A DNA stretch of 64,000 nt, taken from the NCBI RefSeq assembly GCF_030013595.1, contig NZ_CP122768.1. One strand, given 5' to 3'. This stretch comes from Escherichia coli. Its GTDB lineage: Bacteria > Pseudomonadota > Gammaproteobacteria > Enterobacterales > Enterobacteriaceae. The notes beneath the pieces are model-generated. The model had not been told where the DNA came from. It was given only the letters and a program-made list of their open reading frames with translations, and did no database searches. Positions within the stretch are counted from its first letter, which is position 1. Every line of letters begins with the position of its first letter. The position numbers and the translations under genes are program-made. Below, in pieces: positions 1 to 64,000 of the stretch.

Positions 1-2
1 GC

Positions 3-1046
3 ATGATCGAAACCAGCGCGGTACTGGTGGGCTTCACTTTTACGGTGGTTAGCGCCCATTTCTGGCCGCTGGCGATGACCGCGATCCTCGGTTATCTGGT
101 CAATAGTGCGGTGAGAACGCTGCTGTTTGGCTACTTTGGACGCAAAATTTATCGCCCCGGTCTGCACTTCTCGCTGGCGTCGGTGGCACCGAACTTACGC
201 TTTGGTGCCTGGCTGACGGCGGACAGCATCATCAACTATCTCAATACCAACCTTTCAACGCTGGTGCTGGCGCGTATTCTCGGCGCGGGCGTGGCAGGGG
301 GATACAACCTGGCGTACAACGTGGCCGTTGTGCCGCCGATGAAGTTGAACCCGATCATCACCCGTGTGTTGTTTCCGGCATTCGCCAAAATTCAGGACGA
401 TACCGAAAAGCTGCGCGTTAACTTCTACAAGCTGCTGTCGGTAGTGGGGATTATCAACTTTCCGGCGCTGCTCGGGCTGATGGTGGTGTCGAATAACTTT
501 GTACCGCTGGTCTTTGGTGAGAAGTGGAACAGCATTATTCCGGTGCTGCAATTGCTGTGTGTGGTGGGTCTGCTGCGTTCGGTGGGTAACCCGATTGGTT
601 CGCTGCTGATGGCGAAAGCGCGGGTCGATATCAGCTTTAAATTCAACGTATTCAAAACATTTCTGTTTATTCCGGCGATTGTTATTGGTGGGCAGATGGC
701 GGGCGCAATCGGCGTCACGCTCGGTTTCCTGCTGGTGCAGATTATCAACACCATTCTGAGTTACTTCGTGATGATTAAACCGGTTCTTGGTTCCAGTTAT
801 CGCCAGTACATCCTGAGTTTATGGCTGCCGTTTTATCTCTCGCTGCCGACGCTGGTGGTCAGTTATGTGCTGGGCATTGTGCTGAAAGGGCAACTGGCGC
901 TGGGGATGCTGCTGGCGGTGCAAATAGCCGCGGGCGTGCTGGCGTTTGTGGTGATGATTGTGCTGTCGCGCCATCCGCTGGTGGTGGAAGTGAAGCGTCA
1001 GTTTTGCCGCAGCGAAAAAATGAAAATGCTTTTACGGGCGGGGTGA
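3..1046 (+). CDS. wzxC: Colanic acid flippase WzxC, C-terminal 347 codons; 5' end lies outside the window
   Basis: ORF open to the window edge; polytopic membrane protein sequence; position immediately upstream of wcaK-wcaL-wcaM. Confidence 0.85.
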   Translation: MIETSAVLVGFTFTVVSAHFWPLAMTAILGYLVNSAVRTLLFGYFGRKIYRPGLHFSLASVAPNLRFGAWLTADSIINYLNTNLSTLVLARILGAGVAGGYNLAYNVAVVPPMKLNPIITRVLFPAFAKIQDDTEKLRVNFYKLLSVVGIINFPALLGLMVVSNNFVPLVFGEKWNSIIPVLQLLCVVGLLRSVGNPIGSLLMAKARVDISFKFNVFKTFLFIPAIVIGGQMAGAIGVTLGFLLVQIINTILSYFVMIKPVLGSSYRQYILSLWLPFYLSLPTLVVSYVLGIVLKGQLALGMLLAVQIAAGVLAFVVMIVLSRHPLVVEVKRQFCRSEKMKMLLRAG

Positions 1047-1084
1047 GTTGTTGTTTTCGGTTCCGACAACGGTTGCCGGGTGCA

Positions 1085-1550
1085 GCGTAAAACGCCTTAT
1101 CCATCCTACGGTTCTGTGCTCGGGACCTGTAGGCCTGATAAGACGCGTCAGCGTCGCATCAGGCACTGAATGCCGGATGCGGCGTGAACGCCTTATCCGG
1201 CCTACGGTTCAGGGCTTGGATCTTGTAGGCCCGATAAGACGCGCCAGCGTCGCATCAGGCACTGAATGCCGGATGCGGCGTAAAACGCCTTATCCGGCCT
1301 ACGGTTCTGTGCTCGGGTCTTGTAGGCCTGATAAGACGCGCCAGCGTCGCATCAGGCACTGAATGCCGGATGCGGCGTGAACGCCTTATCCATCCTACGG
1401 TTCTGTGCTCGGGACCTGTAGGCCTGATAAGACGCGTCAGCGTCGCATCAGGCACTGAATGCCGGATGCGGCGTGAACGCCTTATCCGGCCTACGGTTCT
1501 GTGCTCGGGTCTTGTAGGCCTGATAAGACGCGGCCAGCGTCGCATCAGGC
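1085..1550. repeat. BIME/REP array: about five pairs of imperfect palindromic REP units with roughly 97-bp periodicity
   Basis: Repeated motifs gcctgataagacgcg..cagcgtcgcatcaggc and gccggatgcggcgtgaacgccttatccggcctacg seen directly; classic E. coli REP consensus. Confidence 0.85.
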
Positions 1551-1611
1551 AAAAAACGGCAACGAACAAAACAAACACAGCCTCACCTGGCATCAAATTT
1601 ATGAGGAAAAA

Positions 1612-2892
1612 ATGAAATTACTTATTCTGGGCAACCACACTTGCGGCAACCGCGGCGACAGCGCCATCCTGCGCGGCTTACTTGATGCCATCAACATCCT
1701 CAATCCACACGCCGAAGTGGATGTGATGAGCCGCTATCCGGTCAGTTCTTCCTGGCTGCTCAACCGCCCGGTAATGGGCGATCCGCTGTTCCTGCAAATG
1801 AAACAACACAACAGCGCGGCGGGCGTTGTCGGGCGCGTTAAAAAAGTCCTCCGTCGCCGCTATCAACACCAGGTACTGCTCTCACGCGTCACCGACACTG
1901 GCAAGCTGCGTAATATCGCCATCGCCCAGGGATTCACCGACTTCGTGCGCCTGCTGTCAGGTTACGACGCCATTATTCAGGTCGGCGGATCGTTTTTTGT
2001 CGATCTCTACGGCGTGCCGCAGTTTGAACATGCGCTTTGCACGTTTATGGCGAAAAAGCCGCTGTTTATGATTGGTCACAGCGTCGGTCCCTTCCAGGAT
2101 GAGCAATTTAACCAACTGGCGAACTACGTTTTCGGTCACTGCGACGCGCTGATCCTGCGCGAATCGGTCAGCCTTGATTTGATGAAACGCAGCAATATCA
2201 CTACCGCAAAAGTGGAACATGGCGTCGATACCGCGTGGCTGGTCGATCACCACACAGAAGACTTCACCGCCAGCTATGCCGTCCAACACTGGCTGGACGT
2301 TGCCGCACAACAGAAAACGGTAGCAATTACCCTGCGCGAACTGGCACCGTTCGACAAACGTCTCGGCACCACTCAACAAGCGTATGAAAAAGCCTTTGCC
2401 GGGGTGGTCAATCGCATTCTCGACGAAGGGTATCAGGTGATTGCGCTTTCCACCTGTACGGGCATCGACAGCTATAACAAAGACGATCGCATGGTGGCGC
2501 TCAATCTACGCCAGCACATCAGCGATCCTGCCCGTTACCACGTAGTGATGGATGAACTTAACGATCTGGAAATGGGCAAAATTCTCGGTGCCTGTGAACT
2601 CACCGTCGGTACGCGCCTGCACTCCGCCATTATCTCAATGAACTTTGCCACCCCGGCGATTGCCATCAACTATGAACATAAATCCGCCGGGATCATGCAG
2701 CAGCTGGGACTACCGGAGATGGCAATTGATATCCGTCATTTATTAGACGGTAGCCTGCAAGCGATGGTTGCGGATACCTTAGGCCAGCTTCCGGCGCTGA
2801 ACACGCGACTTAACGAAGCCGTTAGTCGCGAACGTCAGACGGGAATGCAGATGGTGCAATCTGTGCTTGAACGCATCGGGGAGGTGAAATGA
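1612..2892 (+). CDS. wcaK: Colanic acid biosynthesis pyruvyl transferase WcaK
   Basis: ATG at 1612 with aggaaaaa RBS; N-terminus MKLLILGNHTCGNRGDSAIL; the longer listed ORF start lies inside the REP array. Confidence 0.85.
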   Translation: MKLLILGNHTCGNRGDSAILRGLLDAINILNPHAEVDVMSRYPVSSSWLLNRPVMGDPLFLQMKQHNSAAGVVGRVKKVLRRRYQHQVLLSRVTDTGKLRNIAIAQGFTDFVRLLSGYDAIIQVGGSFFVDLYGVPQFEHALCTFMAKKPLFMIGHSVGPFQDEQFNQLANYVFGHCDALILRESVSLDLMKRSNITTAKVEHGVDTAWLVDHHTEDFTASYAVQHWLDVAAQQKTVAITLRELAPFDKRLGTTQQAYEKAFAGVVNRILDEGYQVIALSTCTGIDSYNKDDRMVALNLRQHISDPARYHVVMDELNDLEMGKILGACELTVGTRLHSAIISMNFATPAIAINYEHKSAGIMQQLGLPEMAIDIRHLLDGSLQAMVADTLGQLPALNTRLNEAVSRERQTGMQMVQSVLERIGEVK

Positions 2893-4109
2893 AGGTCGGC
2901 TTCTTTTTACTGAAATTTCCGCTGTCGTCAGAAACCTTCGTTCTTAACCAAATCACTGCGTTTATTGATATGGGCTTTGAGGTGGAGATTGTCGCGTTGC
3001 AAAAAGGCGATACAGAGAACACCCACGCGGCATGGACGAAATACAACCTTGCCGCCAGAACCCGCTGGTTACAGGACGAACCTACGGGCAAAGTGGCGAA
3101 GCTGCGCCACCGCGCCAGCCAGACCTTACGCGGCATTCATCGTAAAAATACCTGGCAGGCGCTCAACCTCAAGCGCTATGGCGCAGAGTCGCGGAACCTG
3201 ATTTTGTCTGCCATTTGCGGTCAGGTTGCAACACCATTTCATGCCGATGTCTTTATCGCTCATTTTGGTCCTGCGGGGGTAACCGCAGCAAAACTACGCG
3301 AACTGGGTGTCATTCGCGGCAAAATTGCCACCATCTTCCACGGTATTGATATCTCCAGTCGGGAAGTGCTCAACCACTACACTCCCGAATATCAACAACT
3401 GTTTCGACGTGGCGACCTGATGTTACCGATAAGCGATCTGTGGGCCGGAAGGCTGCAAAAAATGGGCTGTCCGAGGGAAAAAATCGCCGTATCGCGCATG
3501 GGCGTGGACATGACGCGTTTTAGCCCGCGTCCGGTGAAAGCGCCCGCAACGCCGCTGGAAATCATTTCCGTCGCACGCTTAACCGAGAAAAAAGGTCTGC
3601 ATGTGGCGATTGAAGCCTGCCGTCAGTTGAAAGAGCAGGGCGTGGCATTTCGCTATCGCATTCTCGGCATTGGCCCGTGGGAACGACGCCTGCGCACCCT
3701 CATCGAACAATATCAACTGGAAGATGTGGTAGAGATGCCGGGCTTTAAACCGAGCCATGAAGTGAAAGCGATGCTCGACGACGCGGATGTCTTCCTGTTG
3801 CCATCGGTAACGGGCGCGGATGGTGATATGGAAGGCATTCCAGTGGCGCTAATGGAAGCGATGGCGGTCGGCATTCCAGTAGTTTCTACTCTGCATAGCG
3901 GAATACCGGAACTGGTGGAGGCCGATAAATCCGGCTGGCTGGTGCCTGAGAACGATGCTCGCGCACTGGCACAACGTCTGGCGGCATTTAGCCAACTGGA
4001 CACTGACGAACTGGCTCCGGTTGTCAAACGTGCGCGCGAAAAAGTCGAACACGATTTTAACCAGCAGGTGATCAATCGAGAACTCGCCAGCTTGCTGCAG
4101 GCTTTATAG
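2889..4109 (+). CDS. wcaL: Colanic acid glycosyltransferase WcaL (GT4 family)
   Basis: 406-aa ORF, start overlaps wcaK stop; glycosyltransferase motifs; synteny. Confidence 0.85.
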
Positions 4110-4119
4110 AGGAGAACGC

Positions 4120-5514
4120 ATGCCATTTAAAAAACTCTCCCGACGCACGTTCCTGACGGCAAGCTCGGCGCTTGCCTTCCTCCATACCCCTTTCGCTCGC
4201 GCACTTCCCGACCAACAGAGCGTTAACATTAACGACTACAACCCACACGACTGGATCGCCTCATTTAAACAAGCCTTCAGCGAAGGGCAAACGGTCGTCG
4301 TGCCTGCCGGATTCGTTTGTGACAATATCAACACCGGCATCTTCATTCCTCCTGGCAAAACGTTACACATCCTCGGAAGCCTGCGAGGCAACGGCAGAGG
4401 GCGATTTGTCTTACAGGACGGCAGCCAGGTGACAGGGGAGAAGGGCGGCAGTATGCATAACATCACCCTGGATGTGCGTGGTTCTGACTGCACCATCAAA
4501 GGGCTGACGATGAGCGGCTTTGGCCCGGTGACGCAGATCTATATCGGCGGCAAAAACAAACGGGTCATGCGTAACCTGACCATCGATAACCTGACCGTTA
4601 GCCACGCTAATTACGCCATCTTACGCCAGGGATTTCATAACCAGATAATCGGTGCCAACATCACCAATTGTAAGTTCAGCGACTTACAGGGCGATGCCAT
4701 TGAATGGAACGTGGCGATTAACGACCGCGATATTTTGATATCCGACCACATCATCGAGCGCATCAACTGTACCAACGGCAAAATCAACTGGGGCATCGGC
4801 ATAGGCCTTGCGGGAAGCACTTACGATAATAATTACCCAGAAGATCAGGCAGTGAAAAACTTTGTCGTAGCGAATATCACGGGATCGGATTGTCGGCAGT
4901 TGATCCATGTTGAAAATGGTAAACATTTTGTTATTCGTAATATCAAAGCCCGCAATATCACGCCGGATTTCAGTAAGAAAGCAGGCATTGATAACGCGAC
5001 AGTTGCTATTTACGGTTGTGACAATTTCGTGATTGATAATATTGAAATGATTAATAGCGCCGGGATGTTAATCGGCTATGGGGTAATTAAAGGCAAATAT
5101 CTCTCGATACCGCAAAATTTCCGAGTGAATAATATTCAACTGGATAACACCCATCTTGCTTATAAATTGCGCGGCATCCAAATCTCCGCCGGGAATGCTG
5201 TCTCCTTTGTGGCGCTGACTAACATTGAGATGAAGCGTGCCTCGCTGGAGCTTCACAATAAACCGCAACATCTTTTTATGCGTAATATCAAAGTGATGCA
5301 GGAATCCTCAGTTGGACCAGCATTGAGCATGAACTTCGACATGCGCAAAGACGTACGCGGTGTCTTTATGGCGAAAAAAGAAACACTGCTGTCACTTGCA
5401 AATGTTCATGCGATGAATGAAAGAGGGCAAAGCTCCGTCGACATCGACAGGATTAATCACCATATTGTTAATGTGGAAAAGATTAACTTTAGATTGCCGG
5501 AACGGAGAGAGTAG
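4120..5514 (+). CDS. wcaM: Colanic acid biosynthesis protein WcaM (Tat-type signal peptide, beta-helix-like)
   Basis: 464-aa ORF with [14 protein letters not shown] twin-arginine-like N-terminus; last gene of the colanic acid cluster by synteny. Confidence 0.8.
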
Positions 5515-5671
5515 ATTTGCGACCATTCATAAACTTACTGGATATAATGTTCTAAAAGATTATAATCCTCACACTAACTGTTAAAGCTGGGGCTGGGCAG
5601 CATTGACTACTCAGGGAAGGTACTCATCTTTATCTTGTGTTTCTTACGTAACAACCAGACTAAAGTGATTT

Positions 5672-6667
5672 ATGAACGATAACGTTTTGCTCATAGGAGC
5701 TTCCGGATTCGTAGGAACCCGACTACTTGAAACGGCAATTGCTGACTTTAATATCAAGAACCTGGACAAACAGCAGAGCCACTTTTATCCAGAAATCACA
5801 CAGATTGGTGATGTTCGTGATCAACAGGCACTCGACCAGGCGTTAGCCGGTTTTGACACTGTTGTGCTACTGGCAGCGGAACACCGCGATGACGTCAGCC
5901 CTACTTCTCTCTATTATGATGTCAACGTTCAGGGTACCCGCAATGTGCTGGCGGCCATGGAAAAAAATGGCGTTAAAAATATCATCTTTACCAGTTCCGT
6001 TGCTGTTTATGGTTTGAACAAACACAACCCTGACGAAAACCATCCACACGACCCTTTCAACCACTACGGCAAAAGTAAGTGGCAGGCAGAGGAAGTGCTG
6101 CGTGAATGGTATAACAAAGCACCAACAGAACGTTCATTAACCATCATCCGTCCTACCGTTATCTTCGGTGAACGGAACCGCGGTAACGTCTATAACTTGC
6201 TGAAACAGATCGCTGGCGGCAAGTTTATGATGGTGGGCGCAGGGACTAACTATAAGTCCATGGCTTATGTTGGAAACATTGTTGAGTTTATCAAGTACAA
6301 ACTGAAGAATGTTGCCGCAGGTTATGAGGTTTATAACTACGTTGATAAGCCAGACCTGAACATGAACCAGTTGGTTGCTGAAGTTGAACAAAGCCTGAAC
6401 AAAAAGATCCCTTCTATGCACTTGCCTTACCCACTAGGAATGCTGGGGGGCTATTGTTTTGATATCCTGAGCAAAATTACGGGCAAAAAATACGCTGTCA
6501 GCTCAGTGCGCGTGAAAAAATTCTGCGCAACAACACAGTTTGACGCAACGAAAGTGCATTCTTCAGGTTTTGTGGCACCGTATACGCTGTCGCAAGGTCT
6601 GGATCGAACTCTGCAGTATGAATTCGTTCATGCCAAAAAAGACGACATAACGTTTGTTTCTGAGTAA
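5672..6667 (+). CDS. gne: NAD-dependent sugar epimerase, probable UDP-GlcNAc/UDP-Glc 4-epimerase (Gne-like)
   Basis: 331-aa ORF with GASGFVGT Rossmann motif and YxxxK catalytic motif; sits between wcaM and galF as gne does in several E. coli serogroups. Confidence 0.65.
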   Translation: MNDNVLLIGASGFVGTRLLETAIADFNIKNLDKQQSHFYPEITQIGDVRDQQALDQALAGFDTVVLLAAEHRDDVSPTSLYYDVNVQGTRNVLAAMEKNGVKNIIFTSSVAVYGLNKHNPDENHPHDPFNHYGKSKWQAEEVLREWYNKAPTERSLTIIRPTVIFGERNRGNVYNLLKQIAGGKFMMVGAGTNYKSMAYVGNIVEFIKYKLKNVAAGYEVYNYVDKPDLNMNQLVAEVEQSLNKKIPSMHLPYPLGMLGGYCFDILSKITGKKYAVSSVRVKKFCATTQFDATKVHSSGFVAPYTLSQGLDRTLQYEFVHAKKDDITFVSE

Positions 6668-6909
6668 TGCAGACGAGTCAGAGAAAAAAGGACCAGGTTG
6701 GACTACGATTATTCGGAAAGAGGTACTGATTAAATTATCAGTATGCGGAATTCCGAGTAATCCGAGTAACCCAGATGCTGATGGTGTGTAGTGTTATCCT
6801 AAGGTTTAAGCAAAGTTATGCGGAACTAAGCTTTGGTATATAGCCATAACGTTTGGCTAACCTATGGCAATAATTTACGCACTATCAGCCACTTAGAGGT
6901 AGGAAAAGA

Positions 6910-7803
6910 ATGACGAATTTAAAAGCAGTTATACCGGTAGCAGGTCTTGGGATGCATATGTTGCCTGCCACTAAGGCGATTCCCAAAGAGATGCTACCGA
7001 TCGTCGACAAGCCAATGATTCAGTACATTGTTGACGAGATTGTGGCTGCAGGGATCAAAGAAATCCTCCTGGTAACTCATGCGTCCAAGAACGCGGTCGA
7101 AAACCACTTCGACACCTCTTATGAATTAGAATCTCTCCTTGAACAGCGCGTGAAGCGTCAACTACTGGCGGAAGTACAATCTATCTGTCCGCCGGGCGTG
7201 ACCATTATGAACGTGCGTCAGGGTGAACCTTTAGGTTTAGGCCACTCCATTTTATGTGCGCGACCTGCCATTGGTGACAATCCATTTGTCGTGGTGCTGC
7301 CAGACGTTGTGATCGACGACGCCAGCGCCGACCCGCTACGCTACAACCTTGCTGCCATGATTGCGCGCTTCAATGAAACGGGCCGTAGCCAGGTGCTGGC
7401 AAAACGTATGCCGGGTGACCTCTCTGAATACTCCGTCATCCAGACCAAAGAACCGCTGGACCGTGAAGGCAAAGTCAGCCGCATTGTTGAATTTATCGAA
7501 AAACCGGATCAGCCGCAAACGCTGGACTCAGACATCATGGCCGTAGGTCGTTATGTGCTTTCTGCCGATATTTGGCCGGAACTTGAACGCACTCAACCTG
7601 GTGCATGGGGGCGTATTCAGCTGACTGATGCTATTGCCGAACTGGCGAAAAAACAGTCCGTTGATGCCATGCTGATGACTGGTGACAGCTACGACTGTGG
7701 TAAAAAAATGGGCTATATGCAGGCATTCGTGAAGTATGGATTACGCAACCTGAAAGAAGGGGCGAAGTTCCGTAAAGGGATTGAGAAGCTGTTAAGCGAA
7801 TAA
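6910..7803 (+). CDS. galF: UTP-glucose-1-phosphate uridylyltransferase paralog GalF
   Basis: 297-aa [44 protein letters not shown]; conserved gene bordering the O-antigen locus. Confidence 0.92.
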
Positions 7804-8061
7804 TGAAAATCTGACCGGATGTAACGGTTAATAAGAAAATTATAACGGCAGTGAGGATTCGTGGCGAAAGTAATTTGTTGCGAATATTCCTGCCGTTGTT
7901 TTATATAAACAATCAGAATAACAACGAGTTAGCAATAGGATTTTAGTCAAAGTTTTCCAGGATTTTCCTTGTTTCCAGAGCGGATTGGTAAGACAATTAG
8001 CTTTTGAATTTTTCGGGTTTAGCGCGAGTGGGTAACGCTCGTCACATCGTAGGCATGCATG

Positions 8062-8100
8062 CAGTGCTCTGGTAGCTGTAAAGCCAGGGGCGGTAGCGTG
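8062..8100 (+). promoter_or_regulatory. JUMPstart element with ops (ggcggtagcgtg), the RfaH-dependent antitermination site upstream of the O-antigen operon
   Basis: Sequence cagtgctctggtagctgtaaagccaggggcggtagcgtg read directly, 76 bp upstream of the rmlB start. Confidence 0.85.
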
Positions 8101-8175
8101 CATTAATACTTCTATTAATCAAACTGAGAGCCGCTTATTTCACAGCATGCTCTGAAGCAATATGGAATAAATTAG

Positions 8176-9261
8176 GTGAAAATACTTGTTACTGGTGGCG
8201 CAGGATTTATTGGTTCTGCTGTAGTTCGTCACATTATAAATAATACGCAGGATAGTGTTGTTAATGTCGATAAATTAACGTACGCCGGAAACCTGGAATC
8301 ACTTGCTGATGTTTCTGATTCTGAACGCTATGTTTTTGAACATGCGGATATTTGCGATGCAGCTGCAATGGCACGGATTTTTGCTCAGCATCAGCCAGAT
8401 GCAGTGATGCACCTGGCTGCTGAAAGCCATGTTGACCGTTCAATTACAGGTCCTGCGGCATTTATTGAAACCAATATTGTTGGTACATATGTCCTTTTGG
8501 AAGCCGCTCGCAATTATTGGTCTGCTCTTGATAGCGACAAGAAAACTAGCTTCCGTTTTCATCATATTTCTACTGACGAAGTCTATGGTGATTTGCCTCA
8601 TCCTGACGAGGTAAATAATACAGAAGAATTACCCTTATTTACAGAGACAACAGCTTACGCGCCAAGCAGCCCTTATTCCGCTTCAAAAGCATCCAGCGAT
8701 CATTTAGTCCGCGCGTGGAAACGTACCTATGGTTTACCAACCATTGTGACTAATTGCTCTAACAATTATGGTCCTTATCATTTCCCGGAAAAATTGATTC
8801 CATTGGTTATTCTCAATGCTCTGGAAGGTAAGGCATTACCTATTTATGGCAAAGGGGATCAAATTCGTGACTGGCTGTATGTTGAAGATCATGCGCGTGC
8901 GTTATATACCGTCGTAACCGAAGGTAAAGCGGGTGAAACTTATAACATTGGTGGACACAACGAAAAGAAAAACATCGATGTAGTGCTCACTATTTGTGAT
9001 TTGCTGGATGAGATTGTACCGAAAGAGAAATCTTACCGCGAGCAAATTACTTATGTTGCCGATCGCCCGGGACACGATCGCCGTTATGCGATTGATGCAG
9101 AGAAGATTAGCCGCGAATTGGGCTGGAAACCGCAGGAAACGTTTGAGAGCGGGATTCGGAAGACAGTGGAATGGTACCTGTCCAATACAAAATGGGTTGA
9201 TAATGTGAAAAGTGGTGCCTATCAATCGTGGATTGAACAGAACTATGAGGGCCGCCAGTAA
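8176..9261 (+). CDS. rfbB: dTDP-glucose 4,6-dehydratase
   Basis: 361-aa ORF, GTG start, [19 protein letters not shown]; first gene after JUMPstart. Confidence 0.92.
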
Positions 9262-10163
9262 TGAATATCCTCCTTTTCGGCAAAACAGGGCAGGTAGGTT
9301 GGGAACTACAGCGTGCTTTGGCACCTTTAGGTAATTTGATTGCTCTTGATGTTCACTCCACTGATTATTGTGGTGATTTTAGTAATCCTGAAGGTGTAGC
9401 TGAAACAGTCAAAAGAATTCGACCTGATGTTATTGTTAATGCTGCGGCTCACACCGCAGTAGATAAGGCTGAGTCAGAACCCGAATTTGCACAATTACTC
9501 AATGCGACTAGTGTTGAATCAATTGCAAAAGCGGCTAATGAAGTTGGGGCTTGGGTAATTCATTACTCAACTGACTACGTATTCCCTGGAAATGGCGACA
9601 CGCCATGGCTGGAGACGGATGCAACCGCACCGCTAAATGTTTACGGTGAAACCAAGTTAGCCGGAGAAAAAGCGTTACAGGAACATTGCGCGAAGCATCT
9701 TATTTTCCGTACCAGCTGGGTATACGCAGGTAAAGGAAATAACTTCGCCAAAACGATGTTGCGTCTGGCAAAAGAGCGCGAAGAACTGGCTGTGATAAAT
9801 GATCAATTTGGTGCGCCAACAGGTGCTGAGCTGCTGGCTGATTGTACGGCACATGCTATTCGTGTGGCACTGAATAAACCGGAAGTCGCAGGTTTGTACC
9901 ATCTGGTAGCCAGTGGTACCACAACCTGGCACGATTATGCTGCGCTGGTTTTTGAAGAGGCGCGCAAAGCAGGTATTCCCCTTGCACTCAACAAGCTCAA
10001 CGCAGTACCAACAACAGCCTATCCTACACCAGCTCGTCGTCCACATAACTCTCGCCTTAATACAGAAAAATTTCAGCAGAACTTTGCGCTTGTCTTGCCT
10101 GACTGGCAGGTTGGTGTGAAACGAATGCTCAACGAATTAATTACGACTACAGCAATTAAATAG
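9261..10163 (+). CDS. rfbD: dTDP-4-dehydrorhamnose reductase
   Basis: [23 protein letters not shown]; start overlaps rfbB stop. Confidence 0.9.
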   Translation: MNILLFGKTGQVGWELQRALAPLGNLIALDVHSTDYCGDFSNPEGVAETVKRIRPDVIVNAAAHTAVDKAESEPEFAQLLNATSVESIAKAANEVGAWVIHYSTDYVFPGNGDTPWLETDATAPLNVYGETKLAGEKALQEHCAKHLIFRTSWVYAGKGNNFAKTMLRLAKEREELAVINDQFGAPTGAELLADCTAHAIRVALNKPEVAGLYHLVASGTTTWHDYAALVFEEARKAGIPLALNKLNAVPTTAYPTPARRPHNSRLNTEKFQQNFALVLPDWQVGVKRMLNELITTTAIK

Positions 10164-10217
10164 TTTTTGCATCTTGTTCGTGATGGTGGAGCAAGATGAA
10201 TTAAAAGGAATGATGAA

Positions 10218-11096
10218 ATGAAAACGCGTAAAGGTATTATTTTAGCGGGTGGTTCTGGTACACGTCTTTATCCTGTGACTATGGCTGTCAGTAAACAGCT
10301 ATTACCTATTTATGATAAGCCGATGATCTATTACCCGCTCTCTACACTGATGTTGGCGGGTATTCGCGATATTCTGATTATTAGTACGCCACAGGATACT
10401 CCTCGTTTTCAACAACTGCTGGGTGACGGTAGCCAGTGGGGGCTAAATCTTCAGTACAAAGTGCAACCGACTCCAGATGGGCTTGCGCAGGCGTTTATTA
10501 TCGGTGAAGAGTTTATCGGTGGTGATGATTGTGCTTTGGTTCTTGGTGATAATATCTTCTACGGTCATGATCTGCCGAAGTTAATGGATGTCGCTGTTAA
10601 CAAAGAAAGTGGTGCAACGGTATTTGCCTATCACGTTAATGATCCTGAACGCTACGGTGTCGTTGAGTTTGATAAAAACGGTACGGCGATCAGCCTGGAA
10701 GAAAAACCGCTACAACCAAAAAGTAATTATGCGGTAACCGGGCTTTATTTCTATGATAACGACGTTGTCGAAATGGCGAAAAACCTTAAGCCTTCTGCCC
10801 GTGGTGAACTGGAAATTACCGATATTAACCGTATTTATATGGAACAGGGGCGTTTATCCGTTGCCATGATGGGGCGTGGTTATGCATGGCTGGATACGGG
10901 GACACATCAGAGTCTTATTGAAGCAAGCAACTTCATTGCCACCATTGAAGAGCGCCAGGGACTAAAGGTTTCCTGCCCAGAAGAAATTGCTTACCGTAAA
11001 GGGTTTATTGATGCTGAACAGGTGAAAGCATTAGCGGAGCCGCTGAAAAAAAATGCTTATGGACAGTATCTGCTGAAAATGATTAAAGGTTATTAA
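10218..11096 (+). CDS. rfbA: Glucose-1-phosphate thymidylyltransferase
   Basis: 292-aa [22 protein letters not shown]. Confidence 0.92.
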
Positions 11097-11100
11097 TAAA

Positions 11101-11658
11101 ATGAACGTAATTAAAACAGAAATTCCTGATGTGTTAATTTTCGAGCCGAAAGGTTTTGGTGATGAGCGTGGTTTCTTTATGGAAAGCTTTAATCAGAAAG
11201 TTTTCGAAGAAGCTGTAGGACGTAAGGTTGAATTTGTTCAGGATAACCATTCGAAGTCTAGTAAAGGTGTTTTACGCGGGCTGCATTATCAGTTAGAACC
11301 TTATGCGCAAGGGAAATTGGTACGTTGCGTTGTTGGTGAGGTTTTTGATGTAGCTGTTGATATTCGTAAATCGTCGCCTACCTTTGGTAAATGGGTTGGG
11401 GTGAATTTATCTGCTGAGAATAAGCGGCAATTGTGGATCCCTGAGGGATTTGCACATGGTTTTTTGGTGCTGAGCGAGACTGCGGAATTTTTATATAAAA
11501 CGACGAACTATTATCATCCTGATAGTGATAGAGGGATTGTATGGAATGATCCTATTCTGAGCATAAAATGGCCGACGATAGAACATAATAATTATATTTT
11601 ATCGATTAAAGATGCAAGGGCTAAAGAATTGCATAACATGAAGGAATTATTTTTGTGA
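11101..11658 (+). CDS. rfbC: dTDP-4-dehydrorhamnose 3,5-epimerase
   Basis: 185-aa ORF, cupin-type RmlC sequence. Confidence 0.9.
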   Translation: MNVIKTEIPDVLIFEPKGFGDERGFFMESFNQKVFEEAVGRKVEFVQDNHSKSSKGVLRGLHYQLEPYAQGKLVRCVVGEVFDVAVDIRKSSPTFGKWVGVNLSAENKRQLWIPEGFAHGFLVLSETAEFLYKTTNYYHPDSDRGIVWNDPILSIKWPTIEHNNYILSIKDARAKELHNMKELFL

Positions 11659-27457: not shown

Positions 27458-28357
27458 TCACTCCATCATCTTCTCAATCGGCAGGACCAGGATTGAACTG
27501 GCACCCAGCGCTTTCAGTTTTTCCATTGTTTCCCAGAACAGGGTTTCACTGCTGACCATGTGCATCGCTACGCGCTGTTGATCACCCGCCAGCGGCAGAA
27601 TAGTTGGGCGTTCGGCACCTGGCAGCAGGGCGATGACTTCATCCAGACGTTCGGTCGGTGCGTGCATCATGATGTATTTTGATTCACGCGCCTGGATAAC
27701 ACCCTGAATACGGGTCAGCAGTTTGTCGATCAGTTGCTGTTTGGATTCTTCCATTTCGCCATCGCGTTGTATCAGGCAGGCTTTCGAGCGATAGATAACT
27801 TCGACTTCGCGCAGGCCGTTAGCTTCCAGCGTGGCACCGGTGGAAACCAGATCGCAAATCGCATCCGCCAGTCCGGCACGCGGGGCGACTTCAACAGAAC
27901 CGTTCAGTAAGCAGGATTTAAAAGAGATACCTTTCTGGTCGAGATAACGCTTGAGCAGGTGAGGATAAGAGGTGGCGATACGTTTACCGTTTAAGGAGAG
28001 CGGGCCATCCCAGGCTTCATCAACCGGCGTTGCCAGTGAAAGTCGGCAGCCGCCGAAATCCAGACGACGCAGGGTAAAGTAGCGTGGATCTTCACCCTGG
28101 GCGCGGCGGTTAAGCAGCTCTTCTTCCAGCACGTTTTCGCCGATAATCCCGAGGTCAACCACGCCGTCCATTACCAGACCGGGAATGTCGTCGTCACGCA
28201 CGCGCAGAATATCAATCGGCATGTTTTCTGCCATCGCGATCAGGCGCTGGGTGTGAAGATTGATTTTAATGCCACAGCGCGCCAGCAATTCGCGTGAGTC
28301 ATCACTTAAACGGCCGGATTTCTGCATAGCTATGCGTAAACGAGTGTTGTCTGTCAT
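27458..28357 (-). CDS. hisG: ATP phosphoribosyltransferase
   Basis: N-terminus [17 protein letters not shown] at the ATG whose reverse complement is 28355-28357. Confidence 0.93.
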
Positions 28358-28404
28358 TTTCTTATTCCTCTTTAAACCTGTCTGAACCGTTATCAACCGC
28401 GCAA

Positions 28405-28439
28405 TAAAAAAGCCCCCGGAAGGTGATCTTCCGGGGGCT
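28405..28439 (-). terminator. his operon attenuator (leader terminator hairpin plus U-run)
   Basis: agcccccggaag-gtgat-cttccgggggct with A6 on the plus strand (U-run on the minus strand), between hisL and hisG. Confidence 0.85.
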
Positions 28440-28502
28440 TTCTCATGCGTTCATGCACCACTGGAAGATCTGAATGTCTTCCAGCACACATCGCCTGAAA
28501 GA

Positions 28503-28553
28503 CTAGTCAGGATGATGGTGATGATGGTGGTGTTTAAATTGAACGCGTGTCAT
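28503..28553 (-). CDS. hisL: his operon leader peptide MTRVQFKHHHHHHHPD
   Basis: Reverse complement of 28503-28553 encodes 16 aa with seven consecutive His codons. Confidence 0.95.
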   Translation of the reverse strand: MTRVQFKHHHHHHHPD

Positions 28554-28802
28554 AAAAGTCTCTGTGAATGTTTATTCAACTGATGTCTTTTAACCTAAAC
28601 CACTTTCACGTTAGAAAGCAAGGGCTTTTTTATATATTTTATGGCGATGGATTTGTTTAATGAATGAGCGGGGAAAGGAGGGGGCTAAGAGGACTGTCCT
28701 CTAAGCTGACGGCACCAAAAATAGCGAAGCCTGGATTTTCGTCTCACTGACAATACCTTGATCTACAAACTAATTAATAAATAGTTAATTAACGCCCATC
28801 AT

Positions 28803-28820
28803 TGTACAATGAACTGTACA
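28803..28820 (+). promoter_or_regulatory. yefM-yoeB operator: two TGTACA hexamers overlapping the promoter
   Basis: tgtacaatgaactgtaca 16 bp upstream of the yefM ATG. Confidence 0.7.
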
Positions 28821-28835
28821 AAAGAGGAGATTGAC

Positions 28836-29087
28836 ATGCGTACAATTAGCTACAGCGAAGCGCGTCAGAATTTGTCGGCAACAATGATGAAAGCCGTTGA
28901 AGATCATGCCCCGATCCTTATTACTCGTCAGAATGGAGAGGCTTGTGTTCTGATGTCACTCGAAGAATACAACTCGCTGGAAGAGACGGCTTATCTACTG
29001 CGTTCCCCCGCTAACGCCCGGAGATTGATGGACTCAATCGATAGCCTGAAATCAGGCAAAGGAACAGAAAAGGACATTATTGAGTGA
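28836..29087 (+). CDS. yefM: Antitoxin YefM
   Basis: 83-aa [34 protein letters not shown]. Confidence 0.92.
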
Positions 29088-29338
29088 AACTAATCTGGTC
29101 TGAGGAATCATGGGATGATTATCTGTACTGGCAGGAAACAGATAAGCGAATTGTTAAAAAGATCAATGAACTTATCAAAGATACCCGCAGAACGCCATTT
29201 GAAGGTAAGGGGAAGCCAGAACCCCTGAAACATAATTTGTCAGGTTTCTGGTCCCGACGCATTACAGAGGAGCACCGTCTGGTATACGCGGTTACCGACG
29301 ATTCACTGCTCATTGCAGCATGTCGTTATCATTATTGA
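29084..29338 (+). CDS. yoeB: Toxin YoeB (ribosome-dependent mRNA interferase)
   Basis: 84-aa [25 protein letters not shown]; start overlaps the yefM stop. Confidence 0.92.
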
Positions 29339-29420
29339 ACAGATTCATTCATAGAATGAATTGTCAGTTTTGATACGCTAGCGTAGCCTTATAGATCTAA
29401 GGTGTATCAGGAGATAACGG

Positions 29421-30245
29421 ATGAAAAAGGTCGCAATTGTCGGGTTAGGGTGGTTAGGCATGCCGCTGGCGATGTCACTTTCAGCGCGAGGCTGGCAAGT
29501 CACCGGGAGTAAAACCACACAAGATGGTGTCGAAGCGTCCCGAATGAGTGGCATTGATAGCTATCTGCTTCGCATGGAGCCTGAGTTAGTTTGCGATTCT
29601 GACGATCTGGATGCCCTGATGGATGTCGATGCGCTGGTCATTACGCTTCCGGCACGTCGTAGCGGCCCCGGCGATGAGTTCTATTTACAAGCGGTACAAG
29701 AGTTAGTGGATAGCGCGCTGGCCCATCGTATTCCCCGCATTATTTTCACCAGCTCAACATCTGTCTATGGCGACGCGCAAGGCACGGTGAAAGAAACCAC
29801 CCCGCGTAATCCGGTGACCAACAGTGGACGAGTATTAGAAGAACTCGAAGACTGGCTGCACAATTTACCCGGTACTTCGGTCGATATTCTGCGTCTTGCG
29901 GGGCTGGTCGGACCGGGACGTCATCCCGGACGCTTCTTTGCCGGAAAAACCGCGCCTGATGGTGAACATGGTGTTAATTTAGTCCATTTAGAAGATGTTA
30001 TTGGCGCTATCACTCTGTTGTTACAGGCACCTAAAGGCGGACACATCTATAATATATGTGCGCCAGCTCACCCTGCGCGTAATGTTTTCTATCCGCAGAT
30101 GGCCCGTTTACTGGGGCTGGAGCCTCCGCAGTTCAGAAATAGTCTGGACAGCGGCAAAGGTAAGATTATTGATGGCAGTCGGATTTGTAATGAACTGGGA
30201 TTTGAATACCAGTATCCCGATCCGCTGGTAATGCCGCTGGAGTAA
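29421..30245 (+). CDS. yeeZ: NAD(P)-binding Rossmann-fold protein YeeZ
   Basis: 274-aa ORF; synteny. Confidence 0.85.
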   Translation: MKKVAIVGLGWLGMPLAMSLSARGWQVTGSKTTQDGVEASRMSGIDSYLLRMEPELVCDSDDLDALMDVDALVITLPARRSGPGDEFYLQAVQELVDSALAHRIPRIIFTSSTSVYGDAQGTVKETTPRNPVTNSGRVLEELEDWLHNLPGTSVDILRLAGLVGPGRHPGRFFAGKTAPDGEHGVNLVHLEDVIGAITLLLQAPKGGHIYNICAPAHPARNVFYPQMARLLGLEPPQFRNSLDSGKGKIIDGSRICNELGFEYQYPDPLVMPLE

Positions 30246-30290
30246 ACGATCACGCCAGCAGGACGCCGCATGCACTGCAAGGGGGCGTGT

Positions 30291-31220
30291 ATGAAACCAC
30301 TGCTGGATGTGTTGATGATCCTCGATGCTTTAGAAAAAGAAGGCAGTTTTGCGGCGGCGTCGGCCAAACTCTATAAGACGCCGTCCGCTCTGAGTTACAC
30401 CGTTCACAAGCTGGAAAGCGACCTTAATATTCAATTGCTTGATCGTAGCGGTCACCGCGCTAAATTCACCCGTACCGGAAAAATGTTATTAGAGAAAGGG
30501 CGGGAAGTTCTGCATACCGTGCGAGAACTGGAAAAGCAGGCGATCAAACTGCATGAAGGCTGGGAAAACGAGCTGGTGATTGGCGTGGACGACACGTTTC
30601 CTTTTTCTCTGCTTGCGCCACTGATTGAAGCTTTTTATCAACATCATAGCGTGACGCGCCTGAAGTTTATCAATGGCGTACTCGGTGGTTCCTGGGATGC
30701 CCTGACTCAGGGGCGAGCGGATATTATTGTTGGCGCGATGCATGAGCCACCATCTTCCAGTGAGTTTGGTTTTTCACGGTTGGGCGATCTGGAACAAGTC
30801 TTTGCGGTCGCGCCTCATCATCCGTTAGCCCTGGAAGAAGAGCCGTTAAACCGTCGTATTATTAAGCGATATCGGGCGATTGTGGTGGGGGATACTGCGC
30901 AGGCAGGCGCTTCTACGGCCTCACAACTTCTCGACGAACAAGAAGCCATTACCGTTTTCGATTTTAAAACCAAGCTGGAGCTGCAAATTAGCGGCCTCGG
31001 CTGCGGCTATTTACCCCGTTATCTGGCACAACGTTTTCTCGATAGTGGCGCGTTAATAGAGAAGAAAGTGGTCGCCCAAACTCTCTTTGAACCCGTCTGG
31101 ATTGGCTGGAACGAACAGACCGCAGGGCTTGCCAGCGGCTGGTGGCGGGATGAAATTTTAGCAAATAGTGCGATCGCCGGTGTTTATGCAAAATCTGATG
31201 ACGGAAAATCAGCCATTTAA
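30291..31220 (+). CDS. yeeY: LysR-family transcriptional regulator YeeY
   Basis: N-terminus MKPLLDVLMILDALEKEGSFAAASAKLYKTPSALSYTVHKLE (HTH). Confidence 0.85.
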   Translation: MKPLLDVLMILDALEKEGSFAAASAKLYKTPSALSYTVHKLESDLNIQLLDRSGHRAKFTRTGKMLLEKGREVLHTVRELEKQAIKLHEGWENELVIGVDDTFPFSLLAPLIEAFYQHHSVTRLKFINGVLGGSWDALTQGRADIIVGAMHEPPSSSEFGFSRLGDLEQVFAVAPHHPLALEEEPLNRRIIKRYRAIVVGDTAQAGASTASQLLDEQEAITVFDFKTKLELQISGLGCGYLPRYLAQRFLDSGALIEKKVVAQTLFEPVWIGWNEQTAGLASGWWRDEILANSAIAGVYAKSDDGKSAI

Positions 31221-31486
31221 AGAAAAATTATTATGACAAGCCTCTCATTCTCTTGTCATTTCCCCCCCATTTAGGCACAATGCGCCGCTGTCAAAAAATG
31301 ACTAAAAACCGACGTTTCATCAGCGTCGGTTATTTTTTGCTTCAAACCAATCATTCATACCAAGAGGCCGGGCTTCGTACCGGATAGATATTTACTAAAA
31401 ATCGACAGTTGTTGTCGCTGAGGAATCCAAAAAAATGGGGCAATTTTTTGCTTACGCGACGGTTATCACCGTAAAGGAGAATGACC

Positions 31487-32845
31487 ATGTCGCATAACGT
31501 TACTCCAAACACCTCTCGCGTGGAATTGCGTAAAACGCTTACGTTAGTTCCGGTTGTAATGATGGGTCTTGCCTATATGCAGCCGATGACGCTGTTTGAT
31601 ACTTTTGGTATCGTTTCAGGCCTCACGGATGGTCATGTGCCGACAGCCTATGCGTTCGCATTGATTGCGATCCTGTTTACGGCTCTGAGCTACGGGAAGC
31701 TGGTTCGCCGCTATCCTTCTGCTGGCTCTGCATACACTTACGCCCAGAAATCCATTAGCCCGACGGTTGGCTTTATGGTGGGTTGGTCTTCTCTGCTCGA
31801 CTATCTGTTCGCGCCGATGATCAACATTCTGCTGGCGAAAATTTATTTTGAAGCTCTGGTGCCTTCCATCCCATCGTGGATGTTTGTGGTGGCGCTGGTG
31901 GCCTTTATGACCGCCTTTAACCTGCGTAGTCTGAAATCCGTAGCGAACTTCAACACTGTAATCGTCGTGTTGCAGGTAGTGCTGATCGCGGTGATTCTGG
32001 GCATGGTTGTTTATGGCGTATTTGAAGGTGAAGGCGCTGGTACGCTGGCGAGCACTCGTCCGTTCTGGTCTGGCGATGCGCATGTTATCCCGATGATTAC
32101 CGGGGCGACAATCCTGTGCTTCTCCTTTACCGGCTTTGACGGCATCAGCAACCTGTCGGAAGAAACCAAAGATGCAGAGCGCGTAATCCCGCGTGCGATT
32201 TTCCTGACCGCGCTGATTGGCGGCATGATCTTCATCTTTGCAACTTACTTCCTGCAGCTGTACTTCCCGGATATCTCTCGCTTTAAAGATCCGGATGCGT
32301 CACAGCCTGAAATCATGCTGTACGTGGCAGGTAAAGCATTCCAGGTTGGTGCGCTGATCTTCTCCACCATTACCGTACTGGCGTCCGGTATGGCGGCGCA
32401 CGCAGGTGTTGCGCGTCTGATGTACGTAATGGGTCGTGACGGCGTATTCCCGAAAAGCTTCTTCGGTTATGTACACCCGAAATGGCGTACTCCGGCAATG
32501 AACATCATCCTGGTTGGCGCGATTGCCCTGCTGGCAATCAACTTCGACCTGGTAATGGCTACGGCGCTGATTAACTTTGGTGCGTTGGTGGCGTTCACCT
32601 TCGTTAACCTGTCGGTCATCTCGCAGTTCTGGATCCGTGAGAAGCGTAACAAGACGCTGAAAGATCACTTCCAGTATCTGTTCCTGCCGATGTGTGGTGC
32701 GCTGACCGTTGGTGCGCTGTGGGTTAACCTGGAAGAAAGCTCAATGGTTCTGGGTCTGATCTGGGCTGCTATCGGTCTGATTTACCTGGCTTGCGTCACC
32801 AAGAGCTTCCGTAACCCGGTTCCGCAGTACGAAGACGTAGCATAA
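31487..32845 (+). CDS. plaP: Putrescine importer PlaP (APC family)
   Basis: N-terminus [18 protein letters not shown], 12-TM permease. Confidence 0.88.
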
Positions 32846-32865
32846 TCATCTTTTCTAATAATAAA

Positions 32866-32900
32866 CCGGAGTCGAATGAATATTTGGCTCCGGTTTTTTT
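32866..32900 (+). terminator. Rho-independent terminator downstream of plaP
   Basis: ccggagtcgaatgaatatttggctccgg followed by T7. Confidence 0.8.
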
Positions 32901-33023
32901 ATTCTTTTTTATCGACATCCTCATTAATAACCATTTGTTCTAATTTAGAGAATTTGGTTATTGGTCTGCATTCCACCAGTCATGAATAATTTCCTCATTA
33001 ACATTCATCTGGTTAATTAATTT

Positions 33024-34082
33024 ATGTTTTCAATGATATTAAGCGGGCTAATTTGTGGTGCTCTGCTGGGATTTGTCATGCAGCGTGGGCGTTTTTGCCT
33101 GACAGGTGGTTTTCGCGATATGTATATCGCGAAAAATAATCGCATGTTTTACGCCTTGCTGATTGCAATTTCGGTACAAAGCGTGGGGGTTTTTGCGTTA
33201 ATTCAGGCGGGCCTACTGACTTACGAAGCCGGGGCGTTCCCGTGGCTTGGTACTGTTATAGGTGGGTATATCTTCGGGCTGGGAATTGTTCTGGCGGGTG
33301 GATGTGCCACCGGGACCTGGTATCGCGCGGGTGAGGGATTGATCGGCAGTTGGATCGCGCTTTTCACTTATATGGTGATGAGTGCGGTGATGCGTTCTCC
33401 ACATGCCAGTGGTTTAAATCAAACCTTGCAGCACTACAGTACTGAACATAACTCTATTGCTGAGACTTTTAATTTGTCTGTGTGGCCGTTGGTTACCGTT
33501 TTGCTGGTGATAACGCTCTTGGTGGTGATGAAAGAGTTGAAGAAGCCAAAACTCAAAGTCGCGACCTTACCGCCGCGCCGAACCGGGATCGCTCATATTC
33601 TGTTTGAAAAACGCTGGCATCCCTTTGTCACTGCTGTACTCATCGGTTTGATTGCGCTTTTAGCCTGGCCCCTGAGTGAAGCAACCGGACGCATGTTTGG
33701 GTTAGGAATCACTTCCCCAACGGCCAATATTCTGCAATTTCTGGTCGCGGGTGACGTGAAATACATTAACTGGGGCGTTTTCCTGGTGTTAGGGATCTTC
33801 GTGGGGTCATTTATTGCAGCCAAAGCGAGCCGTGAGTTCCGCGTTCGCGCAGCTGATGCACAAACAACATTACGTAGCGGGTTAGGTGGTGTACTGATGG
33901 GCTTCGGTGCCAGTATTGCAGGTGGTTGCTCTATCGGTAATGGACTGGTTATGACTGCAATGATGACCTGGCAGGGCTGGATTGGCCTTGTATTTATGAT
34001 TCTCGGAGTCTGGACTGCGTCCTGGCTTGTGTATGTTCGACCGCAGCGTAAGGCGCGACTGGCAACTGCTGCGGCAAATTAA
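33024..34082 (+). CDS. yeeE: Thiosulfate transporter YeeE (TsuA)
   Basis: 352-aa membrane ORF with duplicated CxxGG-type motifs. Confidence 0.85.
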   Translation: MFSMILSGLICGALLGFVMQRGRFCLTGGFRDMYIAKNNRMFYALLIAISVQSVGVFALIQAGLLTYEAGAFPWLGTVIGGYIFGLGIVLAGGCATGTWYRAGEGLIGSWIALFTYMVMSAVMRSPHASGLNQTLQHYSTEHNSIAETFNLSVWPLVTVLLVITLLVVMKELKKPKLKVATLPPRRTGIAHILFEKRWHPFVTAVLIGLIALLAWPLSEATGRMFGLGITSPTANILQFLVAGDVKYINWGVFLVLGIFVGSFIAAKASREFRVRAADAQTTLRSGLGGVLMGFGASIAGGCSIGNGLVMTAMMTWQGWIGLVFMILGVWTASWLVYVRPQRKARLATAAAN

Positions 34083-34095
34083 GTAAGGTGTAAAG

Positions 34096-34323
34096 ATGGC
34101 GATTAAAAAGCTGGATGTGGTGACGCAGGTCTGTCCGTTTCCACTCATAGAAGCAAAAGCAGCACTGGCAGAAATGGCCAGCGGCGATGAGTTGGTAATT
34201 GAGTTTGATTGCACCCAGGCAACTGAAGCAATCCCACAGTGGGCGGCAGAAGAAGGGCATGCCATCACCGATTATCAGCAGATTGGCGATGCAGCGTGGA
34301 GTATCACCGTTCAAAAAGCCTGA
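34096..34323 (+). CDS. yeeD: TusA-like sulfurtransferase YeeD (TsuB)
   Basis: 75-aa ORF with CPFP motif (VCPFPLIEAK). Confidence 0.88.
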   Translation: MAIKKLDVVTQVCPFPLIEAKAALAEMASGDELVIEFDCTQATEAIPQWAAEEGHAITDYQQIGDAAWSITVQKA

Positions 34324-34334
34324 CTCAACATTGA

Positions 34335-34358
34335 CCTCCGCCGTACCAGCGGCGGAGG
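34335..34358. terminator. Hairpin between convergent yeeD and sbcB
   Basis: cctccgccg-tacca-gcggcggagg. Confidence 0.6.
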
Positions 34359-34365
34359 CTTCAAA

Positions 34366-35793
34366 TTAGACGATCTCTTCCGCGTACTGCCAAAGCGCTT
34401 TTAACAGCGCCACTTTCTCTTTGTTATCGGCATATTGTTGTGCCAGCATCTGCAATTCATCTGCATAACCTTGTAAAAACTCGGGCGTGAAGACCTGGCG
34501 GCGGTGCTCCAGCCAGCGTTGCTGCTCGGCATAATCCAGCGTCCCCGGGAAGTTGCGTGCCCGATAATTGAACAACAGTTTTTCAATCCGTTTATCAACA
34601 AAAGTGATATCCAGTGCCGGTAAATTACGTGGCTCGGTTTCCAGCACAATTTTCATTGCTGCACGATCGGCGTCACTGAAAAAGCCGTTATAAAGCTGTG
34701 CATCCACGTTATCTGAAGGCGTAAACGGTTCGGCTTCCGCGAATATCGCCACCACTTTTTCACGCACTTGCGGATTTTCACGCAGAATTTTCAGGTTATC
34801 GAGGCAATGCTGACGATTAATTCCCAGTCGGTCGGCATCTTCCGGGCGTAGCGTATTCGCCTGGGCCAGAACCGGACATTTATTGATGTGCACCAGCTTA
34901 ACCGGAACGGCGGCGTTATCGCCAAGATCGGTTTTTGCGGTATATAAACGCTCGCGCAATGTGTCGCTATCCAGTTCCAGTAATGGCGAAATGTCTCCTG
35001 CCAAATCCACCATAATTACGGCATTGCGATTTTCAGGATGCCACGCCAGCGGTGCCACCCAGCTGGTGTTGCCGCGCCATGCCCCAAACATTCCGGAAAC
35101 GTGCACCAGGGGTTTCATCTGCGGAACATCAATCAACGCCATCAGTTTGTGTTTATTGCGATGGGTAAAGAGATAATCAAACAGGCGTGGCTGACGCGTT
35201 TTTACCAGCTTTGCCATCGCAATAGTGGCGTACACATCAGCCATCGCATCGTGGGCGTTGCTATGTTCAATACCATTCGCTTTGGTTAAATGCTCAAGGC
35301 GAAAGCTCGGTAGACCGTCATCATTTTCAGGCCAGTTTATTCCTTCCGGGCGCAGGGCATAACAGGCACGCATAACATCCAGTAAATCCCAGCGCGAGTT
35401 ATCATGCTGCCAGCTCCAGGCGTAAGGATCGTAGAAATTACGATAAAAAACGTTGCGTGTGACTTCGTCGTCGAAACGCACATTGTTGTAGCCCAGAATA
35501 CAGGTCTTCGGTACGGTAAAAAGCGAGTGAATCCGGGCGGCAAATGCGGCTTCGTTTTCTCCTTTCGCCCGTGCTTCCTGCGGGGTAATACCGGTAATTA
35601 ATACTGCTCCAGGCTGGGGTAAATAGTCATCCGCGGGCTTGCAGTAAAAGACTTCGGGTTCGCCGATGACATTGAATTCGCTATCGGTGCGAATGGCTGC
35701 GAACTGTGCAGGGCGATCTAACGCGGGGTGCGTGCCAAAGGTTTCGTAATCGTGAAACAAAAAGGTAGATTGTTGCTTACCGTCATTCATCAT
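34366..35793 (-). CDS. sbcB: Exodeoxyribonuclease I
   Basis: N-terminus MMNDGKQQSTFLFHDYETFG; 475 aa. Confidence 0.92.
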   Translation of the reverse strand: MMNDGKQQSTFLFHDYETFGTHPALDRPAQFAAIRTDSEFNVIGEPEVFYCKPADDYLPQPGAVLITGITPQEARAKGENEAAFAARIHSLFTVPKTCILGYNNVRFDDEVTRNVFYRNFYDPYAWSWQHDNSRWDLLDVMRACYALRPEGINWPENDDGLPSFRLEHLTKANGIEHSNAHDAMADVYATIAMAKLVKTRQPRLFDYLFTHRNKHKLMALIDVPQMKPLVHVSGMFGAWRGNTSWVAPLAWHPENRNAVIMVDLAGDISPLLELDSDTLRERLYTAKTDLGDNAAVPVKLVHINKCPVLAQANTLRPEDADRLGINRQHCLDNLKILRENPQVREKVVAIFAEAEPFTPSDNVDAQLYNGFFSDADRAAMKIVLETEPRNLPALDITFVDKRIEKLLFNYRARNFPGTLDYAEQQRWLEHRRQVFTPEFLQGYADELQMLAQQYADNKEKVALLKALWQYAEEIV

Positions 35794-36001
35794 TAGGTTA
35801 AATCCGTTATTTCTGCTGTCTGCCAGAGTATCAAATATCACCGTGCTAATCAGCTTTAGCGCAACAATTTGACAGCGAGTGGCAACAGATCATGTCAGAT
35901 AAAAATGCGAGGGTAGTCACATTTTCTTGCACTTTATTCCAGCCAGTTCATAAGTATTTCCGTAAAAAGAACAGCTATTTGAAACTCCTGAGGGTTTGCT
36001 G

Positions 36002-37168
36002 TTGAAACGCCGTCTTATTATTGCTGCTTCTTTGTTCGTTTTTAACTTATCGTCTGGTTTTGCGGCGGAAAACATTCCTTTTTCACCTCAGCCTCCACAG
36101 ATTCAAGCCGGGTCCTGGGTACTGATGGATTACACCACCGGTCAGATCCTCACCGCGGGTAATGAGCATCAACAGCGCAATCCCGCCAGCCTGACAAAGC
36201 TGATGACGGGTTATGTCGTGGATCGCGCTATCGATAGTCATCGCATTACGCCAGACGATGTTGTCACCGTGGGGCGCGATGCGTGGGCGAAAGATAATCC
36301 AGTGTTTGTCGGTTCTTCACTGATGTTTTTGAAAGAGGGCGATCGCGTATCGGTACGTGATTTAAGCCGTGGTTTAATTGTGGATTCCGGAAATGACGCT
36401 TGTGTTGCACTGGCTGACTATATTGCCGGTGGGCAACGGCAGTTTGTTGCAATGATGAACAACTATGCCGAGAAGCTGCATCTCAAGGATACGCATTTTG
36501 AAACAGTGCATGGTCTGGATGCACCAGGCCAGCATAGCTCGGCTTATGATTTAGCTGTGCTTTCTCGCGCTATCATCCACGGCGAGCCCGAGTTTTATCA
36601 TATGTACAGTGAGAAAAGTCTCACCTGGAACGGTATCACCCAGCAAAACCGTAACGGGTTATTGTGGGATAAAACCATGAATGTTGACGGCCTGAAAACG
36701 GGTCATACTTCTGGTGCCGGGTTTAATCTCATTGCTTCGGCTGTAGATGGGCAGCGTCGTCTCATTGCAGTGGTAATGGGAGCTGACAGTGCAAAAGGTC
36801 GTGAGGAAGAGGCAAGAAAATTACTGCGTTGGGGGCAACAAAACTTTACTACGGTGCAAATTTTGCACCGTGGGAAAAAGGTCGGTACGGAACGCATCTG
36901 GTATGGCGATAAAGAAAATATCGCCCTGGGAACGGAACAAGAGTTCTGGATGGTGCTACCGAAAGCCGAAATTCCACATATCAAAGCCAAATATACCCTT
37001 GATGGTAAAGAGCTCACCGCGCCAATTAGCGCCCATCAGCGGGTAGGGGAAATTGAACTTTACGACCGTGATAAACAGGTGGCGCAATGGCCGCTGGTTA
37101 CCCTGGAATCTGTCGGAGAAGGCAGCATGTTTTCTCGCCTGAGTGATTATTTCCACCATAAGGCCTGA
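36002..37168 (+). CDS. dacD: D-alanyl-D-alanine carboxypeptidase DacD (PBP6b)
   Basis: SxxK (ASLTKLM), SGN and KTG motifs; N-terminus M(L)KRRLIIAASLFVF reached only via a TTG start at 35996 or 36002. Confidence 0.85.
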   Translation: MKRRLIIAASLFVFNLSSGFAAENIPFSPQPPQIQAGSWVLMDYTTGQILTAGNEHQQRNPASLTKLMTGYVVDRAIDSHRITPDDVVTVGRDAWAKDNPVFVGSSLMFLKEGDRVSVRDLSRGLIVDSGNDACVALADYIAGGQRQFVAMMNNYAEKLHLKDTHFETVHGLDAPGQHSSAYDLAVLSRAIIHGEPEFYHMYSEKSLTWNGITQQNRNGLLWDKTMNVDGLKTGHTSGAGFNLIASAVDGQRRLIAVVMGADSAKGREEEARKLLRWGQQNFTTVQILHRGKKVGTERIWYGDKENIALGTEQEFWMVLPKAEIPHIKAKYTLDGKELTAPISAHQRVGEIELYDRDKQVAQWPLVTLESVGEGSMFSRLSDYFHHKA

Positions 37169-37286
37169 CCTTTCTTTTGCAGCAGACTGGCAGGAGTGCG
37201 AGTCTGCTCGCATAATCAACACTCATTCCTTGTGGTTTTAATATTGCAACTATACTGTATATAAAAACAGTATCAATGGAGGCGTC

Positions 37287-37760
37287 ATGAACTACGAGAT
37301 TAAGCAGGAAGATAAACGTACCGTTGCAGGTTTCCATCTCGTTGGCCCGTGGGAACAGACGGTAAAGAAAGGCTTTGAGCAGTTGATGATGTGGGTAGAT
37401 AGCAAAAATATTGTGCCGAAGGAGTGGGTTGCTGTCTATTATGACAATCCAGATGAAACACCCGCCGAAAAATTACGCTGCGACACCGTTGTGACGGTAC
37501 CGAATAACTTTACGCTCCCCGAAAACAGTGAGGGCGTCATTCTGACAGAAATTTCAGGTGGTCAGTATGCGGTGGCGGTGGCTCGTGTAGTCGGTGATGA
37601 TTTTGCTAAACCCTGGTATCAGTTCTTTAATAGCCTCTTGCAGGACAGTGCTTATGAAATGTTACCAAAGCCCTGCTTTGAGGTTTATTTGAACAATGGC
37701 GCGGAAGATGGGTACTGGGATATCGAAATGTATGTTGCGGTGCAGCCAAAACATCACTAA
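37287..37760 (+). CDS. sbmC: DNA gyrase inhibitor SbmC (GyrI)
   Basis: 157-aa [28 protein letters not shown]. Confidence 0.9.
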
Positions 37761-37956
37761 TTCATCTCAGGGCGGTGTGTTAACGCGATGACCACTCTTT
37801 TTTTGAAAGCGAAAAGAGTAAGATGCGCCTTTCAATTTTTTCGCTCCTGCCGGGAAATTACACTGTTCCCGGTTTGTCCGTCGGATAATTCAGAGGCGCG
37901 CCTTCTGGCCGACAGATGAGTTATGAGCGCTTTTAATCTCATTACGGAGTTTCTGC

Positions 37957-39015
37957 GTGCGTGCCGATAAGTCATTAAGCCCGTTTGAAATCCGGGTATA
38001 CCGCCATTACCGCATTGTGCATGGTACTCGGGTCGCGCTGGCATTCCTGCTCACTTTTCTCATTATCCGCCTGTTTACTATCCCGGAAAGCACCTGGCCG
38101 CTGGTCACCATGGTGGTGATTATGGGGCCAATCTCGTTCTGGGGTAACGTTGTCCCTCGCGCCTTTGAGCGTATTGGCGGTACGGTGTTGGGTTCGATTT
38201 TAGGTCTTATCGCTCTGCAACTGGAGTTAATCTCGTTACCGCTGATGTTAGTCTGGTGCGCGGCGGCCATGTTCCTTTGCGGTTGGCTGGCGCTGGGCAA
38301 GAAACCGTATCAAGGTTTATTGATTGGGGTGACGCTGGCAATTGTTGTGGGTTCCCCGACAGGTGAAATTGATACGGCGTTATGGCGAAGCGGCGATGTG
38401 ATCCTCGGTTCTTTACTGGCAATGTTGTTTACCGGTATCTGGCCACAACGGGCGTTCATCCACTGGCGCATTCAACTGGCGAAAAGTCTGACCGAGTATA
38501 ATCGGGTCTATCAATCTGCATTCTCACCGAACTTACTCGAACGCCCACGTCTGGAAAGCCATCTACAAAAACTCCTGACCGATGCCGTGAAAATGCGTGG
38601 ACTGATTGCGCCCGCCAGCAAAGAAACCCGTATTCCAAAATCGATATATGAAGGTATCCAGACCATTAACCGCAATCTGGTTTGTATGCTGGAGTTGCAA
38701 ATCAATGCATACTGGGCCACGCGCCCCAGCCATTTCGTGTTATTGAACGCGCAAAAACTTCGTGATACCCAGCACATGATGCAGCAAATACTGCTGAGCC
38801 TTGTTCATGCGCTGTACGAAGGTAATCCGCAGCCGGTTTTTGCCAATACGGAAAAATTGAACGATGCTGTGGAAGAGCTGCGTCAGTTGCTCAATAACCA
38901 CCATGACCTGAAGGTTGTGGAAACACCAATCTATGGTTATGTGTGGCTGAACATGGAAACGGCGCATCAGCTTGAGTTGCTATCGAATCTGATTTGCCGG
39001 GCCTTGCGCAAATAA
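37957..39015 (+). CDS. yeeA: Inner membrane protein YeeA (FUSC-like)
   Basis: 352-aa ORF; synteny. Confidence 0.85.
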   Translation: MRADKSLSPFEIRVYRHYRIVHGTRVALAFLLTFLIIRLFTIPESTWPLVTMVVIMGPISFWGNVVPRAFERIGGTVLGSILGLIALQLELISLPLMLVWCAAAMFLCGWLALGKKPYQGLLIGVTLAIVVGSPTGEIDTALWRSGDVILGSLLAMLFTGIWPQRAFIHWRIQLAKSLTEYNRVYQSAFSPNLLERPRLESHLQKLLTDAVKMRGLIAPASKETRIPKSIYEGIQTINRNLVCMLELQINAYWATRPSHFVLLNAQKLRDTQHMMQQILLSLVHALYEGNPQPVFANTEKLNDAVEELRQLLNNHHDLKVVETPIYGYVWLNMETAHQLELLSNLICRALRK

Positions 39016-39186
39016 TTCCTGAACTTCAGAATCATCTTGCTGCTGCTTCGATTCAGCAAGGATAAAGGGTATGATAGTGAAAAGGGATAAAAGCATTGTC
39101 ATCTGCGGCAGCTATGAGTAATGTTGGCCCTAACGAATAGCGGTTGCTTAAACGAATCCGACTCTCACATTATCAGGGGTATAAAA

Positions 39187-39516
39187 ATGGAAACTACCAA
39201 GCCTTCATTCCAGGACGTACTGGAATTTGTTCGTCTGTTCCGTCGTAAGAACAAACTGCAACGTGAAATTCAGGACGTTGAGAAAAAGATCCGTGACAAC
39301 CAGAAGCGCGTCCTGCTGCTGGACAACCTGAGCGATTACATCAAGCCGGGGATGAGCGTTGAAGCAATCCAGGGCATCATCGCCAGCATGAAAGGTGACT
39401 ATGAAGATCGCGTTGACGATTACATCATCAAAAATGCCGAGCTCTCCAAAGAACGCCGCGATATCTCCAAAAAGCTGAAAGCTATGGGCGAAATGAAAAA
39501 CGGCGAAGCGAAGTAA
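39187..39516 (+). CDS. yeeX: UPF0265 protein YeeX
   Basis: N-terminus [39 protein letters not shown]; 109 aa. Confidence 0.9.
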
Positions 39517-39530
39517 TTCCCGTTTTATTC

Positions 39531-39558
39531 AATGAGGGTTGCCCGGCAACCCTCATTG
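39531..39558 (+). terminator. Hairpin downstream of yeeX
   Basis: aatgagggttgc-ccgg-gcaaccctcatt. Confidence 0.5.
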
Positions 39559-39616
39559 CTCATTGATTCTTATCTGTGTATCACCGTCATCATTCTCATC
39601 CGAGAACCAATCGAAA

Positions 39617-39800
39617 TTAACAACAGCCTTCTTCTGTATGCAGCAAGGCAAAAAGTTCTGTAACTCCATTGTTATTAACTGCACTGGTTACTAACACGTT
39701 GTGCGCTCCAGCTTCCCGTAACCAACTTTTCACCAAAGATATTTGTTCCATGCTGGCTAAATCTGCTTTGGTTACTACTCCAATGACCGGGTGATTCATG
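39617..39800 (-). pseudogene. yoeF: EutP/PduV-like GTPase C-terminal fragment (yoeF-like remnant)
   Basis: Only the C-terminal ~60 residues (VIGVVTKADL...NGVTELFALL) resemble EutP/PduV; no matching N-terminus. Confidence 0.4.
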
Positions 39801-39859
39801 GCCCGGTAGGGCGTTTTTACCTCTAATTCCTGCTTCAGCGCTGAGATTCCTGCTTGTTG

Positions 39860-39999
39860 CCAGAAAAGCAGGCACCTGCCGTCTGAACGGTATCGATCCG
39901 GAAGCGTATCTGCGCCATATTCTGAGCATACTGCCGGAATGGCCCTCCAACCGTGTTGACGAACTCCTGCCATGGAACGTAGTTCTCACCAATAAATAA
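39860..39999 (+). mobile_element. IS66-family transposase C-terminal remnant (...CRLNGIDPEAYLRHILSILPEWPSNRVDELLPWNVVLTNK-stop)
   Basis: Frame opens after a stop at 39823-39825 with no start; sequence matches the conserved IS66 TnpC C-terminus. Confidence 0.6.
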
Positions 40000-40413
40000 G
40001 CGTCAATACGGTGCTCCGTTGACGCTTACTTTAATCCGTTTTCTGAGCTTAGATTTTTCTGTTCCTACCCAGACCGTGGATTTGGAATTCATTTTTTGTC
40101 AGGTCAATGCTAATCGTTAAAACGGCCATAACGCACCTCCACTGGAAGGTTTATCAGTAATATCCTACCGTTGCTTCATGGTCGGGGCGTCCATTCCATT
40201 ATTATCGGTTTTCCTTTCTGTTTATAAATGAAAACGCCAGCTGTATTCAGGCTGGCGTCAGGAGAAATGAAGCCTGTTGAGTGAGATTCACCGGTTCTGG
40301 TGCAGAAGCTGCAGATGGCGCAGGGTAAGGACATCTTCTCTTGCCTGCTTAATACAGGACAACAGTGCTGTTTCTGTGGTTAATGGCACTATACCCTGTA
40401 TCACTGCATTGTC

Positions 40414-40608
40414 TTACAGCAACTGGTGAGGGCTGGCATAAGTTGCCGGTGTTTCGGTAGAGTCACGGTCATCCACCACGCGGAGTGAATAACCGTTTTC
40501 AGCGGCCTTATTAATCAGTTCAGTGATATTAACACCATCAATGTCAACGACAATGTGCCCCATATCCAGCGCCTGTACGTTAACGCTGTCGGCTTCCAGT
40601 GTCATCAT
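40414..40608 (-). CDS. yeeW: CP4-44-type protein YeeW
   Basis: 64-aa ORF immediately downstream of cbtA. Confidence 0.7.
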   Translation of the reverse strand: MMTLEADSVNVQALDMGHIVVDIDGVNITELINKAAENGYSLRVVDDRDSTETPATYASPHQLL

Positions 40609-40979
40609 TTCGCCTCCGGATACTTACCCAGGGTAATGTTATTTACCGTTCTGTAATTGTCGCGGGTCATCAGGCCGGTTGCCCGGCGTGCCCGGAGGAT
40701 ATCAATACTGTTTATTAACTGAGAGCGGGTACAGGCGCTGAATCCCGGCTGGTCGGTACGCACCAGCGCGTATTTTTCCACGAGAAAGTTCACCGCATCA
40801 CACAGTGAAATGCCTGCCTCAATATGCTGCTCAATCACACGTTCATCGGCAAAAGGTGTGTCATTCAGTGTGAGGCCATAGTGCTGGTCCAGCAGTCGGG
40901 ACAGCAGTATCTGCCAGATTTCAACAGGAGACGGGCGAGAACTGGCCGCCTGCCCGGGTAATACAGGTAATGTTTTCAT
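40605..40979 (-). CDS. cbtA: Cytoskeleton-binding toxin CbtA (YeeV)
   Basis: 124-aa ORF MKTLPVLPGQAASSRPSPVEIWQILLSRLLDQHYGLTLNDTPF. Confidence 0.9.
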   Translation of the reverse strand: MKTLPVLPGQAASSRPSPVEIWQILLSRLLDQHYGLTLNDTPFADERVIEQHIEAGISLCDAVNFLVEKYALVRTDQPGFSACTRSQLINSIDILRARRATGLMTRDNYRTVNNITLGKYPEAK

Positions 40980-41067
40980 ACTGAAGATTTTCCTGATATG
41001 CAGATATAAAAATGGAAAAGTGGCGTGGTGAAAACACCAGGCCGTAGCAGAAGGCTATTCTGGAGAG

Positions 41068-41436
41068 TTAATTTTTCATTTCGGGCGTCGGATAAACAGC
41101 CAGATAAACGTAACCACAACTGCTGAGGGTATCGGCTTTGCAGGTCAGCCCTTTTGCATACAGCGTGACGGTATGCTGATGGCGGGGATTCAGTTCACCG
41201 CTGGTGAGCATGAGTTCCAGTTGTTTCATCAGCAGCGGAAAGGCCTGGTCCAGGTGGTACGCATCTGCATCGCTGAACAGGCCTCTGATACCGGCGCGGT
41301 CGGCAAGGTAATGCAACCGGTTACCCTCCTGCACCAGACGTGCCCCGAAACAGGGCGTCACGGTGCAGGGCAGCCCCCACTAGGGGCGGTCGTGATTGTC
41401 GTCGGGAAGTGTTGTCCCGGGGAGTGTGTCTGACAC
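41068..41436 (-). pseudogene. cbeA: Antitoxin CbeA (YeeU) with an in-frame amber stop at codon 19
   Basis: Reverse complement reads GTG-SDTLPGTTLPDDNHDRP-TAG-WGLPCTVTPCFGARLVQEG...; the stop is TAG (plus-strand cta, 41380-41382) where the remembered CbeA has W. Confidence 0.7.
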
Positions 41437-41509
41437 GATAAAATCCTTACAGAAAATCGGCTAAGAATGGTCCGGTAGTGGCGATAATTCTGCTCATCAG
41501 AATTCCCAC

Positions 41510-41731
41510 TCAGTTCAGGGTGACGCTCATCAGCCGGACATACGGACCAAAACTGTCCTTACGGCGTTCAGCAAACACGGCCAGCACACCGGGAATATCC
41601 TGCACTTCACGACCGGTATACGCTTCAGCACTGCCGTGCCAGCGGTATTTACCGGTACAGAACGGAAAAAGACGGGATGTCGGATGTTGTTGGTGAATAC
41701 GCATGGCTTCACCACGGGTGATAATTTTCAT
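41510..41731 (-). CDS. yeeT: CP4-44-type protein YeeT (DUF987)
   Basis: 73-aa ORF MKIITRGEAMRIHQQHPTSRLFPFCTGKYRWHGSAEAYTGREV. Confidence 0.85.
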   Translation of the reverse strand: MKIITRGEAMRIHQQHPTSRLFPFCTGKYRWHGSAEAYTGREVQDIPGVLAVFAERRKDSFGPYVRLMSVTLN

Positions 41732-41793
41732 AATGGGATACCTCTGAAGACAGAAGATAAAAGTGAAAACAGGTGTGATGTGGTTGTGAAGGG

Positions 41794-42270
41794 TTAAAGC
41801 AGACCATGTTCGGCAAAGGAGAAAACCTGGTTGCCACCGACTATCAGATGGTCCGGCACCCGGATATCCACCAGGCCCAGTGCCTGTACCAGACGTTCGG
41901 TGATAAGCCGGTCTGCCTTACTGGGTGTGACTTCACCGGACGGGTGATTGTGTGCCAGTACCACGGCAGCGGCATTGTGGTACAGGGCGCGTTTAATCAC
42001 TTCCCGGGGATGGACTTCCGTGCGGTTGATGGTGCCGGTGAAGAGGGTTTCACCGGCAATCAGCTGATTCTGGTTGTTCAGATACAGCACCCGGAATTCT
42101 TCACGCTCCAGTCCCGCCATGTTCAGAATCAGCCATTCCCGTGCTGCACGGGTGGAGGTGAAGGCCACGCCGGGTTCATGAAGATGGCGGTCCAGGGTTT
42201 TCAGAGCCCGCAGAATGAGGCTGCGCTCGCCGGGCGTCATCTCTCCGGGCAGAAAGGAAAGTTGTTGCAT
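41794..42270 (-). CDS. yeeS: RadC-like JAB-domain protein YeeS
   Basis: HNHPSGEVTPSKAD (JAMM motif); start taken at MQQLSFLP. Confidence 0.88.
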   Translation of the reverse strand: MQQLSFLPGEMTPGERSLILRALKTLDRHLHEPGVAFTSTRAAREWLILNMAGLEREEFRVLYLNNQNQLIAGETLFTGTINRTEVHPREVIKRALYHNAAAVVLAHNHPSGEVTPSKADRLITERLVQALGLVDIRVPDHLIVGGNQVFSFAEHGLL

Positions 42271-42285
42271 TGTGCTTCTCTCCAT

Positions 42286-42765
42286 TCAGTCGATGATGCG
42301 CATAATGGCGCTGCATTCCGGATGCTGCAGGGCGTAATCCCGCAACCGGTAATAATGGACCGTCATGGCATAATTCTCCGTACGACAGGCATGATGACTG
42401 TACGTCATCAGACAGGCGGCAATACCGGCGGCTTCCGGGCTCATTTCTGCGCGGTTACCGTTCATGGCACTGAACAGTACCCATGTTTCGTCATCATCGT
42501 CATCCGGTTCGGGTGCCATAAATGCCCCGCCGTTGTTCAGGGTGTACAGATTCCAGATACCACCGCAGTAGTCTTCGCACAGACGGTCCATCCAGCCGAA
42601 GACACGGGGCTCCAGGGTCACCCACTGTGGAATGAGGCCAAAATGCTGCGGCCAGAAGCTGATGCGCTGTTCATCAGGGACGAGGCTGGCAACCAACTGA
42701 GACGGATTATTCTCTGGTGTTGTAGCTGAATAAATTGTGGGGGTATTCTGAGAAACGGTCTTCAT
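42286..42765 (-). CDS. Antirestriction protein (KlcA/ArdB family, YfjX/YafX-like)
   Basis: 159-aa ORF with acidic PEPDDDDDETW stretch; positioned upstream of radC-like gene as in CP4-type islands. Confidence 0.7.
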   Translation of the reverse strand: MKTVSQNTPTIYSATTPENNPSQLVASLVPDEQRISFWPQHFGLIPQWVTLEPRVFGWMDRLCEDYCGGIWNLYTLNNGGAFMAPEPDDDDDETWVLFSAMNGNRAEMSPEAAGIAACLMTYSHHACRTENYAMTVHYYRLRDYALQHPECSAIMRIID

Positions 42766-42846
42766 GAGATAACTCCTTAAATAACAAATAAATGTGTGTT
42801 TTTCAGGAACGAAAGCTGAATGATTCCCTCACTCAGGGAAACGGCA

Positions 42847-43665
42847 TCAGCGCAGGCTCTCCAGCATCGTTTCTGCCATCACCCACAATGCGCGGTTGAG
42901 CTTAATGTCGGTATCAATGCTGTGAATGGCCCGGGTATGGATACGTTTTCCTCTGGCACTGCGCCCGGAAATCCCGCCTTTCAGCATATTCTCCTGGATG
43001 GTCTGATAAGCACTCCACAGGTCCTTACCGTAATCCTCCCGGCGTCGCGGCGTCAGAATGTCGGCGGTGGTGACGGGCTGATGTTCGTCACCATAACGGT
43101 AAGTCAGTGCCGCCTGTGCCAGCGCCTGGCGTGCCGGTGGCGGCAGGACCAGCGACTGCATGGCATCACGCTTCTCCTCTATCCGGTCAAACACGCCCAC
43201 CACCTCGTAAGCCCCTTCAATGACTCTGTCCACCACATTTCCCCGGTGCGGAACACGTACTTCCCCCAGAGACTGACCACAGACGCAGCCGTTCTGGCAG
43301 ACGAACCTGAAGTACCCCGGCAGCATCTGGTAGCTGGAGGTACCGTCATGAGAGTTGAGCAGAATAATTTCAGGGACATGTTCTCCGTTTATCTCTCCGG
43401 CCCGCCGCAGACGCAGCATGTGTTTTGTGTATCCCCGGCGGCCCGGGTCGCGCACACGGGTCTGGCAGGCGAAGAATGGCTGAAAGCCTTCCCGCTGCAG
43501 GCTTTCCAGTACGGTGATGGTGGGGATGTACGTATAGTTCTGGCTTCGGGACGTGTGTTTATCTTCCCCGAAAATCCCCGGCACATAGTGCATCAGTTCT
43601 TCGTGTGTCAGCGGACGGTCACGGCGTATCTGGTTCGCATAACCAAAACGACTGGCTAGTCGCAT
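42847..43665 (-). CDS. DUF932-family protein (YfjQ/YafZ-like)
   Basis: 272-aa ORF MRLASRFGYANQIRRDRPLTHEELMHYVPGIFGEDKHTSRS... Confidence 0.75.
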   Translation of the reverse strand: MRLASRFGYANQIRRDRPLTHEELMHYVPGIFGEDKHTSRSQNYTYIPTITVLESLQREGFQPFFACQTRVRDPGRRGYTKHMLRLRRAGEINGEHVPEIILLNSHDGTSSYQMLPGYFRFVCQNGCVCGQSLGEVRVPHRGNVVDRVIEGAYEVVGVFDRIEEKRDAMQSLVLPPPARQALAQAALTYRYGDEHQPVTTADILTPRRREDYGKDLWSAYQTIQENMLKGGISGRSARGKRIHTRAIHSIDTDIKLNRALWVMAETMLESLR

Positions 43666-43764
43666 AATTTGCTCCTTATCGGTGGTTAAGATTTACTGGT
43701 GTAATAAATGAAAAAGCCACGTCTCCCGGAGAAGACGCGGCCTGATGGGTGAAATGAATGACGT

Positions 43765-43998
43765 TTATTGTCTGAGAAGACCGTCACTGGCGAGCCGCGT
43801 ATTAAGCACCTTTCCGGCATCGGGTTCAGAATTCCGGCAGCGCCAGCGTCGCTGACCTTCCGCGTTGCGGATAACCAGACGGAAATGCATTCCCGGGTCA
43901 TCCTGGATAAACACATTGCGGTAAGCGGTTATGACAGCAACCGCCTGCCCGTATGAGAAAGATCCTTCAGCCAGGACATACTCTGTGTAACCCGGCAT
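43765..43998 (-). CDS. Small DUF905-like protein
   Basis: 77-aa ORF with AGGAGA RBS 9 nt upstream of ATG. Confidence 0.6.
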
Positions 43999-44076
43999 AT
44001 CTGTTTTCTCCTGATAAATAAAAAGCCTCTGCCACGCGTTGTGACAGAGGCTGAAGCATGAAACTGACTTCAGGGA

Positions 44077-44532
44077 TCAGTTAACGTTTTTTCCGGAAAC
44101 GGTAATCAGCAGTGGATGGTAGTCCTGGGGATTGAAAACCGATAACGGCAGACTGACACGATGGCCGTTACTTTCTTCAGTTGCTTTAATGATTTCGGTT
44201 GTGGCGACATTTTCCACGCACTCCGTTTCCAGAAATGCGTCTGTGGTTCGCGTGGCATTACTGTCACCAAAAGCTTCCGTTTCCATTTTTCTGGTCACCA
44301 GCGTCTGACCATATTTGTCTTTGAGTTGCAGAGTGATGGTGAGGGGGCCAAATCCTTCATCGTTTCCGCCATTATCCAGCCGGAACTGGTAAGCACAAAT
44401 ATTTCCCGGGAGCCATATCGTATCTGTATTGCGTATACTGATGTAACGTTGATCCTGTGCCCGGAGTGGGGCAGACCACGTTAACCCCAGAATGAAGGCG
44501 GTAATCATGCAGGTTTTGAACAGGTGAATCAT
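44077..44532 (-). CDS. Secreted/lipoprotein-like protein (YfjT/YafY-like)
   Basis: 151-aa ORF with N-terminal signal peptide MIHLFKTCMITAFILGLTWSAPLRA. Confidence 0.6.
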   Translation of the reverse strand: MIHLFKTCMITAFILGLTWSAPLRAQDQRYISIRNTDTIWLPGNICAYQFRLDNGGNDEGFGPLTITLQLKDKYGQTLVTRKMETEAFGDSNATRTTDAFLETECVENVATTEIIKATEESNGHRVSLPLSVFNPQDYHPLLITVSGKNVN

Positions 44533-44607
44533 GGTATTTACCTCTCTGAGTCATGACGATGACACTGACAAATCAGGTGATAAAGCGTAAAAGGCGCAGA
44601 ATAGCCG

Positions 44608-47130
44608 TTATGCCGGTAACTCCGGGGGTAATGCTTCTTCCAGTCGGTTAACCATATTGCCGAGATGGGATGCATCATATTCCATGACGGGGCGTTGCCT
44701 GATGATACTGACCACCAGTGGTTTGATTAACATATTGGTCGCGGCCCGTTGTTGTATACCGGCGGCGAAAATGATCTCCAGAGCATTCTGATCGATAACA
44801 CGGGCCAGATTCTCGTTCAGATTTTCAATCTCATGTCCGGTCAGCAGGAAACTGCCGGCAAGCCATGTCACCTGCTCCTGAATCATTGCCAGAATTTTGA
44901 CGCGATCTTCTTCAACCAGCGCTCCGGCAATTTTTCCTGATACAGCGGAGGCAATCATTCCCCCCAGAACACCGCCAACCACACGCCCTGTCAGTGCACC
45001 AAATGGTCCCAGTGGACTGAACAGTATCCCGCCCGCCACTGACCCGACAGCTCCACCTGCCACACCGGAAGATGCCACGGCAAGATTCCTGATGAACTGC
45101 GCACCGGAGATCCGTCCCCGCAACATTTTGATCATGTCAGGGCCGGTTGTGACAGCTATCAGTGCCAGAGATGTCACCAGCGTACCCTTCATTACTTTGT
45201 TCAGGGCACTGATATTTCCTGCACCGGTCCCCTTCTGAAGAGCCAGTCGGACAGTCGGGCTGGCAGTCGAAAAATCAATGTGCTTCAGCATACCCTGAAC
45301 AACACTGAGCCGGTGGAGTTGCTGGGTTGTGACGTAGACAGCCAGTGTGCGGGTGAAGGTTTTTCCTGCCTGGACAGCAGCTGTCTGCAGGGCAGCATCG
45401 CGATCGCCGGTGCTGAGCCAGAAGACCGATGCCGTCAGGGCAAAACTGATCCCTCCGGCCGCCAGACTGACAACCGAACCCTCGGCAATATCATAAGTGA
45501 CCGATTCGATGGTCCCGAACCGGGTGATATTACGGGCCTGAGTATAAGTCAGATGTCCCCGACGAATCAGCCGGGACGCTTCTGCGGGATCGGTTACACC
45601 GGGTACTTTACCTTCGCGGATCTTATTCCTCATGGTTTCAACAGCGCCGGCATACTGATCACGGGGGACTTCCAGTTGCATGGGGCCATTATTTCCCATG
45701 TAACGATACTGTCCGTTTTGTCCGTCGAATGCCGCACCGACGCTACGGGCTGCAGTTGAACAATATTTCGTCTGGATTTCTGTTCCGCTGACCAGTCTGT
45801 CTGCTCCATTTCTGGCATTATTATCACCGAGGATCCGTGCGTTTTTCAGACGGACTCTGTCGACAATATGGTTTCCCCGTTCAGCGGCAAACCCATGTCC
45901 CTGCCCTCCGGAAGCAAACATTTTCTCATTTGTACTCCAGGTTTCCGGCAGTTTCATGAGAATCAGACCATTCGCCGTTGCATCGGAAATAAAGCTGTTG
46001 TAAGGGCGTTCATAAATTTCCTGACACAGTGTTTCTGTTTCGCGACAAAGAGAGGAGCAGTACCATTCCGGATCCGGCTTATGATTTTCCGGGGCATGAT
46101 GTACTTCTGTCAGCCCGCAGGAGGCACAGATACGAAGCTCATCCACGTGATGGAATGATACAAAACGGCGACCTTCTGAAAAGGGATACCAGTCACCGCC
46201 GTCCAGGCAACGATCGAGAAAATCGTCATTCGCTTCCGGTGATAAATTCAGGCGGTTCCGGAAGAGCGTTTTCAGTTCATCAGGTGTGAATGACAGGTTC
46301 TCTTTCAACTGTTCGTTAAACCCTGCCATGTTTCTTTCATACCAGGCATTGTTCAGTAACCAGTTTCCGTCTGCCAGTTCAAATTCCCTCAGCTCTCCCC
46401 GGGAAATCCGTTGAGAAATGAGCGTCAGCCAGATGCGCTCCGTCAGTGAGTCAGGAAGGCTGTAATCGTTTTGCAAACTGGTCAGCCACGATTTACTGTT
46501 GAGCACCGGTTGTTCTTCCAGTGTCTGGCTGATGGCACAGGTCAGTTTTTTCAGCGCCTGGATCTGGCTGGCCGCCCATAGCAGCGTCACTAATGCAGCC
46601 AGCCAGTACAACAACCCGCCCCACCACATCAGTGACGGTGAAATATCGTACTGTAACGCGATCAATGGTGCGCATGCAGAACACGCCATAAGGAAAAAGG
46701 CAGTATAAAAACAGCAGTAATACCCGTTAATTTCCTTGCTGATATCTTCTGGTGTGATCCCGTTCTGCTGAATGTTTTTGATCTGCAGGGGAACAGCCAG
46801 CAGACCACCGGCGAGAGCGGTGGTCAGAATAAATTTCACAGAGTCAAAGGTGTGAGCCTCCAGCGCGATATGTTTACCATCAAGTCCCCACATGAAGCTG
46901 ATGATCATTCCGGCAATCGTCAGAAATACGCCTGCCAGCCAGCGAATATGGAACAACCGGGTTATGCGTTCGGTGATATAGCCAGCCAGTAAGGCCGGGC
47001 CGAACAGACACAGCAATATGAGCCCTGCCAGCGCAGAAGCCGTGCTGATTAATGCTCTGAACAAAAGGCGAAGAATGGCAAATCCTGCGATCAGCAGGAT
47101 CAGCGCGCCGACTATCTGTAACATAGTCAC
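44608..47130 (-). CDS. yeeR: Large inner membrane protein, YeeR-like (840 aa)
   Basis: Long ORF with N-terminal and C-terminal TM clusters and a central Cys-rich segment; between flu and the lipoprotein gene. Confidence 0.5.
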   Translation of the reverse strand: MTMLQIVGALILLIAGFAILRLLFRALISTASALAGLILLCLFGPALLAGYITERITRLFHIRWLAGVFLTIAGMIISFMWGLDGKHIALEAHTFDSVKFILTTALAGGLLAVPLQIKNIQQNGITPEDISKEINGYYCCFYTAFFLMACSACAPLIALQYDISPSLMWWGGLLYWLAALVTLLWAASQIQALKKLTCAISQTLEEQPVLNSKSWLTSLQNDYSLPDSLTERIWLTLISQRISRGELREFELADGNWLLNNAWYERNMAGFNEQLKENLSFTPDELKTLFRNRLNLSPEANDDFLDRCLDGGDWYPFSEGRRFVSFHHVDELRICASCGLTEVHHAPENHKPDPEWYCSSLCRETETLCQEIYERPYNSFISDATANGLILMKLPETWSTNEKMFASGGQGHGFAAERGNHIVDRVRLKNARILGDNNARNGADRLVSGTEIQTKYCSTAARSVGAAFDGQNGQYRYMGNNGPMQLEVPRDQYAGAVETMRNKIREGKVPGVTDPAEASRLIRRGHLTYTQARNITRFGTIESVTYDIAEGSVVSLAAGGISFALTASVFWLSTGDRDAALQTAAVQAGKTFTRTLAVYVTTQQLHRLSVVQGMLKHIDFSTASPTVRLALQKGTGAGNISALNKVMKGTLVTSLALIAVTTGPDMIKMLRGRISGAQFIRNLAVASSGVAGGAVGSVAGGILFSPLGPFGALTGRVVGGVLGGMIASAVSGKIAGALVEEDRVKILAMIQEQVTWLAGSFLLTGHEIENLNENLARVIDQNALEIIFAAGIQQRAATNMLIKPLVVSIIRQRPVMEYDASHLGNMVNRLEEALPPELPA

Positions 47131-47244
47131 TCCGTGATGAATATCATGTTATTGTTAATGCCAGCGAATGTGGCGTTGAAGATCCGTTGCGCCGGTCCGG
47201 GTCCCGGTCATGATGACCGGGACCACAGAGAGGCGATGGTTCTG

Positions 47245-50200
47245 TCAGAAGGTCACATTCAGTGTGGCCTGACCGTTATACCCTTCAGCGCTGCTGCCGC
47301 TGACGCTGTGGGCATAACCGGCCTGAACGCCCAGGGTGATATTTTCCCGGACACGGGCTTCCAGTCCGGCCTGCAGGTCCAGTGATGTGCCATTCTGTGA
47401 GGGAGAGAACGTCATCCCGCTGCCTGCAGTGGAAGTCCCCACACGCATATCTCCCCGGGAGCTGAAGGTGCGGATAACAGAAGGCTGTACCCACCAGTTC
47501 ACCGGTAATTCACTCACACTGTGTTTTGCACTGTCACGCAGGGGGGCACGGGATGAGGTGCCTTCGCCAAAGGTCATATCGTTGTGGCTGCCCAGACGGA
47601 AACCGGCACGCACATGTTGTGCACTGCCATGCCCGAACTTCACATAACCGGCGTTGTCCTTACCGTCATCCAGGGAAAGTCCCTGCCAGGTATACTGCAG
47701 TTGTGGCTCCAGCATCAGGTTGTCAGTGATACTGAAGGGCAGACCGGTTTCCAGTGAGCCCAGCCAGCCCCAGCCCCGGGCGCGGAAGTCGTTATTGTCC
47801 GATGACGCTTTCATGCTGTGGCGGGTTCCCTGTGCCACAATGTCAGCCCACAGGCCGGAGGACGTGTGTACCAGATTCAGGTATCCGCCCAGGCTGCCGG
47901 CATCATCCCGGACCGTGCCGGCACGGGAGCCGTCATCATCCTTAACATCAACGGAAGAATGGCCAGCAGCACCATATACCCCCGCGGTCACAGACATACC
48001 GGCAACCTCTGTTCTCATCAGGTCACCCTCCAGACGGACGAATCCATAGCTGCCGCTGCTTTCCGGCGTGGCCCCACGGGCAATACCGCCATTGTTATCG
48101 TGACCGAGATGACCGCCCTGAATGCTGAGACGGACGCTGTTGTTTTCACCATTTACACCGGTCTGATGGCTGCGGGAGCCTGCCACAATCCGGTCATAGT
48201 CCATTGCCTGTGTCAGCATGGAGGCATACAGGGGGACTTCTGCACGATAAGCATTTTCACTGCGCAGATACCAGCTCTCATCACTGTCCCGGTTGAGGGA
48301 GTAGTTAAAGGCACCGGCCTGCAGCCTGTTCCCCTGGACAAAGGCCCCTTCCTCCGTGGTGGCACCGTTAATGGCTTCAACCACCTGAATACCCTTACCG
48401 CTGGTCGCCAGCCCCGACGCACTGTTGCCGGCGTTCACCAGGTTCAGGATGGTTTTTCCGGTTGCCCTGCCACCGTCAATGACCAGTCTGTCAGCATTGT
48501 TCTGTGCCATATCCGGGCGTACACGCAGGCTGATGGTGCCATTCTGCCCGTTCAGGTTTTTCACTTTCAGGGTTGCCGGTACGAACTTCCCTGTGCGGGT
48601 GGAGGTGAAATGAATCTGTCCGGCATGGCTGAGGTCATCCACCACCGACTGCACCGTGGCGTTATCGGGGATATTCCAGGTGGCACCGGAGGCGAGAGTG
48701 ACATTCGTGGGGTCAATGGCACCGTTCAGCACAGTGCTGCCGGTCAGCTTCAGGGCTGTACCGCGCTGAGCAATGACATCCGTGGTGACGGTACTGTCGT
48801 TCAGCGTCAGCGTGCCTTCATTCAGGTTGACGGCTTTCTGGGTGAGTGTGGTGTTGCTGACAGTGAGTGTGCCACTTCCTGATTTTTCCACGCTGCCGTT
48901 ACCGGTGAGAGAGCCTCCCTGCAGGAGCGCATCGCCTTCACGGATGGTCAGGGTATCGTTGTTCACCGTCTTCCCGGAAAGGGTAAGTATGGCGCCGTTA
49001 TTCAGCGTGGTGGTGCCCGCCAGTGTGCCGCCCCTGGCGGTGAACAGTCCGCCATTTACCGTGGTATCCGTGGCCGTATCACCGGCGTTCAGCGTGAATG
49101 AACTGCCTTTTTCCAGCATCAGGGCATCCGCCTGACCGCCTCCGATACTGAATGCCTTTCCGTCGCTCCGGGTACCACTGACAGCGGCACCGGAATCGGC
49201 CAGCAGTACACCGCCATTTCCCATGGATACGGTGGTGGCGGTGCCACCGTTGCGGACATCCAGTGTTCCGCCATCATCCACGCGGGTATTAGTGGCTGTG
49301 TGTCCGGTCAGCACATCCAGGCGTCCGCCATTTTCCAGTACGACATTATCAGCTTTACCCTCCACAACAGAGAATGCTCCCAGGCGGTTTATGCCGGTAA
49401 CGGTTGCAGCCGTACTGGTAACCAGTGCGCCGCCCTGCTTCAGGGTGACATTCGTGGCTGTACCACCGGCGTCCACCTGCAGTCTGCCCTTCTGATTAAC
49501 GGTGGTATTCCCGGCCACACCCCCGTTTTTGACAATCTGCCAGCCGTCACTGTTCACAACAGTGTCAGACGCTGTACCGCCGTTGTGCACATACTGGTAT
49601 CCCCCATTCAGCGTGGTATCCAGTGCGTGACCATGTACAGTCTGGTCGCCGCCGGCATAAACCACAGTGGTATTTGCCGTTCCTTCAGCTCTCACAATCT
49701 GGCGACCGTTTTTATTGATGGTTGTGCGTACGGCATCCCCGCGAACAAACTGCCCGGTATCACCGTTTTCTGCATCCGGTCCCCCTTCCGCCCCGGTATT
49801 AACAACGGTATCCGTTGCCACTGTACCGGGCTTGACGACCTGCCAGCCCTTATCATTAATGACGGTTCCTGTGGCTATCGCCCCCTCATGCATCCACTGT
49901 TCGCCACCATTCAGCGTGGTGTTCACTGCCCGTCCCTGAAGGCTCTGTCCGCCTCCGGCACTGATAACCGTGTCTGAGACACTTCCACCGGGGTTCACTC
50001 TCTGAAGACCACCACTGGTGACAGTCGTTTTGTTGGCTGTTCCGCCATCCTGTACCCATTGCCCGCCGGTATTGGCCTCGTTATCCGGCCCATACTCCAG
50101 CCCGGTACTGATGGTCATTCCGTTGGTCGTACCGAAGACAATCTGGTTGTCATGATTTGCCAGTGTTCCGCCGTTCACGGTTTCTCCCGGGTGCACAACG

Positions 50201-50364
50201 ATGTCAGCAGCCAGCACCGGGAGTGACGTGACTGCGGCAAGAGACAGTGCAACCGCCACACCGCCACGTTTACCCCGTGCGCGGGCCAGTTCGGAGGCAA
50301 CCACGAAAGCGCCCGTAATGTGATTCCATACCAGCCTGTAGCAGGTATTCAGATGTCGTTTCAT
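47245..50364 (-). CDS. flu: Antigen 43 self-associating autotransporter adhesin
   Basis: 1039 aa from MKRHLNTCYRLVWNH; repetitive beta-helix passenger and C-terminal beta-barrel ending in F. Confidence 0.95.
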   Translation of the reverse strand: MKRHLNTCYRLVWNHITGAFVVASELARARGKRGGVAVALSLAAVTSLPVLAADIVVHPGETVNGGTLANHDNQIVFGTTNGMTISTGLEYGPDNEANTGGQWVQDGGTANKTTVTSGGLQRVNPGGSVSDTVISAGGGQSLQGRAVNTTLNGGEQWMHEGAIATGTVINDKGWQVVKPGTVATDTVVNTGAEGGPDAENGDTGQFVRGDAVRTTINKNGRQIVRAEGTANTTVVYAGGDQTVHGHALDTTLNGGYQYVHNGGTASDTVVNSDGWQIVKNGGVAGNTTVNQKGRLQVDAGGTATNVTLKQGGALVTSTAATVTGINRLGAFSVVEGKADNVVLENGGRLDVLTGHTATNTRVDDGGTLDVRNGGTATTVSMGNGGVLLADSGAAVSGTRSDGKAFSIGGGQADALMLEKGSSFTLNAGDTATDTTVNGGLFTARGGTLAGTTTLNNGAILTLSGKTVNNDTLTIREGDALLQGGSLTGNGSVEKSGSGTLTVSNTTLTQKAVNLNEGTLTLNDSTVTTDVIAQRGTALKLTGSTVLNGAIDPTNVTLASGATWNIPDNATVQSVVDDLSHAGQIHFTSTRTGKFVPATLKVKNLNGQNGTISLRVRPDMAQNNADRLVIDGGRATGKTILNLVNAGNSASGLATSGKGIQVVEAINGATTEEGAFVQGNRLQAGAFNYSLNRDSDESWYLRSENAYRAEVPLYASMLTQAMDYDRIVAGSRSHQTGVNGENNSVRLSIQGGHLGHDNNGGIARGATPESSGSYGFVRLEGDLMRTEVAGMSVTAGVYGAAGHSSVDVKDDDGSRAGTVRDDAGSLGGYLNLVHTSSGLWADIVAQGTRHSMKASSDNNDFRARGWGWLGSLETGLPFSITDNLMLEPQLQYTWQGLSLDDGKDNAGYVKFGHGSAQHVRAGFRLGSHNDMTFGEGTSSRAPLRDSAKHSVSELPVNWWVQPSVIRTFSSRGDMRVGTSTAGSGMTFSPSQNGTSLDLQAGLEARVRENITLGVQAGYAHSVSGSSAEGYNGQATLNVTF

Positions 50365-50544
50365 CAGCTTTTCCTTAGATTGAGGGTGAATAAAAAAGCC
50401 GGTACCCACAAACGTGGATACCGGCAGGTAAAGGGTTACAGTGCCGGAGGTCCGGCTGTGGGAGTTTCTGAATTGTGGTTCTGTTGTTCCCTGAATGTCT
50501 TTCTGTACGTATCTGTGCATGTTACTGACAAAGGTTATTATTAG

Positions 50545-50592
50545 CTTATCGATCGATATAAACGATCGATAAAATAGATATCGATCGTTTTA
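50545..50592 (-). promoter_or_regulatory. agn43 (flu) phase-variation switch: three GATC Dam sites within the OxyR-binding region
   Basis: GATC at 50551-50554, 50564-50567 and 50583-50586, about 190-220 bp upstream of the flu ATG. Confidence 0.8.
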
Positions 50593-50691
50593 TTCTATTA
50601 TTGAGCTATTGCACGGACAAGAGAGACAGTAACGAAAACAGTGCTTTTGTGAGCAGACTCAGAGTCAGGGAGGGCATCAGTCACGACAGGT

Positions 50692-51564
50692 TCAGAAGAA
50701 AATCCAGTTCCATACCGCACGGGCAACAGAGACCACCGTGTCACGAACAGCGCGCAGGGCCGTACGGACAACAGAGGCAACACAGACGCTCTCCGCTGTG
50801 TCAAATATCCGGTCCACCGCACCGGTAAACTGTTCACGGGCCTGAGAGCGGACAGATTCCGTGCGCAGCTCGTCCTGCAGTCGGGTCATCAGGGGACTGG
50901 CGGCATGGTCGGGAAGCGCTGTCATGAGCGCACTGACCAGCGTATCCAGTTCCCAGCCGGTGCGGGCCGATACGGCCACAACCGGATGTACGGGCCGGAA
51001 CAGACGGAATACCGCCTCCGTTTTTTCGCGAATATTCTGTGCCTGTGCAGGAGAAGGCTGAATACCGGCCATATCCCATTCATGGCAGGGCTCCGTTTTG
51101 TCGGCCTGCGTCACCACAAACAGTACCCGCTGATGTCCCCGGTGCAGGATGTGTCGCCAGAAATACTCATCCACAGACAGGGCACGGTCATCGGCTTTAA
51201 TCAGCCACAGTACCAGGTCAAGTTCAGGCAGAATGTCACGGTACAGGGCCTCATACTCTGCATCCCTGTCCCGGCTCTCGCCCACCCCGGGCAGGTCAGT
51301 GATAACCATGCTGTGACCGTGGCCACTCAGACGGAAGCGCCGTACTTCCCGGGTGCCGGCGTGAACATCACTGACCGGGGTGACCTCCCCCTGAAACAGT
51401 GCATTACAGAGTGAGGATTTACCGGCCCCGCTTTTACCCATAATGCCAATCACGGGTTCGTGACGGGTGAGTTTGCGCAGATGTTCCAGGATGTGACGGG
51501 AAAGCGAGTAAGGCAGGGAGGAGAGCGGTTTTTCAATTGCCTCAATGGCATCAGACGGATTCAT
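50692..51564 (-). CDS. yeeP: GTPase YeeP/YkfA family (apparently intact)
   Basis: P-loop GKSGAGKSS; start taken at MNPSDAIEAIEKPL. Confidence 0.75.
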   Translation of the reverse strand: MNPSDAIEAIEKPLSSLPYSLSRHILEHLRKLTRHEPVIGIMGKSGAGKSSLCNALFQGEVTPVSDVHAGTREVRRFRLSGHGHSMVITDLPGVGESRDRDAEYEALYRDILPELDLVLWLIKADDRALSVDEYFWRHILHRGHQRVLFVVTQADKTEPCHEWDMAGIQPSPAQAQNIREKTEAVFRLFRPVHPVVAVSARTGWELDTLVSALMTALPDHAASPLMTRLQDELRTESVRSQAREQFTGAVDRIFDTAESVCVASVVRTALRAVRDTVVSVARAVWNWIFF

Positions 51565-52792
51565 ACATGTATTCCCGGTGAAAAAAGACAAAACCCCGCG
51601 CACCGGAAAGGTGGCGGGGGATTCACGGAGATAATATCTGTCTGAAATTGTTTTTAATCGATGGGATTGTTGCGTATTAACATGAAGGAGATCAGGACTT
51701 ATCCGTTACTGGGTGATCTCCTTCCATGAAAATACGCCGTTATTGTTAAACAGCAGGCTGATTTCTCCGTAAAGGGGAAAATATTTATCGGCTGCATGAT
51801 TATCAGGTGTGTCTGTGTTTACTGCTGTGAGTATTTTTCAGTGTATTGTGGGGGAGATGTCAGTGGGAGATATTAAATTTACATTTATAATTATCTTACT
51901 TCTTCTGTGTGTTTTTTATAAGAGTGCACACGTAATGATATCTGTTGATACCATGTGGTTAAGTGTTTCCCTTCCTGGTCATGCGTAATGATTAAATGCT
52001 TTTGTGACACCATTCTTCCGGTCTGAATATTTATCCCGTTCTTTTTTATTTGTGCAGTGATACTGTCGGAAGAGAATTCAGTAATGTGAGGTGTCCTGGT
52101 CAGGATAATATCTGCTGAGATATTATTAGTTGAGTGTGTTTTTACTGAGCAAAAGCTGGCTTTTAATTCCTGTACTGAAACACTGTCGCTCGTCCGGGGT
52201 TAACTGAAACTGGATGATGATGTAAAATGAAGGCTGTTTTTGTGTTTGTCGAAGAAGTGTTATTTTAATCCATTCTCATCATTGGCTGGCGATTATACAG
52301 AAGTATTTGAAGAAAAAATGGTGCATTTTATCTGTGTCAGCAGGGAAGAAGTATTTTATTGATGTATCAGTATTAAATGGTTTTTGTTATTTATAAAAAT
52401 GTCATCCTGTCCATAGAATATTGTACTCAGCATTCAGTGCAGGAACTGTAGTCTTCTTTATTTTATTCTTCTTCAGGAGGGGGGATTCCTGAAGGCGTTA
52501 TTCCCGGTGTTCTGTTTATGATTCATCCCGGCAGGAAACCGGTATCTGCAATACCCGGGATGATGCTTTTTGTTCGTACGTGGTTGTGTAAAATTTGAAT
52601 AGTGGATGTGCTCTGAAGGGAAGGAGGGGACACACAGATTCATTTTGTCTTTCTTCAGCAGCAAAACACACTGTGGTTATTATTTAACCATTAAATCAAC
52701 AAAAATTTTTACCTCATATTGATTTGACTGCTATTTTTGCTATTAATAGCCAGAATTGCAGTGCTTTTATATCTGTGTGTAGTGAGGTTACT

Positions 52793-54277
52793 ATGTCATT
52801 CGGTCAGCCTTGTGATGAGTTTCCCCTGAGTTCGCTGCCTCCACTCATTCGTGATGCCGTTATTGAAGCTCAGCAAATTACGCAGGCTCCCCTTGGGCTT
52901 GTGGCAGCGTCTGCCCTGGGCGCTGTTTCACTTGTCTGCCAGAATCTGATTGATGTCTGCAGACTGAATACACTGCGGGGGCCGGTCTCTCTTTTTTTCC
53001 TGACGCTTGCCGAGTCCGGAGAACGAAAAACCGCAGTGGACAAATTATTAATGAAGCCCCTGTACCAGCAGGAGATGCAGTTATATTCCAGATACAAAAG
53101 TGAACTGGCTGTCTGGAAAAACAAGGAAGAGCTTTTAAAGGCTCAGAAAAAAGCATTGTTGTCAAAACTGAATAAAGAACTCCGCAAAGGCGCGGATGAG
53201 TCAGAAACCCTCAGACAACTGGAAGTACTTCAGAAAAACAGTGCGGAAGAACCTGTGAGGTATAAATTCATTTTTAATGATGCCACGACTGCGGCAATTA
53301 AGAATCAGCTTTGTGGTAAATGGCGTTCAGTGGGTATTATGTCAGATGAAGCCGGTATTATATTTGATGGATATACCCTGTCTGAGTTGCCTTTTATTAA
53401 CAAAATGTGGGATGGCTCTGTATTGTCTGTGGACAGAAAGAATGAACCCGAACAGATGATTGAAAATGCCAGAATGACGTTATCCCTCATGGTGCAACCC
53501 GGTCTTTTTGACCGATATATGGAGCGAAAAGGTTCTGTTGCCAGGGACAGTGGTTTTCTTGCCCGTTGTCTTATCAGTAAACCTGCAACCACGCAGGGGA
53601 AACGCTTTATTAACGGAGCTGTGATTCCGGGAGGATCATTAACGGCATTTCATGAACGATTAATGGAACTGGCCAGAGGCAGTATTGAAAAATCCAGTGA
53701 GGATGAACGGTATTGTCTGCATTTTTCGCCTGAAGCGCAAAAAATATTTATTGAGCACTATAATGTTCTGGAGCAGGATTTATCCCCTTCCGGACCCTTA
53801 AGCCCGTTTCGGGGACATGTTTCAAAAAAAACAGAAAACATTGCAAGAATTGCAGCGTTATTTCAGTATTTCAGCTATGGTGAAGGGAAAATCTCTGCCG
53901 ATATCATGACGTCTGCTGTCGTAATAAGTTCGTGGTACACAGATGAATATAAAAAATTATTTGCGTTACCTGATGAATCTGAACTGCAGCAGAAGGACGC
54001 CGAGGAGCTGTTCGACTGGCTCATTGAGGAGTGCCGCGGAGAATGCCCACCCCGTGTCAGGAAAAATTATATTCTCCAGTGTGGCCCGGGTCGGTTCAGA
54101 AACAGGAAAAAACTGAACGCATTGCTGAACATTCTTGAATCTCAGTTCAGGCTTTCTGTCGTGCCGGAAGGAAAAACCATGTATGTTCTGCTTCCCCAGA
54201 TAGCCAGTTTAAAGTTGTCTGATGTCTCTGGTATTTTTACCTCGGGTTATCACTACAATAAGCTGAGAGCGAAGTAA
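52793..54277 (+). CDS. DUF3987-domain protein (YfjI-like)
   Basis: ORF start at MSFGQPCDEF with GAGG RBS; family assignment from sequence resemblance only. Confidence 0.6.
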   Translation: MSFGQPCDEFPLSSLPPLIRDAVIEAQQITQAPLGLVAASALGAVSLVCQNLIDVCRLNTLRGPVSLFFLTLAESGERKTAVDKLLMKPLYQQEMQLYSRYKSELAVWKNKEELLKAQKKALLSKLNKELRKGADESETLRQLEVLQKNSAEEPVRYKFIFNDATTAAIKNQLCGKWRSVGIMSDEAGIIFDGYTLSELPFINKMWDGSVLSVDRKNEPEQMIENARMTLSLMVQPGLFDRYMERKGSVARDSGFLARCLISKPATTQGKRFINGAVIPGGSLTAFHERLMELARGSIEKSSEDERYCLHFSPEAQKIFIEHYNVLEQDLSPSGPLSPFRGHVSKKTENIARIAALFQYFSYGEGKISADIMTSAVVISSWYTDEYKKLFALPDESELQQKDAEELFDWLIEECRGECPPRVRKNYILQCGPGRFRNRKKLNALLNILESQFRLSVVPEGKTMYVLLPQIASLKLSDVSGIFTSGYHYNKLRAK

Positions 54278-54598
54278 CCGGTGAGCAGTTTTTCTCCATT
54301 ATGCTTCAGACTTAGATGATTGATTATTATGGGGATTTCATCACCGATATTCAGATGTATGAATATCGGTGATGAACTAAAGCTCAGGAGCTGCGTGGTG
54401 GTGATGAATCAACAGGCATATAACTGATACCCGCCGGTCAGAAGTTCCAGCCTGCGACTTTCCTGTCTGCGTGCCCGCAGTCCGGCGTTCAGGTGCAGCG
54501 TGTGACAGAACGCACGGAGAGCGAAACGGCAGGCAGACAGGCCGTTCAGTCAGCCCTGGCACCCTGCCCGGATACCAGCTTCCCTGAAACAACTGGCA

Positions 54599-55207
54599 TC
54601 AGGTGCGCTTATCGTCAACCGTTGTGCGGTATGCCAGGAGCACGTACTGATCCATCAGATCCGTCAGTGCTGCGCTCTGCTTCTGACGGTTGATGATCCA
54701 TTCCTCCAGCTCTTTTTCTGATTTCCGTTTCAGATTCTCCGTCCAGTCGTCAAGGCAGTTTCCGGTCATTAAATCAAGCCAGCAAAGCCAGACCAGTTTG
54801 AGGCGCAACTCCGTGCCACCAAACTGACGGAAGAGGCTGATCAGTTTATTTGCCAGCGAACGCTGCCTCAGACGTTCACATTCAGACAGGAGAATGCCTT
54901 CCAGCATCGGATGATGAACCAGCAGATGTTCACTGGTGCATAAATTCACTATCAGATCATCATCCAGGGGCGGCGTGGTCCGTTTGTCCGGACCATAAAT
55001 CAGCCGGTGCAGACTCTGGGGTACGATGGCAATCTCCGGTTTTTCACCATTGAATGACACCCACCCGGGCGTCAGATTATGGAAGTAGTAGATATTCGGA
55101 TGACACACGCCCCAGGATACGGCGTGCCGGGTGAAGCCGGTCAGCCATTTCTGGTAGCTTTCGTGGAGCAGCTCGTAACGGGTCTGATACTGTGGTTTCA
55201 TTTTCAT
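54599..55207 (-). CDS. Hypothetical island protein (about 202 aa)
   Basis: ORF with GAGGAA RBS before ATG-AAA-ATG; co-directional with and downstream of alpA. Confidence 0.5.
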   Translation of the reverse strand: MKMKPQYQTRYELLHESYQKWLTGFTRHAVSWGVCHPNIYYFHNLTPGWVSFNGEKPEIAIVPQSLHRLIYGPDKRTTPPLDDDLIVNLCTSEHLLVHHPMLEGILLSECERLRQRSLANKLISLFRQFGGTELRLKLVWLCWLDLMTGNCLDDWTENLKRKSEKELEEWIINRQKQSAALTDLMDQYVLLAYRTTVDDKRT

Positions 55208-55287
55208 ATTCCTCACGGGGGATAACAGGCAGCAGAACGCCGCCGGCAGGCCGGAGACTGCGTCTGTTGCAGATGAACGGTTAAGAA

Positions 55288-55494
55288 TTACGGACGGGAC
55301 TGTGCAATACGCGCCTGCAGCCAGGCTTCCACTTCGCTTTTCAGCCATCGGGAGCTGCGGCCCATTTTGATGGGCGCAGGAAAGTCACCATCCTTGATGA
55401 GTTTGTAAAACCACTTATCGGTCAGGCCGGTCAGTTGAGTGATAAATGCCATGTCGACCATCTGGTCATCCATCAGTGAAACTGGGGTGAGCAT
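55288..55494 (-). CDS. alpA: AlpA-family transcriptional regulator (prophage CP4-57-type regulator)
   Basis: HTH pattern FITQLTGLTDKWFYKLIKDGDFPAPIKMGRSSRWLKSEVEAWL. Confidence 0.75.
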   Translation of the reverse strand: MLTPVSLMDDQMVDMAFITQLTGLTDKWFYKLIKDGDFPAPIKMGRSSRWLKSEVEAWLQARIAQSRP

Positions 55495-56823
55495 GAGAAT
55501 GTTCCTCCGGATGTTGTTAAACCAGCCGGTGTGGTCATGAAAACAACGCACCACCTTCACCGGCATAACAACCGGGGAGAAACGTAAAAAATAATCGGGA
55601 ATGTGACCGCCAGGAGATAAACGGGGAGGTTACGGTGGCTGAGCCGTACCGGTATGCCGGGTGGTTGTTACGAAACGATGCTTCCGCACGCGCGCGCGAT
55701 AAAGAAGGGATGATTTTCGTGAGGAAGAGGGGAAAACTGGCGTTCTGATAATTGCAGAGTTATTTACGGGGCGGTTACGATGGGGCAGACCGTGTCCGGT
55801 GGGCAGGCGACAGGTATCACCGATGGGATAAGACTGTCTGATTGGTATTATAAATATATAAGAGAGATCAAACACATGAGATCAAATACATGAGTTCATA
55901 TATGTGAAATAAACACGGTGAGTGTGATCAGTGGGCATGATGAGAACGCAGTAGCAACAGACTGCGCTATCCCTGATAGCTGGCGTATAACCCGCGTATA
56001 TAAAACGTATCTGCAATGTACGTGAACAGAGTGCATTAAGCATCCGTCTGAGCGGTAAACATATCCGACCTGGTGAGTGACAGTCTGAGAGACCGGTTAA
56101 GTGGTGGCTCGGGAGTAATGAGTTTGGGGTGGGTACCAGAATGCCAGTCTGGCGGTATGCTGACAGTATCACGTTAATTGCAGCATAAAGTGATGAGAGG
56201 CTAATGGAAGTTAAAACCAAAGCAGTTCCGTCGTTGTTCATCCCGGGAGACGCTGGAAAAAGTGATTTCCCACACGCGTTATAAACTTACCTCTGCGGAA
56301 CTGGAAGCCTTCAACTCTGTGGTTGATCACTGGCTGGCAGAACTGACAATGAACAAGCTTTACGATCGTGTTCCCGCTTCAGTCTGGAAATATGTCATCT
56401 GAGCGTTCGGTAATCACAACTGCATCGCACCAGGTGTTATCCGCTTTGTGATTCTTATTGGCTCTTCTCAGGTTATTAAAAGCTGAATATGTTCCTGTTG
56501 TCGGGAACCAGGATAATACCGGGAACGTTAAGCGGTATAGCGACAACAAAGAATTCGAAATCAAAAGGGAATGGTGCCGGAGGCGTGGGCGGTAATGGGC
56601 TGATTTTCAGGTATTACCGGCTTACAGCGTGTGGTTGATATTGAGGGGCTGTGAGTTTCGCGTATTTGTCAGAAACCCAGACGAGTTTTCCTGTATGGGA
56701 CGAAATAAGGCAGCGGCAATACCTGGAAAAATTTAATATGGTATGAAGGAGAACCTGTCGGTTACGCTTAATATACCCGGTACACTGTCAGCTCAGGGGA
56801 TACATGAACCGTTATCTCACCAG

Positions 56824-57018
56824 CTACACAGTATATACACACTGACTGACGCTGACAGTAGTCAGCAGGACCACAATAATCAGTGCCAGCAGTATGGTAA
56901 CGATACGGTCTGTATTCCGGTAATAGCCGAAGGGGTCGACAGAACCACAATACGGGCAACATGTATTATGAGTAATCGCGTTTCCACAGTCCCTGCACTT
57001 CTTTTTGCGTATCACCAT
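56824..57018 (-). CDS. Small zinc-ribbon membrane protein (CxxC-x11-CxxC followed by one TM helix)
   Basis: 64-aa ORF preceded by strong RBS tgaggagggagtt-ATG; MVIRKKKCRDCGNAITHNTCCPYCGS... Confidence 0.55.
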   Translation of the reverse strand: MVIRKKKCRDCGNAITHNTCCPYCGSVDPFGYYRNTDRIVTILLALIIVVLLTTVSVSQCVYTV

Positions 57019-57216
57019 AACTCCCTCCTCACAGCCTTACCCGTAACCGGTTTTTTACATTAAAAAAACAACGCTGAAAATTCAACCGTCAGTCCGGAGA
57101 CGATAGTTGGGGTATCACAGAGTGCCTGAGACAGTGTCCTGCCGGAGGTCACTTCAGGGACTCTGCGCATTTTTTACGACGTGGCTATTCCGTATGAACC
57201 ATACGGAGATTTAACC

Positions 57217-57786
57217 ATGACCTACAAATACAACCCCTTCTGGCAGCAACGTATTCGTGAGACGGTGCGGCACGCACTGAATGTTCATCCCCGCCTGACG
57301 GCATTGCGGGTTGACCTGCGTTTCCCGGATGTACCGGCAGCAACGGACGCAGCTGTGATATCCCGCTTCATCAATGCCCTGAAAGCCCGAATCGACGCTT
57401 ACCAGAAACGTAAGCATCGGGAAGGTAAACGCGTGCATCCCACCACCCTGCATTACGTCTGGGCCCGGGAGTTTGGGGAGTGCAAAGGTAAAAAACACTA
57501 TCACCTGATGCTGCTGGTTAACCGGGATACCTGGTGTCGTGCCGGTGATTACCGTGCTCCGGGATCACTGGCCGGGATGATTAAACAGGCGTGGTGCAGT
57601 GCCCTGGGAGTGGATGTCGGGTGCCATGCCACGCTGGTGCATTTTCCGGCCTGGCCGGCGGTGTGGCTGGAACGCGATGATGACACTGGCTTTCAGCAGG
57701 TGCTGGAACGTGCTGACTATCTGGCGAAGGAACATACCAAAGCTCACTGCACCGGTGAGCGCAATTTTGGCTGTAGCCGGAGTTGA
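57217..57786 (+). CDS. YagK/YfjJ-like (inovirus Gp2-type) protein
   Basis: ORF from MTYKYNPFWQQRIRETVRHAL. Confidence 0.5.
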   Translation: MTYKYNPFWQQRIRETVRHALNVHPRLTALRVDLRFPDVPAATDAAVISRFINALKARIDAYQKRKHREGKRVHPTTLHYVWAREFGECKGKKHYHLMLLVNRDTWCRAGDYRAPGSLAGMIKQAWCSALGVDVGCHATLVHFPAWPAVWLERDDDTGFQQVLERADYLAKEHTKAHCTGERNFGCSRS

Positions 57787-58039
57787 GCACGACTGGCGCG
57801 CCAATATCCGGCAAACCAAAAGTATGGGTTGTTGTCTGGCGGCAACGATGTATCCACTCGCCCACTGACTGTTTTTTACGTCAGTGTTCCATTGTGTGAC
57901 AACCACAGTGCTGTAACAGCAACCAGCCTGCTTTACCCAAACTCCAGTCCAGATTTTAACTGAACCGCCATTCACACCCTGACCACGCTGCCCGTACCGG
58001 GACGGCTGTTGCCTGCGTGTCGTCTGGCGGCTAAGGAAT

Positions 58040-58447
58040 ATGACTATGTACGCAAAATCCTTTATCGCTCTTGATGGCAACGGACGTCTGACGGGCGCCC
58101 GTACTGCACAGGCCGCACCTTATGCTAACTACACCTGCCACTTGTGTGGCAGTGCACTCAGATACCATCCGCAATACGACACTGAACTTCCCTGGTTTGA
58201 ACACACTGACGACAGGCTGACAGAGCACGGTCAACAGTGCCCTTATGTCAGGCCGGAGCGCAGAGAAATACAGTTGATTAAACGTCTGCAGCAATTCGTA
58301 CCGGATGCCTTACCCGTGGTGCGTAAAGCCAGCTGGCACTGCAGACAATGTCACCACGATTATTATGGGGAGCGGTACTGCACACACTGCCAGACCGGAG
58401 GATTCAGTATTCCCCGGACAACTCAGGAGGAAATATGCGAATTCTGA
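58040..58447 (+). CDS. Zinc-ribbon protein with PWFEH motif (paralog 1)
   Basis: 135-aa ORF; CHLCG...PWFEH...CRQCHHDYYGERYCTHCQTG. Confidence 0.55.
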   Translation: MTMYAKSFIALDGNGRLTGARTAQAAPYANYTCHLCGSALRYHPQYDTELPWFEHTDDRLTEHGQQCPYVRPERREIQLIKRLQQFVPDALPVVRKASWHCRQCHHDYYGERYCTHCQTGGFSIPRTTQEEICEF

Positions 58448-58842
58448 ACTGTTATATGGCGAATGACAGCAAAGGCCATTTTGTTACGGCGAAAGAAGCA
58501 GCGAAGCACAACCGCCAGGACGTTTTGTGCTGTGTGTCCTGTGGATGCCCGTTAACACTTCAGCGGGGCAATGACGGACAACCACCGTGGTTTGAACATG
58601 ACCAGATGACTGTCGCTGAGAAAATCCTGCTGCGATGCACCTGGCTTGACCCGGCAGAGAAAGAGGCCCGTCGTTTGCATCTGCAGGGTATGACGGTTCC
58701 GGATTATACGGTGAAGGTGAGAAAGTGGTTTTGTGTGATGTGTGACGAAAATTATGAGGGGGAAAAGTGCTGCCCGAGTTGTGGTACCGGGGTATACAGC
58801 AGGGAGGGGGGGCAGGAGGGCAACTGGAAGGATAGGAACTGA
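58435..58842 (+). CDS. Zinc-ribbon protein with PWFEH motif (paralog 2)
   Basis: 135-aa ORF with AGGAGG RBS; CVSCG...PWFEH...CVMCDENYEGEKCCPSCGTG; overlaps paralog 1 by 13 nt. Confidence 0.55.
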   Translation: MRILNCYMANDSKGHFVTAKEAAKHNRQDVLCCVSCGCPLTLQRGNDGQPPWFEHDQMTVAEKILLRCTWLDPAEKEARRLHLQGMTVPDYTVKVRKWFCVMCDENYEGEKCCPSCGTGVYSREGGQEGNWKDRN

Positions 58843-59047
58843 GCGGTTCAGTCGCGGAAATCAGTTGCAGAGCTGTAATGATATCTCCGGGAGTGCTGCG
58901 TTGGTAGGGGCATCCCGGGATAGAGAAATTTTAGCACTTTGCCCTGAATGATTGTAGACGTCCCGAGTACTCGTACCGGTCTGAGTTATTACAGTTAGAT
59001 ATTCACTTTTTCTCCCGCATACTTCACATCTGTCAACGACGGATGAA

Positions 59048-64000: not shown

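Follow-up and report, generated by a model that had tools for sequence, protein, structure and literature searches.

What occupies the long spacer between wzxC and wcaK in the colanic acid (cps) operon of this Escherichia coli genome, and what might it do to the genes on either side? In the 64,000-nt stretch of DNA analysed here (the window), the 3′ part of wzxC, encoding the colanic acid flippase, is an open reading frame (ORF) on the + strand at 3-1046 that ends in a TGA stop codon at 1044-1046. The ORF of wcaK, encoding the colanic acid pyruvyl transferase, follows on the same strand at 1612-2892, with a GAGG Shine-Dalgarno motif at 1603-1606 and an ATG start codon at 1612-1614. E. coli strain CV839-06 is a 100% match to the window here, and its flanking genes are annotated wzxC and wcaK in RefSeq. 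The spacer from the TGA to the ATG measures 565 bp and is mostly tandem repeat.

The repeat is extragenic, lying downstream of the end of wzxC (1046) and upstream of the first base of wcaK (1612), and the reading frames that extend into it were rejected. A longer wcaK (463 aa, GTG start at 1501) is an artefact that runs into the array; the start at 1612 has the Shine-Dalgarno motif and agrees with RefSeq. Similarly, ORFs of 81-113 aa over the array on both strands are translations of the repeat and not genes, because two units measure 193 bp, a length not divisible by three, and because these ORFs are missing from array-free alleles.

Anatomy of the array

The initial annotation described roughly ten REP units in alternating orientation, with a periodicity of about 97 bp, between the two genes. 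Both the number and the period were borne out. Tandem Repeats Finder returned one array at 1074-1551 (period 96, 4.9 copies, 91% matches, score 796), and an exact-seed repeat finder gave start-to-start spacings of 96, 97, 96 and 97. Scanning by dynamic-programming edit distance with Y, Z1 and Z2 consensus strings placed ten REPs of alternating orientation in the same interval, that is, five units of 96/97 bp. These consensus strings are considered valid because they recovered the units of REP325, a K-12 array discussed below, at 1-3 edits. The initial annotation had the site right but began the array at 1085; the start is 1074, eleven bases earlier, so its first, degenerate REP had been clipped. 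Elsewhere in the 64-kb window the scan found no REP, nor did it find any in three shuffled versions of the window.

Each unit consists of a Y (35-36 nt), a 19-nt linker (GGTTCTGTGCTCGGGTCTT and variants) and an inverted Z2 (36-37 nt), and the 6-nt linker ACTGAA joins successive units. The five Y units are on the + strand, at 1074-1109 (REP 1), 1171-1205 (REP 3), 1267-1302 (REP 5), 1364-1398 (REP 7) and 1460-1494 (REP 9). The five Z2 units are on the − strand, at 1129-1164 (REP 2), 1225-1260 (REP 4), 1322-1357 (REP 6), 1418-1453 (REP 8) and 1514-1550 (REP 10). REPs 3, 6 and 9 match the consensus exactly, and eight of the ten differ from it by 0-2 edits. REP 7 has 2 edits and a weakened stem (−12.9 kcal/mol), and REP 1 has 6 edits and a stem of only −8.6 kcal/mol; both carry CCATCC in place of CCGGCC. 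The GTAG/CTAC foot of the REP hairpin is present throughout, each Y ending in CCTAC and each inverted Z2 starting with GTAGG.

The other eight hairpins are predicted to be strong as RNA (−16 to −22 kcal/mol). The predicted fold of the sense RNA reaches −298 kcal/mol, against −213 ± 7 kcal/mol for dinucleotide shuffles (z = −12.5). For the array, the predicted energies are −272 kcal/mol in the sense and −244 kcal/mol in the antisense orientation, both strands forming hairpins because each Y-Z2 pair is a near-palindrome.

Assignment to BIME-2 and the question of IHF

Two classes of REP-containing mosaic element have to be distinguished here. BIME-2 elements, defined by Bachellier and Gilson, combine Y and Z2 in tandem copies with short variable linkers, whereas BIME-1 elements are single copies of Y and Z1 separated by an L linker that carries an IHF site (both definitions as restated in Ton-Hoang et al. 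2012, PMC3333891). The array is a BIME-2: it contains only Y and Z2, alternating in tandem, with short linkers and a copy number that varies between strains. We see no essential difference from that family, the pair of 6- and 19-nt linkers being one variant among several. With the IHF-binding elements (BIME-1, also RIB or RIP) it shares a Y-type REP and a location at the 3′ end of a gene, but these are single Y-Z1 pairs with a long L linker and an IHF site, none of which the array has.

A suggested role as an IHF binding site is for this reason inapplicable, since IHF binds the L linker of BIME-1 and the array linkers are only 6 and 19 nt long. The consensus scan found no Z1 unit anywhere in the window, and the IHF consensus WATCAANNNNTTR has no match in the spacer (1047-1611). 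It matches three times in the window, at 14.5, 19.0 and 61.7 kb, which is no excess over chance. The mention of gyrase in the initial annotation does fit BIME-2 as a class.

On neither strand was a sigma-70-like promoter or an intrinsic-terminator-like site (a G+C-rich hairpin followed by a T run) found between positions 700 and 2000, and the run that follows the array is of A, not T. Because the array lies inside the cps operon with no promoter- or terminator-like site of its own, it is presumably transcribed from the + strand, and only when the operon is on.

Identity with REP144 and variation in copy number

The array is, almost certainly, the REP144 element of K-12, here in a five-unit allele. 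REP144 is listed at 2118467-2118652 for the tandem gene pair wzxC/wcaK (supplement to bioRxiv 10.64898/2026.03.23.713779). In K-12 MG1655 the locus, the flanks, the Y/Z2 units, the 19- and 6-nt linkers and the orientation are identical to those of the array. The difference is in size and order: K-12 has two units, both found among those of the window array, in a 275-bp spacer, while the 565-bp spacer of the window holds five, their variants arranged as a mosaic. REP insertions and deletions, as well as a change in sequence similarity, have also been reported at this wcaK-wzxC spacer in O157 strains (Iguchi et al. 2011, PMC3158064). That report and the present survey share the spacer and the kind of REP presence/absence polymorphism; the former covered six strains with two or four REPs, and the latter, based on samples of 5,426 genomes, puts the range at 0-12 REPs. 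The element class, the locus and the polymorphism are therefore all already published.

Comparison of copy number across strains, the check that the initial annotation had proposed, gave a range from 0 to at least 6 units. The spacer is 71 bp with no unit in APEC O2:K1, 145 bp with a Y and a truncated Z2 in strain 03_3013, 179 bp with one unit in ERL05-0623, and 359 and 371 bp with three units in N96 and LFB1-1-1R. It reaches 467 bp with four units in OkiPb01704 and 661 bp with six units in Nissle 1917 and GN02323. MNCRE44 also has four units.

Allele frequencies were taken from 100 records, stepped evenly down the ranking of 5,473 matching records, with lengths read from match spans. Two units were commonest (26 records), followed by one unit (14), none (11), five (11, or about one in ten), four (7), three (5) and six (4), with a single record holding only a Y; these counts are rough, since they mirror which clones have been sequenced. 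Five further records had an unrelated 161-bp spacer, and the remaining 16 had no match at the locus or were uninformative. The spacer of 161 bp, found in some E. coli genomes, carries a boxC-like palindrome. The exact five-unit allele of the window (at least 99% identity) was found in only 20-32 records.

A probe of 84 nt, based on the array-free allele, found matches in 4,366 of the 5,426 genomes, the median genome having one. The same probe matched two separate places in 212 genomes, which we read as an insert too long for the two matches to be joined, of at least six units; the one such genome that was checked has a 660-bp spacer.

The locus is thus a variable-number tandem repeat in which whole 96/97-bp units are gained or lost between strains. 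The unit variants are shuffled as well: unit 4 of the window carries the three variants of unit 1, and units 5-6 of Nissle nearly repeat units 3-4, a pattern that unequal exchange or block duplication would produce. Since variants are shared by non-adjacent units, we infer that copy number changes either by unequal recombination or by the BIME amplification proposed for the REP-associated transposase.

An enclosing helix and a direct repeat at the borders

The sequences on either side of the array are predicted to pair with one another. The left arm (1038-1066, + strand), which includes the wzxC stop codon, forms a predicted duplex of −28.3 kcal/mol with the right arm (1556-1592, + strand). 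The same flank pairing was predicted in all ten alleles examined. Every array-bearing allele retains the capacity for this pairing, at −27 to −31 kcal/mol. Where the array is absent, the 84 nt spanning the junction are predicted to fold into a simple hairpin of −29.5 kcal/mol, with a perfect 13-bp stem (GTTGTTGTTTTCG / CGAAAACAACAAC) stacked on a 6-bp stem (GGTGAG / CTCACC) that takes in the wzxC stop codon. On this folding model, the array would sit in the loop of an older hairpin. The possibility that the flanking hairpin is itself a repeat family was rejected, since the median number of places matched by the 84-nt probe is one per genome; the flank occurs only once in the genome. In K-12 the left arm differs by T to C and the right arm by A to G, an apparently compensatory pair of changes.

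The array is also bounded by an 8-nt direct repeat on the + strand, with its left copy CGACAACG at 1064-1071 and its right copy CGGCAACG at 1557-1564, within the right arm of the helix. Array-free alleles keep a single copy, which is CGGCAACG in two of the genomes compared (L007 and L137) and the variant CGGCAATA in a third (L138), and the junction is identical in all three. Their flanks are as close to those of array-bearing alleles as the latter are to one another. The arrangement fits either a target duplication on insertion or a recurrent precise deletion through the repeat, as judged from the sequences.

The same junction in other genomes

A pattern scan of reference genomes outside E. 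coli found at least 73 species with wzxC directly upstream of wcaK. Among the species listed, the spacer has a median of 27 bp (quartiles 17 and 69 bp), and most of the long spacers among these matches (60-185 bp) hold a palindromic element. The family names that follow come from reading the sequences and are not database matches. G+C-rich palindromes resembling boxC occur at the junction in Pluralibacter, Kosakonia, several Enterobacter, Buttiauxella and Phytobacter, REP pairs in Citrobacter amalonaticus and two other genomes, and an ERIC-like element in strain RIT691.

In Escherichia sp. MOD1-EC7003, a REP array follows the wzc stop codon and leads directly into wcaK, the genes from wcaA through wzxC being missing. 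The last unit and the right flank of that array are those of the wzxC-wcaK array, so from its sequence the arrangement looks like a deletion between two REP sites.

Comparison with REP325 and the naRNA4 matches

REP325, located between yjdM and yjdN in K-12, is the array whose function has been tested experimentally. Like the array studied here, it is a multi-unit Y/Z2 BIME-2 between co-oriented genes of one operon and is matched by the same Rfam model. It has six units with 12- and 17-nt linkers and a period of 100 bp, compared with five units, 6- and 19-nt linkers and 96/97 bp here. Its orientation relative to transcription is the opposite: the sense RNA of REP325 reads inverted Y, 12 nt, Z2, 17 nt, whereas that of the present array reads Y and then inverted Z2.

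Deleting REP325 lowered expression of the upstream yjdM about 3-fold and raised that of the downstream yjdN about 10-fold, and the array yields a ladder of hairpin-ended RNAs (bioRxiv 10.64898/2026.03.23.713779). In the same preprint, bicyclomycin raised read-through only with the full 12-hairpin array and not with fragments of 2 or 4 hairpins. Nucleoid size was unchanged by REP325 deletion or by overexpression of REP325 RNA; no stable HU-RNA-DNA ternary complex was found, and REP-REP contacts were absent.

The Rfam family naRNA4 (RF02564), which was defined from REP325, has four matches in the array, at 1132-1202, 1228-1299, 1325-1395 and 1421-1491. They score 71.6-79.7 bits, against a gathering score of 59.5 bits, and lie on the − strand only, antisense to the operon; on the + (sense) strand the model reaches 42-55 bits, below the cut-off. 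REP325 has six matches (95-111 bits), and these are sense with respect to yjdM-yjdN. We therefore rejected naRNA4 as the identity of the array, and the matches are treated as a generic fit to a Y-linker-Z2 pair and not as evidence for an sRNA gene.

Possible effect on expression of the operon

The initial annotation suggested that such an array could stabilise mRNA, bind gyrase and uncouple the expression of upstream and downstream colanic acid genes. The first two roles are documented for the REP/BIME class (PMC3333891; Sutormin 2019, PMC6379681; Dar & Sorek 2018, PMC6061677), and uncoupling has a direct experimental precedent in REP325 (bioRxiv 10.64898/2026.03.23.713779). Genome-wide, tandem gene pairs that contain a REP show a higher upstream/downstream ratio (median log ratio 0.96 vs −0.09), and REPs are over-represented at the protected 3′ ends of Rho-dependent transcripts. 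Like REP325, the present locus is a multi-unit REP array between co-oriented genes within one operon.

By analogy, transcription of cps would place up to ten stable hairpins (−13 to −22 kcal/mol) in a 565-nt untranslated spacer. These could block 3′-to-5′ exonucleases and so protect the upstream message from wza to wzxC, and along the long untranslated stretch some of the read-through into wcaK, wcaL and wcaM could be lost, in part through Rho. To judge from REP325 and the genome-wide REP data, the array would then act as a modest dial whose strength scales with unit number; given the length dependence seen in REP325, the five-unit allele would be likelier to attenuate than the two-unit allele of K-12. 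As a whole, a five-unit REP144 allele with such a dial at the RNA level is our best explanation, one that we judge to have an even chance of being right. That the main consequence is a local effect on RNA, combining mRNA protection with partial attenuation of read-through, is a tentative reading to which we give slightly less than even weight.

Several observations count against such an effect or limit its size. In uninduced K-12, which has the two-unit allele, the preprint data give a DESeq2 baseMean of 36 for wzxC and 91 for wcaK, the reverse of the upstream bias predicted by uncoupling. Relative to transcription the array runs opposite to REP325, and its linkers differ; G slightly exceeds C on the sense strand (149 vs 139), unlike a Rho loading site. 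The operon works without the array, as about one in ten genomes is array-free and most other genera have a spacer of 14-30 bp. Completion of the colanic acid repeat unit, and so of the polymer, depends on wcaK, wcaL and wcaM, which would make strong polarity harmful. In addition, the cps operon, whose leader lies outside the window, is reported to carry a JUMPstart/ops element, in which case RfaH-modified polymerase would resist Rho. REPs within 15 nt of a stop codon are said, in work by Liang and Deutscher from 2015, to stall ribosomes; that case is inapplicable because the first REP starts 27 nt past the wzxC stop codon. One in-vitro Rho-binding peak was considered as locus evidence and set aside: it maps to the antisense strand and shares just 1 nt with REP144, which makes it uninformative for the sense transcript.

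The main rival to this RNA-level effect is that the array is neutral or selfish repeat DNA, tolerated at an untranslated junction, with a unit number that drifts by unequal recombination, slippage or REP-transposase activity and has no selected effect. Sizes from 0 to 6 units are all common, with no size standing out apart from clonal abundance, and strains differ as widely as APEC O2:K1 and Nissle do. Two of the ten REPs have decayed stems, the junction is short in most other genera, and the expected upstream bias is absent in uninduced K-12. However, eight of the ten REPs remain within 2 edits of the consensus, which points to recent homogenisation or constraint, and local changes in expression can be measured for REPs as a class. 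The junction is long (at least 60 bp) in about one in four of the species listed, mostly with a palindromic element, as would also fit selection for hairpins. We consider neutrality unlikely on this evidence, though well worth keeping in view. Recombination raises a different point, namely that the main significance of the array could be as a substrate, its homology shuffling the colanic acid/O-antigen region and allowing deletions between REP arrays. The similarity breakpoint at the wcaK-wzxC spacer of O157 strains (Iguchi 2011, PMC3158064) and the hybrid REP array that joins wzc to wcaK in MOD1-EC7003, with wcaA to wzxC missing, point this way. So do the discordant nearest neighbours of the left and right flanks in a small sample; in one genome (L004) the left flank is 99.0% identical to Nissle and the right flank 99.0% to K-12. 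Against this, the flanks compared are 400-bp segments differing by few SNPs, and in an existing recombination hot spot chance alone would be expected to put a breakpoint close to an intergenic indel. Recombination would also be a consequence of the repeat rather than its mechanism of action, and is compatible with all the other explanations; as the main significance of the array we find it very improbable.

A strong gyrase site, serving as a topological insulator that absorbs positive supercoils from transcription of the ~20-kb cps operon, would be in line with the enrichment of in vivo gyrase cleavage sites in BIME-2, where Y units are preferred and cleavage is transcription-independent (Sutormin 2019, PMC6379681), and the array has five Y units. 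In that study, however, cleavage occurs at only a subset of BIME-2 elements, and the part of its supplementary text available to us names neither wcaK nor wzxC. Array-free alleles are also common, and we regard this explanation as rather improbable. There is still less to recommend nucleoid-associated RNAs of the naRNA4 type that would condense the chromosome together with HU, a role first proposed for REP325, and we give this reading hardly any credence. The four Rfam matches (72-80 bits) do exceed the gathering score, but they are antisense to the operon, where no promoter-like site was found, while those of REP325 are sense; the sense-strand scores fall under the cut-off, and the family model in effect describes a generic Y-linker-Z2 pair. 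The 2026 preprint, moreover, found no change in nucleoid size on deletion or RNA overexpression, no stable HU-RNA-DNA ternary complex and no REP-REP contacts.

Significance of the locus

As a discovery the array matters little, being a correctly described and ordinary element. For annotation it calls for caution, given the spurious ORFs, the spurious upstream start of wcaK and the naRNA4 matches on a strand that is probably untranscribed. For strain typing near the O-antigen locus, its length also makes a convenient marker.

A bolder reading, which we consider quite improbable, joins two ideas: that unit number, which spans 0 to at least 6 and varies among closely related clones, is a heritable rheostat and that the junction is a selected landing pad for hairpin-forming repeats. 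The second idea draws on the unrelated families (REP, boxC-like and ERIC) at the junction in different genera, and on the position of the array in the loop of a presumed older hairpin, bounded by 8-nt repeats as if it were an inserted or excised cassette. Were the first true, unit number would govern the share of transcription passing into wcaK, wcaL and wcaM relative to that of wza through wzxC. It would thereby tune either pyruvylation and completion of the repeat unit of colanic acid, or how far dead-end lipid-linked intermediates accumulate.

Independently of that reading, alleles of 0 to 6 units in a well-understood inducible operon make up a natural allelic series. Such a series could be used to test the recently proposed "terminator plus stabiliser" model of REP function, and the dependence of that function on array length, in vivo.

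The array and its flanks

An 8-nt direct repeat bounds the wzxC-wcaK array, with CGACAACG at 1064-1071 and CGGCAACG at 1557-1564. A single copy was kept in three distinct array-free E. coli haplotypes (L007, L137 and L138, the last with a variant copy), and the junction was identical in all three. The repeat may be a target duplication or else a deletion microhomology. By RNA fold prediction, the array flanks (1038-1066 and 1556-1592) pair with each other at -28 kcal/mol, enclosing the wzxC stop codon, and in the array-free alleles they are predicted to fold into a simple hairpin with stems of 13 and 6 bp (-29.5 kcal/mol). These two predictions therefore place the array within the loop of a unique hairpin that is older than the array itself. 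The K-12 version of the flank hairpin carries one apparent compensatory change. An in-vitro Rho-binding peak has been reported in K-12 at NC_000913.3 2118651-2118749, on the strand antisense to wzxC (supplement of the 2026 preprint, bioRxiv 10.64898/2026.03.23.713779); it overlaps REP144, the two-unit K-12 form of the array, by 1 nt.

Related arrays and rearranged loci

A second five-unit Y/Z2 array, 83% similar to the wzxC-wcaK array, was found in the yjjW-yjjV spacer of strain W170 (L002 1487-2002), where it has linkers of 13 and 16 nt and sits between convergent genes. In Escherichia sp. MOD1-EC7003, a hybrid REP array directly follows the wzc stop codon, about 390 bp upstream of wcaK, which is the next gene; the final unit and right flank are those of the wzxC-wcaK array. 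The genes wcaA through wzxC appear to have been deleted in this strain, and an exchange between a pair of REP sites is the probable cause. E. coli strain IH5 has a truncated wcaK amid prophage, pilus and other gene fragments (NZ_CP168949.1 5084785-5088259), each of them annotated as a pseudogene, and the region looks scrambled or misassembled.

Other Rfam matches in the window were a JUMPstart element at 8062-8100 on the plus strand (60 bits), presumably preceding the O-antigen cluster that lies downstream of the colanic acid genes; the histidine operon leader (28404-28527, minus strand); the sRNA STnc240 (31266-31340, plus strand); and IS102 RNA (50385-50588, minus strand), indicating that an insertion sequence lies near 50 kb.

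The wzxC-wcaK junction in other genomes

In E. coli TUM13867, the spacer (L008 448-608) is 161 bp long and wholly different, a boxC-like G+C-rich palindrome replacing the REP array; among 100 E. coli records sampled, about 5 carried this spacer. Among the matches listed from 73 species of other Enterobacterales, the median spacer was 27 bp, and about a quarter of the species had spacers of 60-185 bp, most of which contain boxC-like palindromes, REP pairs or an ERIC-like element (families named by reading of the sequence). Different genera carry different palindromic elements here, and one operon junction has thus been occupied by unrelated repeat families.

Follow-up and report, generated by a model that had tools for sequence, protein, structure and literature searches.

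The 64,000-nucleotide stretch of Escherichia coli DNA analysed here (NZ_CP122768.1, hereafter the window) almost certainly carries the undeleted form, common in E. coli, of the cobU-yeeX (CP4-44) genomic island, and the remnant seen in K-12 is explained by two lesions in the K-12 lineage. Alignment with K-12 MG1655 by blastn gives two collinear blocks, window 32549-42246 at 99.1% identity and 45604-51244 at 99.6%, and the 3,357 bp between them are absent from K-12. Since collinear blocks lie on both sides of a single gap, the window represents the same locus as K-12 CP4-44 in a fuller state. The island adjoins tmaR (yeeX)-yeeA-sbmC-dacD-sbcB as in MG1655, with which this flank and every shared island gene align collinearly at 99.1-99.6%. 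The gene order flu, yeeR, yeeS, yeeT, cbeA, cbtA, yeeW is present, with 96.7-100% protein identity to K-12 over the shared parts, and every gene from yeeW to yeeP, as well as the IsrC leader, lies on the minus strand. The features are as follows.

39617..39799, minus, 3' remnant of pduV (K-12 yoeF), corresponding to PduV residues 88-147 (Pfam PduV-EutP, E 6e-13)
39871..40029, plus, 159-bp remnant of an IS66-family transposase gene (tnpC; K-12 yoeD), annotated as a partial transposase in strain YF-1 and K-12
40288..40368, minus, DUF957 gene fragment, the eroded outer island end (RefSeq annotation of near-identical strains)
40414..40608, minus, yeeW (DUF5983), 100% identical to K-12 YeeW
40605..40979, minus, cbtA, type IV toxin, 100% identical to K-12 CbtA
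41068..41436, minus, cbeA antitoxin gene (Pfam CbeA_antitoxin, E 1e-48, on the downstream part)
41510..41731, minus, yeeT (DUF987), 100% identical to K-12 (Pfam E 2e-39)
41794..42270, minus, yeeS, RadC-like JAB protein, full 158 aa (Pfam RadC, E 8e-45)
42286..42765, minus, ArdB/KlcA-type antirestriction gene, absent from K-12 CP4-44 (Pfam Antirestrict PF03230, E 8e-37)
42847..43665, minus, DUF932 gene, 74% identical to K-12 YafZ and YfjQ, absent from K-12 CP4-44 (Pfam E 4e-52)
43765..43998, minus, DUF905 gene, 47% identical to K-12 YkfF, absent from K-12 CP4-44 (Pfam E 5e-19)
44077..44532, minus, irmA (aec69), signal-peptide interleukin-receptor mimic, 151 aa (Pfam IrmA, E 2e-37)
44608..47124, minus, full-length yeeR, 838 aa when counted from the K-12 start, the ATG at 47124; K-12 keeps residues 1-507
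47245..50364, minus, flu (agn43), Ag43 autotransporter adhesin, 99.9% identical to K-12 Flu (NCBIfam auto_Ag43, 1876 bits)
50385..50620, minus, flu control region and leader (Rfam, direct sequence reading and consensus scans)
50692..51564, minus, intact yeeP-type GTPase gene, 290 aa (Pfam MMR_HSR1, E 1e-14)
42247..45603, segment of 3,357 bp missing from K-12 MG1655 (blastn block ends and junction sequences)
51245..64000, additional island DNA, unmatched in K-12 CP4-44 past 51244, running off the window

A preliminary description had proposed a CP4-44-like island fuller than the K-12 remnant at 39580-51600, and each item that it listed was found in place: an 840-aa YeeR-like membrane protein (the yeeR open reading frame, 44608-47130, has 840 aa if counted from a GTG) and a signal-peptide protein (irmA); co-directional DUF905, DUF932 and antirestriction genes between flu and yeeS, all three with Pfam support; and an intact yeeP-type GTPase gene that is truncated in K-12. 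Its statement that K-12 has a shortened yeeR was correct, and MG1655 does not have the gene content of the window. The proposed range holds the listed genes and does not cover the whole island, as island DNA reaches at least position 64000, where the window ends still inside it and with the cobU side beyond. In strain YF-1, the closest genome (99.7-99.9%), the island stops at a cbi remnant adjoining cobU. The DNA of 51245..64000 includes genes for YfjI/DUF3987, AlpA, an Hha-family protein, YagK/YfjJ and two zinc-ribbon proteins, an ISL3 pseudogene, and PTE, YdcZ and a GATase1-like protein (YF-1 annotation and Pfam). No tRNA or tmRNA gene and no tRNA attachment site was found in the 64 kb, and no P4-type integrase among the open reading frames of 39.6-64 kb, nor does K-12 CP4-44 have one; the label “CP4 prophage” thus reflects shared genes only. 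The element is a non-mobile remnant, tied to CP4 islands solely through those genes.

The endpoints of the yeeR/yeeS deletion map to 42246|45604, where K-12 carries a 2-bp filler (TC). Microhomology and repeats were looked for at the endpoints and none were found, so the mechanism can be named no more precisely than illegitimate recombination. A single such deletion of 3,357 bp in the K-12 lineage would have joined yeeR codon 507 to the start of yeeS and taken out irmA, the DUF905 and DUF932 genes and the antirestriction gene; the first yeeS codons are also lost. In MG1655, flu, a 510-aa yeeR and yeeS are directly adjacent and yeeP is a pseudogene. K-12 YeeS starts at Met11 and aligns from residue 9, without the N-terminus retained by its K-12 paralogue YkfG, which aligns over residues 1-158.

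A separate rearrangement in the K-12 lineage would have cut yeeP at codon 107. K-12 retains only residues 108-290, with the break at 51244|51245, and the intact protein of the window is 50% identical to K-12 YfjP and YkfA over its entire length (tblastn). On the yeeP side, K-12 carries yoeA/IS2 DNA with no match in the window or YF-1, and there K-12 is not a simple deletion derivative of the window.

YeeR consists of an N-terminal membrane domain, with five or six hydrophobic helices predicted, an invariant Cys4 motif and a YeeR_C domain (Pfam PF27347). In Proteobacteria at large, most of its relatives have about 805-855 aa, and with most of those listed (Pseudomonas, Shewanella, Dyella and others) the alignment spans 94-100% of YeeR. 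Residue 507, where the K-12 protein is cut, lies within the most conserved stretch (invariant P513, G523, Y527 and others). The 510-aa K-12 protein labelled “YeeR, inner membrane protein” is a truncated fusion product, and we infer that it is non-functional. Searches of Pfam (a copy without the YeeR_C model), NCBIfam and PDB sequences gave no match. An AlphaFold model built from 32 homologues has a mean pLDDT of 76 and a pTM of 0.46, and a Foldseek comparison of it with the PDB gave no significant match (best E 0.1). Residues ~205-330 of the model show hints of winged-helix-like repeats in Foldseek. Similarity to the candidate phage-defence family PDC-M09B of PADLOC is weak (E 7e-6 and 4e-5); taken singly, none of the stretches passes. 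The neighbourhoods of distant homologues have no common partner genes, and the gene is conserved across Proteobacteria as a solitary one. To our knowledge, all K-12 work has used the yeeR allele cut inside the conserved core; it is conceivable, if a long shot, that full-length YeeR has a genuine role in defence or the biology of the envelope that went unnoticed there and could be studied with the intact allele of the window.

The distribution of the junctions was determined across 5,426 complete genomes. The K-12 yeeR/yeeS junction occurs in 385, and all 68 of those sampled are K-12 laboratory strains, while yeeR is intact across the breakpoint in 2,171. Similarly, the K-12 yeeP junction is present in 359 genomes, every sampled one a K-12 laboratory strain, and yeeP is intact across its break point in 4,094. 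At least 80% of the whole 13.5 kb is held by 1,325 genomes, and the median number of matching places in a genome is 4. We infer that the direction of change was loss in K-12 and not an unusual gain in the window strain, because the cut lies inside the conserved core of YeeR, the YeeS N-terminus is missing, the antirestriction-RadC-DUF987-antitoxin-toxin order is identical in K-12 CP4-6 and CP4-57, and the junction is confined to K-12 in the sample.

It is very improbable that the segment was once lost here too and then restored by recombination with a paralogous island copy. Several near-identical copies of the module occur within single genomes, making gene conversion possible in principle, but the best genomes listed are collinear throughout the region at 99.7-99.9% identity, there is no step in identity at the borders of the 3,357-bp segment, the 1,325 genomes noted above hold most of the region, and the extra step is required by nothing in the data. 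We give equally little credence to a K-12 arrangement that is ancestral, with a 3.4-kb insertion between yeeR and yeeS gained by the window strain. This would account only for the bare presence/absence difference, paralogues of the segment's genes in other islands being possible donors; it must, however, rebuild, in the correct frame, the conserved C-terminal 331 residues of YeeR, also found in distant Proteobacteria, as well as a normal YeeS N-terminus, and the short form is limited to K-12 laboratory strains among the sampled genomes. Such a gain is effectively refuted by the full-length YeeR family. Hardly credible at all is that the window is a paralogous Ag43 island elsewhere (e.g. pheV, serX or selC) and the comparison with K-12 CP4-44 not like for like: Ag43-yeeR-irmA modules are duplicated in many strains (median of 4 places per genome, PMC6480617), but the flanking genes were checked and tmaR-yeeA-sbmC-dacD-sbcB adjoin the island exactly as in K-12, the pduV remnant and the 159-bp IS66 remnant are the same, the sequence is near-identical, and there is no tRNA gene in the window.

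As the undeleted CP4-44 locus, the island unites two units, a phase-variable agn43 (flu)-yeeR-irmA operon and a gene block common to CP4-type islands. For the first of these, co-transcription, OxyR/Dam control and IrmA secretion are known from published work. In the window, flu, yeeR and irmA are adjacent and co-directional. A promoter-like site from a consensus scan lies upstream of flu (50620-50592), with three GATC sites just downstream of it (50583-86, 50564-67 and 50551-54); the IsrC/Rfam IS102 RNA spans 50385-50588 (253 bits; hairpin 50425-50398), and the control region is identical to that of K-12 except for one base, 50582. A strong terminator-like hairpin with a T-run lies downstream of irmA (44052-44024). 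IrmA matches a characterised protein (PDB 5EK5, E 3e-83, residues 24-151) and is near-identical to the form crystallised; K-12 CP4-44, CP4-6 and CP4-57 have no IrmA homologue. The three genes have been reported to be transcribed together and repressed by OxyR in EC958 and CFT073 (PMC4807369). In strain 042, irmA has its own promoter and is not read from the flu promoter (PMC9431211), so operon behaviour in the window strain is not certain. The K-12 truncation, in MG1655 a deletion that disrupts yeeR (PMC4807369), and the agn43-yeeR-irmA operon have both been described before (PMC4807369, PMC6480617); the loss of 3.4 kb from laboratory K-12 is real but ordinary.

The second unit comprises a YeeP/YfjP-type GTPase, DUF905, DUF932, ArdB/KlcA, RadC/YeeS, DUF987/YeeT, CbeA-CbtA and YeeW. 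The DUF905 gene, followed by a terminator-like hairpin (43743-43714), and the DUF932 gene are probably aec70 and aec71 of the literature, respectively, an assignment of our own. The antirestriction protein matches ArdB (PDB 2WJ9, E 2e-99) and KlcA (2KMG, E 1e-20), with 66-69% identity to K-12 YafX and YfjX/LfgA, and is by sequence a member of the ArdB/KlcA family, its activity being predicted. In cbeA, codon 19 is TAG where K-12 has TGG (base 41381), and the same base is found in YF-1. Translation from an internal start at 41373 could yield a product of 101 aa; this would include the Pfam domain and come near in length to the 105 aa implied by the 318-bp yafW and yfjZ genes.

At the edge beside tmaR, EutP-like and IS66 transposase fragments are present on the yeeX side, as the preliminary description had it, although the EutP-like one derives from pduV and is not island material. 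The remnant is the 3' 183 bp of the gene, with the break at 39799|39800. This piece is a chromosomal pduV relic on the chromosomal side of the island edge and not island cargo: strain VCSW8 has an intact pduV and pdu operon directly after tmaR (tmaR-pduV-pduU-pduT onward), collinear and 97.8% identical up to window 39799. The fragment is retained in genomes with differing downstream content. The tnpC remnant is 95-99% identical to plasmid IS66/ISEc23 transposase genes, and strain AR435 has a whole IS66-like element at its position. An earlier description of the pduV relic was sought in the literature, which yielded nothing beyond the naming of the cobU-yeeX site in the genome paper on E. coli W. 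Recognising yoeF as a pduV relic and fixing the exact endpoints are small refinements of annotation, not discoveries.

The K-12 reference is an atypical state at the CP4-44 locus; irmA, the antirestriction gene and two further island genes, present in about 40% of complete E. coli genomes, are missing from it. K-12 functional-genomics data on yeeR, yeeS and yeeP should be read with the K-12 lesions in mind.

Among known systems, K-12 CP4-6 and CP4-57 share with the window the GTPase, DUF932, DUF905, antirestriction, RadC, DUF987, antitoxin and toxin genes, at 47 to 82% protein identity. Unlike the window, they have P4-type integrases adjoining thrW and ssrA, DUF932 directly after the GTPase with no flu-yeeR-irmA insert between the GTPase and DUF905, and neither an IrmA nor a YeeR homologue. 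The operon of uropathogenic CFT073 and EC958 and enteroaggregative 042 has the same three genes in the same order (Moriel 2016, PMC4807369; Bernabeu 2019, PMC6480617; PMC9431211), and the pathogen agn43 operon also has three GATC sites in the flu control region and DUF905/DUF932 genes next, probably aec70/aec71. In the pathogens described, pathogenicity islands linked to tRNA genes harbour this module, often duplicated or IS-split, whereas the window has a single uninterrupted copy at the CP4-44 site. MG1655 CP4-44 occupies the same site with the same pduV and IS66 edge remnants, and is 99.1-99.6% identical in sequence for yeeW, cbtA, cbeA, yeeT, yeeS, flu, isrC and 3' yeeP. K-12 differs in an IS2-split yoeA and an IS5, and its cbeA is without the stop at codon 19 seen in the window. 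Relative to it, the window keeps the 3,357 bp with the C-terminal 331 residues of YeeR, irmA, DUF905, DUF932, the antirestriction gene and the first yeeS codons, together with an intact yeeP and more than 12 kb of additional island DNA.

The 39.6-51.6 kb interval is occupied by a run of minus-strand genes that begins directly after tmaR (yeeX, 39121-39516). The family assignments below are strong and rest on sequence and profile matches.

40414-40608, minus strand: predicted yeeW
40605-40979, minus strand: predicted cbtA
41068-41373/41436, minus strand: predicted cbeA (Pfam CbeA, E 1e-48)
41510-41731, minus strand: predicted yeeT (Pfam DUF987, E 2e-39)
41794-42270, minus strand: predicted yeeS (Pfam RadC, E 8e-45)
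42286-42765, minus strand: predicted antirestriction gene (Pfam Antirestrict, E 8e-37; PDB 2WJ9 (ArdB), E 2e-99; 2KMG (KlcA))
42847-43665, minus strand: predicted DUF932 gene (Pfam, E 4e-52)
43765-43998, minus strand: predicted DUF905 gene (Pfam, E 5e-19)
44077-44532, minus strand: predicted irmA (Pfam IrmA, E 2e-37; PDB 5EK5, E 3e-83)
44608-47124, minus strand: predicted yeeR
47245-50364, minus strand: predicted flu/agn43 (NCBIfam Ag43, 1876 bits)
50385-50588, minus strand: predicted IsrC leader RNA (Rfam IS102, 253 bits)
50692-51564, minus strand: predicted yeeP-type GTPase gene (Pfam MMR_HSR1 GTPase, E 1e-14)

All of the genes that the preliminary description placed between flu and yeeS are present and co-directional: its 840-aa membrane protein is full-length YeeR, its signal-peptide protein is IrmA, and the DUF905, DUF932 and antirestriction genes follow. 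Genes other than flu-yeeR-irmA belong to a block common to CP4-type islands. Neither an integrase nor a tRNA site was found in the window, and the element is therefore a fixed remnant rather than a mobile prophage.

In MG1655, flu is followed by a 510-aa yeeR and by yeeS, which overlaps the yeeR stop. Blastn of the window against this region gives two collinear blocks (32549-42246 at 99.1% and 45604-51244 at 99.6% identity), and K-12 therefore lacks window 42247-45603, a segment of 3,357 bp. Two bases (TC) stand in its place, with no repeat or microhomology at either endpoint of the junction. K-12 YeeR thus consists of residues 1-507 plus three junction-encoded residues, YeeS is missing its opening codons, with Met11 as its start, and irmA and the DUF905, DUF932 and antirestriction genes are gone. 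A second lesion lies in yeeP, whole in the window as had been suspected and a 426-bp pseudogene in K-12, where the match runs only from window 51244 downward (residues 108-290); the K-12 DNA past this break is annotated as transposase in other genomes. The island is thus fuller than its K-12 counterpart, as first proposed, and the deletion endpoints are now mapped.

Loss of the segment by K-12 is the only reasonable reading, given that relatives of YeeR are mostly of full size, that the cut at residue 507 falls within the conserved core of the protein, that the K-12 paralogue YkfG keeps the full 158-aa YeeS-type N-terminus, and that K-12 CP4-6 and CP4-57 show the same antirestriction-RadC-DUF987-antitoxin-toxin order as the window. 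Counts over 5,426 complete genomes agree: the K-12 yeeR-yeeS junction occurs in 385 and the yeeP junction in 359, while yeeR is intact across the K-12 breakpoint in 2,171 and a yeeP-type gene across its break in 4,094 (paralogous copies included). At least 80% of window 39000-52500 lies in one collinear place in 1,325 genomes, with best matches at 99.7-99.9% identity. Among the matches listed, all with the K-12-type form (3, 5 and 60 rows in three listings) are K-12 laboratory derivatives, such as MG1655, C600, J53, DH5alpha, DH1, NCM3722 and MC4100.

YeeR is 840 aa long from an upstream GTG, or 838 aa from the ATG used by K-12, with five or six predicted hydrophobic helices in the first 190 residues. 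Alignments with its relatives (mostly ~805-855 aa, in Pseudomonas, Shewanella, Methylomonas, Dyella, Cupriavidus and others) cover 94-100% of the window protein in most cases, and the genes of the distant homologues stand alone, in neighbourhoods that are unrelated. An alignment of 32 sequences places the most conserved core at about residues 330-545, and shows an invariant Cys4 motif (C333, C336, C356 and C360). Local Pfam, NCBIfam and PDB sequence libraries gave no match; YeeR carries the precomputed label PF27347 (YeeR_C). Its AlphaFold model (mean pLDDT 76, pTM 0.46) has no significant match among PDB folds (best E 0.1). Residues 434-497 and 576-731 match PDC-M09B, a candidate defence family of PADLOC, weakly (E 7e-6 and 4e-5), no stretch being significant alone.

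The edge beside tmaR had been described as marked by EutP-like and IS66 fragments. Both are there, but the former is not island material. The EutP-like ORF (39617-39799; yoeF in K-12) is kept with tmaR in genomes that differ in downstream content, and the window matches strain VCSW8 at 97.8% up to base 39799, corresponding to PduV residues 88-147; it is therefore the 3' third of pduV, a relic of the chromosomal pdu operon. Since tmaR is directly followed, in some E. coli such as VCSW8, by an intact 147-aa pduV (9518-9961 of its comparison locus, L007) and a complete pdu operon, the island sits in place of a lost ancestral pdu/cbi block, which fits the designation of the CP4-44 site as 'cobU-yeeX' (PMC3032704). 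The IS66 piece (39871-40029) is 159 bp of tnpC, with 95-99% identity to plasmid IS66/ISEc23 genes. Between the pduV remnant and an eroded DUF957 island end, corresponding to window 39800-40413, strain AR435 (locus L011, its island edge, 7700-11900) has part of an IS110 element and an entire IS66-like one (tnpA, tnpB, tnpC), whereas the window and K-12 retain only the 159 bp. The 71 bp at 39800-39870 are common to several edge arrangements.

Codon 19 of cbeA (41380-41382) reads TAG for the TGG of K-12, and cbtA, the partner toxin gene, shows 100% identity with its K-12 counterpart. The cbeA base is shared by YF-1, the closest genome, in which RefSeq annotates a 101-aa protein starting internally at 41373; the 318-bp paralogues yafW and yfjZ imply a similar length, 105 aa.

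Beyond yeeP, 51600-52700 is an AT-rich gap of ~1.1 kb (39-40% GC) before a yfjI-like gene, with several plus-strand promoter-like matches and no ORF of at least 80 aa. Three genes at the distal end of the window (61157-63974, minus strand), for a phosphotriesterase-family protein, a YdcZ-type DMT exporter and a GATase1-like protein, are intact; in YF-1 the first is interrupted by an IS3 element. Elsewhere are four tandem naRNA4 (CssrE) Rfam matches (1132-1491, minus strand, far from the island), a JUMPstart element (8062-8100) and a his leader (28404-28527).

Upstream of flu the known control region is present, with a promoter-like site (50620-50592), three GATC sites (50583-86, 50564-67 and 50551-54) and the IsrC leader with its own hairpin. 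Base 50582, adjoining the first GATC of the Dam/OxyR switch, is C here and T in K-12. Directly after irmA comes a GC-rich hairpin of 12 bp and a T-run (44052-44024), and another hairpin follows the DUF905 gene. In UPEC, agn43-yeeR-irmA is one OxyR-repressed transcript and IrmA a secreted, domain-swapped FNIII-like dimer (PMC4807369); in EAEC strain 042, irmA has its own promoter within the yeeR-irmA spacer (PMC9431211). Extra hha copies are associated with the yeeR-irmA cluster (PMC6480617), a link that a small Hha/YmoA-family ORF in the distal island (56262-56402, plus strand; named from the YF-1 annotation) fits. The difference from K-12 is already in print and the finding is a known and ordinary one; added to the literature here are the endpoints at single-base level, the finding that K-12 has also lost the antirestriction gene and the start of yeeS, the counts over genomes and the pduV origin of yoeF.

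Follow-up and report, generated by a model that had tools for sequence, protein, structure and literature searches.

The cbeA-cbtA module and its interrupted antitoxin frame

The window analysed here, a stretch of 64,000 nt of Escherichia coli DNA, carries on its minus strand a module formed by the antitoxin gene cbeA (yeeU) and the toxin gene cbtA (yeeV). The cbeA frame occupies positions 41436..41068 (minus strand), from a GTG start at 41436 to a TAA at 41070-41068, and an AAGGA Shine-Dalgarno precedes the start; the native Shine-Dalgarno region, UGUAAGGAU (41443..41451, minus strand), lies 7 nt 5′ of the GTG with a predicted pairing energy of -5.9 kcal/mol with the anti-Shine-Dalgarno sequence. 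The antitoxin gene is placed directly upstream of the CbtA-family toxin gene cbtA (40979..40605, minus strand), from which it is separated by a spacer of 88 nt (40980..41067, minus strand) that is C-rich and G-poor (C/G up to 2.3). The toxin gene is intact and encodes a protein of 124 aa (WP_000854814.1), the same that is found where cbeA is full length. The module is flanked by yeeT (DUF987; 41510..41731, minus strand), the upstream gene of the same island, and by yeeW (DUF5983; 40414..40608, minus strand), which overlaps the end of cbtA. The P4-like island that harbors these genes is a CP4-44-type element adjoining yeeX/tmaR, yeeA, sbmC and dacD.

The genes, their order (yeeS-yeeT-cbeA-cbtA-yeeW), the 88-nt spacer and the neighbourhood are the same as in the type IV CbeA/CbtA (YeeU/YeeV) module of CP4-44 in K-12, whose cbeA-cbtA spacer was also reported to be 88 nt long (PMC5371832). 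In K-12, CbeA counteracts the toxin via FtsZ and MreB and not by binding to the toxin (Masuda 2012, in PMC5624674, PMC5371832). Unlike in the CP4-44 module of K-12, the antitoxin frame of the window is broken at codon 19.

In the minus-strand translation of cbeA, VSDTLPGTTLPDDNHDRP is followed by the stop and then by WGLPCTV, from where the frame continues to the usual C-terminus. The stop is a TAG at codon 19 (41382-41380, minus strand; hereafter W19amber), in which the A at 41381 is the mutated base; the ancestral alleles have TGG. The solved structure of YeeU (PDB 2H28) reads HDRPWWGL at this place, so that the stop takes the position of the first W of RPWWGL, as the original prediction had proposed. 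CbeA and CbtA are not represented by any NCBIfam model; when codon 19 is read as W, the translation matches Pfam PF06154 (CbeA_antitoxin) with E = 5.1e-53 over residues 18-117 (model positions 1-100/101) and is 98-100% identical to the YeeU structures 2H28 and 2INW. The WGL motif (residues 20-22), which is conserved across the PF06154 alignment, sits between the W19 stop and a GTG at codon 26, and owing to the TAG the window has no uninterrupted cbeA frame that includes this N-terminal WGL. The further claims of the prediction, namely that the downstream codons are in frame, that a single base is responsible for the nonsense codon and that cbtA is uninterrupted, were borne out as well: the full-length allele of strain 042 has the same sequence beyond the stop and differs from that of the window at nt 56 only (A in the window, G in 042), and 40979..40605 is an open ORF of 124 codons.

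Over 8 kb around cbeA, the window matches the chromosome of E. coli YF-1, a manure isolate from Shanghai, with 100% identity. This genome has a single cbeA/cbtA-like locus at blastn sensitivity, and tblastn found no second cbeA/cbtA copy in the 64,000-nt window. In contrast to K-12, which has three modules, the genome of the window is thus without a YfjZ/YpjF or YafW/YkfI paralogue as judged by blastn, and backup of the interrupted gene by a paralogous antitoxin in YF-1 was rejected at that sensitivity. Since YF-1 has only one such locus as judged by blastn, the strain of the window has an intact toxin without a full-length antitoxin of the family.

Population spread and origins of W19amber

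Carriers of W19amber were counted by megablast with a 35-mer centred on the TAG and an exact word of 28 bases, under which TGG alleles are unable to seed. Among the 5,426 complete E. coli genomes of the collection searched, the allele is present in 42 (0.8%, about 1%), with one copy each and always on the chromosome. The carriers come from humans, pigs, poultry, cattle, giant panda, river water, soil and a cave, and 13 of the 42 are identical to the window across the 832-nt cbeA-cbtA stretch. A sequencing or assembly error in one genome, for which nothing speaks beyond the general possibility of such errors, was rejected and has a vanishingly small probability, since the identical allele occurs in 42 independent complete assemblies that differ in laboratory, host and country; for the same reason it is not an assembly artefact. 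W19amber is a true nonsense allele in circulation among natural E. coli. Of the 29 W19amber loci that were read directly or found identical, 26 have an intact toxin gene; in the carriers KGu016, E2 and Z1323CEC0010 the gene is frameshifted.

Twenty carrier loci, read base by base or through their annotation, were used to define the genetic backgrounds of the allele. Background A is the haplotype of the window, and background A′ corresponds to A plus C29F with a different yeeS/yeeT. Backgrounds B and B′ are characterized by eight or nine differences within cbeA from nt 161 on, background C is situated elsewhere in the genome, in another paralogous module whose spacer measures 46 nt and whose toxin is a different member of the CbtA family, and background D is a haplotype with a 1-nt deletion in cbtA. 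The comparison with the cbeA alleles of other strains, proposed along with the original prediction, revealed full-length counterparts with TGG on backgrounds A, B and C. Besides the pair formed by the window and strain 042 on background A, nt 56 is the sole difference between H22 and D8 over 832 nt on background B, and between FHI_NMBU_11 and 2012EL-2448 over 802 nt on background C.

Background C is further marked by private SNPs at nt 29 and nt 120, which flank the TAG. The allele of C is independent, because the TAG could have come from A only through a conversion tract of less than 91 nt. A single clonal origin of W19amber was therefore rejected on the basis of these flanking private SNPs together with the one-base TGG counterpart. 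Backgrounds B and D have their 5′ sequence in common with A and could be recombinants. As judged from the haplotypes, the strict minimum is two origins, C being the only background that strictly proves independence, and four or more origins are likely.

The paralogous module of FHI_NMBU_11 and 2012EL-2448 is followed by a DUF5983 gene (yeeW-like, 162 aa) and a DUF957 gene, both full length. In the island of the window yeeW encodes 64 aa, and DUF957 is annotated as a fragment in the examined carriers with the same layout. Given the shorter yeeW and the DUF957 fragment, the island of the window appears to be a more decayed copy than the paralogous module.

Nonsense alleles at the Dcm sites of cbeA

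In the full-length alleles the codons CGC CCC TGG TGG contain a Dcm site, CCTGG (CCWGG), at nt 53-57, and the corresponding positions of the window read CCTAG (41380..41384, minus strand). Dcm methylates the inner C on both strands, and deamination of the resulting 5-methylcytosine gives thymine (PMC12606429, PMC2715241), a change that is counteracted only in part by VSP repair through Vsr (PMC2715241). The G at nt 56 lies opposite the methylated inner C of the other strand, and W19amber is a G to A change at precisely this position. Deamination of 5-methylcytosine at the Dcm site would be expected to generate the same stop on independent backgrounds, and recurrence was found in the single-base TGG/TAG pairs of three backgrounds (A, B and C) as well as in a second amber allele described below. 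Neither this recurrence nor the Dcm context figured in the original prediction.

The other alleles expected or not expected from a Dcm hotspot were searched by the same 35-mer approach. The second Dcm site of cbeA, CCAGG (nt 189; 41244..41248, minus strand), is intact in the window; its deamination would convert the Q64 codon from CAG to TAG, and it is the only other Dcm site of the gene that is able to give a stop. The Q64 amber (window equivalent 41245-41247) was detected in 22 genomes, where it occupies no fewer than two widely divergent paralogue backgrounds. PGAP marks it as an 'internal stop' pseudogene, and in both carriers that were read it adjoins intact toxin genes. The W19 to TGA change, which would affect the unmethylated outer position, was found with the 35-mer in 0 of the 5,426 genomes.

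A third amber allele, W20 TGG to TAG (window equivalent 41377-41379), lies outside the Dcm context and is carried by 25 complete genomes. The four W20 amber loci that were sampled all have one identical haplotype with the same 1-nt cbtA deletion, so that both partners are dead. On the basis of these four loci, the W20 amber seems to go back to a single decay event in a module that was already dead, and to have been spread by descent. Its candidacy as counter-evidence to the hotspot was dropped, the sampled loci representing one haplotype with a dead toxin gene.

Recurrent amber mutations of this type are well described in lacI, where the classic amber hotspots arise by 5-methylcytosine deamination (Coulondre et al. 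1978, reviewed in PMC12606429). The lacI hotspots (Coulondre, Miller, Farabaugh and Gilbert 1978) and the Dcm-site ambers of cbeA have in common the recurrent G:C to A:T change at the methylated cytosine of CC(A/T)GG that leads to UAG. The Q64 allele of cbeA is of the exact lacI type (CCAGG, CAG to TAG), whereas W19amber is the opposite-strand version (CCTGG, TGG to TAG). In addition, the cbeA alleles come from natural populations and not from laboratory mutants, their dependence on dcm is inferred, and the synonymous partner change at the W19 site is unexpectedly rare.

This partner change is P18 CCC to CCT, a neutral substitution at the same Dcm site that arises from the other strand. A symmetric neutral hotspot predicts for it a frequency no lower than that of the amber, but it was found in only 1 genome versus 42 for W19amber. 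The prediction thus failed, and a pure symmetric neutral hotspot is not fully supported. The number of independent events is small, with at least 2 to 4 for the amber and 1 for the synonymous change, and the asymmetry between P18 and W19 may come from chance, from strand bias or from selection for the amber. With regard to strand bias, cbeA is presumably head-on to replication, as on the K-12 map, with the antisense strand as the lagging-strand template. The lagging-strand template deaminates more.

Consequences of the stop for CbeA and CbtA

The reading that we consider probable is that W19amber is a tolerated nonsense mutation in the cbeA gene of a cryptic prophage, generated by deamination at a Dcm site, through which CbeA is lost or strongly reduced. 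Deamination of 5-methylcytosine would have converted CCTGG into CCTAG, and the resulting amber would most likely lead to the loss or a strong reduction of CbeA. Cells would tolerate this loss, as CbtA, natively expressed at a low level, would not visibly harm them. The early stop would moreover bring about Rho-dependent polarity and probably lower the expression of cbtA. The RNA from the stop to cbtA is C-rich and G-poor, with a C/G ratio of 1.4-1.6 in the body of cbeA and the highest values in the spacer, and such untranslated RNA makes Rho-dependent polarity on cbtA plausible.

The tolerance is consistent with what was reported for K-12, where growth is normal in the Keio single-deletion strains and also in a triple mutant lacking cbeA, yafW and yfjZ (PMC5371832). 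In that work the toxin and antitoxin mRNAs were low compared with relBE, the operon was autoregulated by neither protein, and the authors ascribed the deletability of the antitoxins to low toxin expression (PMC5371832). The Q64 amber, a certain null that stands beside intact toxin genes, is a natural parallel to this tolerated loss. W19amber is probably harmless, since cells are known to survive without this antitoxin. Loss of the antitoxin, one of the options of the original prediction, is thus its best-supported part; the paradox of an intact toxin without its antitoxin, which the prediction implied, does not stand, as antitoxin deletions grow normally (PMC5371832).

Full-length CbeA could still be made through a suppressor tRNA or natural readthrough, as the prediction had also suggested by pointing to supE and supF alleles. 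Position 19 is variable in relatives (W, Q, E, V or P); W19 is thus not conserved, and insertion of Gln or Tyr would probably be tolerated. A glnV gene with a CUA anticodon (supE) matched 154 records of the collection at 100%, so that supE-type alleles do exist in it, but those among the matches listed are laboratory K-12 derivatives (15 of 15). In YF-1 the glnV cluster was located by stepping from rnpB and gal, and the anticodons were determined by ARAGORN: glnV and glnX have CTG and glnU and glnW have TTG, all of them wild type. A tyrT with CUA (supF) was not found at 100% in any of the 5,426 genomes, of which 5,425 matched at exactly one mismatch as a control; the suppressor loci covered were glnU, glnV, glnW, glnX and tyrT. 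The window itself contains no tRNA genes. In addition, a suppressor in each of 42 diverse wild isolates is implausible. A U follows UAG19, and U after a stop is reportedly the strongest termination context. We therefore rejected supF for the whole collection and supE for YF-1, and suppression in the carriers is very unlikely.

Among the matches listed for the supE tRNA, 'none' is annotated beneath it in 15 records, in which PGAP leaves the gene unannotated.

A working antitoxin might instead still be made in a shortened form, either by reinitiation at the GTG of codon 26 (41359..41361, minus strand), the likeliest reinitiation codon, which would give a 97-aa product beginning with MTPCFGARL with the entire beta-sheet/helix core preserved, or from the CTG of codon 22 (41371..41373, minus strand), at which RefSeq/PGAP places the start of a 101-aa product. 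This possibility, which the original prediction had listed as an N-truncated protein, we regard as unlikely. Nearly all of the Pfam domain (residues 18-117) lies after the stop, and the AlphaFold model gives residues 1-18 low confidence and has its first strand from residue 29 on. YfjZ and YafW (105 aa), members of the same Pfam family with a shorter N-terminus than CbeA, have no 14-residue N-terminal extension, their residue 5 aligning to residue 19 of CbeA, and they still neutralise CbtA. GTG26 follows the stop at a distance of 18 nt and a GGGGG run (41374..41378, minus strand) at 12 nt; this run lies between the UAG and GTG26 and resembles a Shine-Dalgarno, with -8.4 kcal/mol compared with -5.9 kcal/mol for the native one. 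After termination, bacterial ribosomes are able to scan for more than 40 nt and to resume translation at the first start codon with a Shine-Dalgarno-like sequence ahead of it (PMC5972666). The toxin is also intact in most carriers, and YF-1 is without a paralogue at blastn sensitivity.

Both putative products, however, would lack W20-G21-L22, which is kept by every intact family member in the alignment; YfjZ and YafW differ from any W19amber restart product in having the WGL (YfjZ residues 6-8). Residues 21-30 are modelled confidently by AlphaFold (block mean pLDDT 94), and in the model this segment probably packs on the domain. The distance of 12 nt between the G-run and GTG26 is long for a Shine-Dalgarno, and both elements are predicted to be base-paired, the GGGGG run pairing with GCCCCU (41387-41382) in a 6-bp hairpin with the AG of the stop in its loop. 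The CTG22 start has no usable Shine-Dalgarno, with -2.7 kcal/mol and zero spacing to the G-run. The locus resembles the restarts of lacI and T4 rIIB (the scanning model of Adhin and van Duin) in having an early stop and, within 40 nt, an in-frame GUG behind a Shine-Dalgarno-like sequence, and it differs from them in the long spacing and the predicted structure of the candidate site. Two short representatives of the family that begin with MTP (P0156, P0229) have garbled C-termini and appear to be broken alleles, and they were rejected as support for a functional truncation. Finally, the Q64 amber, from which no functional product can arise, reaches about half the frequency of W19amber, and this indicates that the persistence of ambers does not require function. 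A restart product may nevertheless provide residual antitoxin activity.

Further downstream within cbeA (41314-41330), an AGGAGG (41330-41325; -10.8 kcal/mol), close to a perfect ribosome-binding site, lies 8 nt 5′ of an in-frame TTG at codon 41 (41316). The putative product of this TTG41 would have 82 aa and would be without the first beta-strand. The AGGAGG/TTG41 arrangement is present in the window, and nt 97-119 are identical to those of the window in all sampled alleles.

The excess of ambers over synonymous changes at the codon 19 Dcm site (42 genomes to 1), together with the recurrence of the amber on several backgrounds, could also mean that the amber is favoured by selection, with an advantage from the loss or shortening of CbeA or from a lowering of cbtA expression by polarity, possibly as a reversible switch. 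An increase of early biofilm formation of 2- to 4-fold in antitoxin deletions (PMC5371832) also speaks in its favour. This explanation we hold to be improbable: with so few independent events on either side the asymmetry is not statistically decisive, clonal descent inflates the numbers of genomes, the frequency of the allele is low (0.8%) with no sign of a sweep, and it is not known to have a phenotype.

In its more specific form, W19amber would be a recurrent and possibly reversible Dcm/Vsr switch, whose off state would consist of the 97-aa restart antitoxin or of less cbtA expression and in which Vsr would restore TGG. On the opposite strand the mutant site is CTAGG, the context of the CTAGG-to-CCAGG mutation that Vsr can stimulate (PMC2715241). 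Selection for the off state, if the switch were real, would explain the scarcity of the synonymous change relative to the amber; we see the switch as a long shot. The tolerated loss or strong reduction of CbeA after Dcm-site deamination stands as our preferred reading of the allele.

What is already known comprises the CbeA/CbtA module, the Dcm amber hotspot type and the tolerated loss of the antitoxin, and in this light W19amber is a real but ordinary, tolerated nonsense allele in a decaying module of a cryptic prophage. Natural populations harbor at least three cbeA nonsense alleles (W19 in 42, W20 in 25 and Q64 in 22 genomes). An intact toxin beside a broken antitoxin is no paradox in the CbeA/CbtA family, and the intact toxin of most W19 carriers fits with the deletability of the antitoxin in the laboratory and with a CbtA that is harmless at native expression. 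The recurrence at the Dcm sites of cbeA is a natural-population case of a textbook hotspot, and the excess of amber over synonymous changes at such a site could merit a genome-wide look. Our literature search found no paper that describes cbeA nonsense alleles, and the text of a 2023 mBio survey of E. coli toxin-antitoxin (TA) systems contains neither 'pseudogene' nor 'truncat'.

In RefSeq/PGAP, 42 of 42 W19amber alleles are annotated as a 101-aa 'YeeU family antitoxin' that starts from the CTG three codons past the stop, with no pseudogene flag. The accession WP_044863316.1 is common to W19 and W20 amber alleles, and W19amber appears under several WP accessions. The W20 ambers are likewise without a pseudogene flag, and TA surveys based on annotation will count the W19 and W20 ambers as intact antitoxins.

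With regard to the genome of the window, dcm was not found in YF-1 within 50 kb beyond the window, where a conjugative element is inserted. This large element lies at approximately 1.899-1.939 Mb of the YF-1 chromosome, past the end of the window and beyond ldtA, and displaces the region that holds dcm in K-12; it carries a VirB-type type IV secretion system and also encodes MobC, an ArdC family protein, an 'ABC-three component system' with an SMC family ATPase, and UbiD/UbiX decarboxylases. Elsewhere on the YF-1 chromosome, the threonine/serine transporter gene tdcC (615983-617314) is listed as an internal-stop pseudogene, so that cbeA is not the sole nonsense-interrupted gene of this strain.

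Follow-up and report, generated by a model that had tools for sequence, protein, structure and literature searches.

The three-GATC OxyR/Dam switch and the IsrC leader RNA upstream of flu (agn43) in an Escherichia coli genome

Does the leader of the flu (agn43) gene in this Escherichia coli genome carry a complete OxyR/Dam phase switch, and what is the relationship of that switch to the small RNA IsrC? An earlier note on this DNA had placed an intact three-GATC switch in the leader, and had expected IsrC to lie there too, in the interval between yeeP and flu. We have analyzed this locus within the window, by which we mean the whole 64-kb stretch of DNA under study. The finding of the IsrC leader and of the switch of Ag43, an aggregation adhesin of E. 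coli, is correct; it is also already known, and ordinary. What the annotation gains is a set of firm coordinates for the promoter, the Dam sites, the OxyR site, IsrC, the leader terminator and a three-gene operon.

The flu locus, its promoter and the GATC sites

The flu coding sequence (47245..50364, minus strand, with its ATG at 50364-50362) is intact, comprising 1039 codons and a stop. The 1039-aa product matches the Ag43 equivalog profile NF033177 with 1876.7 bits (cutoff 1200), and is identical to K-12 Flu at 1038 of 1039 residues. On the upstream side lies a yeeP-like GTPase gene (50692-51564, minus strand), which is also intact and encodes 290 aa with an MMR_HSR1 domain. The 327-nt gap between this gene and the flu ATG contains three GATC sequences, each a Dam target, that were read directly from the sequence. 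Following the direction of transcription they are GATC-I (50583..50586), GATC-II (50564..50567), which comes 19 nt after GATC-I, and GATC-III (50551..50554), 13 nt after GATC-II. There is no further GATC between 47185 and 51689. The earlier note was correct in reporting an intact three-GATC OxyR/Dam switch, which adjoins an intact Ag43 gene. The interval of 50365-50600 that had been given for it was also right, since it runs from the base before the flu ATG to just past the −10 hexamer; the feature is on the minus strand.

The clustering of GATC sequences was considered as statistical evidence and dropped, because it is uninformative. The window contains 219 GATC sequences, a number at which chance would give about 1.2 triplets within 36 bp, and 1350 of 2000 random placements contained such a triplet. 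We regard the cluster in the flu leader as real by virtue of its identity with K-12 and its conservation, and not by count. There is a second triplet in the window at 24458-24478 (21 bp), and GATC triplets alone are therefore not diagnostic.

A promoter scan gave a σ70 promoter for agn43 on the minus strand, with a −35 hexamer TTGTCC (50615..50620) and a −10 hexamer TAGAAT (50592..50597) separated by a spacer of 17 nt. Together these match the consensus at 9 of 12 positions, and this is the sole promoter-like site in 50200-50900. The TTG of the −35 hexamer is found at the same spacing in all ten of ten E. coli alleles. Across 86 unique alleles the conservation of the −10 block TAATAGAATAAAAC is 95-100%, and the block is present in Citrobacter too.

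The G of GATC-I (50586) is located 5 nt past the −10 hexamer, and is the probable transcription start common to IsrC and the agn43-yeeR-irmA mRNA. The 5' end of K-12 isrC (2071317) maps to this same nucleotide. Wallecha et al. 2002 reportedly placed the agn43 start at the G of the first of the GATC sequences. In EC958 (ST131) the agn43-yeeR-irmA mRNA starts 228 bp upstream of the start codon as determined by 5' RACE (Moriel et al. 2016, PMC4807369), and in the allele found in ST131 genomes the G of GATC-I is at −228. The leader of the window is of the K-12 type, with GATC-I at −222 as opposed to the −228 of the ST131 type. In this strain agn43 transcription would be expected to start at the G of GATC-I. 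For the start site, and for the leader termination discussed below, we have drawn on secondary citations and on the K-12 annotation.

A putative OxyR-binding region (50552..50588, minus strand) spans all three GATC sequences. Candidate sites were scored against the 37-mer OxyR consensus ATAGnTnnnAnCTAT-N7-ATAGnTnnnAnCTAT. The match at 50588-50552 agrees at 14 of 20 specified positions; it is the best locally, and is among the four best sites of the window. The region is made up of nested perfect inverted repeats, with arms at 50546-55/50563-72 and at 50550-59/50578-87. GATC-I and GATC-II are contained in a 12-bp repeat AAACGATCGATA / TATCGATCGTTT, which is perfect given the G at 50582. Binding of OxyR at the agn43 switch is taken from the literature (PMC2909390 among the sources). 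The top-scoring 37-mer match of the window is at 10295-10331 (15/20), and contains a GATC; this is most probably a chance occurrence. A terminator-like match on the plus strand at 50560-50590 was rejected. What was picked up there is the palindrome formed by GATC-I and GATC-II, with the −10 region in complement behind it, and is no terminator.

In pairwise alignment of the minus strand, the yeeP-flu intergenic region is identical to that of K-12 MG1655 in 364 of 365 shared columns. The locus, the promoter, the three GATC sequences and their 19/13 spacing are all those of the K-12 agn43 switch. The Dam/OxyR switch of K-12 agn43 (flu) is reportedly the subject of Henderson & Owen 1999, Haagmans & van der Woude 2000, Waldron 2002 and Wallecha 2002. 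The sole difference from K-12 is at 50582, the base following GATC-I, which is G in the window and A in K-12. Among the natural alleles G occupies this position 107 times and A 19 times, and so the window has the commoner form and K-12 the rarer. The A of K-12 breaks the 12-bp inverted repeat at one position. The OxyR consensus specifies no base at position 50582. The 86 bp of promoter and switch recur without change in 376 complete genomes. On either side of this region the two loci differ. The yeeP gene is a truncated pseudogene in K-12 but intact in the window, and a deletion has taken irmA from K-12, whereas yeeR and irmA of the window are intact.

IsrC, the leader terminator and the downstream genes

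In MG1655 isrC (b4435) is annotated at 2071317-2071511, with flu beginning at 2071539. Alignment of K-12 isrC with the leader was the check that the earlier note had proposed for its placement of IsrC, and it succeeds, with 194 of 195 nucleotides identical; with respect to yeeP and flu, IsrC is placed and oriented as in K-12. Transfer of the K-12 annotation gives a 195-nt IsrC RNA at 50392..50586 on the minus strand. The leader also matches Rfam family RF00124 over the full length of the model (50588..50385, model positions 1-206 of 206), with a score of 253.5 bits (gathering score 46) and E = 6.4e-49. The RF00124 match (204 nt) and the RefSeq annotation (195 nt) do not have the same ends, the difference being 2 nt on the 5' side and 7 nt on the 3' side. 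RF00124 carries the name 'IS102 RNA', which we take to be the one first given to the IsrC candidate, and to have no connection with the insertion sequence IS102. RF00124 is the only Rfam match within 12 kb at E ≤ 1. Other matches in the window above the gathering score are found at 1132-1491, 8062-8100, 28404-28527 and 31266-31340, corresponding to four tandem copies of naRNA4, a JUMPstart element, the histidine operon leader and STnc240 respectively.

Between the transcription start and the flu ATG there is an intrinsic terminator or attenuator (50392..50425, minus strand). It has a 12-bp stem with 8 G-C pairs and a 4-nt loop (50425-50398), followed by a run of six T nucleotides (50397-50392), with a calculated free energy of −22.3 kcal/mol. 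Between the T6 run and the ATG there are a further 27 nt. The Shine-Dalgarno sequence AAGGA (50372..50376, minus strand) is placed 7 nt before the ATG, and here TAAGGAAA is 100% conserved in the 86 alleles. Since isrC ends at the G of GATC-I on one side and at the last T of the terminator on the other, IsrC would be the agn43 leader transcript itself. Judged from these boundaries it is co-extensive with the leader from start site to terminator, and would not be a separate gene inside it.

The 222-nt leader has a predicted folding energy of −60.5 kcal/mol, compared with −39.8 ± 4.2 kcal/mol for shuffled sequences (z = −5). In constrained folds of agn43-type alleles, a CCGGCA...UGCCGG pairing competes with the 5' arm of the terminator; this region is not conserved in the cah-type alleles. 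The assignment of this pairing as an antiterminator is speculative. An in-frame open reading frame beginning at an ATG at 50520, and running for 52 codons into the flu ATG, was considered as an N-terminal extension of Ag43 or as a leader peptide overriding the terminator. It was rejected because neither start nor frame is conserved. ST131-type alleles have a stop codon 75 nt upstream, the starts differ and indels shift the frame. There is no Shine-Dalgarno sequence before the ATG at 50520. As this ATG is in frame with flu, gene callers could report a product of 1091 aa.

Two further minus-strand genes follow flu. Second in the operon is a yeeR-like open reading frame (44608..47130) of up to 840 aa, the true start of which is uncertain, and for which a search of Pfam and NCBIfam profiles gave no family match. 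The third is irmA (44077..44532, 151 aa), which matches PF18673 IrmA with 127.8 bits. No terminator-like site was found on the minus strand between flu and irmA. The first is a hairpin located right after irmA (44052-44024), with a 12-bp stem and a T-run, and this is the probable end of the operon. The arrangement is like that of the operon described by Moriel et al. 2016, in that the three genes, their order and their strand agree, the PF18673 domain is present and no terminator comes before the end of irmA. Co-transcription of agn43-yeeR-irmA, and dependence of irmA on OxyR, were reported for EC958 and CFT073 (PMC4807369). By analogy the switch probably governs agn43-yeeR-irmA, and not flu alone. 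As the complete three-gene operon is present, IrmA is probably phase-variable too. The window is collinear with strain 118UI, and does not have the ISEc10 (IS21-family) insertion that splits yeeR in 118UI (about 45442-45451).

Conservation among natural alleles and in Citrobacter

We compared the leader with natural alleles from two sources. The first was an alignment of ten alleles from complete E. coli genomes that range from 100% to 84% identity, together with O157 cah and an 'Ag43/Cah family' gene. The second was a scan of metagenomes using the terminator as the search pattern, which gave 130 instances and 86 distinct promoter-to-ATG sequences. Of the latter, 25 are agn43-type, with leaders of 222-228 nt, and 61 are cah-type, with leaders of about 252 nt. 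The use of the terminator as the search pattern accounts for part of its conservation among the metagenome sequences, but not for that of the switch.

The 19/13-nt spacing of the GATC sequences is invariant in 10/10 divergent E. coli alleles, and in about 121 of the 128 usable instances found through the terminator. In the 86 alleles positions −13 to +39, counted from the start, show 90-100% conservation apart from +9 to +15 and +27/28. From about +40 to +155 the agn43-type and cah-type sequences cannot be aligned with one another. Conservation resumes at +157 and extends over the terminator, ATTCACCCTC after it, and the ribosome-binding site. Across the 86 alleles, it is only the −10/three-GATC block, the terminator and the ribosome-binding site that are conserved. 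That the Ag43/Cah leaders keep just the switch and the terminator/ribosome-binding module is a mildly new comparative point.

The elements of the Rfam structure differ in how they are maintained. The Rfam terminator helix, comprising the 12-bp stem plus one loop-closing pair, has 13/13 pairs in 25/25 agn43-type alleles, including changes of U.G to U-A. In the cah-type alleles 12 of the 13 pairs are kept in 61/61, and the loop-closing pair in 74%. Helix H1, the GATC-II/III hairpin, is kept, and its conservation is confounded with that of the palindromic OxyR site in the DNA. H2 has a single compensatory pair, TA to CG, within the agn43-type alleles. H3 never varies within the agn43-type, and is unalignable or absent in the cah-type. 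Support from covariation for the whole of the Rfam IsrC structure was examined and dropped, since nothing is established beyond the terminator. The 86 alleles give no support for a conserved structured or seed-bearing core of IsrC.

One GATC has been lost in 7 of the roughly 128 usable instances (~5%), with AATC at site I or II, and GATT or CTAT at site III. Metagenome loci of this kind are L016, L026, L066, L068, L096 and L117, where the sites are 126-191 nt upstream of the terminator match. Such alleles may have altered switching, or a bias towards OFF. As natural losses exist, it is informative that the sites in the window are intact. An unusual case is a contig assigned to a Collinsella MAG (L012, minus strand, 1131-1168 and on downstream as far as about 960), on which there is a cah-type switch of E. 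coli. The leader is interrupted within the 5' arm of the terminator, where GTACCTGCCGGTA is followed directly by CCGATG.... This probably reflects contamination of the bin together with an insertion or rearrangement.

A scan using one genome per species found the switch cassette in two species of Citrobacter, namely C. braakii (at 5108-5145 of L011, minus strand) and C. amalonaticus (at 941-978 of L013), in both cases with the 19/13 spacing. Over a stretch of about 52 nt that runs from TAATAGAAT to GATC-III the sequence is almost that of E. coli, and the −35 hexamer of Citrobacter (ATGACA) is better than that of E. coli. The cassette comes after a yeeP-like gene for a GTPase, and belongs to an island of the type that carries flu. 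It is placed about 115 nt upstream of a gene encoding a 154-aa protein with a signal peptide (L011, 5015-4551). No family was found for this protein in Pfam or NCBIfam. The possibility that it is a divergent IrmA was discarded, as no similarity was seen by BLASTP, Pfam or NCBIfam. The Citrobacter leader is short, and the IsrC terminator is absent from it. Homologues of the 154-aa protein occur in other islands without the cassette. From these comparisons the −10/three-GATC cassette of ~55 bp looks portable, and the gene of the 154-aa protein is possibly a new phase-variable gene. The presence of the switch cassette before a different gene in Citrobacter is mildly new; otherwise the analysis brings nothing new to biology.

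Probable two-layer control of the operon, and alternative readings

The reading that we prefer, with a probability of about 0.9, is that the operon is controlled at two levels, comprising an epigenetic ON/OFF switch set by Dam and OxyR, and attenuation in the leader. RNA polymerase would use the σ70 promoter and begin transcription at the G of GATC-I (50586). The OxyR site (about 50588-50552) would begin at this start and hold all three GATC sequences. If OxyR binds the unmethylated site after replication, the promoter would be repressed and the GATC sequences shielded from Dam, and the OFF state would then be inherited. If Dam methylates the GATC sequences first, OxyR could not bind, and the promoter would be ON. 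In ON cells the transcript would meet the terminator at 50425-50392. Molecules that terminate there would be the 195-nt IsrC, and those that read through would be the mRNA for Ag43, YeeR and IrmA. The competition between OxyR and Dam, the co-transcription, and the termination and antitermination in the leader are derived from passages of the published literature (PMC2909390 and PMC4807369 among the sources). On the evidence of its sequence this strain would be expected to switch phase. IsrC is likely to be mainly a by-product or an element acting in cis.

A bolder form of the proposal, which we consider unlikely, is that IsrC is a trans-acting RNA specific to the ON phase, and/or that the four CCGG segments (50455-50398) form a regulated attenuator of three hairpins that tunes read-through; separately, that the portable cassette has made a new phase-variable gene in Citrobacter. 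If it were true, a trans-acting IsrC made in the ON phase would make physiology depend on the state in which agn43 is epigenetically set.

The idea that IsrC is a true trans-acting sRNA with targets of its own, for which the position in the flu leader would only supply a promoter, so that ON cells gain a riboregulator, is in our view distinctly improbable. It draws on the annotation of IsrC as an sRNA gene in K-12 and as a 'Gene; sRNA' family in Rfam, on the expected release of IsrC as a discrete terminated RNA, and on the compensatory TA to CG pair of H2 in the agn43-type alleles. But IsrC has no promoter separate from the agn43 start site, which is common to both. Moreover, the central ~115 nt of IsrC, where a seed would lie, are replaced wholesale in the cah-type alleles while the switch and the terminator are kept, and this favors an attenuator acting in cis over a trans-acting sRNA. 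Knock-down of IsrC by dCas13a changed the yield of lycopene (PMC10783499), but dCas13a directed to the leader would also strike the flu mRNA. A 2026 study found both isrC and flu strongly down in an evolved clone and proposed that IsrC represses cyoD, a target predicted by IntaRNA (PMC13168525). The link to cyoD is a prediction only, and no validated target of IsrC was found in the literature searched. The joint loss of isrC and flu in that clone is what an ON-to-OFF switch of the clone that was picked would give.

It is also conceivable, though very unlikely, that the elements are all present but the switch is locked or non-functional, through the G at 50582 or through a background without functional Dam or OxyR. 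The window is one base off the K-12 site that was tested, and this base is inside the region of the OxyR footprint; natural alleles that have lost a GATC also exist, and so the module is not untouchable. Yet the three GATC sequences of the window are intact, and the G at 50582 is the majority base and perfects the GATC-I/GATC-II inverted repeat. The sharing of the 86-bp promoter and switch with 376 complete genomes also argues against a locked switch. There is no dam or oxyR gene in the flu region that was searched; as a matter of general knowledge, both are core E. coli genes. Finally, that the three GATC sequences are a chance cluster in an AT-rich spacer, with no regulatory meaning, can be dismissed, because although about one triplet is expected per window and a second one is indeed present, the region is nearly identical to the experimentally characterized K-12 region, and spacing and flanks are invariant where the neighboring sequence is fully diverged, and in another genus.

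If the two-layer control holds, the levels of Ag43, IrmA and IsrC in a culture will depend on the phase of the colony that was picked. It follows from this phase dependence that differences in isrC or flu expression cannot be read as regulation without a check of phase.

The agn43 switch has a likeness to those of pap (Lrp/PapI) and of Salmonella gtr and opvAB (OxyR). In each a regulator competes with Dam for GATC sequences within the binding site of the regulator, leading to a heritable ON or OFF state. The geometry is different, however. In agn43 there is a single OxyR site located at or after the start site, where OxyR is a repressor only, whereas gtr, opvAB and pap have two alternative sites upstream of the promoter (PMC2909390; PMC4856963).

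Follow-up and report, generated by a model that had tools for sequence, protein, structure and literature searches.

An island of Escherichia coli leaves 1228 bp (51565-52792) between the divergent genes of a GTPase (-) and a YfjI/DUF3987 protein (+), and PGAP annotates this gene pair and leaves the gap unannotated in every E. coli record inspected. Roughly one complete E. coli genome in three has such a hole of 1.2 kb, often more than once. Does it contain a gene that annotation has missed, an RNA, a replication element, or the control DNA of its two neighbours? All positions refer to the window, the whole stretch of 64,000 nucleotides that was analysed. An original prediction, made from the letters of the window, had described 51605-52790 as markedly AT-rich island DNA without a credible ORF, of a kind typical for H-NS-bound silencing or promoter regions, which can hide small RNAs or decayed genes.

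Locus and coding potential

Both flanking genes are of the predicted types. The left one encodes a yeeP-type GTPase of the MMR_HSR1 family and the right one a DUF3987 protein (Table 1). DUF3987 proteins, as 5'-3' helicases, replicate mobile elements (PMC11724360, PMC5862659). Beyond yfjI a gene for a 200-aa hypothetical protein and an AlpA-family HTH gene are found, both on the - strand, and then, at a greater distance to the right, an Hha paralogue. An intact CP4-44-type island, adjoining cobU, makes up the right third of the window, which confirms the assignment to a horizontally acquired island. In K-12 this island is absent or truncated. The closest reference is 'region 2' of E. coli 042 (EAEC 042, NC_017626.1), which is 99.3-99.6% identical to the window from ~40 kb to 62 kb; the gap itself is 99.5% identical to NC_017626.1 2332990-2334218 (reversed). 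Of 5426 complete E. coli genomes, 1857 match at least 80% of the gap length, at a median of two places each. The predicted right edge is nearly exact. The left edge is not: the true gap starts at 51565, and 51605 had been chosen because the GTPase ORF was over-extended to an upstream GTG at 51603.

Table 1. Features of the gap and of its flanks (window coordinates)
Feature	Position	Strand	Basis or remark
Ag43	47245-50520	-	
IsrC/IS102 RNA	50385-50588	-	Rfam 253 bits
MMR_HSR1 GTPase, yeeP-type	50692-51564	-	
GTPase ATG	51564-51562	-	
Shine-Dalgarno GGGA	51576-51573	-	
Terminator U-run UUUUGUCUUUUUU	51593-51581	-	
Terminator stem CCCCCGCCACC / GGTGCGCGGGG	51620-51610 and 51604-51594	-	loop 51609-51605
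Predicted intrinsic terminator	51581-51620	-	terminator scan and fold
Predicted start site	near 51623-51625	-	spacing only
-10 hexamer TATTAT	51631-51636	-	TATnAT near-invariant across 21 leaders
15-nt promoter spacer ACAATTTCAGACAGA, core TTCAGAyAkA	51637-51651	-	near-invariant columns in 21 leaders
-35-like hexamer TTAAAA	51652-51657	-	aligned with TTGAAA of K-12 ykfA, yfjP
Palindromic hairpin element, ~69 nt, inserted into gap	51669-51737		empty site in L003
AT-rich, G+T-skewed core	51738-52718		divergence at or above synonymous rate; no detectable gene, RNA or repeat
YfjI-proximal region	52719-52792	+	candidate promoter, palindrome, SD
Candidate yfjI promoter TTGATT-17-TATTAA	52719-52724, 52742-52747	+	read from sequence; not reported by promoter scan
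Imperfect palindrome overlapping candidate yfjI promoter	52727-52762		local alifold z about -3.4
SD GTGAGG	52783-52788	+	before ATG 52793
YfjI/DUF3987 protein	52793-54277	+	Pfam DUF3987 E=1.3e-95

The gap holds no protein-coding gene. Its longest start-to-stop ORFs encode 63 aa (-) and 59 aa (+). When three diverged lineages of the locus are compared (the window type, L002 at ~88% identity and L003 at ~79-82%), every ORF of at least 19 codons is disrupted in one or more of them, in agreement with the predicted lack of a credible ORF. The longest stop-free run is of 102 codons (-), a length that is reached by 14% of shuffles. Indels between the lineages mostly have lengths that are not multiples of 3. 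The ten longest stop-free segments match nothing in Pfam and PHROGs below E=0.03. A search of the 102-aa fragment against 5.8 billion clusters returns E. coli ORFs of at most 111 aa only, mostly labelled partial and free of Pfam domains, and an exhaustive phmmer search against 1.84 billion representatives gives the same five short E. coli ORFs only. Homology search, proposed with the prediction as the way to expose a conserved gene, finds none by Pfam, PHROGs, the 5.8-billion-cluster search, phmmer or tblastn. Annotation pipelines have missed no gene here and are right to leave the gap empty.

A small RNA hidden in the gap body, as had been suggested, is not found either. Rfam 15 over 49000-56000 gives no match at E<=1 except IS102/IsrC outside the gap, and it gives none at the K-12 paralogue leaders. 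Sliding RNAalifold compared with column-shuffled controls shows a signal at the two gap ends only, with an empty core. Tandem repeats and iterons are absent from the gap, and no k-mer is repeated beyond dinucleotide shuffles. The gap has one DnaA box and no IHF site; GATC is depleted and occurs within the hairpin element only. TATCTG, with 6 copies on the + strand, was considered as an iteron and rejected: this number is within multiple-testing expectation and half the sites are not conserved.

Divergence and composition of the gap

A comparison of the three lineages shows gap identities of 0.876, 0.814 and 0.762, against 0.84-0.89 for four-fold degenerate sites in the flanking genes and 97-98% for the GTPase proteins. 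Gap identity is no higher than four-fold-site identity and a sliding-window profile agrees, so that purifying selection is not detected. The gap body diverges at or above the synonymous rate of the flanking genes; the rate comparison is approximate because of recombination mosaicism between island copies, as seen in L003, whose last ~270 alignment columns hardly differ from the window. With neutral-looking evolution and empty protein searches, the suggestion of a decayed gene in the gap body is not supported. A cross-genus comparison of the gap by way of YfjI was also tried and rejected, the contig search having given ~50% identical YfjI genes alone, all without the gap.

Insertions are found in the gap, namely a 69-nt hairpin element, a different 71-nt hairpin in L002 and an IS66 in L025. 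The 69-nt element folds at -30 kcal/mol (z=-6.1). Other copies were found on pVir68-type plasmids (3' of cdtC), next to a PerC/IbrAB island and, annotated there as 'stem_loop', immediately behind eaaC in phage P-EibC. When the gap is searched against plasmid and phage collections, this element alone matches, barring a few megabase-scale records that look like chromosomal sequence filed under plasmids. The comparison of one filled with one empty site suggests that the element is mobile.

The markedly AT-rich character and the many A/T tracts of the original prediction are confirmed. The GC content of 51605-52790 is 0.377, compared with 0.486 in the window and 0.56-0.59 in the adjacent GTPase/Ag43 DNA, and a lower value is found in only 88 of 1257 equal-sized windows, all in the O-antigen cluster. 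A/T tracts of at least 4 number 27, with 17.3 +/- 3.6 expected from composition. As a description of the whole stretch, plain AT-rich DNA suits all except the leftmost ~95 nt, which are a highly conserved promoter-terminator cassette. Helical phasing of A-tracts (AA/TT periodicity) is not seen in the gap, and the H-NS high-affinity motif TCGATAAATT is not enriched there, with two matches of 2 mismatches each. Related islands of Klebsiella and Yersinia likewise have AT-rich DNA (GC 0.33-0.41) in their divergent intergenic regions.

Expression data bear on silencing. In EAEC 042 the GTPase gene EC042_2241 is up 4.8-fold in an hns and 6.2-fold in an hha-null mutant, Ag43 (EC042_2242) is up 3.9-fold and 3.1-fold, respectively, and every listed duplicated gene of the region is derepressed (PMC6480617). 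Paralogues of hha have been linked to Ag43 control (PMC4864382), and this island encodes one. Of the H-NS-silenced or promoter region that was predicted, the promoter part is upheld, and silencing is supported indirectly through the hns/hha derepression of flanking genes at a 99.5% identical locus. The gap is probably part of an H-NS/Hha-silenced control region; the derepression bears on the neighbouring genes and not on the spacer as such, which H-NS may occupy in view of its base composition.

The + strand of the gap has the strongest G+T excess in the whole 64 kb window (0.197). Substitutions are asymmetric (A>G 45/288 vs T>C 33/420; G>T 25/257 vs C>A 7/168), and the skew seems to be kept up by this asymmetry.

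The GTPase leader cassette

The ~95 nt next to the GTPase gene (51565-51657, -) are 95-100% conserved between the lineages. Of 5426 E. coli genomes, 4249 carry this cassette, at 9354 places in all and whatever stands upstream, and it also occurs in other Enterobacterales. We aligned 21 leaders from K-12 ykfA and yfjP, strain GF4-3 and IMG/VR contigs, whose GTPases share ~48-60% aa identity. Their -35-like hexamers are TTGAAA, TTCCAA or TTAAAA, and the spacer is conserved as AAAnAATTTCAGAyAkA. They share one order of elements: TATnAT, an invariant TGA ~6 nt on, a GC-rich hairpin, a U-run, a ribosome-binding site and the ATG. The window has a single match to the spacer pattern TTCAGAYAKATATYATC, at 51630-51646 (-), and the loci checked have the pattern upstream of the GTPase gene. 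The conserved promoter spacer is possibly a regulator-binding element.

The promoter of the cassette has already been catalogued in K-12. In Table 2 of Shimada et al. 2014 the perR-ykfA and rnlB-yfjP spacers have RpoD-holoenzyme SELEX sites, given as "TTGAAA-15-TATCAT" (PMC3946193), and this block is exactly the aligned promoter block of the K-12 leaders. From the conserved hexamers and the holoenzyme sites at the K-12 paralogues, the GTPase leader of the window appears to carry a sigma-70 promoter, TTAAAA-15-TATTAT. Its 15-bp spacer is suboptimal and its -35 weak.

The hairpins of paralogues are unrelated in sequence, lie in the same place and are followed by a U-run in most leaders; the most distant ones (L053 and the Yersinia leader L067) are without a clear GC-rich hairpin and U-run. 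Pairing is maintained through substitution. In a covariance-model alignment 95.5% of cells pair and 8 of 12 pairs have changes in both partners; none of 500 shuffles comes up to the observed value, and slid controls attain at most 51%. The K-12-type covariance model matches the window at 51559-51652 (-) with 30 bits. Stem covariation and the U-run thus point to an intrinsic terminator, which would be expected to act in vivo. In most leaders the hairpin starts about 5-20 nt past the predicted start. With the hairpin so near, the default product should be a terminated RNA of ~40 nt.

The Shimada SELEX paper makes no mention of a leader terminator (PMC3946193), and we found no description of it or of its distribution in Rfam and in literature searches. 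In the text of K-12 3'-end tables, the part available to us, no entries for ykfA, yfjP or yeeP were found. A long-range anti-SD:SD helix around the terminator looked attractive in single folds; it was rejected on the duplex energies (self vs cross, -9.1 vs -6.9 kcal/mol) and on the weak pairing of several leaders.

Alternative explanations

At the other end of the gap, 52719-52792 probably holds the yfjI promoter, as judged from its candidate hexamers (Table 1). Could much of the gap be transcribed on the + strand, as a long yfjI 5' leader or a non-coding RNA, and the G+T skew arise from this? The excess itself, the largest in the window, and substitution asymmetries consistent with a strand-specific process would fit, and several + strand sigma-70-like sites exist, including one at 52390-52419 within the best-conserved block of the core. 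However, promoter-like sites are not enriched in the gap (5 vs 4.0 +/- 1.8 in shuffles), and the core shows no conserved structure, diverges at the neutral rate and has frequent indels. A + strand hairpin with T-run at 52524-52580, tried as a terminator, was rejected as its stem is broken without compensation in L002, which also tells against such a transcript. We regard this transcription as quite unlikely. The AT-rich DNA also directly adjoins the gene of a helicase that replicates mobile elements (PMC11724360, PMC5862659), as a replication origin for DUF3987 would. This idea is unsupported because the gap has no iterons, tandem repeats, over-represented k-mers or IHF site, with a single DnaA box, and because distant YfjI loci do without it: homologues of ~50% identity at 16 loci, mostly in other genera, keep the int-alpA-yfjI order without such a gap. 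The gap sequence, moreover, drifts neutrally. An origin here is very improbable. Even less credible is that the 59-aa ORF at 51809-51988 (+), or its 43-aa ATG-initiated version, encodes a small hydrophobic peptide like a type I toxin. Its product has a transmembrane-like run, FTFIIILLLLCVFY, but in both L002 and L003 a frameshift or stop codon interrupts the ORF, and no protein family matches.

The most substantial of the gene-based explanations concerns islands of BL21, E. coli strain 165, Klebsiella and Yersinia ruckeri, where a 'hypothetical' gene of 304-383 aa occupies the position of the gap. There, AlpA and the 200-aa gene diverge from this gene across an AT-rich region of 480-500 bp. 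The gap might be a decayed remnant of this fast-evolving gene, which has the strand of the GTPase gene and directly precedes it. In the four islands it takes the exact gap position, its stop codon abuts the GTPase cassette, and its size (915-1152 bp) is close to that of the gap. The four proteins are distant homologues only (blastp E 1e-4 to 1e-26), and decay could therefore erase similarity quickly. At the GTPase edge of the gap there is also a codon-like remnant (CAA ATC GAT TCA AAA TAA in L003, CAA ATC GAT TCC AGA TAA at the end of the 383-aa gene), and the 102-codon stop-free run is on the matching (-) strand. On the other hand, this run is within chance (p=0.14), tblastn of four family members against the three gap lineages gives nothing better than E=0.3, and phmmer of the 102-aa fragment against 1.84 billion proteins retrieves no member of the 304-383 aa family. 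DNA similarity to the islands with this gene stops ~25 nt past the cassette, which looks like a recombination junction and not gradual decay. A decayed remnant is unlikely on this evidence, and the 304-383 aa gene was more probably replaced at a junction than lost by slow decay.

Discussion

We think it somewhat more probable than not that the gap is a non-coding divergent control region of an intact CP4-44-type island, built of three zones. Zone 1 (51565-51657, -) would be a portable expression cassette for the operon of the yeeP/ykfA/yfjP-type GTPase. Transcription would start ~5 nt before a strong terminator and most transcripts would end after ~40 nt by default, so GTPase expression would need terminator read-through or an antitermination factor. 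Zone 2 (~52719-52792) would be the yfjI promoter with its overlapping palindrome. Zone 3 (51658-52718) is AT-rich DNA under no detectable sequence constraint, in which indels, small hairpin elements and IS insertions accumulate. Judged by its base composition, zone 3 is most likely an H-NS/Hha binding platform only, holding both promoters low. The gap as a whole is an ordinary xenogeneic intergenic spacer, and the GTPase leader cassette is its one modestly interesting part.

Two observations count against a spacer model. Bacterial genomes show deletion bias, and ~1.2 kb of apparently unconstrained DNA kept in three lineages that are 12-24% diverged is at odds with it. Furthermore, the G+T skew could reflect a strand-specific process such as transcription, which the spacer model omits.

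A more ambitious reading of the cassette is by analogy. Promoter, spacer and leader terminator might form a dedicated antitermination switch of Q-like logic that uses a new factor, and the ~1 kb spacer might be an H-NS/Hha nucleation pad that sets the off state. This is speculative, and we would rather bet against it. The AlpA of the island was considered as an antiterminator of the P. aeruginosa type and rejected, being a 68-aa PF05930 HTH protein of no detectable similarity to the 21Q-like AlpA; for the 200-aa protein next to it, no Q-like structural match was found. As for a -10-like pause element, the leaders disagree: GAACAT is seen in K-12-type ones and absent from window-type ones (TGAATCC). 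If the switch is real, it would gate the leftward arm of CP4-type islands from the GTPase gene in most E. coli and many Enterobacterales, an arm that possibly extends into Ag43, DUF932, antirestriction, RadC and CbtA/CbeA genes. The cassette would explain normally silent island operons, and terminator read-through would be a handle on the activation of cryptic CP4-type islands, which carry Ag43 adhesins and CbtA toxins.

Several known systems resemble parts of this locus. The 69-nt element is like the small dispersed palindromic or terminator-like stem-loops of enterobacterial accessory DNA in being a discrete insertion with copies 3' of cdtC and eaaC, but differs in that it matched no named repeat family. 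With the H-NS/Hha-silenced island DNA of EAEC 042 'region 2' (PMC6480617, PMC4864382) the gap shares low GC, a place between divergent operons, a linked Hha paralogue and derepressed flanks; the gap differs in having no high-affinity H-NS motif or phased A-tracts, and the published work concerns the genes and not the spacer. The cassette recalls lambda PR'-tR'/Q and P. aeruginosa PalpB-tB/AlpA (PMC7969949, PMC9371919), where an intrinsic terminator likewise stands only tens of nucleotides past a promoter and ahead of a long operon. Conserved sequence between -35 and -10, where the QBE and ABE elements lie, is a further likeness. All this is analogy only; no cognate antiterminator was found for the GTPase cassette. 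Homologous to the cassette promoter are the 'constitutive promoters' of K-12 ykfA and yfjPQ (Genomic SELEX, PMC3946193), which have the same distance to a paralogous GTPase start, the same TATnAT and 15-bp spacer, and a hairpin with U-run. From these the window differs by TTAAAA and TATTAT and by an unrelated hairpin (CCCCCGCCACC... vs ACGGCAGAACC...).

Insertions in the spacer

The AT-rich spacer between the yeeP-type GTPase gene and the YfjI gene behaves as a permissive landing site for insertions. Comparison of lineages shows that a palindromic hairpin element sits in the window spacer as an insertion and is lacking from one diverged lineage of the locus (L003). In the other diverged lineage (L002), a different hairpin insertion of 71 nt (GAATCGATCACGGTTTGG/CCAAACCGTGATCGAAT) is found, and in a further copy of the locus (L025) the spacer is truncated by an inserted IS66. 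Further copies of the window hairpin are found 3' of cdtC in pVir68-type plasmids, adjoining a PerC/IbrAB island, and directly 3' of eaaC in phage P-EibC, whose annotation calls it a 'stem_loop'. The element appears to be small, dispersed and terminator-like, and is possibly mobile.

Coordinates of the features in the window and in the compared loci
Feature	Window (strand)	Other loci	Position
Palindromic hairpin element, ~66-69 nt	51669-51737	L028:2501-2564; L029:2501-2567; L033:1501-1559	
Different hairpin insertion, 71 nt	equivalent site ~51984	L002:~6380-6450	spacer
IS66		L025:3567-6100	spacer
IS102/IsrC small RNA, full length	50385-50588 (-)		between Ag43 and the GTPase gene
YfjI final ~25-40 codons	54150-54277		
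304-383 aa protein genes		L020:4044-4961; L021:4044-5195; L066:5284-6198; L067:4526-5539	directly upstream of GTPase cassette
200-aa protein gene	54599-55201 (-)	L066:7001-7600; L067:7001-7594	adjoining AlpA-family gene

Strand composition of the spacer

The strand excess of G+T at window 51600-52800 is 0.197, the highest in the whole 64 kb. By three-lineage parsimony, substitution in the spacer is asymmetric, with A>G at 45/288 versus T>C at 33/420, and G>T at 25/257 versus C>A at 7/168. This suggests that the excess is kept up by asymmetric substitution; possible causes are transcription, single-strandedness and selection acting against C in the plus-strand RNA.

Other observations in the window

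The IS102/IsrC RNA (Rfam RF00124, 253.5 bits) has the same position in K-12 CP4-44. In the wcaK-wzxC intergenic region (window 1171-1454), one ~190-bp segment of E. coli 042 gives three overlapping BLAST matches spaced 96 bp apart, which implies that the window strain would carry additional tandem ~96-bp repeat copies relative to 042. The lowest GC of the window is found between galF and gnd (~7.8-15.9 kb; ~0.27 at 12.5-13.2 kb), an interval whose GC skew is strong at 10.5-11.2 kb. Strain 042 has nothing similar in this interval, consistent with the two strains having O-antigen gene clusters of different serotypes.

Genes around the spacer

The end of YfjI is hypervariable among lineages, with a mean pairwise DNA identity of 0.59-0.69 versus 0.93-0.99 across the remaining gene. 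In other islands, the 304-383 aa proteins evolve very fast (blastp E between pairs 1e-4 to 1e-26), and the two members scanned have no match in Pfam or NCBIfam. The C-terminal segment that they share is possibly a DNA-binding module, and the protein is a candidate regulator of the GTPase cassette. The 200-aa protein is a member of a large family in Enterobacterales; it has no Pfam domain, and its AF2 model (pLDDT 70) gave no structural match. Defence genes (BREX, Dnd) come after the AlpA/200-aa gene pair in Klebsiella and Yersinia ruckeri, so this pair may lie at the border of a hotspot for such genes.

Follow-up and report, generated by a model that had tools for sequence, protein, structure and literature searches.

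A short open reading frame (ORF) in the CP4-44 island of Escherichia coli is almost certainly a real protein-coding gene, and its product very likely has the architecture of a tail-anchored zinc-ribbon protein, with two cysteine knuckles followed by a single C-terminal helix. The ORF lies on the minus strand at positions 56824..57018 of the window, that is, of the whole 64,000-nucleotide stretch of E. coli DNA analyzed here, and it is a member of an unnamed, Escherichia-centred family with a common architecture. Comparison of divergent copies shows constraint on the basic N-terminus, on four cysteines, on an HNT loop and on a GYYRNTDR motif, the helix being held for its hydrophobicity and length only. 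As judged from sequence, the gene offers a clean case in which an active zinc domain, predicted to be cytoplasmic, is clearly set apart by selection from what would be a generic anchor in the membrane. The best explanation of the whole, to which we give somewhat less than even confidence, is that a genuine gene of CP4-44/CP4-57-type islands encodes a tail-anchored zinc ribbon that tethers a partner at the membrane.

Current concepts are left unchanged by this gene, as zinc ribbons joined to one helix are common and the gene is already represented in RefSeq as a hypothetical protein. Its appeal is chiefly for small-protein and island biology, where it may offer a tractable entry into the poorly understood AlpA-Hha-YagK/Gp2 module of CP4-type islands, and the observed pattern of selection makes clear predictions for experiments.

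Sequence features of the gene and its product

The ORF extends from an ATG codon at 57018-57016 to a TAG codon at 56826-56824 on the minus strand and comprises 64 codons and the stop. Its product, MVIRKKKCRDCGNAITHNTCCPYCGSVDPFGYYRNTDRIVTILLALIIVVLLTTVSVSQCVYTV, is identical to RefSeq protein WP_001427456.1. The Shine-Dalgarno sequence GAGGAGGG (57023..57030, minus strand) is followed by the four nucleotides AGTT and then by the ATG, in agreement with the preliminary description, which had reported a 64-codon minus-strand ORF with a ribosome-binding site at favorable spacing. A purine-rich motif resembling a Shine-Dalgarno sequence (GAGG.. or ..AGGGAG) occupies this position in all lineages compared; its mean unpaired probability was predicted to be 0.35-0.67 across lineages, with the start codon partly paired. 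The second codon is GTG (57013..57015, minus strand) in all copies examined and could be an alternative or even the true start. In three lineages the first codon is ATC rather than ATG, and there the GTG may be the real start.

Two CxxC pairs followed by a single hydrophobic helix had also been described, and this layout was recovered in full. The first putative zinc knuckle, C8-R-D-C11 (56986..56997, minus strand), has both cysteines invariant in a wide alignment of 15 sequences and C11 near-invariant in a further alignment, A1. In the second knuckle, C20-C21-P-Y-C24 (56947..56961, minus strand), the putative ligands C21 and C24 are invariant in both alignments, and C20 is an extra cysteine placed directly before CPYC. 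A juxtamembrane motif, G31-Y-Y-R-N-T-D-R38 (56905..56928, minus strand), is invariant across the family at seven of its eight positions and near-invariant at the remaining one, N35. It is followed by a predicted C-terminal transmembrane helix of residues ~39-61 (56836..56904, minus strand), which is variable in sequence between lineages and strongly hydrophobic throughout; its maximum Kyte-Doolittle score over 19 residues is 2.99 in the window protein. The AlphaFold2 model, built from a 12-sequence alignment, contains one helix (residues 34-63) and short strands at both knuckles, with block means of pLDDT of 81-90 over residues 41-60 and an overall mean of 73. The tail beyond the helix is at most 8 residues long, and the head carries 6-7 lysine and arginine residues in most lineages and 3 in one of them (L006).

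Upstream of the ORF, a 198-nt control region (57019..57216) is common to the small gene and to a divergent gene of the YagK/Gp2 family, and its identity between lineages (0.886) is above that of the small ORF itself. The two genes would thus be transcribed divergently across a conserved region. A candidate promoter for the small gene, TTGAAT-N17-TAATGT (57057..57085, minus strand), is weak (7/12 match) and is kept in position in 7/7 lineages; if it is real, the leader would be only ~30 nt long. A search for terminators gave no terminator-like site 3' of the small ORF, the single site found being upstream and at chance level.

Genomic context in CP4-type islands

E. coli chromosomes match the window with 100% identity; in an identical strain that is annotated, the ORF falls within the CP4-44 island beside yeeA/tmaR. 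Further along, the island carries yeeW, the toxin-antitoxin genes cbtA and cbeA, yeeT, yeeS, an antirestriction gene, a DUF932 gene, irmA, agn43 and a GTPase gene, and then the module to which the small gene belongs. The module, which is flanked by IS elements, includes genes for a YfjI-family helicase-like protein (plus strand), a 200-aa hypothetical protein (minus strand), an AlpA-like helix-turn-helix (HTH) protein (minus strand) and an N-terminally truncated Hha/YmoA paralogue of 49 aa (56253-56402, plus strand), the frameshifted relic of an 88-aa gene (55635-55857, plus strand), of which another lineage has an intact copy, and two overlapping DUF7828 plus Zn_ribbon_11 genes (plus strand), the second DUF7828 gene being marked as frameshifted. 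A neighbouring zinc-ribbon gene in the window's copy of the island is frameshifted. The stretch at 55570-57180, described earlier as otherwise ORF-poor, is therefore not empty, since the truncated Hha/YmoA-family gene and the remains of the 88-aa gene lie inside it. It is mildly AT-richer than its surroundings, with a GC content of 0.44-0.49 against 0.52-0.58 in the flanks.

The divergent neighbour (57217..57786, plus strand; PGAP start at 57217) encodes a protein with the YagK/YfjJ C-terminal domain that is annotated as 'inovirus Gp2 family', and it is adjacent to the small gene in every copy examined. All divergent copies share one arrangement, in which the Gp2-family gene and the small gene point away from each other, the Hha gene points back towards the small gene, and the AlpA-like HTH gene again has the orientation of the small gene. 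The YagK/Gp2-family gene is the only constant neighbour.

Expression data are available for E. coli 042, which encodes an identical protein under the tag EC042_RS31190. Genes EC042_2236A to EC042_2241 of this strain were up 2.9-6.2-fold in hha-null and hns mutants (PMC6480617, Table 1); that list covers the neighbouring island genes, and the small gene is absent from it. By analogy with these neighbours, the small gene is probably under H-NS/Hha silencing as well.

Coding status and selection

Seven divergent copies with available DNA were compared, namely the window and lineages L003, L004, L006, L007, L009 and L010, which had been gathered through BLAST matches and look-ups of exact proteins; an eighth copy, L005, is a frameshifted pseudogene. 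Conservation of the reading frame in related islands had been set in advance by the preliminary description as the test of its proposal, and the annotated frame proved to be open in 7/7 divergent lineages, whereas each of the other frames has stops in at least some lineages. For the first 120 nt, pooled pN/pS amounts to 0.24 in the annotated frame, compared with 0.94-1.84 in four other frames. The sixth frame, an antisense frame that shares the wobble positions, has a pN/pS of 0.33 but contains 2-4 stops in every lineage. The dN/dS analysis suggested earlier likewise points to purifying selection in the zinc-ribbon half, with values of 0.05-0.29 for codons 2-40 (pairwise Nei-Gojobori, dS 0.3-2.9), and variable columns in the N-terminal half are distributed 12/12/28 over the three codon positions. 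Taken at the level of sequence, the preserved frame, the four cysteines, the Shine-Dalgarno core and the helix of constant length support the earlier proposal that the ORF is a genuine small gene and encodes a membrane protein with a zinc ribbon.

The alternative that this is a chance ORF in non-coding island DNA has a nearly negligible probability. ORFs of such lengths are frequent in the window; two of them, an antisense ORF of 106 aa and another ORF of 64 aa, overlap the small ORF. Yet the combination of a Shine-Dalgarno sequence, two CxxC pairs and a segment of transmembrane grade is found in only one of the 343 window ORFs of 40-120 aa, which is the small ORF itself, and in none of 100 first-order Markov simulations of the 64-kb window. 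The frame-specific purifying selection and the thousands of intact copies are equally at odds with a chance origin, and the conservation tests refute it. Both overlapping ORFs were considered as coding candidates and rejected, the 106-aa antisense ORF with stops in 3/7 lineages and a pN/pS of 1.84, and the 64-aa ORF with stops in other lineages and a pN/pS of at least 0.9.

Conservation is unevenly distributed along the locus. Mean pairwise DNA identity decreases from 0.897 in the Gp2 gene and 0.886 in the intergenic region to 0.807 in codons 1-39 of the ORF, 0.632 from codon 40 to its end, and 0.385 in the 100 nt downstream, where the sequences can no longer be aligned; homology thus ends where the stop codon lies. 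Invariant residues cluster in the knuckles, the HNT loop and GYYR-TDR. In the helix, by contrast with the zinc-ribbon half, dN/dS is 0.3-2.7, and the place of the helix is taken by at least four sequences unrelated to one another (IVTILLALIIVVLL..., IFTALLALLVVVLL..., LLCLLTLLLVLILV... and IFTLLMVLLVVVLL...). Nevertheless, the maximum 19-residue hydropathy stays at 2.82-3.12 in the seven lineages and the total length at 64-66 aa, and the four putative zinc-ligand cysteines, the core of the Shine-Dalgarno sequence and the C-terminal helix of constant length are kept even beyond the reach of DNA homology.

Taxonomic distribution and annotation

The gene is widespread in E. coli, with DNA matching a 321-nt query around the ORF at 6,484 places in 3,504 of 5,426 complete genomes (~65%), often in several places of one genome (median of 2 copies, up to 6). 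The exact window protein occurs on at least 1,000 contigs. A protein search returned 71 clusters, nearly all of them from Escherichia and Shigella, together with single entries from Salmonella and Klebsiella; family members were also identified in E. albertii and E. marmotae, and many low-frequency frameshifted variants of the gene are present in the databases. A profile search against 1.84 billion representatives gave 25 clusters below 1e-10, all belonging to the same family, and widening this search added no further annotated relatives. Among species-representative genomes, a peptide pattern picked out 66 stretches, none of which was confirmed by tblastn, probably because the query is very short. 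From phage and plasmid collections the gene is essentially absent, the few plasmid matches being mostly to very large records that resemble mislabelled chromosomes. Only 3 of 2.9 million IMG/VR contigs match; one of them was examined and proved to be a Mu-like prophage that has inserted next door to the island.

For E. coli K-12, a tblastn search that covered CP4-57 and a segment of CP4-6 was negative, and the annotation shows no gene in the interval from yfjI to yfjJ of CP4-57 or beside yagK in CP4-6. The CP4-44 island of K-12 is truncated in yeeR and is without irmA, aec70 and aec71, as reported in the E. coli 042 paper. A literature search found no paper on the small protein, and the paper on the E. 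coli 042 duplication deals with its neighbours and not with the small gene itself. If K-12 were without the gene entirely, this would explain why no experimental report was found.

The gene had been suspected to be missed in annotation because of its size. This is not the case, as PGAP annotates WP_001427456.1 as "hypothetical protein" and, of 40 matches sampled across E. coli, 38 are covered by a CDS in the existing annotation. Other public names for family members are "zinc-ribbon domain-containing protein", "ribosomal protein L32" and "anaerobic ribonucleoside-triphosphate reductase". The last two are read as mis-transfers, because the sub-threshold matches to L32 and NrdD align to the knuckle region only.

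Relation to known protein families

The family can be recognized by the motif MVIRKKKC-x2-C ... HNT-x-CCP-x-C ... GYYRNTDR, a terminal helix and a position divergent from the YagK/Gp2 gene, all of which are present in the window copy with the loss of one loop residue. With the zinc-ribbon families Zn_ribbon_3 (PF13248), Zn_Ribbon_1 (PF13240), DZR (PF12773) and zf-ChsH2 (PF12172) it shares two CxxC/CPxC knuckles ~10 residues apart, and the putative ligand pairs characteristic of this clan, C8/C11 and C21/C24, are invariant in 15/15 sequences. Generic zinc-ribbon proteins often have the ribbon at the N-terminus of a single-pass membrane protein, and a basic N-terminus and one transmembrane helix after the ribbon are further points of likeness. 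In contrast to these families, the small protein ends at its helix, without an extracytoplasmic domain, and has HNT and GYYRNTDR motifs of its own. Its matches to them are consistent but below the Pfam gathering thresholds, which no member of the Escherichia family reaches, with best values of 11-12 bits against cut-offs of 23-27 for the window protein and, for the common form of the family, 16.5 bits against 23.2 for zf-ChsH2 and 13.7 against 27 for Zn_ribbon_3. Matches in NCBIfam were all sub-threshold, a sequence search of the PDB gave unrelated zinc knuckles and no match at threshold, and a fold search of the PDB also returned zinc knuckles only, none of them significant (best E = 1.2).

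In its inferred topology, with a cytoplasmic N-terminal domain and a single helix at the very C-terminus, and in its lack of a signal peptide, the protein resembles the C-tail-anchored proteins ElaB/YqjD/YgaM, DjlC, Flk and TssL. It has no sequence relationship to them; none of them is known to have a zinc ribbon, and the island-borne small protein is far shorter than they are.

Two sets of mobile-element proteins are closer in layout. The phage profiles PHROG 38187, 10292 and 14275 align with the first ~50 residues, comprising the zinc ribbon and the helix, at E-values of 2e-5 to 1e-3; unlike the small protein, they extend over 136-178 positions and have an additional C-terminal part. Among proteins of conjugative elements, P0179, P0185, P0191, P0198 and P0200 are similar in size (57-80 aa), layout and mobile carriage, and they share a CxxCG...CPxCG-S-x-DPFG-basic-(D)R motif before the helix. 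They differ in having transfer genes, and not YagK, Hha or AlpA genes, as neighbours, and identity to them is 28-34% with profile E-values of 8e-5 to 1e-3, a similarity that may be inflated by cysteine and transmembrane composition. All four with a readable context lie in conjugative or ICE-type regions.

These look-alikes bear on the possibility that the small protein is an entry or superinfection-exclusion factor that blocks incoming related DNA during conjugation or phage infection. Exclusion proteins are typically small inner-membrane proteins. Each of the four look-alikes in conjugative or ICE-type clusters is a lone gene on the opposite strand, with TraG_N/TraH/TraF, DotM_C, a T4SS coupling protein with CcdAB, or AcaB with an SNF2 helicase as neighbours, and the weak PHROG matches to phage proteins with an N-terminal zinc ribbon and helix are in line with the same idea. 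We nevertheless consider exclusion rather improbable. Homology to the look-alikes is marginal, the small protein does not resemble known exclusion proteins in sequence and has no matching PADLOC model, the examined part of the E. coli island contains no transfer apparatus, and the protein would expose almost nothing to the periplasm. More widely, PADLOC 2.0 gave no match for the small protein, Gp2, both DUF7828 proteins, the 200-aa protein, YfjI or Hha, and only weak generic matches for the AlpA-like HTH protein.

A broader proposal would unite the Escherichia family and the conjugative-element proteins in an unrecognized class of tail-anchored zinc-ribbon proteins of mobile elements, which act on the inner side of the membrane and control replication or transfer of the element or exclude rivals, for instance by tethering a YagK/Gp2-type initiator or incoming DNA. 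We regard this as an unlikely, speculative extension. If it were true, the class would provide the first case that we found of a small membrane protein that binds zinc and has a function assigned to it; a 2025 review of bacterial small membrane proteins nowhere mentions zinc (PMC12648545).

Topology and possible function

The single helix near the C-terminus, the absence of a signal peptide and the predicted cytoplasmic location of the N-terminus are the sequence features of a C-tail-anchored protein. The head is inferred to be cytoplasmic because its basic character agrees with an N-in orientation under the positive-inside rule, and because a Cys4 zinc site needs a reducing compartment. The product of 64-66 aa is thus probably an inner-membrane protein whose first 38 residues make up a basic, cytoplasmic zinc ribbon of the Cys4 type, followed by GYYRNTDR and then by the terminal helix, with almost no exposure to the periplasm as the helix ends the protein. 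Membrane insertion would be post-translational, as is expected for other small and tail-anchored bacterial proteins (PMC7549839, PMC3426401).

The helix changes freely while remaining hydrophobic, which suggests that it is a generic anchor and that the activity would reside in the head, that is, in the ribbon and in GYYRNTDR at the inner membrane face. The head may bind a cytoplasmic partner, either a protein or a nucleic acid, and hold or regulate it at the inner face of the membrane, and such tethering may serve maintenance, replication or exclusion functions of the island. This tether or adaptor mechanism is the most likely of those considered, and taken by itself it is possible but doubtful.

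The same contrast between head and helix bears on two further alternatives. In the first of them, the small protein would modulate a membrane protein of the host, for example a sensor kinase or a transporter, by contacts between helices like those of MgrB or SafA, a mode of action described for many of the characterized small membrane proteins of bacteria (PMC12648545). Recognition of this kind would constrain the helix, whereas at least four unrelated helices are found here with dN/dS of up to 2.7, and the constrained part of the protein is the cytoplasmic one; a modulator role is thus highly unlikely.

In the second, the protein would resemble type I toxins, damaging the membrane through an active helix so that the island is kept, with its expression checked by RNA structure or by an antisense RNA. 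Small size, a single hydrophobic helix and carriage on mobile DNA are shared with Hok/Gef, TisB, Ibs and Ldr; the Shine-Dalgarno sequence is strong, the island also carries cbtA/cbeA, such toxins are often associated with prophages (PMC12648545), and an antisense promoter-like site is present at 56852-56880. The pattern of constraint, however, is the opposite of what this model predicts, the helix being the least and the zinc ribbon the most constrained part. The leader is short, and predicted folding leaves the Shine-Dalgarno sequence largely unpaired and the start codon partly paired, so that the Shine-Dalgarno sequence does not appear sequestered as would be usual for type I systems. No conserved promoter for a cis-antisense RNA was found, and an Rfam search of 54500-58500 at E <= 1 gave a single chance-level match elsewhere and none at the small ORF. 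A folded zinc domain is not known from type I toxins. A toxin-like role is accordingly less likely than the tethering one, and improbable in absolute terms. The antisense promoter-like site was rejected as a candidate element, being confined to one lineage (the window and L010, 2/7 sequences) and not conserved across lineages.

Divergence of the window allele

The common form of the protein is MVIRKKKCRDCGNAITHNTVCCPYCGSVDPFGYYRNTDRIVTILL.LIIVVLLTTVSVSVCILCSW, from which the window allele differs by two small indels, and the window allele is a derived variant. A 3-nt deletion (~56959-56962) has removed V20 of the common form between the knuckles, so that C22/C25 of the common form correspond to C21/C24 of the window protein. 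In addition, a duplication of the four nucleotides GTCA within 56840..56856 (minus strand), found in this allele alone, has shifted the frame of the last ~7 codons, which follow the helix and now read VSQCVYTV and not VSVCILCSW. As the allele is derived and its island copy is decaying, the window copy may be impaired.

It could further be proposed that the family is real while the window copy is a decaying, non-working relic. The codon lost between the knuckles and the tail rewritten by the duplication would agree with this, as would the state of the surroundings, where Hha is truncated, a frameshift disrupts the 88-aa gene, another is marked in the second DUF7828 gene and IS elements are present, and the many low-frequency frameshifted variants in the databases. 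We consider it unlikely, since the allele retains the two knuckles, an unbroken GYYRNTDR and a complete helix, and the lost position is variable elsewhere in the family (V, M or E). Moreover, the exact protein is carried by the 1,000 or more contigs noted above, and in comparison with the common allele L010 the N-terminal half of the window copy has dN = 0 at dS = 0.087.

Start codon and surroundings of the small gene

For the small zinc-ribbon gene (56824-57018, minus strand), the start assigned by PGAP is an ATC codon in three lineages (L003, position 2582; L004, 2583; and L005, which carries a frameshifted copy, 2583). The codon directly following this ATC is a GTG that is kept in all copies of the gene examined, and GTG is the more plausible start in these three loci. 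An alternative coding assignment of the same DNA, a 106-aa ORF on the plus strand (56743-57063) that is fully antisense to the small gene, was rejected as a gene because it is interrupted by stops in three of the seven lineages and has a pN/pS of 1.84.

The small gene and the divergent YagK/Gp2-family gene are separated by a 198-nt intergenic region (57019-57216), whose conservation across the seven lineages (0.886) exceeds that of the small ORF. Within this region, a short distance upstream of the ribosome-binding site of the Gp2 gene, lies the perfect palindrome CCGTATG-GTT-CATACGG (57190-57206); the region that bears it could serve the Gp2-type protein as a regulatory or an origin-like element.

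Composition of the island module

Several other genes of the module are degraded in the window. The Hha/YmoA paralogue of the hha2/hha3 type (56253-56402, plus strand) is N-terminally truncated to 49 aa with a TTG start, has a stop in frame just upstream, and aligns with the Hha model (72 positions) over positions 24-71; it is 70 aa long in other lineages. At 55635-55857 (plus strand) lies a frameshifted remnant, spread over three frames, of a gene whose intact version in L005 (WP_000840368.1) encodes 88 aa. Two tandem overlapping plus-strand genes (58040-58447 and 58348-58842), each encoding DUF7828 and Zn_ribbon_11, accompany the module in most copies, the second being frameshifted according to PGAP in an identical strain.

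In K-12, the small gene was not found in CP4-57 or in the CP4-6 segment searched, and the yfjI-yfjJ gap of CP4-57 is only about 150 bp; the module in the window (~52724-59000; YfjI, 200-aa, HTH, Hha, small and Gp2 genes) is therefore a different, fuller version.

Distant look-alikes and database labels

Small zinc-ribbon proteins with a transmembrane helix, weakly similar to the small protein and with a shared DPFG motif, were found at four loci, each encoded by a lone opposite-strand gene within a conjugative or ICE-type gene cluster. These clusters contain TraG_N/TraH/TraF (L014, 4001-4219), SNF2 and AcaB (L016, 3532-3759), DotM_C and a ParA-like gene (L023, 5001-5237), or a T4SS coupling protein and CcdAB (L024, 3002-3181). 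In public records, the names 'ribosomal protein L32' and 'anaerobic ribonucleoside-triphosphate reductase' are attached to some entries of the small-protein family; these names look like mis-transfers via zinc-knuckle similarity. The viral label of one IMG/VR contig (L026) is explained by a Mu-like prophage (3600-10800; GemA, Gam, MuB-like ATPase and rve transposase) inserted beside the module.

Follow-up and report, generated by a model that had tools for sequence, protein, structure and literature searches.

Two small overlapping genes at positions 58046 to 58447 and 58435 to 58842 (both on the plus strand) of the window, i.e., of the whole 64,000-nucleotide stretch of Escherichia coli DNA analyzed here, encode what sequence comparison indicates to be an ancient pair of paralogs with predicted zinc sites, ZnA and ZnB, which belong to the conserved backbone of a family of genomic islands and may act as accessory factors of the module that they close, composed of a Gp2/YfjJ-like gene, an AlpA gene, and the pair itself. 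Of the identity and placement of the two proteins we are highly confident; the mechanism proposed for them is tentative and, taken by itself, rather doubtful, and the statement as a whole, ancient pair and accessory role together, we rate at somewhat below an even chance.

Islands of the CP4-57/CP4-44 type are among the commonest mobile elements in E. coli and related bacteria. Adhesins, toxin-antitoxin pairs, and anti-phage systems are encoded on them along with metabolic genes; the regulation, replication, and movement of the islands are poorly understood. The pair described here is among the most conserved and most abundant uncharacterized genes of these islands, being present in more than half of the complete E. 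coli genomes, many of which have several copies of it. Its role, once shown, would fill a gap in island biology and might inform that of the zinc finger at the N terminus of CoiA. The sequence finding itself is already known, as RefSeq entries and as Pfam families without an assigned function, and a literature search on the family and its names found no paper bearing on these proteins. Added here are the recognition of the pair as an ancient cassette of the island backbone with a fixed A/B order, its tie to the Gp2-like and AlpA genes, and the likeness of the N-terminal domain to the CoiA N-terminal fold.

The gene pair and its junction

The second gene lies within an open reading frame (ORF) spanning 58348 to 58842 on the plus strand, in which an internal ATG at 58435, identical with the RefSeq start, opens the 135-amino-acid (aa) ZnB protein. 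This ATG is preceded by AGGAGG (58425 to 58430), and the TGA of the first gene stands at 58445 to 58447, so that the junction occupies 58425 to 58447 on the plus strand and the two genes overlap by 13 nt (58435 to 58447), with the sequence ATGCGNATNCTGA. The start of ZnA is probably the ATG at 58046, which gives a protein of 133 aa rather than the 135 aa obtained from the ATG at 58040, because homologs open with M-[YF]-A-K-S-F, the RefSeq start is 58046, and an AAGGA at 58033 to 58037 is placed 8 nt before the ATG at 58046 and only 2 nt before that at 58040. The length of 135 aa that the sequence-only reading had ascribed to both proteins thus holds for ZnB and most probably not for ZnA, the apparent equality having arisen because the longest ORF had been taken for the latter. 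The conserved 13-nt overlap suggests that translation of ZnB is coupled to that of ZnA. An Rfam scan and a repeat search around the two genes returned a single result, a direct repeat coding for PWFEH, which reflects the paralogy.

Domain architecture and predicted zinc sites

ZnA and ZnB are paralogs whose similarity is far beyond chance (31% identity over 118 residues, BLASTP E = 3e-15). Both showed the same two-domain architecture in Pfam, with DUF7828 (PF25165) at residues 4 to 89 (E = 2.8e-31 for ZnA, model positions 1 to 87 of 87, and E = 7.7e-31 for ZnB, positions 2 to 86 of 87) followed by Zn_ribbon_11 (PF11682, formerly DUF3279) at residues about 93 to 128 (E = 1.3e-9 and 7e-18, respectively). 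The earlier description of an overlapping pair of paralogous small ORFs with CxxCG, PWFEH, and C-x2-C motifs is thereby borne out. In the N-terminal part of ZnA the motifs are C33-x2-C36-G, about 14 residues, P51-W-F-E-H55, and then C67, and in the C-terminal part they are W99-x-C101-x2-C104...Y-G110-E-x-x-C114-x2-C117-x-T-G120. Among 34 diverse family members C33, C36, F53, H55, W99, and C101 were invariant, and C67, C104, G110, C114, C117, and G120 were kept in at least 90%; the four cysteines of the ribbon, arranged as CxxC-x9-CxxC (C101, C104, C114, and C117), show little or no variation. Since these residues are invariant or conserved, each protein probably has two zinc sites, a predicted Cys2-His-Cys site in the N-terminal domain, with C33, C36, H55, and C67 as candidate ligands, and a predicted Cys4 ribbon at the C terminus, so that the earlier designation of the pair as small metal-binding proteins is upheld at the level of prediction.

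All 34 aligned relatives matched DUF7828, and the full-length members of the family are all about 125 to 160 aa long. No catalytic domain was detected in ZnA or ZnB in scans against Pfam, NCBIfam, PADLOC, and PHROGs, and the last three collections gave no usable match for either protein. The names in RefSeq are "putative zinc ribbon protein," "zinc-ribbon domain-containing protein," and "DUF7828 domain-containing protein," and the UniProt names include "Ybl85." The Pfam search of both proteins, which the sequence-only reading had proposed, thus led to families of unassigned function and not to well-characterized ones, and the tandem arrangement turned out to be conserved.

An AlphaFold2 model of ZnA, built from a 20-row alignment, had a mean pLDDT of 80 and a pTM of 0.62 and comprised a beta-hairpin, a short helix, two strands bearing the CxxC and WFEH motifs, two helices, and a three-stranded C-terminal ribbon. 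Among the 50 matches listed in a Foldseek search against AFDB50 there were only members of the same family (annotated as "Ybl85," "DUF3279," and "RNA polymerase beta subunit," the last label being evidently automatic).

Abundance and distribution

The window copies of both proteins are 100% identical to RefSeq genes of other E. coli strains, and the segment from 57000 to 59500 is 99.9% identical to many E. coli chromosomes. The pair was found at a coverage of at least 80% in 2987 of the 5426 complete E. coli genomes, in which there are 8356 full or partial places, almost all of them chromosomal, with a median of 2 and a maximum of 7 per genome. In E. coli many copies are truncated, or insertion sequences (IS) interrupt them. 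Relatives of the A type fell into 322 clusters at 90% identity, from Escherichia, Salmonella, Citrobacter, Enterobacter, Klebsiella, Edwardsiella, and Serratia, and close relatives of the B type into 81 clusters, mostly from E. coli. An exhaustive profile search over 1.84 billion representative sequences yielded no more than 285 proteins at E <= 0.001, and many of these were fragments. The phage records, 50,697 in all, contained no homolog; among plasmid records only 33 had one, several of them being mislabeled chromosomes.

With an A-clade alignment as the query, which biases the survey toward A-type loci, a scan of one genome per species gave 22 loci, all enterobacterial by label except for a few in metagenome bins or isolates; the genera are Salmonella, Superficieibacter, Tenebrionibacter, Siccibacter, Trabulsiella, Serratia, Buttiauxella, Citrobacter, Yersinia, Budvicia, Leclercia, Enterobacillus, Enterobacter, and Erwinia. 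Judged from the sequence searches, the family is small and restricted to the Enterobacterales. Four loci (L020, L021, L034, and L040) come from assemblies labeled Collinsella, Bacillota, Clostridiales, and Chryseobacterium; their proteins are 46 to 96% identical to enterobacterial ones and stand in an enterobacterial island context, and the assemblies are most likely misbinned or contaminated.

Age, order, and selection

The sequence-only reading had taken the pair for a local tandem duplication. This view did not survive the comparison of genera, since the A-then-B tandem is also found in Salmonella (L006), on a Klebsiella plasmid (L014), and in Superficieibacter, Tenebrionibacter, Siccibacter, and an Enterobacteriaceae metagenome-assembled genome (L023 to L026). 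The 13-nt overlap, by gene coordinates, is present in all of these loci, i.e., in six genera including E. coli, and the junction form ATGCGNATNCTGA was read directly in E. coli, Salmonella, and Klebsiella. In a neighbor-joining tree all first-position proteins formed one clade and all second-position proteins formed other clades, a split that covers about 40 loci from some 15 genera of the Enterobacterales. The identity between ZnA and ZnB within a genome is 26 to 30%, and that between orthologs of different genera is 48 to 70%. Because the order, the clade split, and the junction are common to the genera, and because the two proteins are only 26 to 30% identical, the duplication is judged to be ancient, neither local nor recent. 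Between genera the dN/dS ratio was 0.11 to 0.19 for both ZnA and ZnB, which indicates that both are under purifying selection, although dS was saturated.

The arrangement is not uniform. Single-copy loci occur in Klebsiella (L010) and at L015, L030, and L034 to L035, and Citrobacter (L002) has a split arrangement, with a B-type gene after that of a 177-aa protein and an A-type gene after a second Gp2 gene. Some species have frameshifted B-type genes (L022 and L027). A third, more divergent clade of proteins, recognized by "MQF[RK]...[YF]FEHDLE...FCVLC," replaces the B type after the A gene in Buttiauxella, Serratia, Enterobacter, and a metagenome contig (L029, 8453 to 8896; L028, 3827 to 4234; L019, 1481 to 1909; L038, 6498 to 6932); its genes follow that of the A type after a short gap, without the 13-nt overlap.

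The island module

By the RefSeq annotation of one of the chromosomes that match the segment from 57000 to 59500, the island of the window is CP4-44-like and lies in the yee region. Its genes include cbtA/cbeA, yeeS, yeeT, agn43, one for antirestriction, one for DUF932, and those of a YeeP-like GTPase and of the YfjI family; next come an AlpA-type helix-turn-helix gene, an Hha-like gene, and that of an inovirus Gp2 family protein, and then the pair, which is followed by a pseudogene of an ISL3 transposase, a fragment of ggt, and metabolic genes. The backbone synteny of CP4-57/CP4-44-type islands (AlpA, Gp2/YfjJ-like, YfjP-like GTPase, DUF932, antirestriction, RadC/YeeS, and CbtA/CbeA) is thus present.

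We surveyed the gene context at about 40 loci from some 15 genera, several of them duplicate contexts of one species; ORFs were called at each locus and labeled by phmmer and hmmsearch, the reference proteins being drawn both from the window and from the loci. The recurrent order consists of a YfjP-like GTPase gene and a RepB-RCR_reg-like gene of about 300 aa on the minus strand, and, divergent from them, the Gp2/YfjJ-like, AlpA, ZnA, and ZnB genes on the plus strand, often followed on that strand by a second Gp2-like gene and by a gene for DUF2913 or an about 200-aa protein; a variant order is AlpA, the 200-aa protein, Gp2, and the zinc gene. A Gp2 family gene lies upstream on the same strand at nearly every locus with enough upstream flank, and AlpA is usually between or beside the Gp2 and zinc genes. 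Co-occurrence with neighbors across genomes, which the sequence-only reading had wished to see checked, is therefore found for Gp2 and AlpA. In many islands two Gp2-like genes flank the zinc pair.

The Gp2/YfjJ-like gene of the window occupies 57181 to 57786 on the plus strand (RefSeq start, 57217) and matched YagK_YfjJ_C (E = 1.3e-47) and, weakly, REP_ORF2-G2P (E = 6e-5). Its product has an HxH motif (H106 and H108) and Y180-x2-K183; about 30 of the 42 distinct homologs taken from the loci retain these motifs, which suggest an HUH-type, Rep-like protein and a candidate rolling-circle Rep of these islands. The sole sigma-70-like promoter match between 56900 and 59200 is at 57054 to 57081 on the plus strand, upstream of the Gp2 gene, and no plus-strand terminator-like site was found from that gene to the end of the ZnB gene, which weakly supports the probable cotranscription of the Gp2-like, ZnA, and ZnB genes.

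The AlpA family gene (55288 to 55494) and the gene of the recurrent, about 200-aa hypothetical protein, H200 (54599 to 55201), belong to the same island module and lie on the minus strand. Together (54599 to 55566) the two are inverted in the window relative to the Gp2-ZnA-ZnB genes; in most other genera they are directly upstream on the same strand, which suggests that the module was rearranged within the E. coli lineage. In Citrobacter (L002) a homolog of H200 directly precedes a B-type gene. Between the AlpA-type and Gp2-like genes of the window there is a short gene for an Hha/YmoA family nucleoid-associated regulator (56253 to 56402, plus strand), which in another strain is cut by IS66/IS110 insertions. 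Divergent from the Gp2-like gene is a 64-aa ORF (56824 to 57018, minus strand; MVIRKKKCRDCGNAITHNTCCPYCGS...), annotated as the hypothetical protein WP_001427456, in which a CxxC...CxxC zinc ribbon precedes a hydrophobic C-terminal helix. This is a third small zinc-ribbon gene of the module, and its product may be membrane anchored.

The border with the cargo

Downstream of the pair the content differs from locus to locus. In the window the ISL3 family transposase pseudogene (59126 to 60745, plus strand), directly downstream, marks the boundary between the conserved module and the variable content. The pseudogene has an internal stop and is followed by a gamma-glutamyltransferase fragment (60789 to 61013, plus strand) and an intact phosphotriesterase-related gene (61157 to 62191, minus strand). 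The ISL3/gamma-glutamyltransferase junction is common to many E. coli strains, so the insertion is old and was inherited with the island. At the E. coli loci the pair is followed by sugar-utilization genes or by ISL3/ggt/php; in Citrobacter (L002, 6651 to 12390) by a Dpd 7-deazaguanine cluster (QueD-like, DpdD, PLD, and helicase); in Klebsiella (L010, 6609 to 12387) by SNF2 helicase, AAA, and S8 protease genes; and at L015 (6705 to 10320) by SMEK_N/CTD10/MC6/DUF2326 genes, with an integrase beyond the cargo. The site 3' of the zinc genes behaves as a cargo or defense hotspot of the island family. Since the content upstream is constant and that downstream is not, the zinc genes close the conserved module (Gp2/YfjJ-like, AlpA, ZnA, and ZnB) and border the variable cargo; they are backbone, not cargo. 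The sequence-only reading had placed them in the cargo part of the island, which has to be corrected, the genes lying at nearly every locus with enough flank on the same strand as, and just downstream of, the Gp2/YfjJ-like and AlpA genes, with variation beginning after them.

Proposed role and rival explanations

Given that the pair is syntenic with the Gp2-like and AlpA genes and that the CoiA-type finger is otherwise joined to DNA-processing enzymes, we propose, tentatively, that ZnA and ZnB are zinc-scaffolded accessory factors which bind nucleic acid or protein and have no recognizable enzymatic domain. Each consists of a CoiA N-terminal-like domain with a probable Cys2-His-Cys site, a short basic helical linker, and the C-terminal Cys4 ribbon. 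Probably cotranscribed with the Gp2/YfjJ-like gene, and with the translation of ZnB apparently coupled to that of ZnA, they would assist Gp2, the Rep-like protein, and/or AlpA in recognizing island DNA and in controlling excision, replication, or transfer of the island, either by marking its DNA for Gp2 or by modulating AlpA-driven excision and expression. Having diverged, the two paralogs would have nonidentical jobs. The net charge of the proteins is about neutral (median pI, about 7.4 to 7.6), which counts against a classic small basic DNA-binding protein. A model of ZnA fused to ZnB through a (GGGGS)6 linker, made from a shallow, 11-row paired alignment, had a pTM of 0.40 and so gave no support for a stable heterodimer, the test being a weak one. 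Two further points count against the proposal. The copy numbers of Gp2 and zinc genes do not agree strictly, with one Gp2 and two zinc genes in the window, L031, and L032 and two Gp2 and one zinc gene in L034 and L035; and yfjJ of CP4-57 in E. coli K-12 is not known to be accompanied by such a zinc gene, so that the Rep-like protein would not be strictly dependent on one.

A bolder version of the proposal, to which we give little credence, makes ZnA and ZnB the DNA recognition subunits of a hitherto unrecognized rolling-circle replication or mobilization module, in which the YfjJ/Gp2-like HUH protein would nick the excised island where the zinc proteins direct it. If true, it would explain how CP4-type "cryptic prophages," which have neither capsid nor conjugation genes, persist after excision or pass to helper elements, and ZnA and ZnB would represent two specificities, e.g., for origin and terminus or for two Gp2 paralogs.

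The synteny with AlpA also admits of a different reading, in our view unlikely, namely, that the two proteins are transcription factors or RNA polymerase-binding cofactors that work with AlpA and switch on or anti-terminate the module or the cargo. It would agree with the position of AlpA directly upstream on the same strand in most genera, with the action of AlpA-type proteins on the transcription of island genes, with the neutral charge, which fits protein binding, and with the best PDB profile match, RPB9, which has a like layout of two zinc ribbons and a linker; that match was not significant. The place of the pair at the entry of the cargo hotspot could instead mean a small, cargo-linked anti-phage defense or anti-defense module, the more so as it adjoins defense-like genes (Dpd, SNF2/AAA/S8 protease, and SMEK_N/CTD10/MC6) in islands that also hold antirestriction genes. 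We consider this improbable, because the zinc genes are present whatever the cargo, purely metabolic cargo included, are syntenic with Gp2/AlpA and with no downstream gene, and have no homolog in the phage records; against PADLOC-DB 2.0 ZnA gave no match, and ZnB matched only PDC-S64, not significantly (E = 0.035 over 30 residues).

That the pair arose by a recent local duplication and has no function, or that its genes are decaying pseudogenes, might be argued from the many truncated or IS-interrupted copies in E. coli and from the frameshifts in the B-type genes of L022 and L027. An identity of about 30% between ZnA and ZnB, a dN/dS ratio that low between genera, an order and a junction kept across genera, and intact pairs in 2987 E. 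coli genomes make it very improbable. Scarcely credible at all is a CoiA-type nuclease, or its remnant, with the finger targeting the nuclease to recombination intermediates: the N-terminal fold and motif do resemble those of CoiA, but neither protein has a PD-(D/E)XK or PF06054 domain, and 135 residues, in a family whose members are all of about that size, are filled by two zinc modules and a linker.

Comparison with known systems

As proteins with DUF7828 and Zn_ribbon_11, ZnA and ZnB are full-length members of the family, with no difference seen from the others. Beyond the family, the RPB9/TFIIS type shares with them a layout in which a linker of some 30 residues joins a zinc module to a C4 zinc ribbon, and RNA polymerase II subunit RPB9 was the best match in a PDB profile search, with both cysteine pairs aligned but not significant (E = 0.06). 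Proteins of that type have two zinc ribbons and are polymerase bound, whereas the N-terminal site of ZnA and ZnB is of the CCHC kind in a CoiA_N-like fold; a fold search of the PDB gave no match, and membership in that type was rejected for want of a significant match in either sequence or fold.

The N-terminal domain looks like the N-terminal regions of CoiA, to whose fold it was found similar. At the sequence level the Pfam family CoiA_N (PF25164) matched ZnB with E = 0.35 and ZnA not at all; 8 of 34 relatives reached E <= 0.1, the best with 1.3e-3. An hhalign comparison with the CoiA protein P0324, underpowered because only two real CoiA_N proteins had been retrieved for it, gave a probability of 14% over 29 columns, with CxxC...PxFxH in register. 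The earlier remark on a CoiA-type finger thus stands for the fold of the N-terminal domain, the sequence support being weak and a nuclease domain lacking. CoiA, which acts in natural transformation, has a PD-(D/E)XK nuclease domain, in which its activity resides, and a long C-terminal region, whereas ZnA and ZnB have the finger and then a zinc ribbon only and come from organisms and elements unrelated to competence. Membership in the CoiA family was rejected because the Pfam scan detected no PD-(D/E)XK domain (PF06054) and the remainder of each protein is linker and zinc ribbon.

Ogr of P2 and Delta of P4 are likewise small zinc-binding proteins of P2/P4-type elements, and Delta is a tandem duplication of an Ogr-like unit. 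Similarity to Ogr was rejected, with an hhalign probability of 2% over 9 columns (for one Ogr query sequence) and no homolog in the phage records.

The island, too, has known counterparts. CP4-57, CP4-44, and the tmRNA islands of Pseudomonas (PMC12595487) have the same backbone set, with AlpA, an inovirus Gp2-like protein, and RadC, the cargo being bounded by the integrase on one side and the conserved block on the other. The Pseudomonas islands with integrase, cargo, Gp2-like, and AlpA genes are mobile, these genes have been proposed as their core functions, and their transfer by a jumbo phage has been shown (PNAS 2025, PMC12595487), in a text that mentions no zinc-containing protein for them. 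As far as sequence comparison goes, the zinc genes are an Enterobacterales-specific addition to a Gp2/AlpA backbone.
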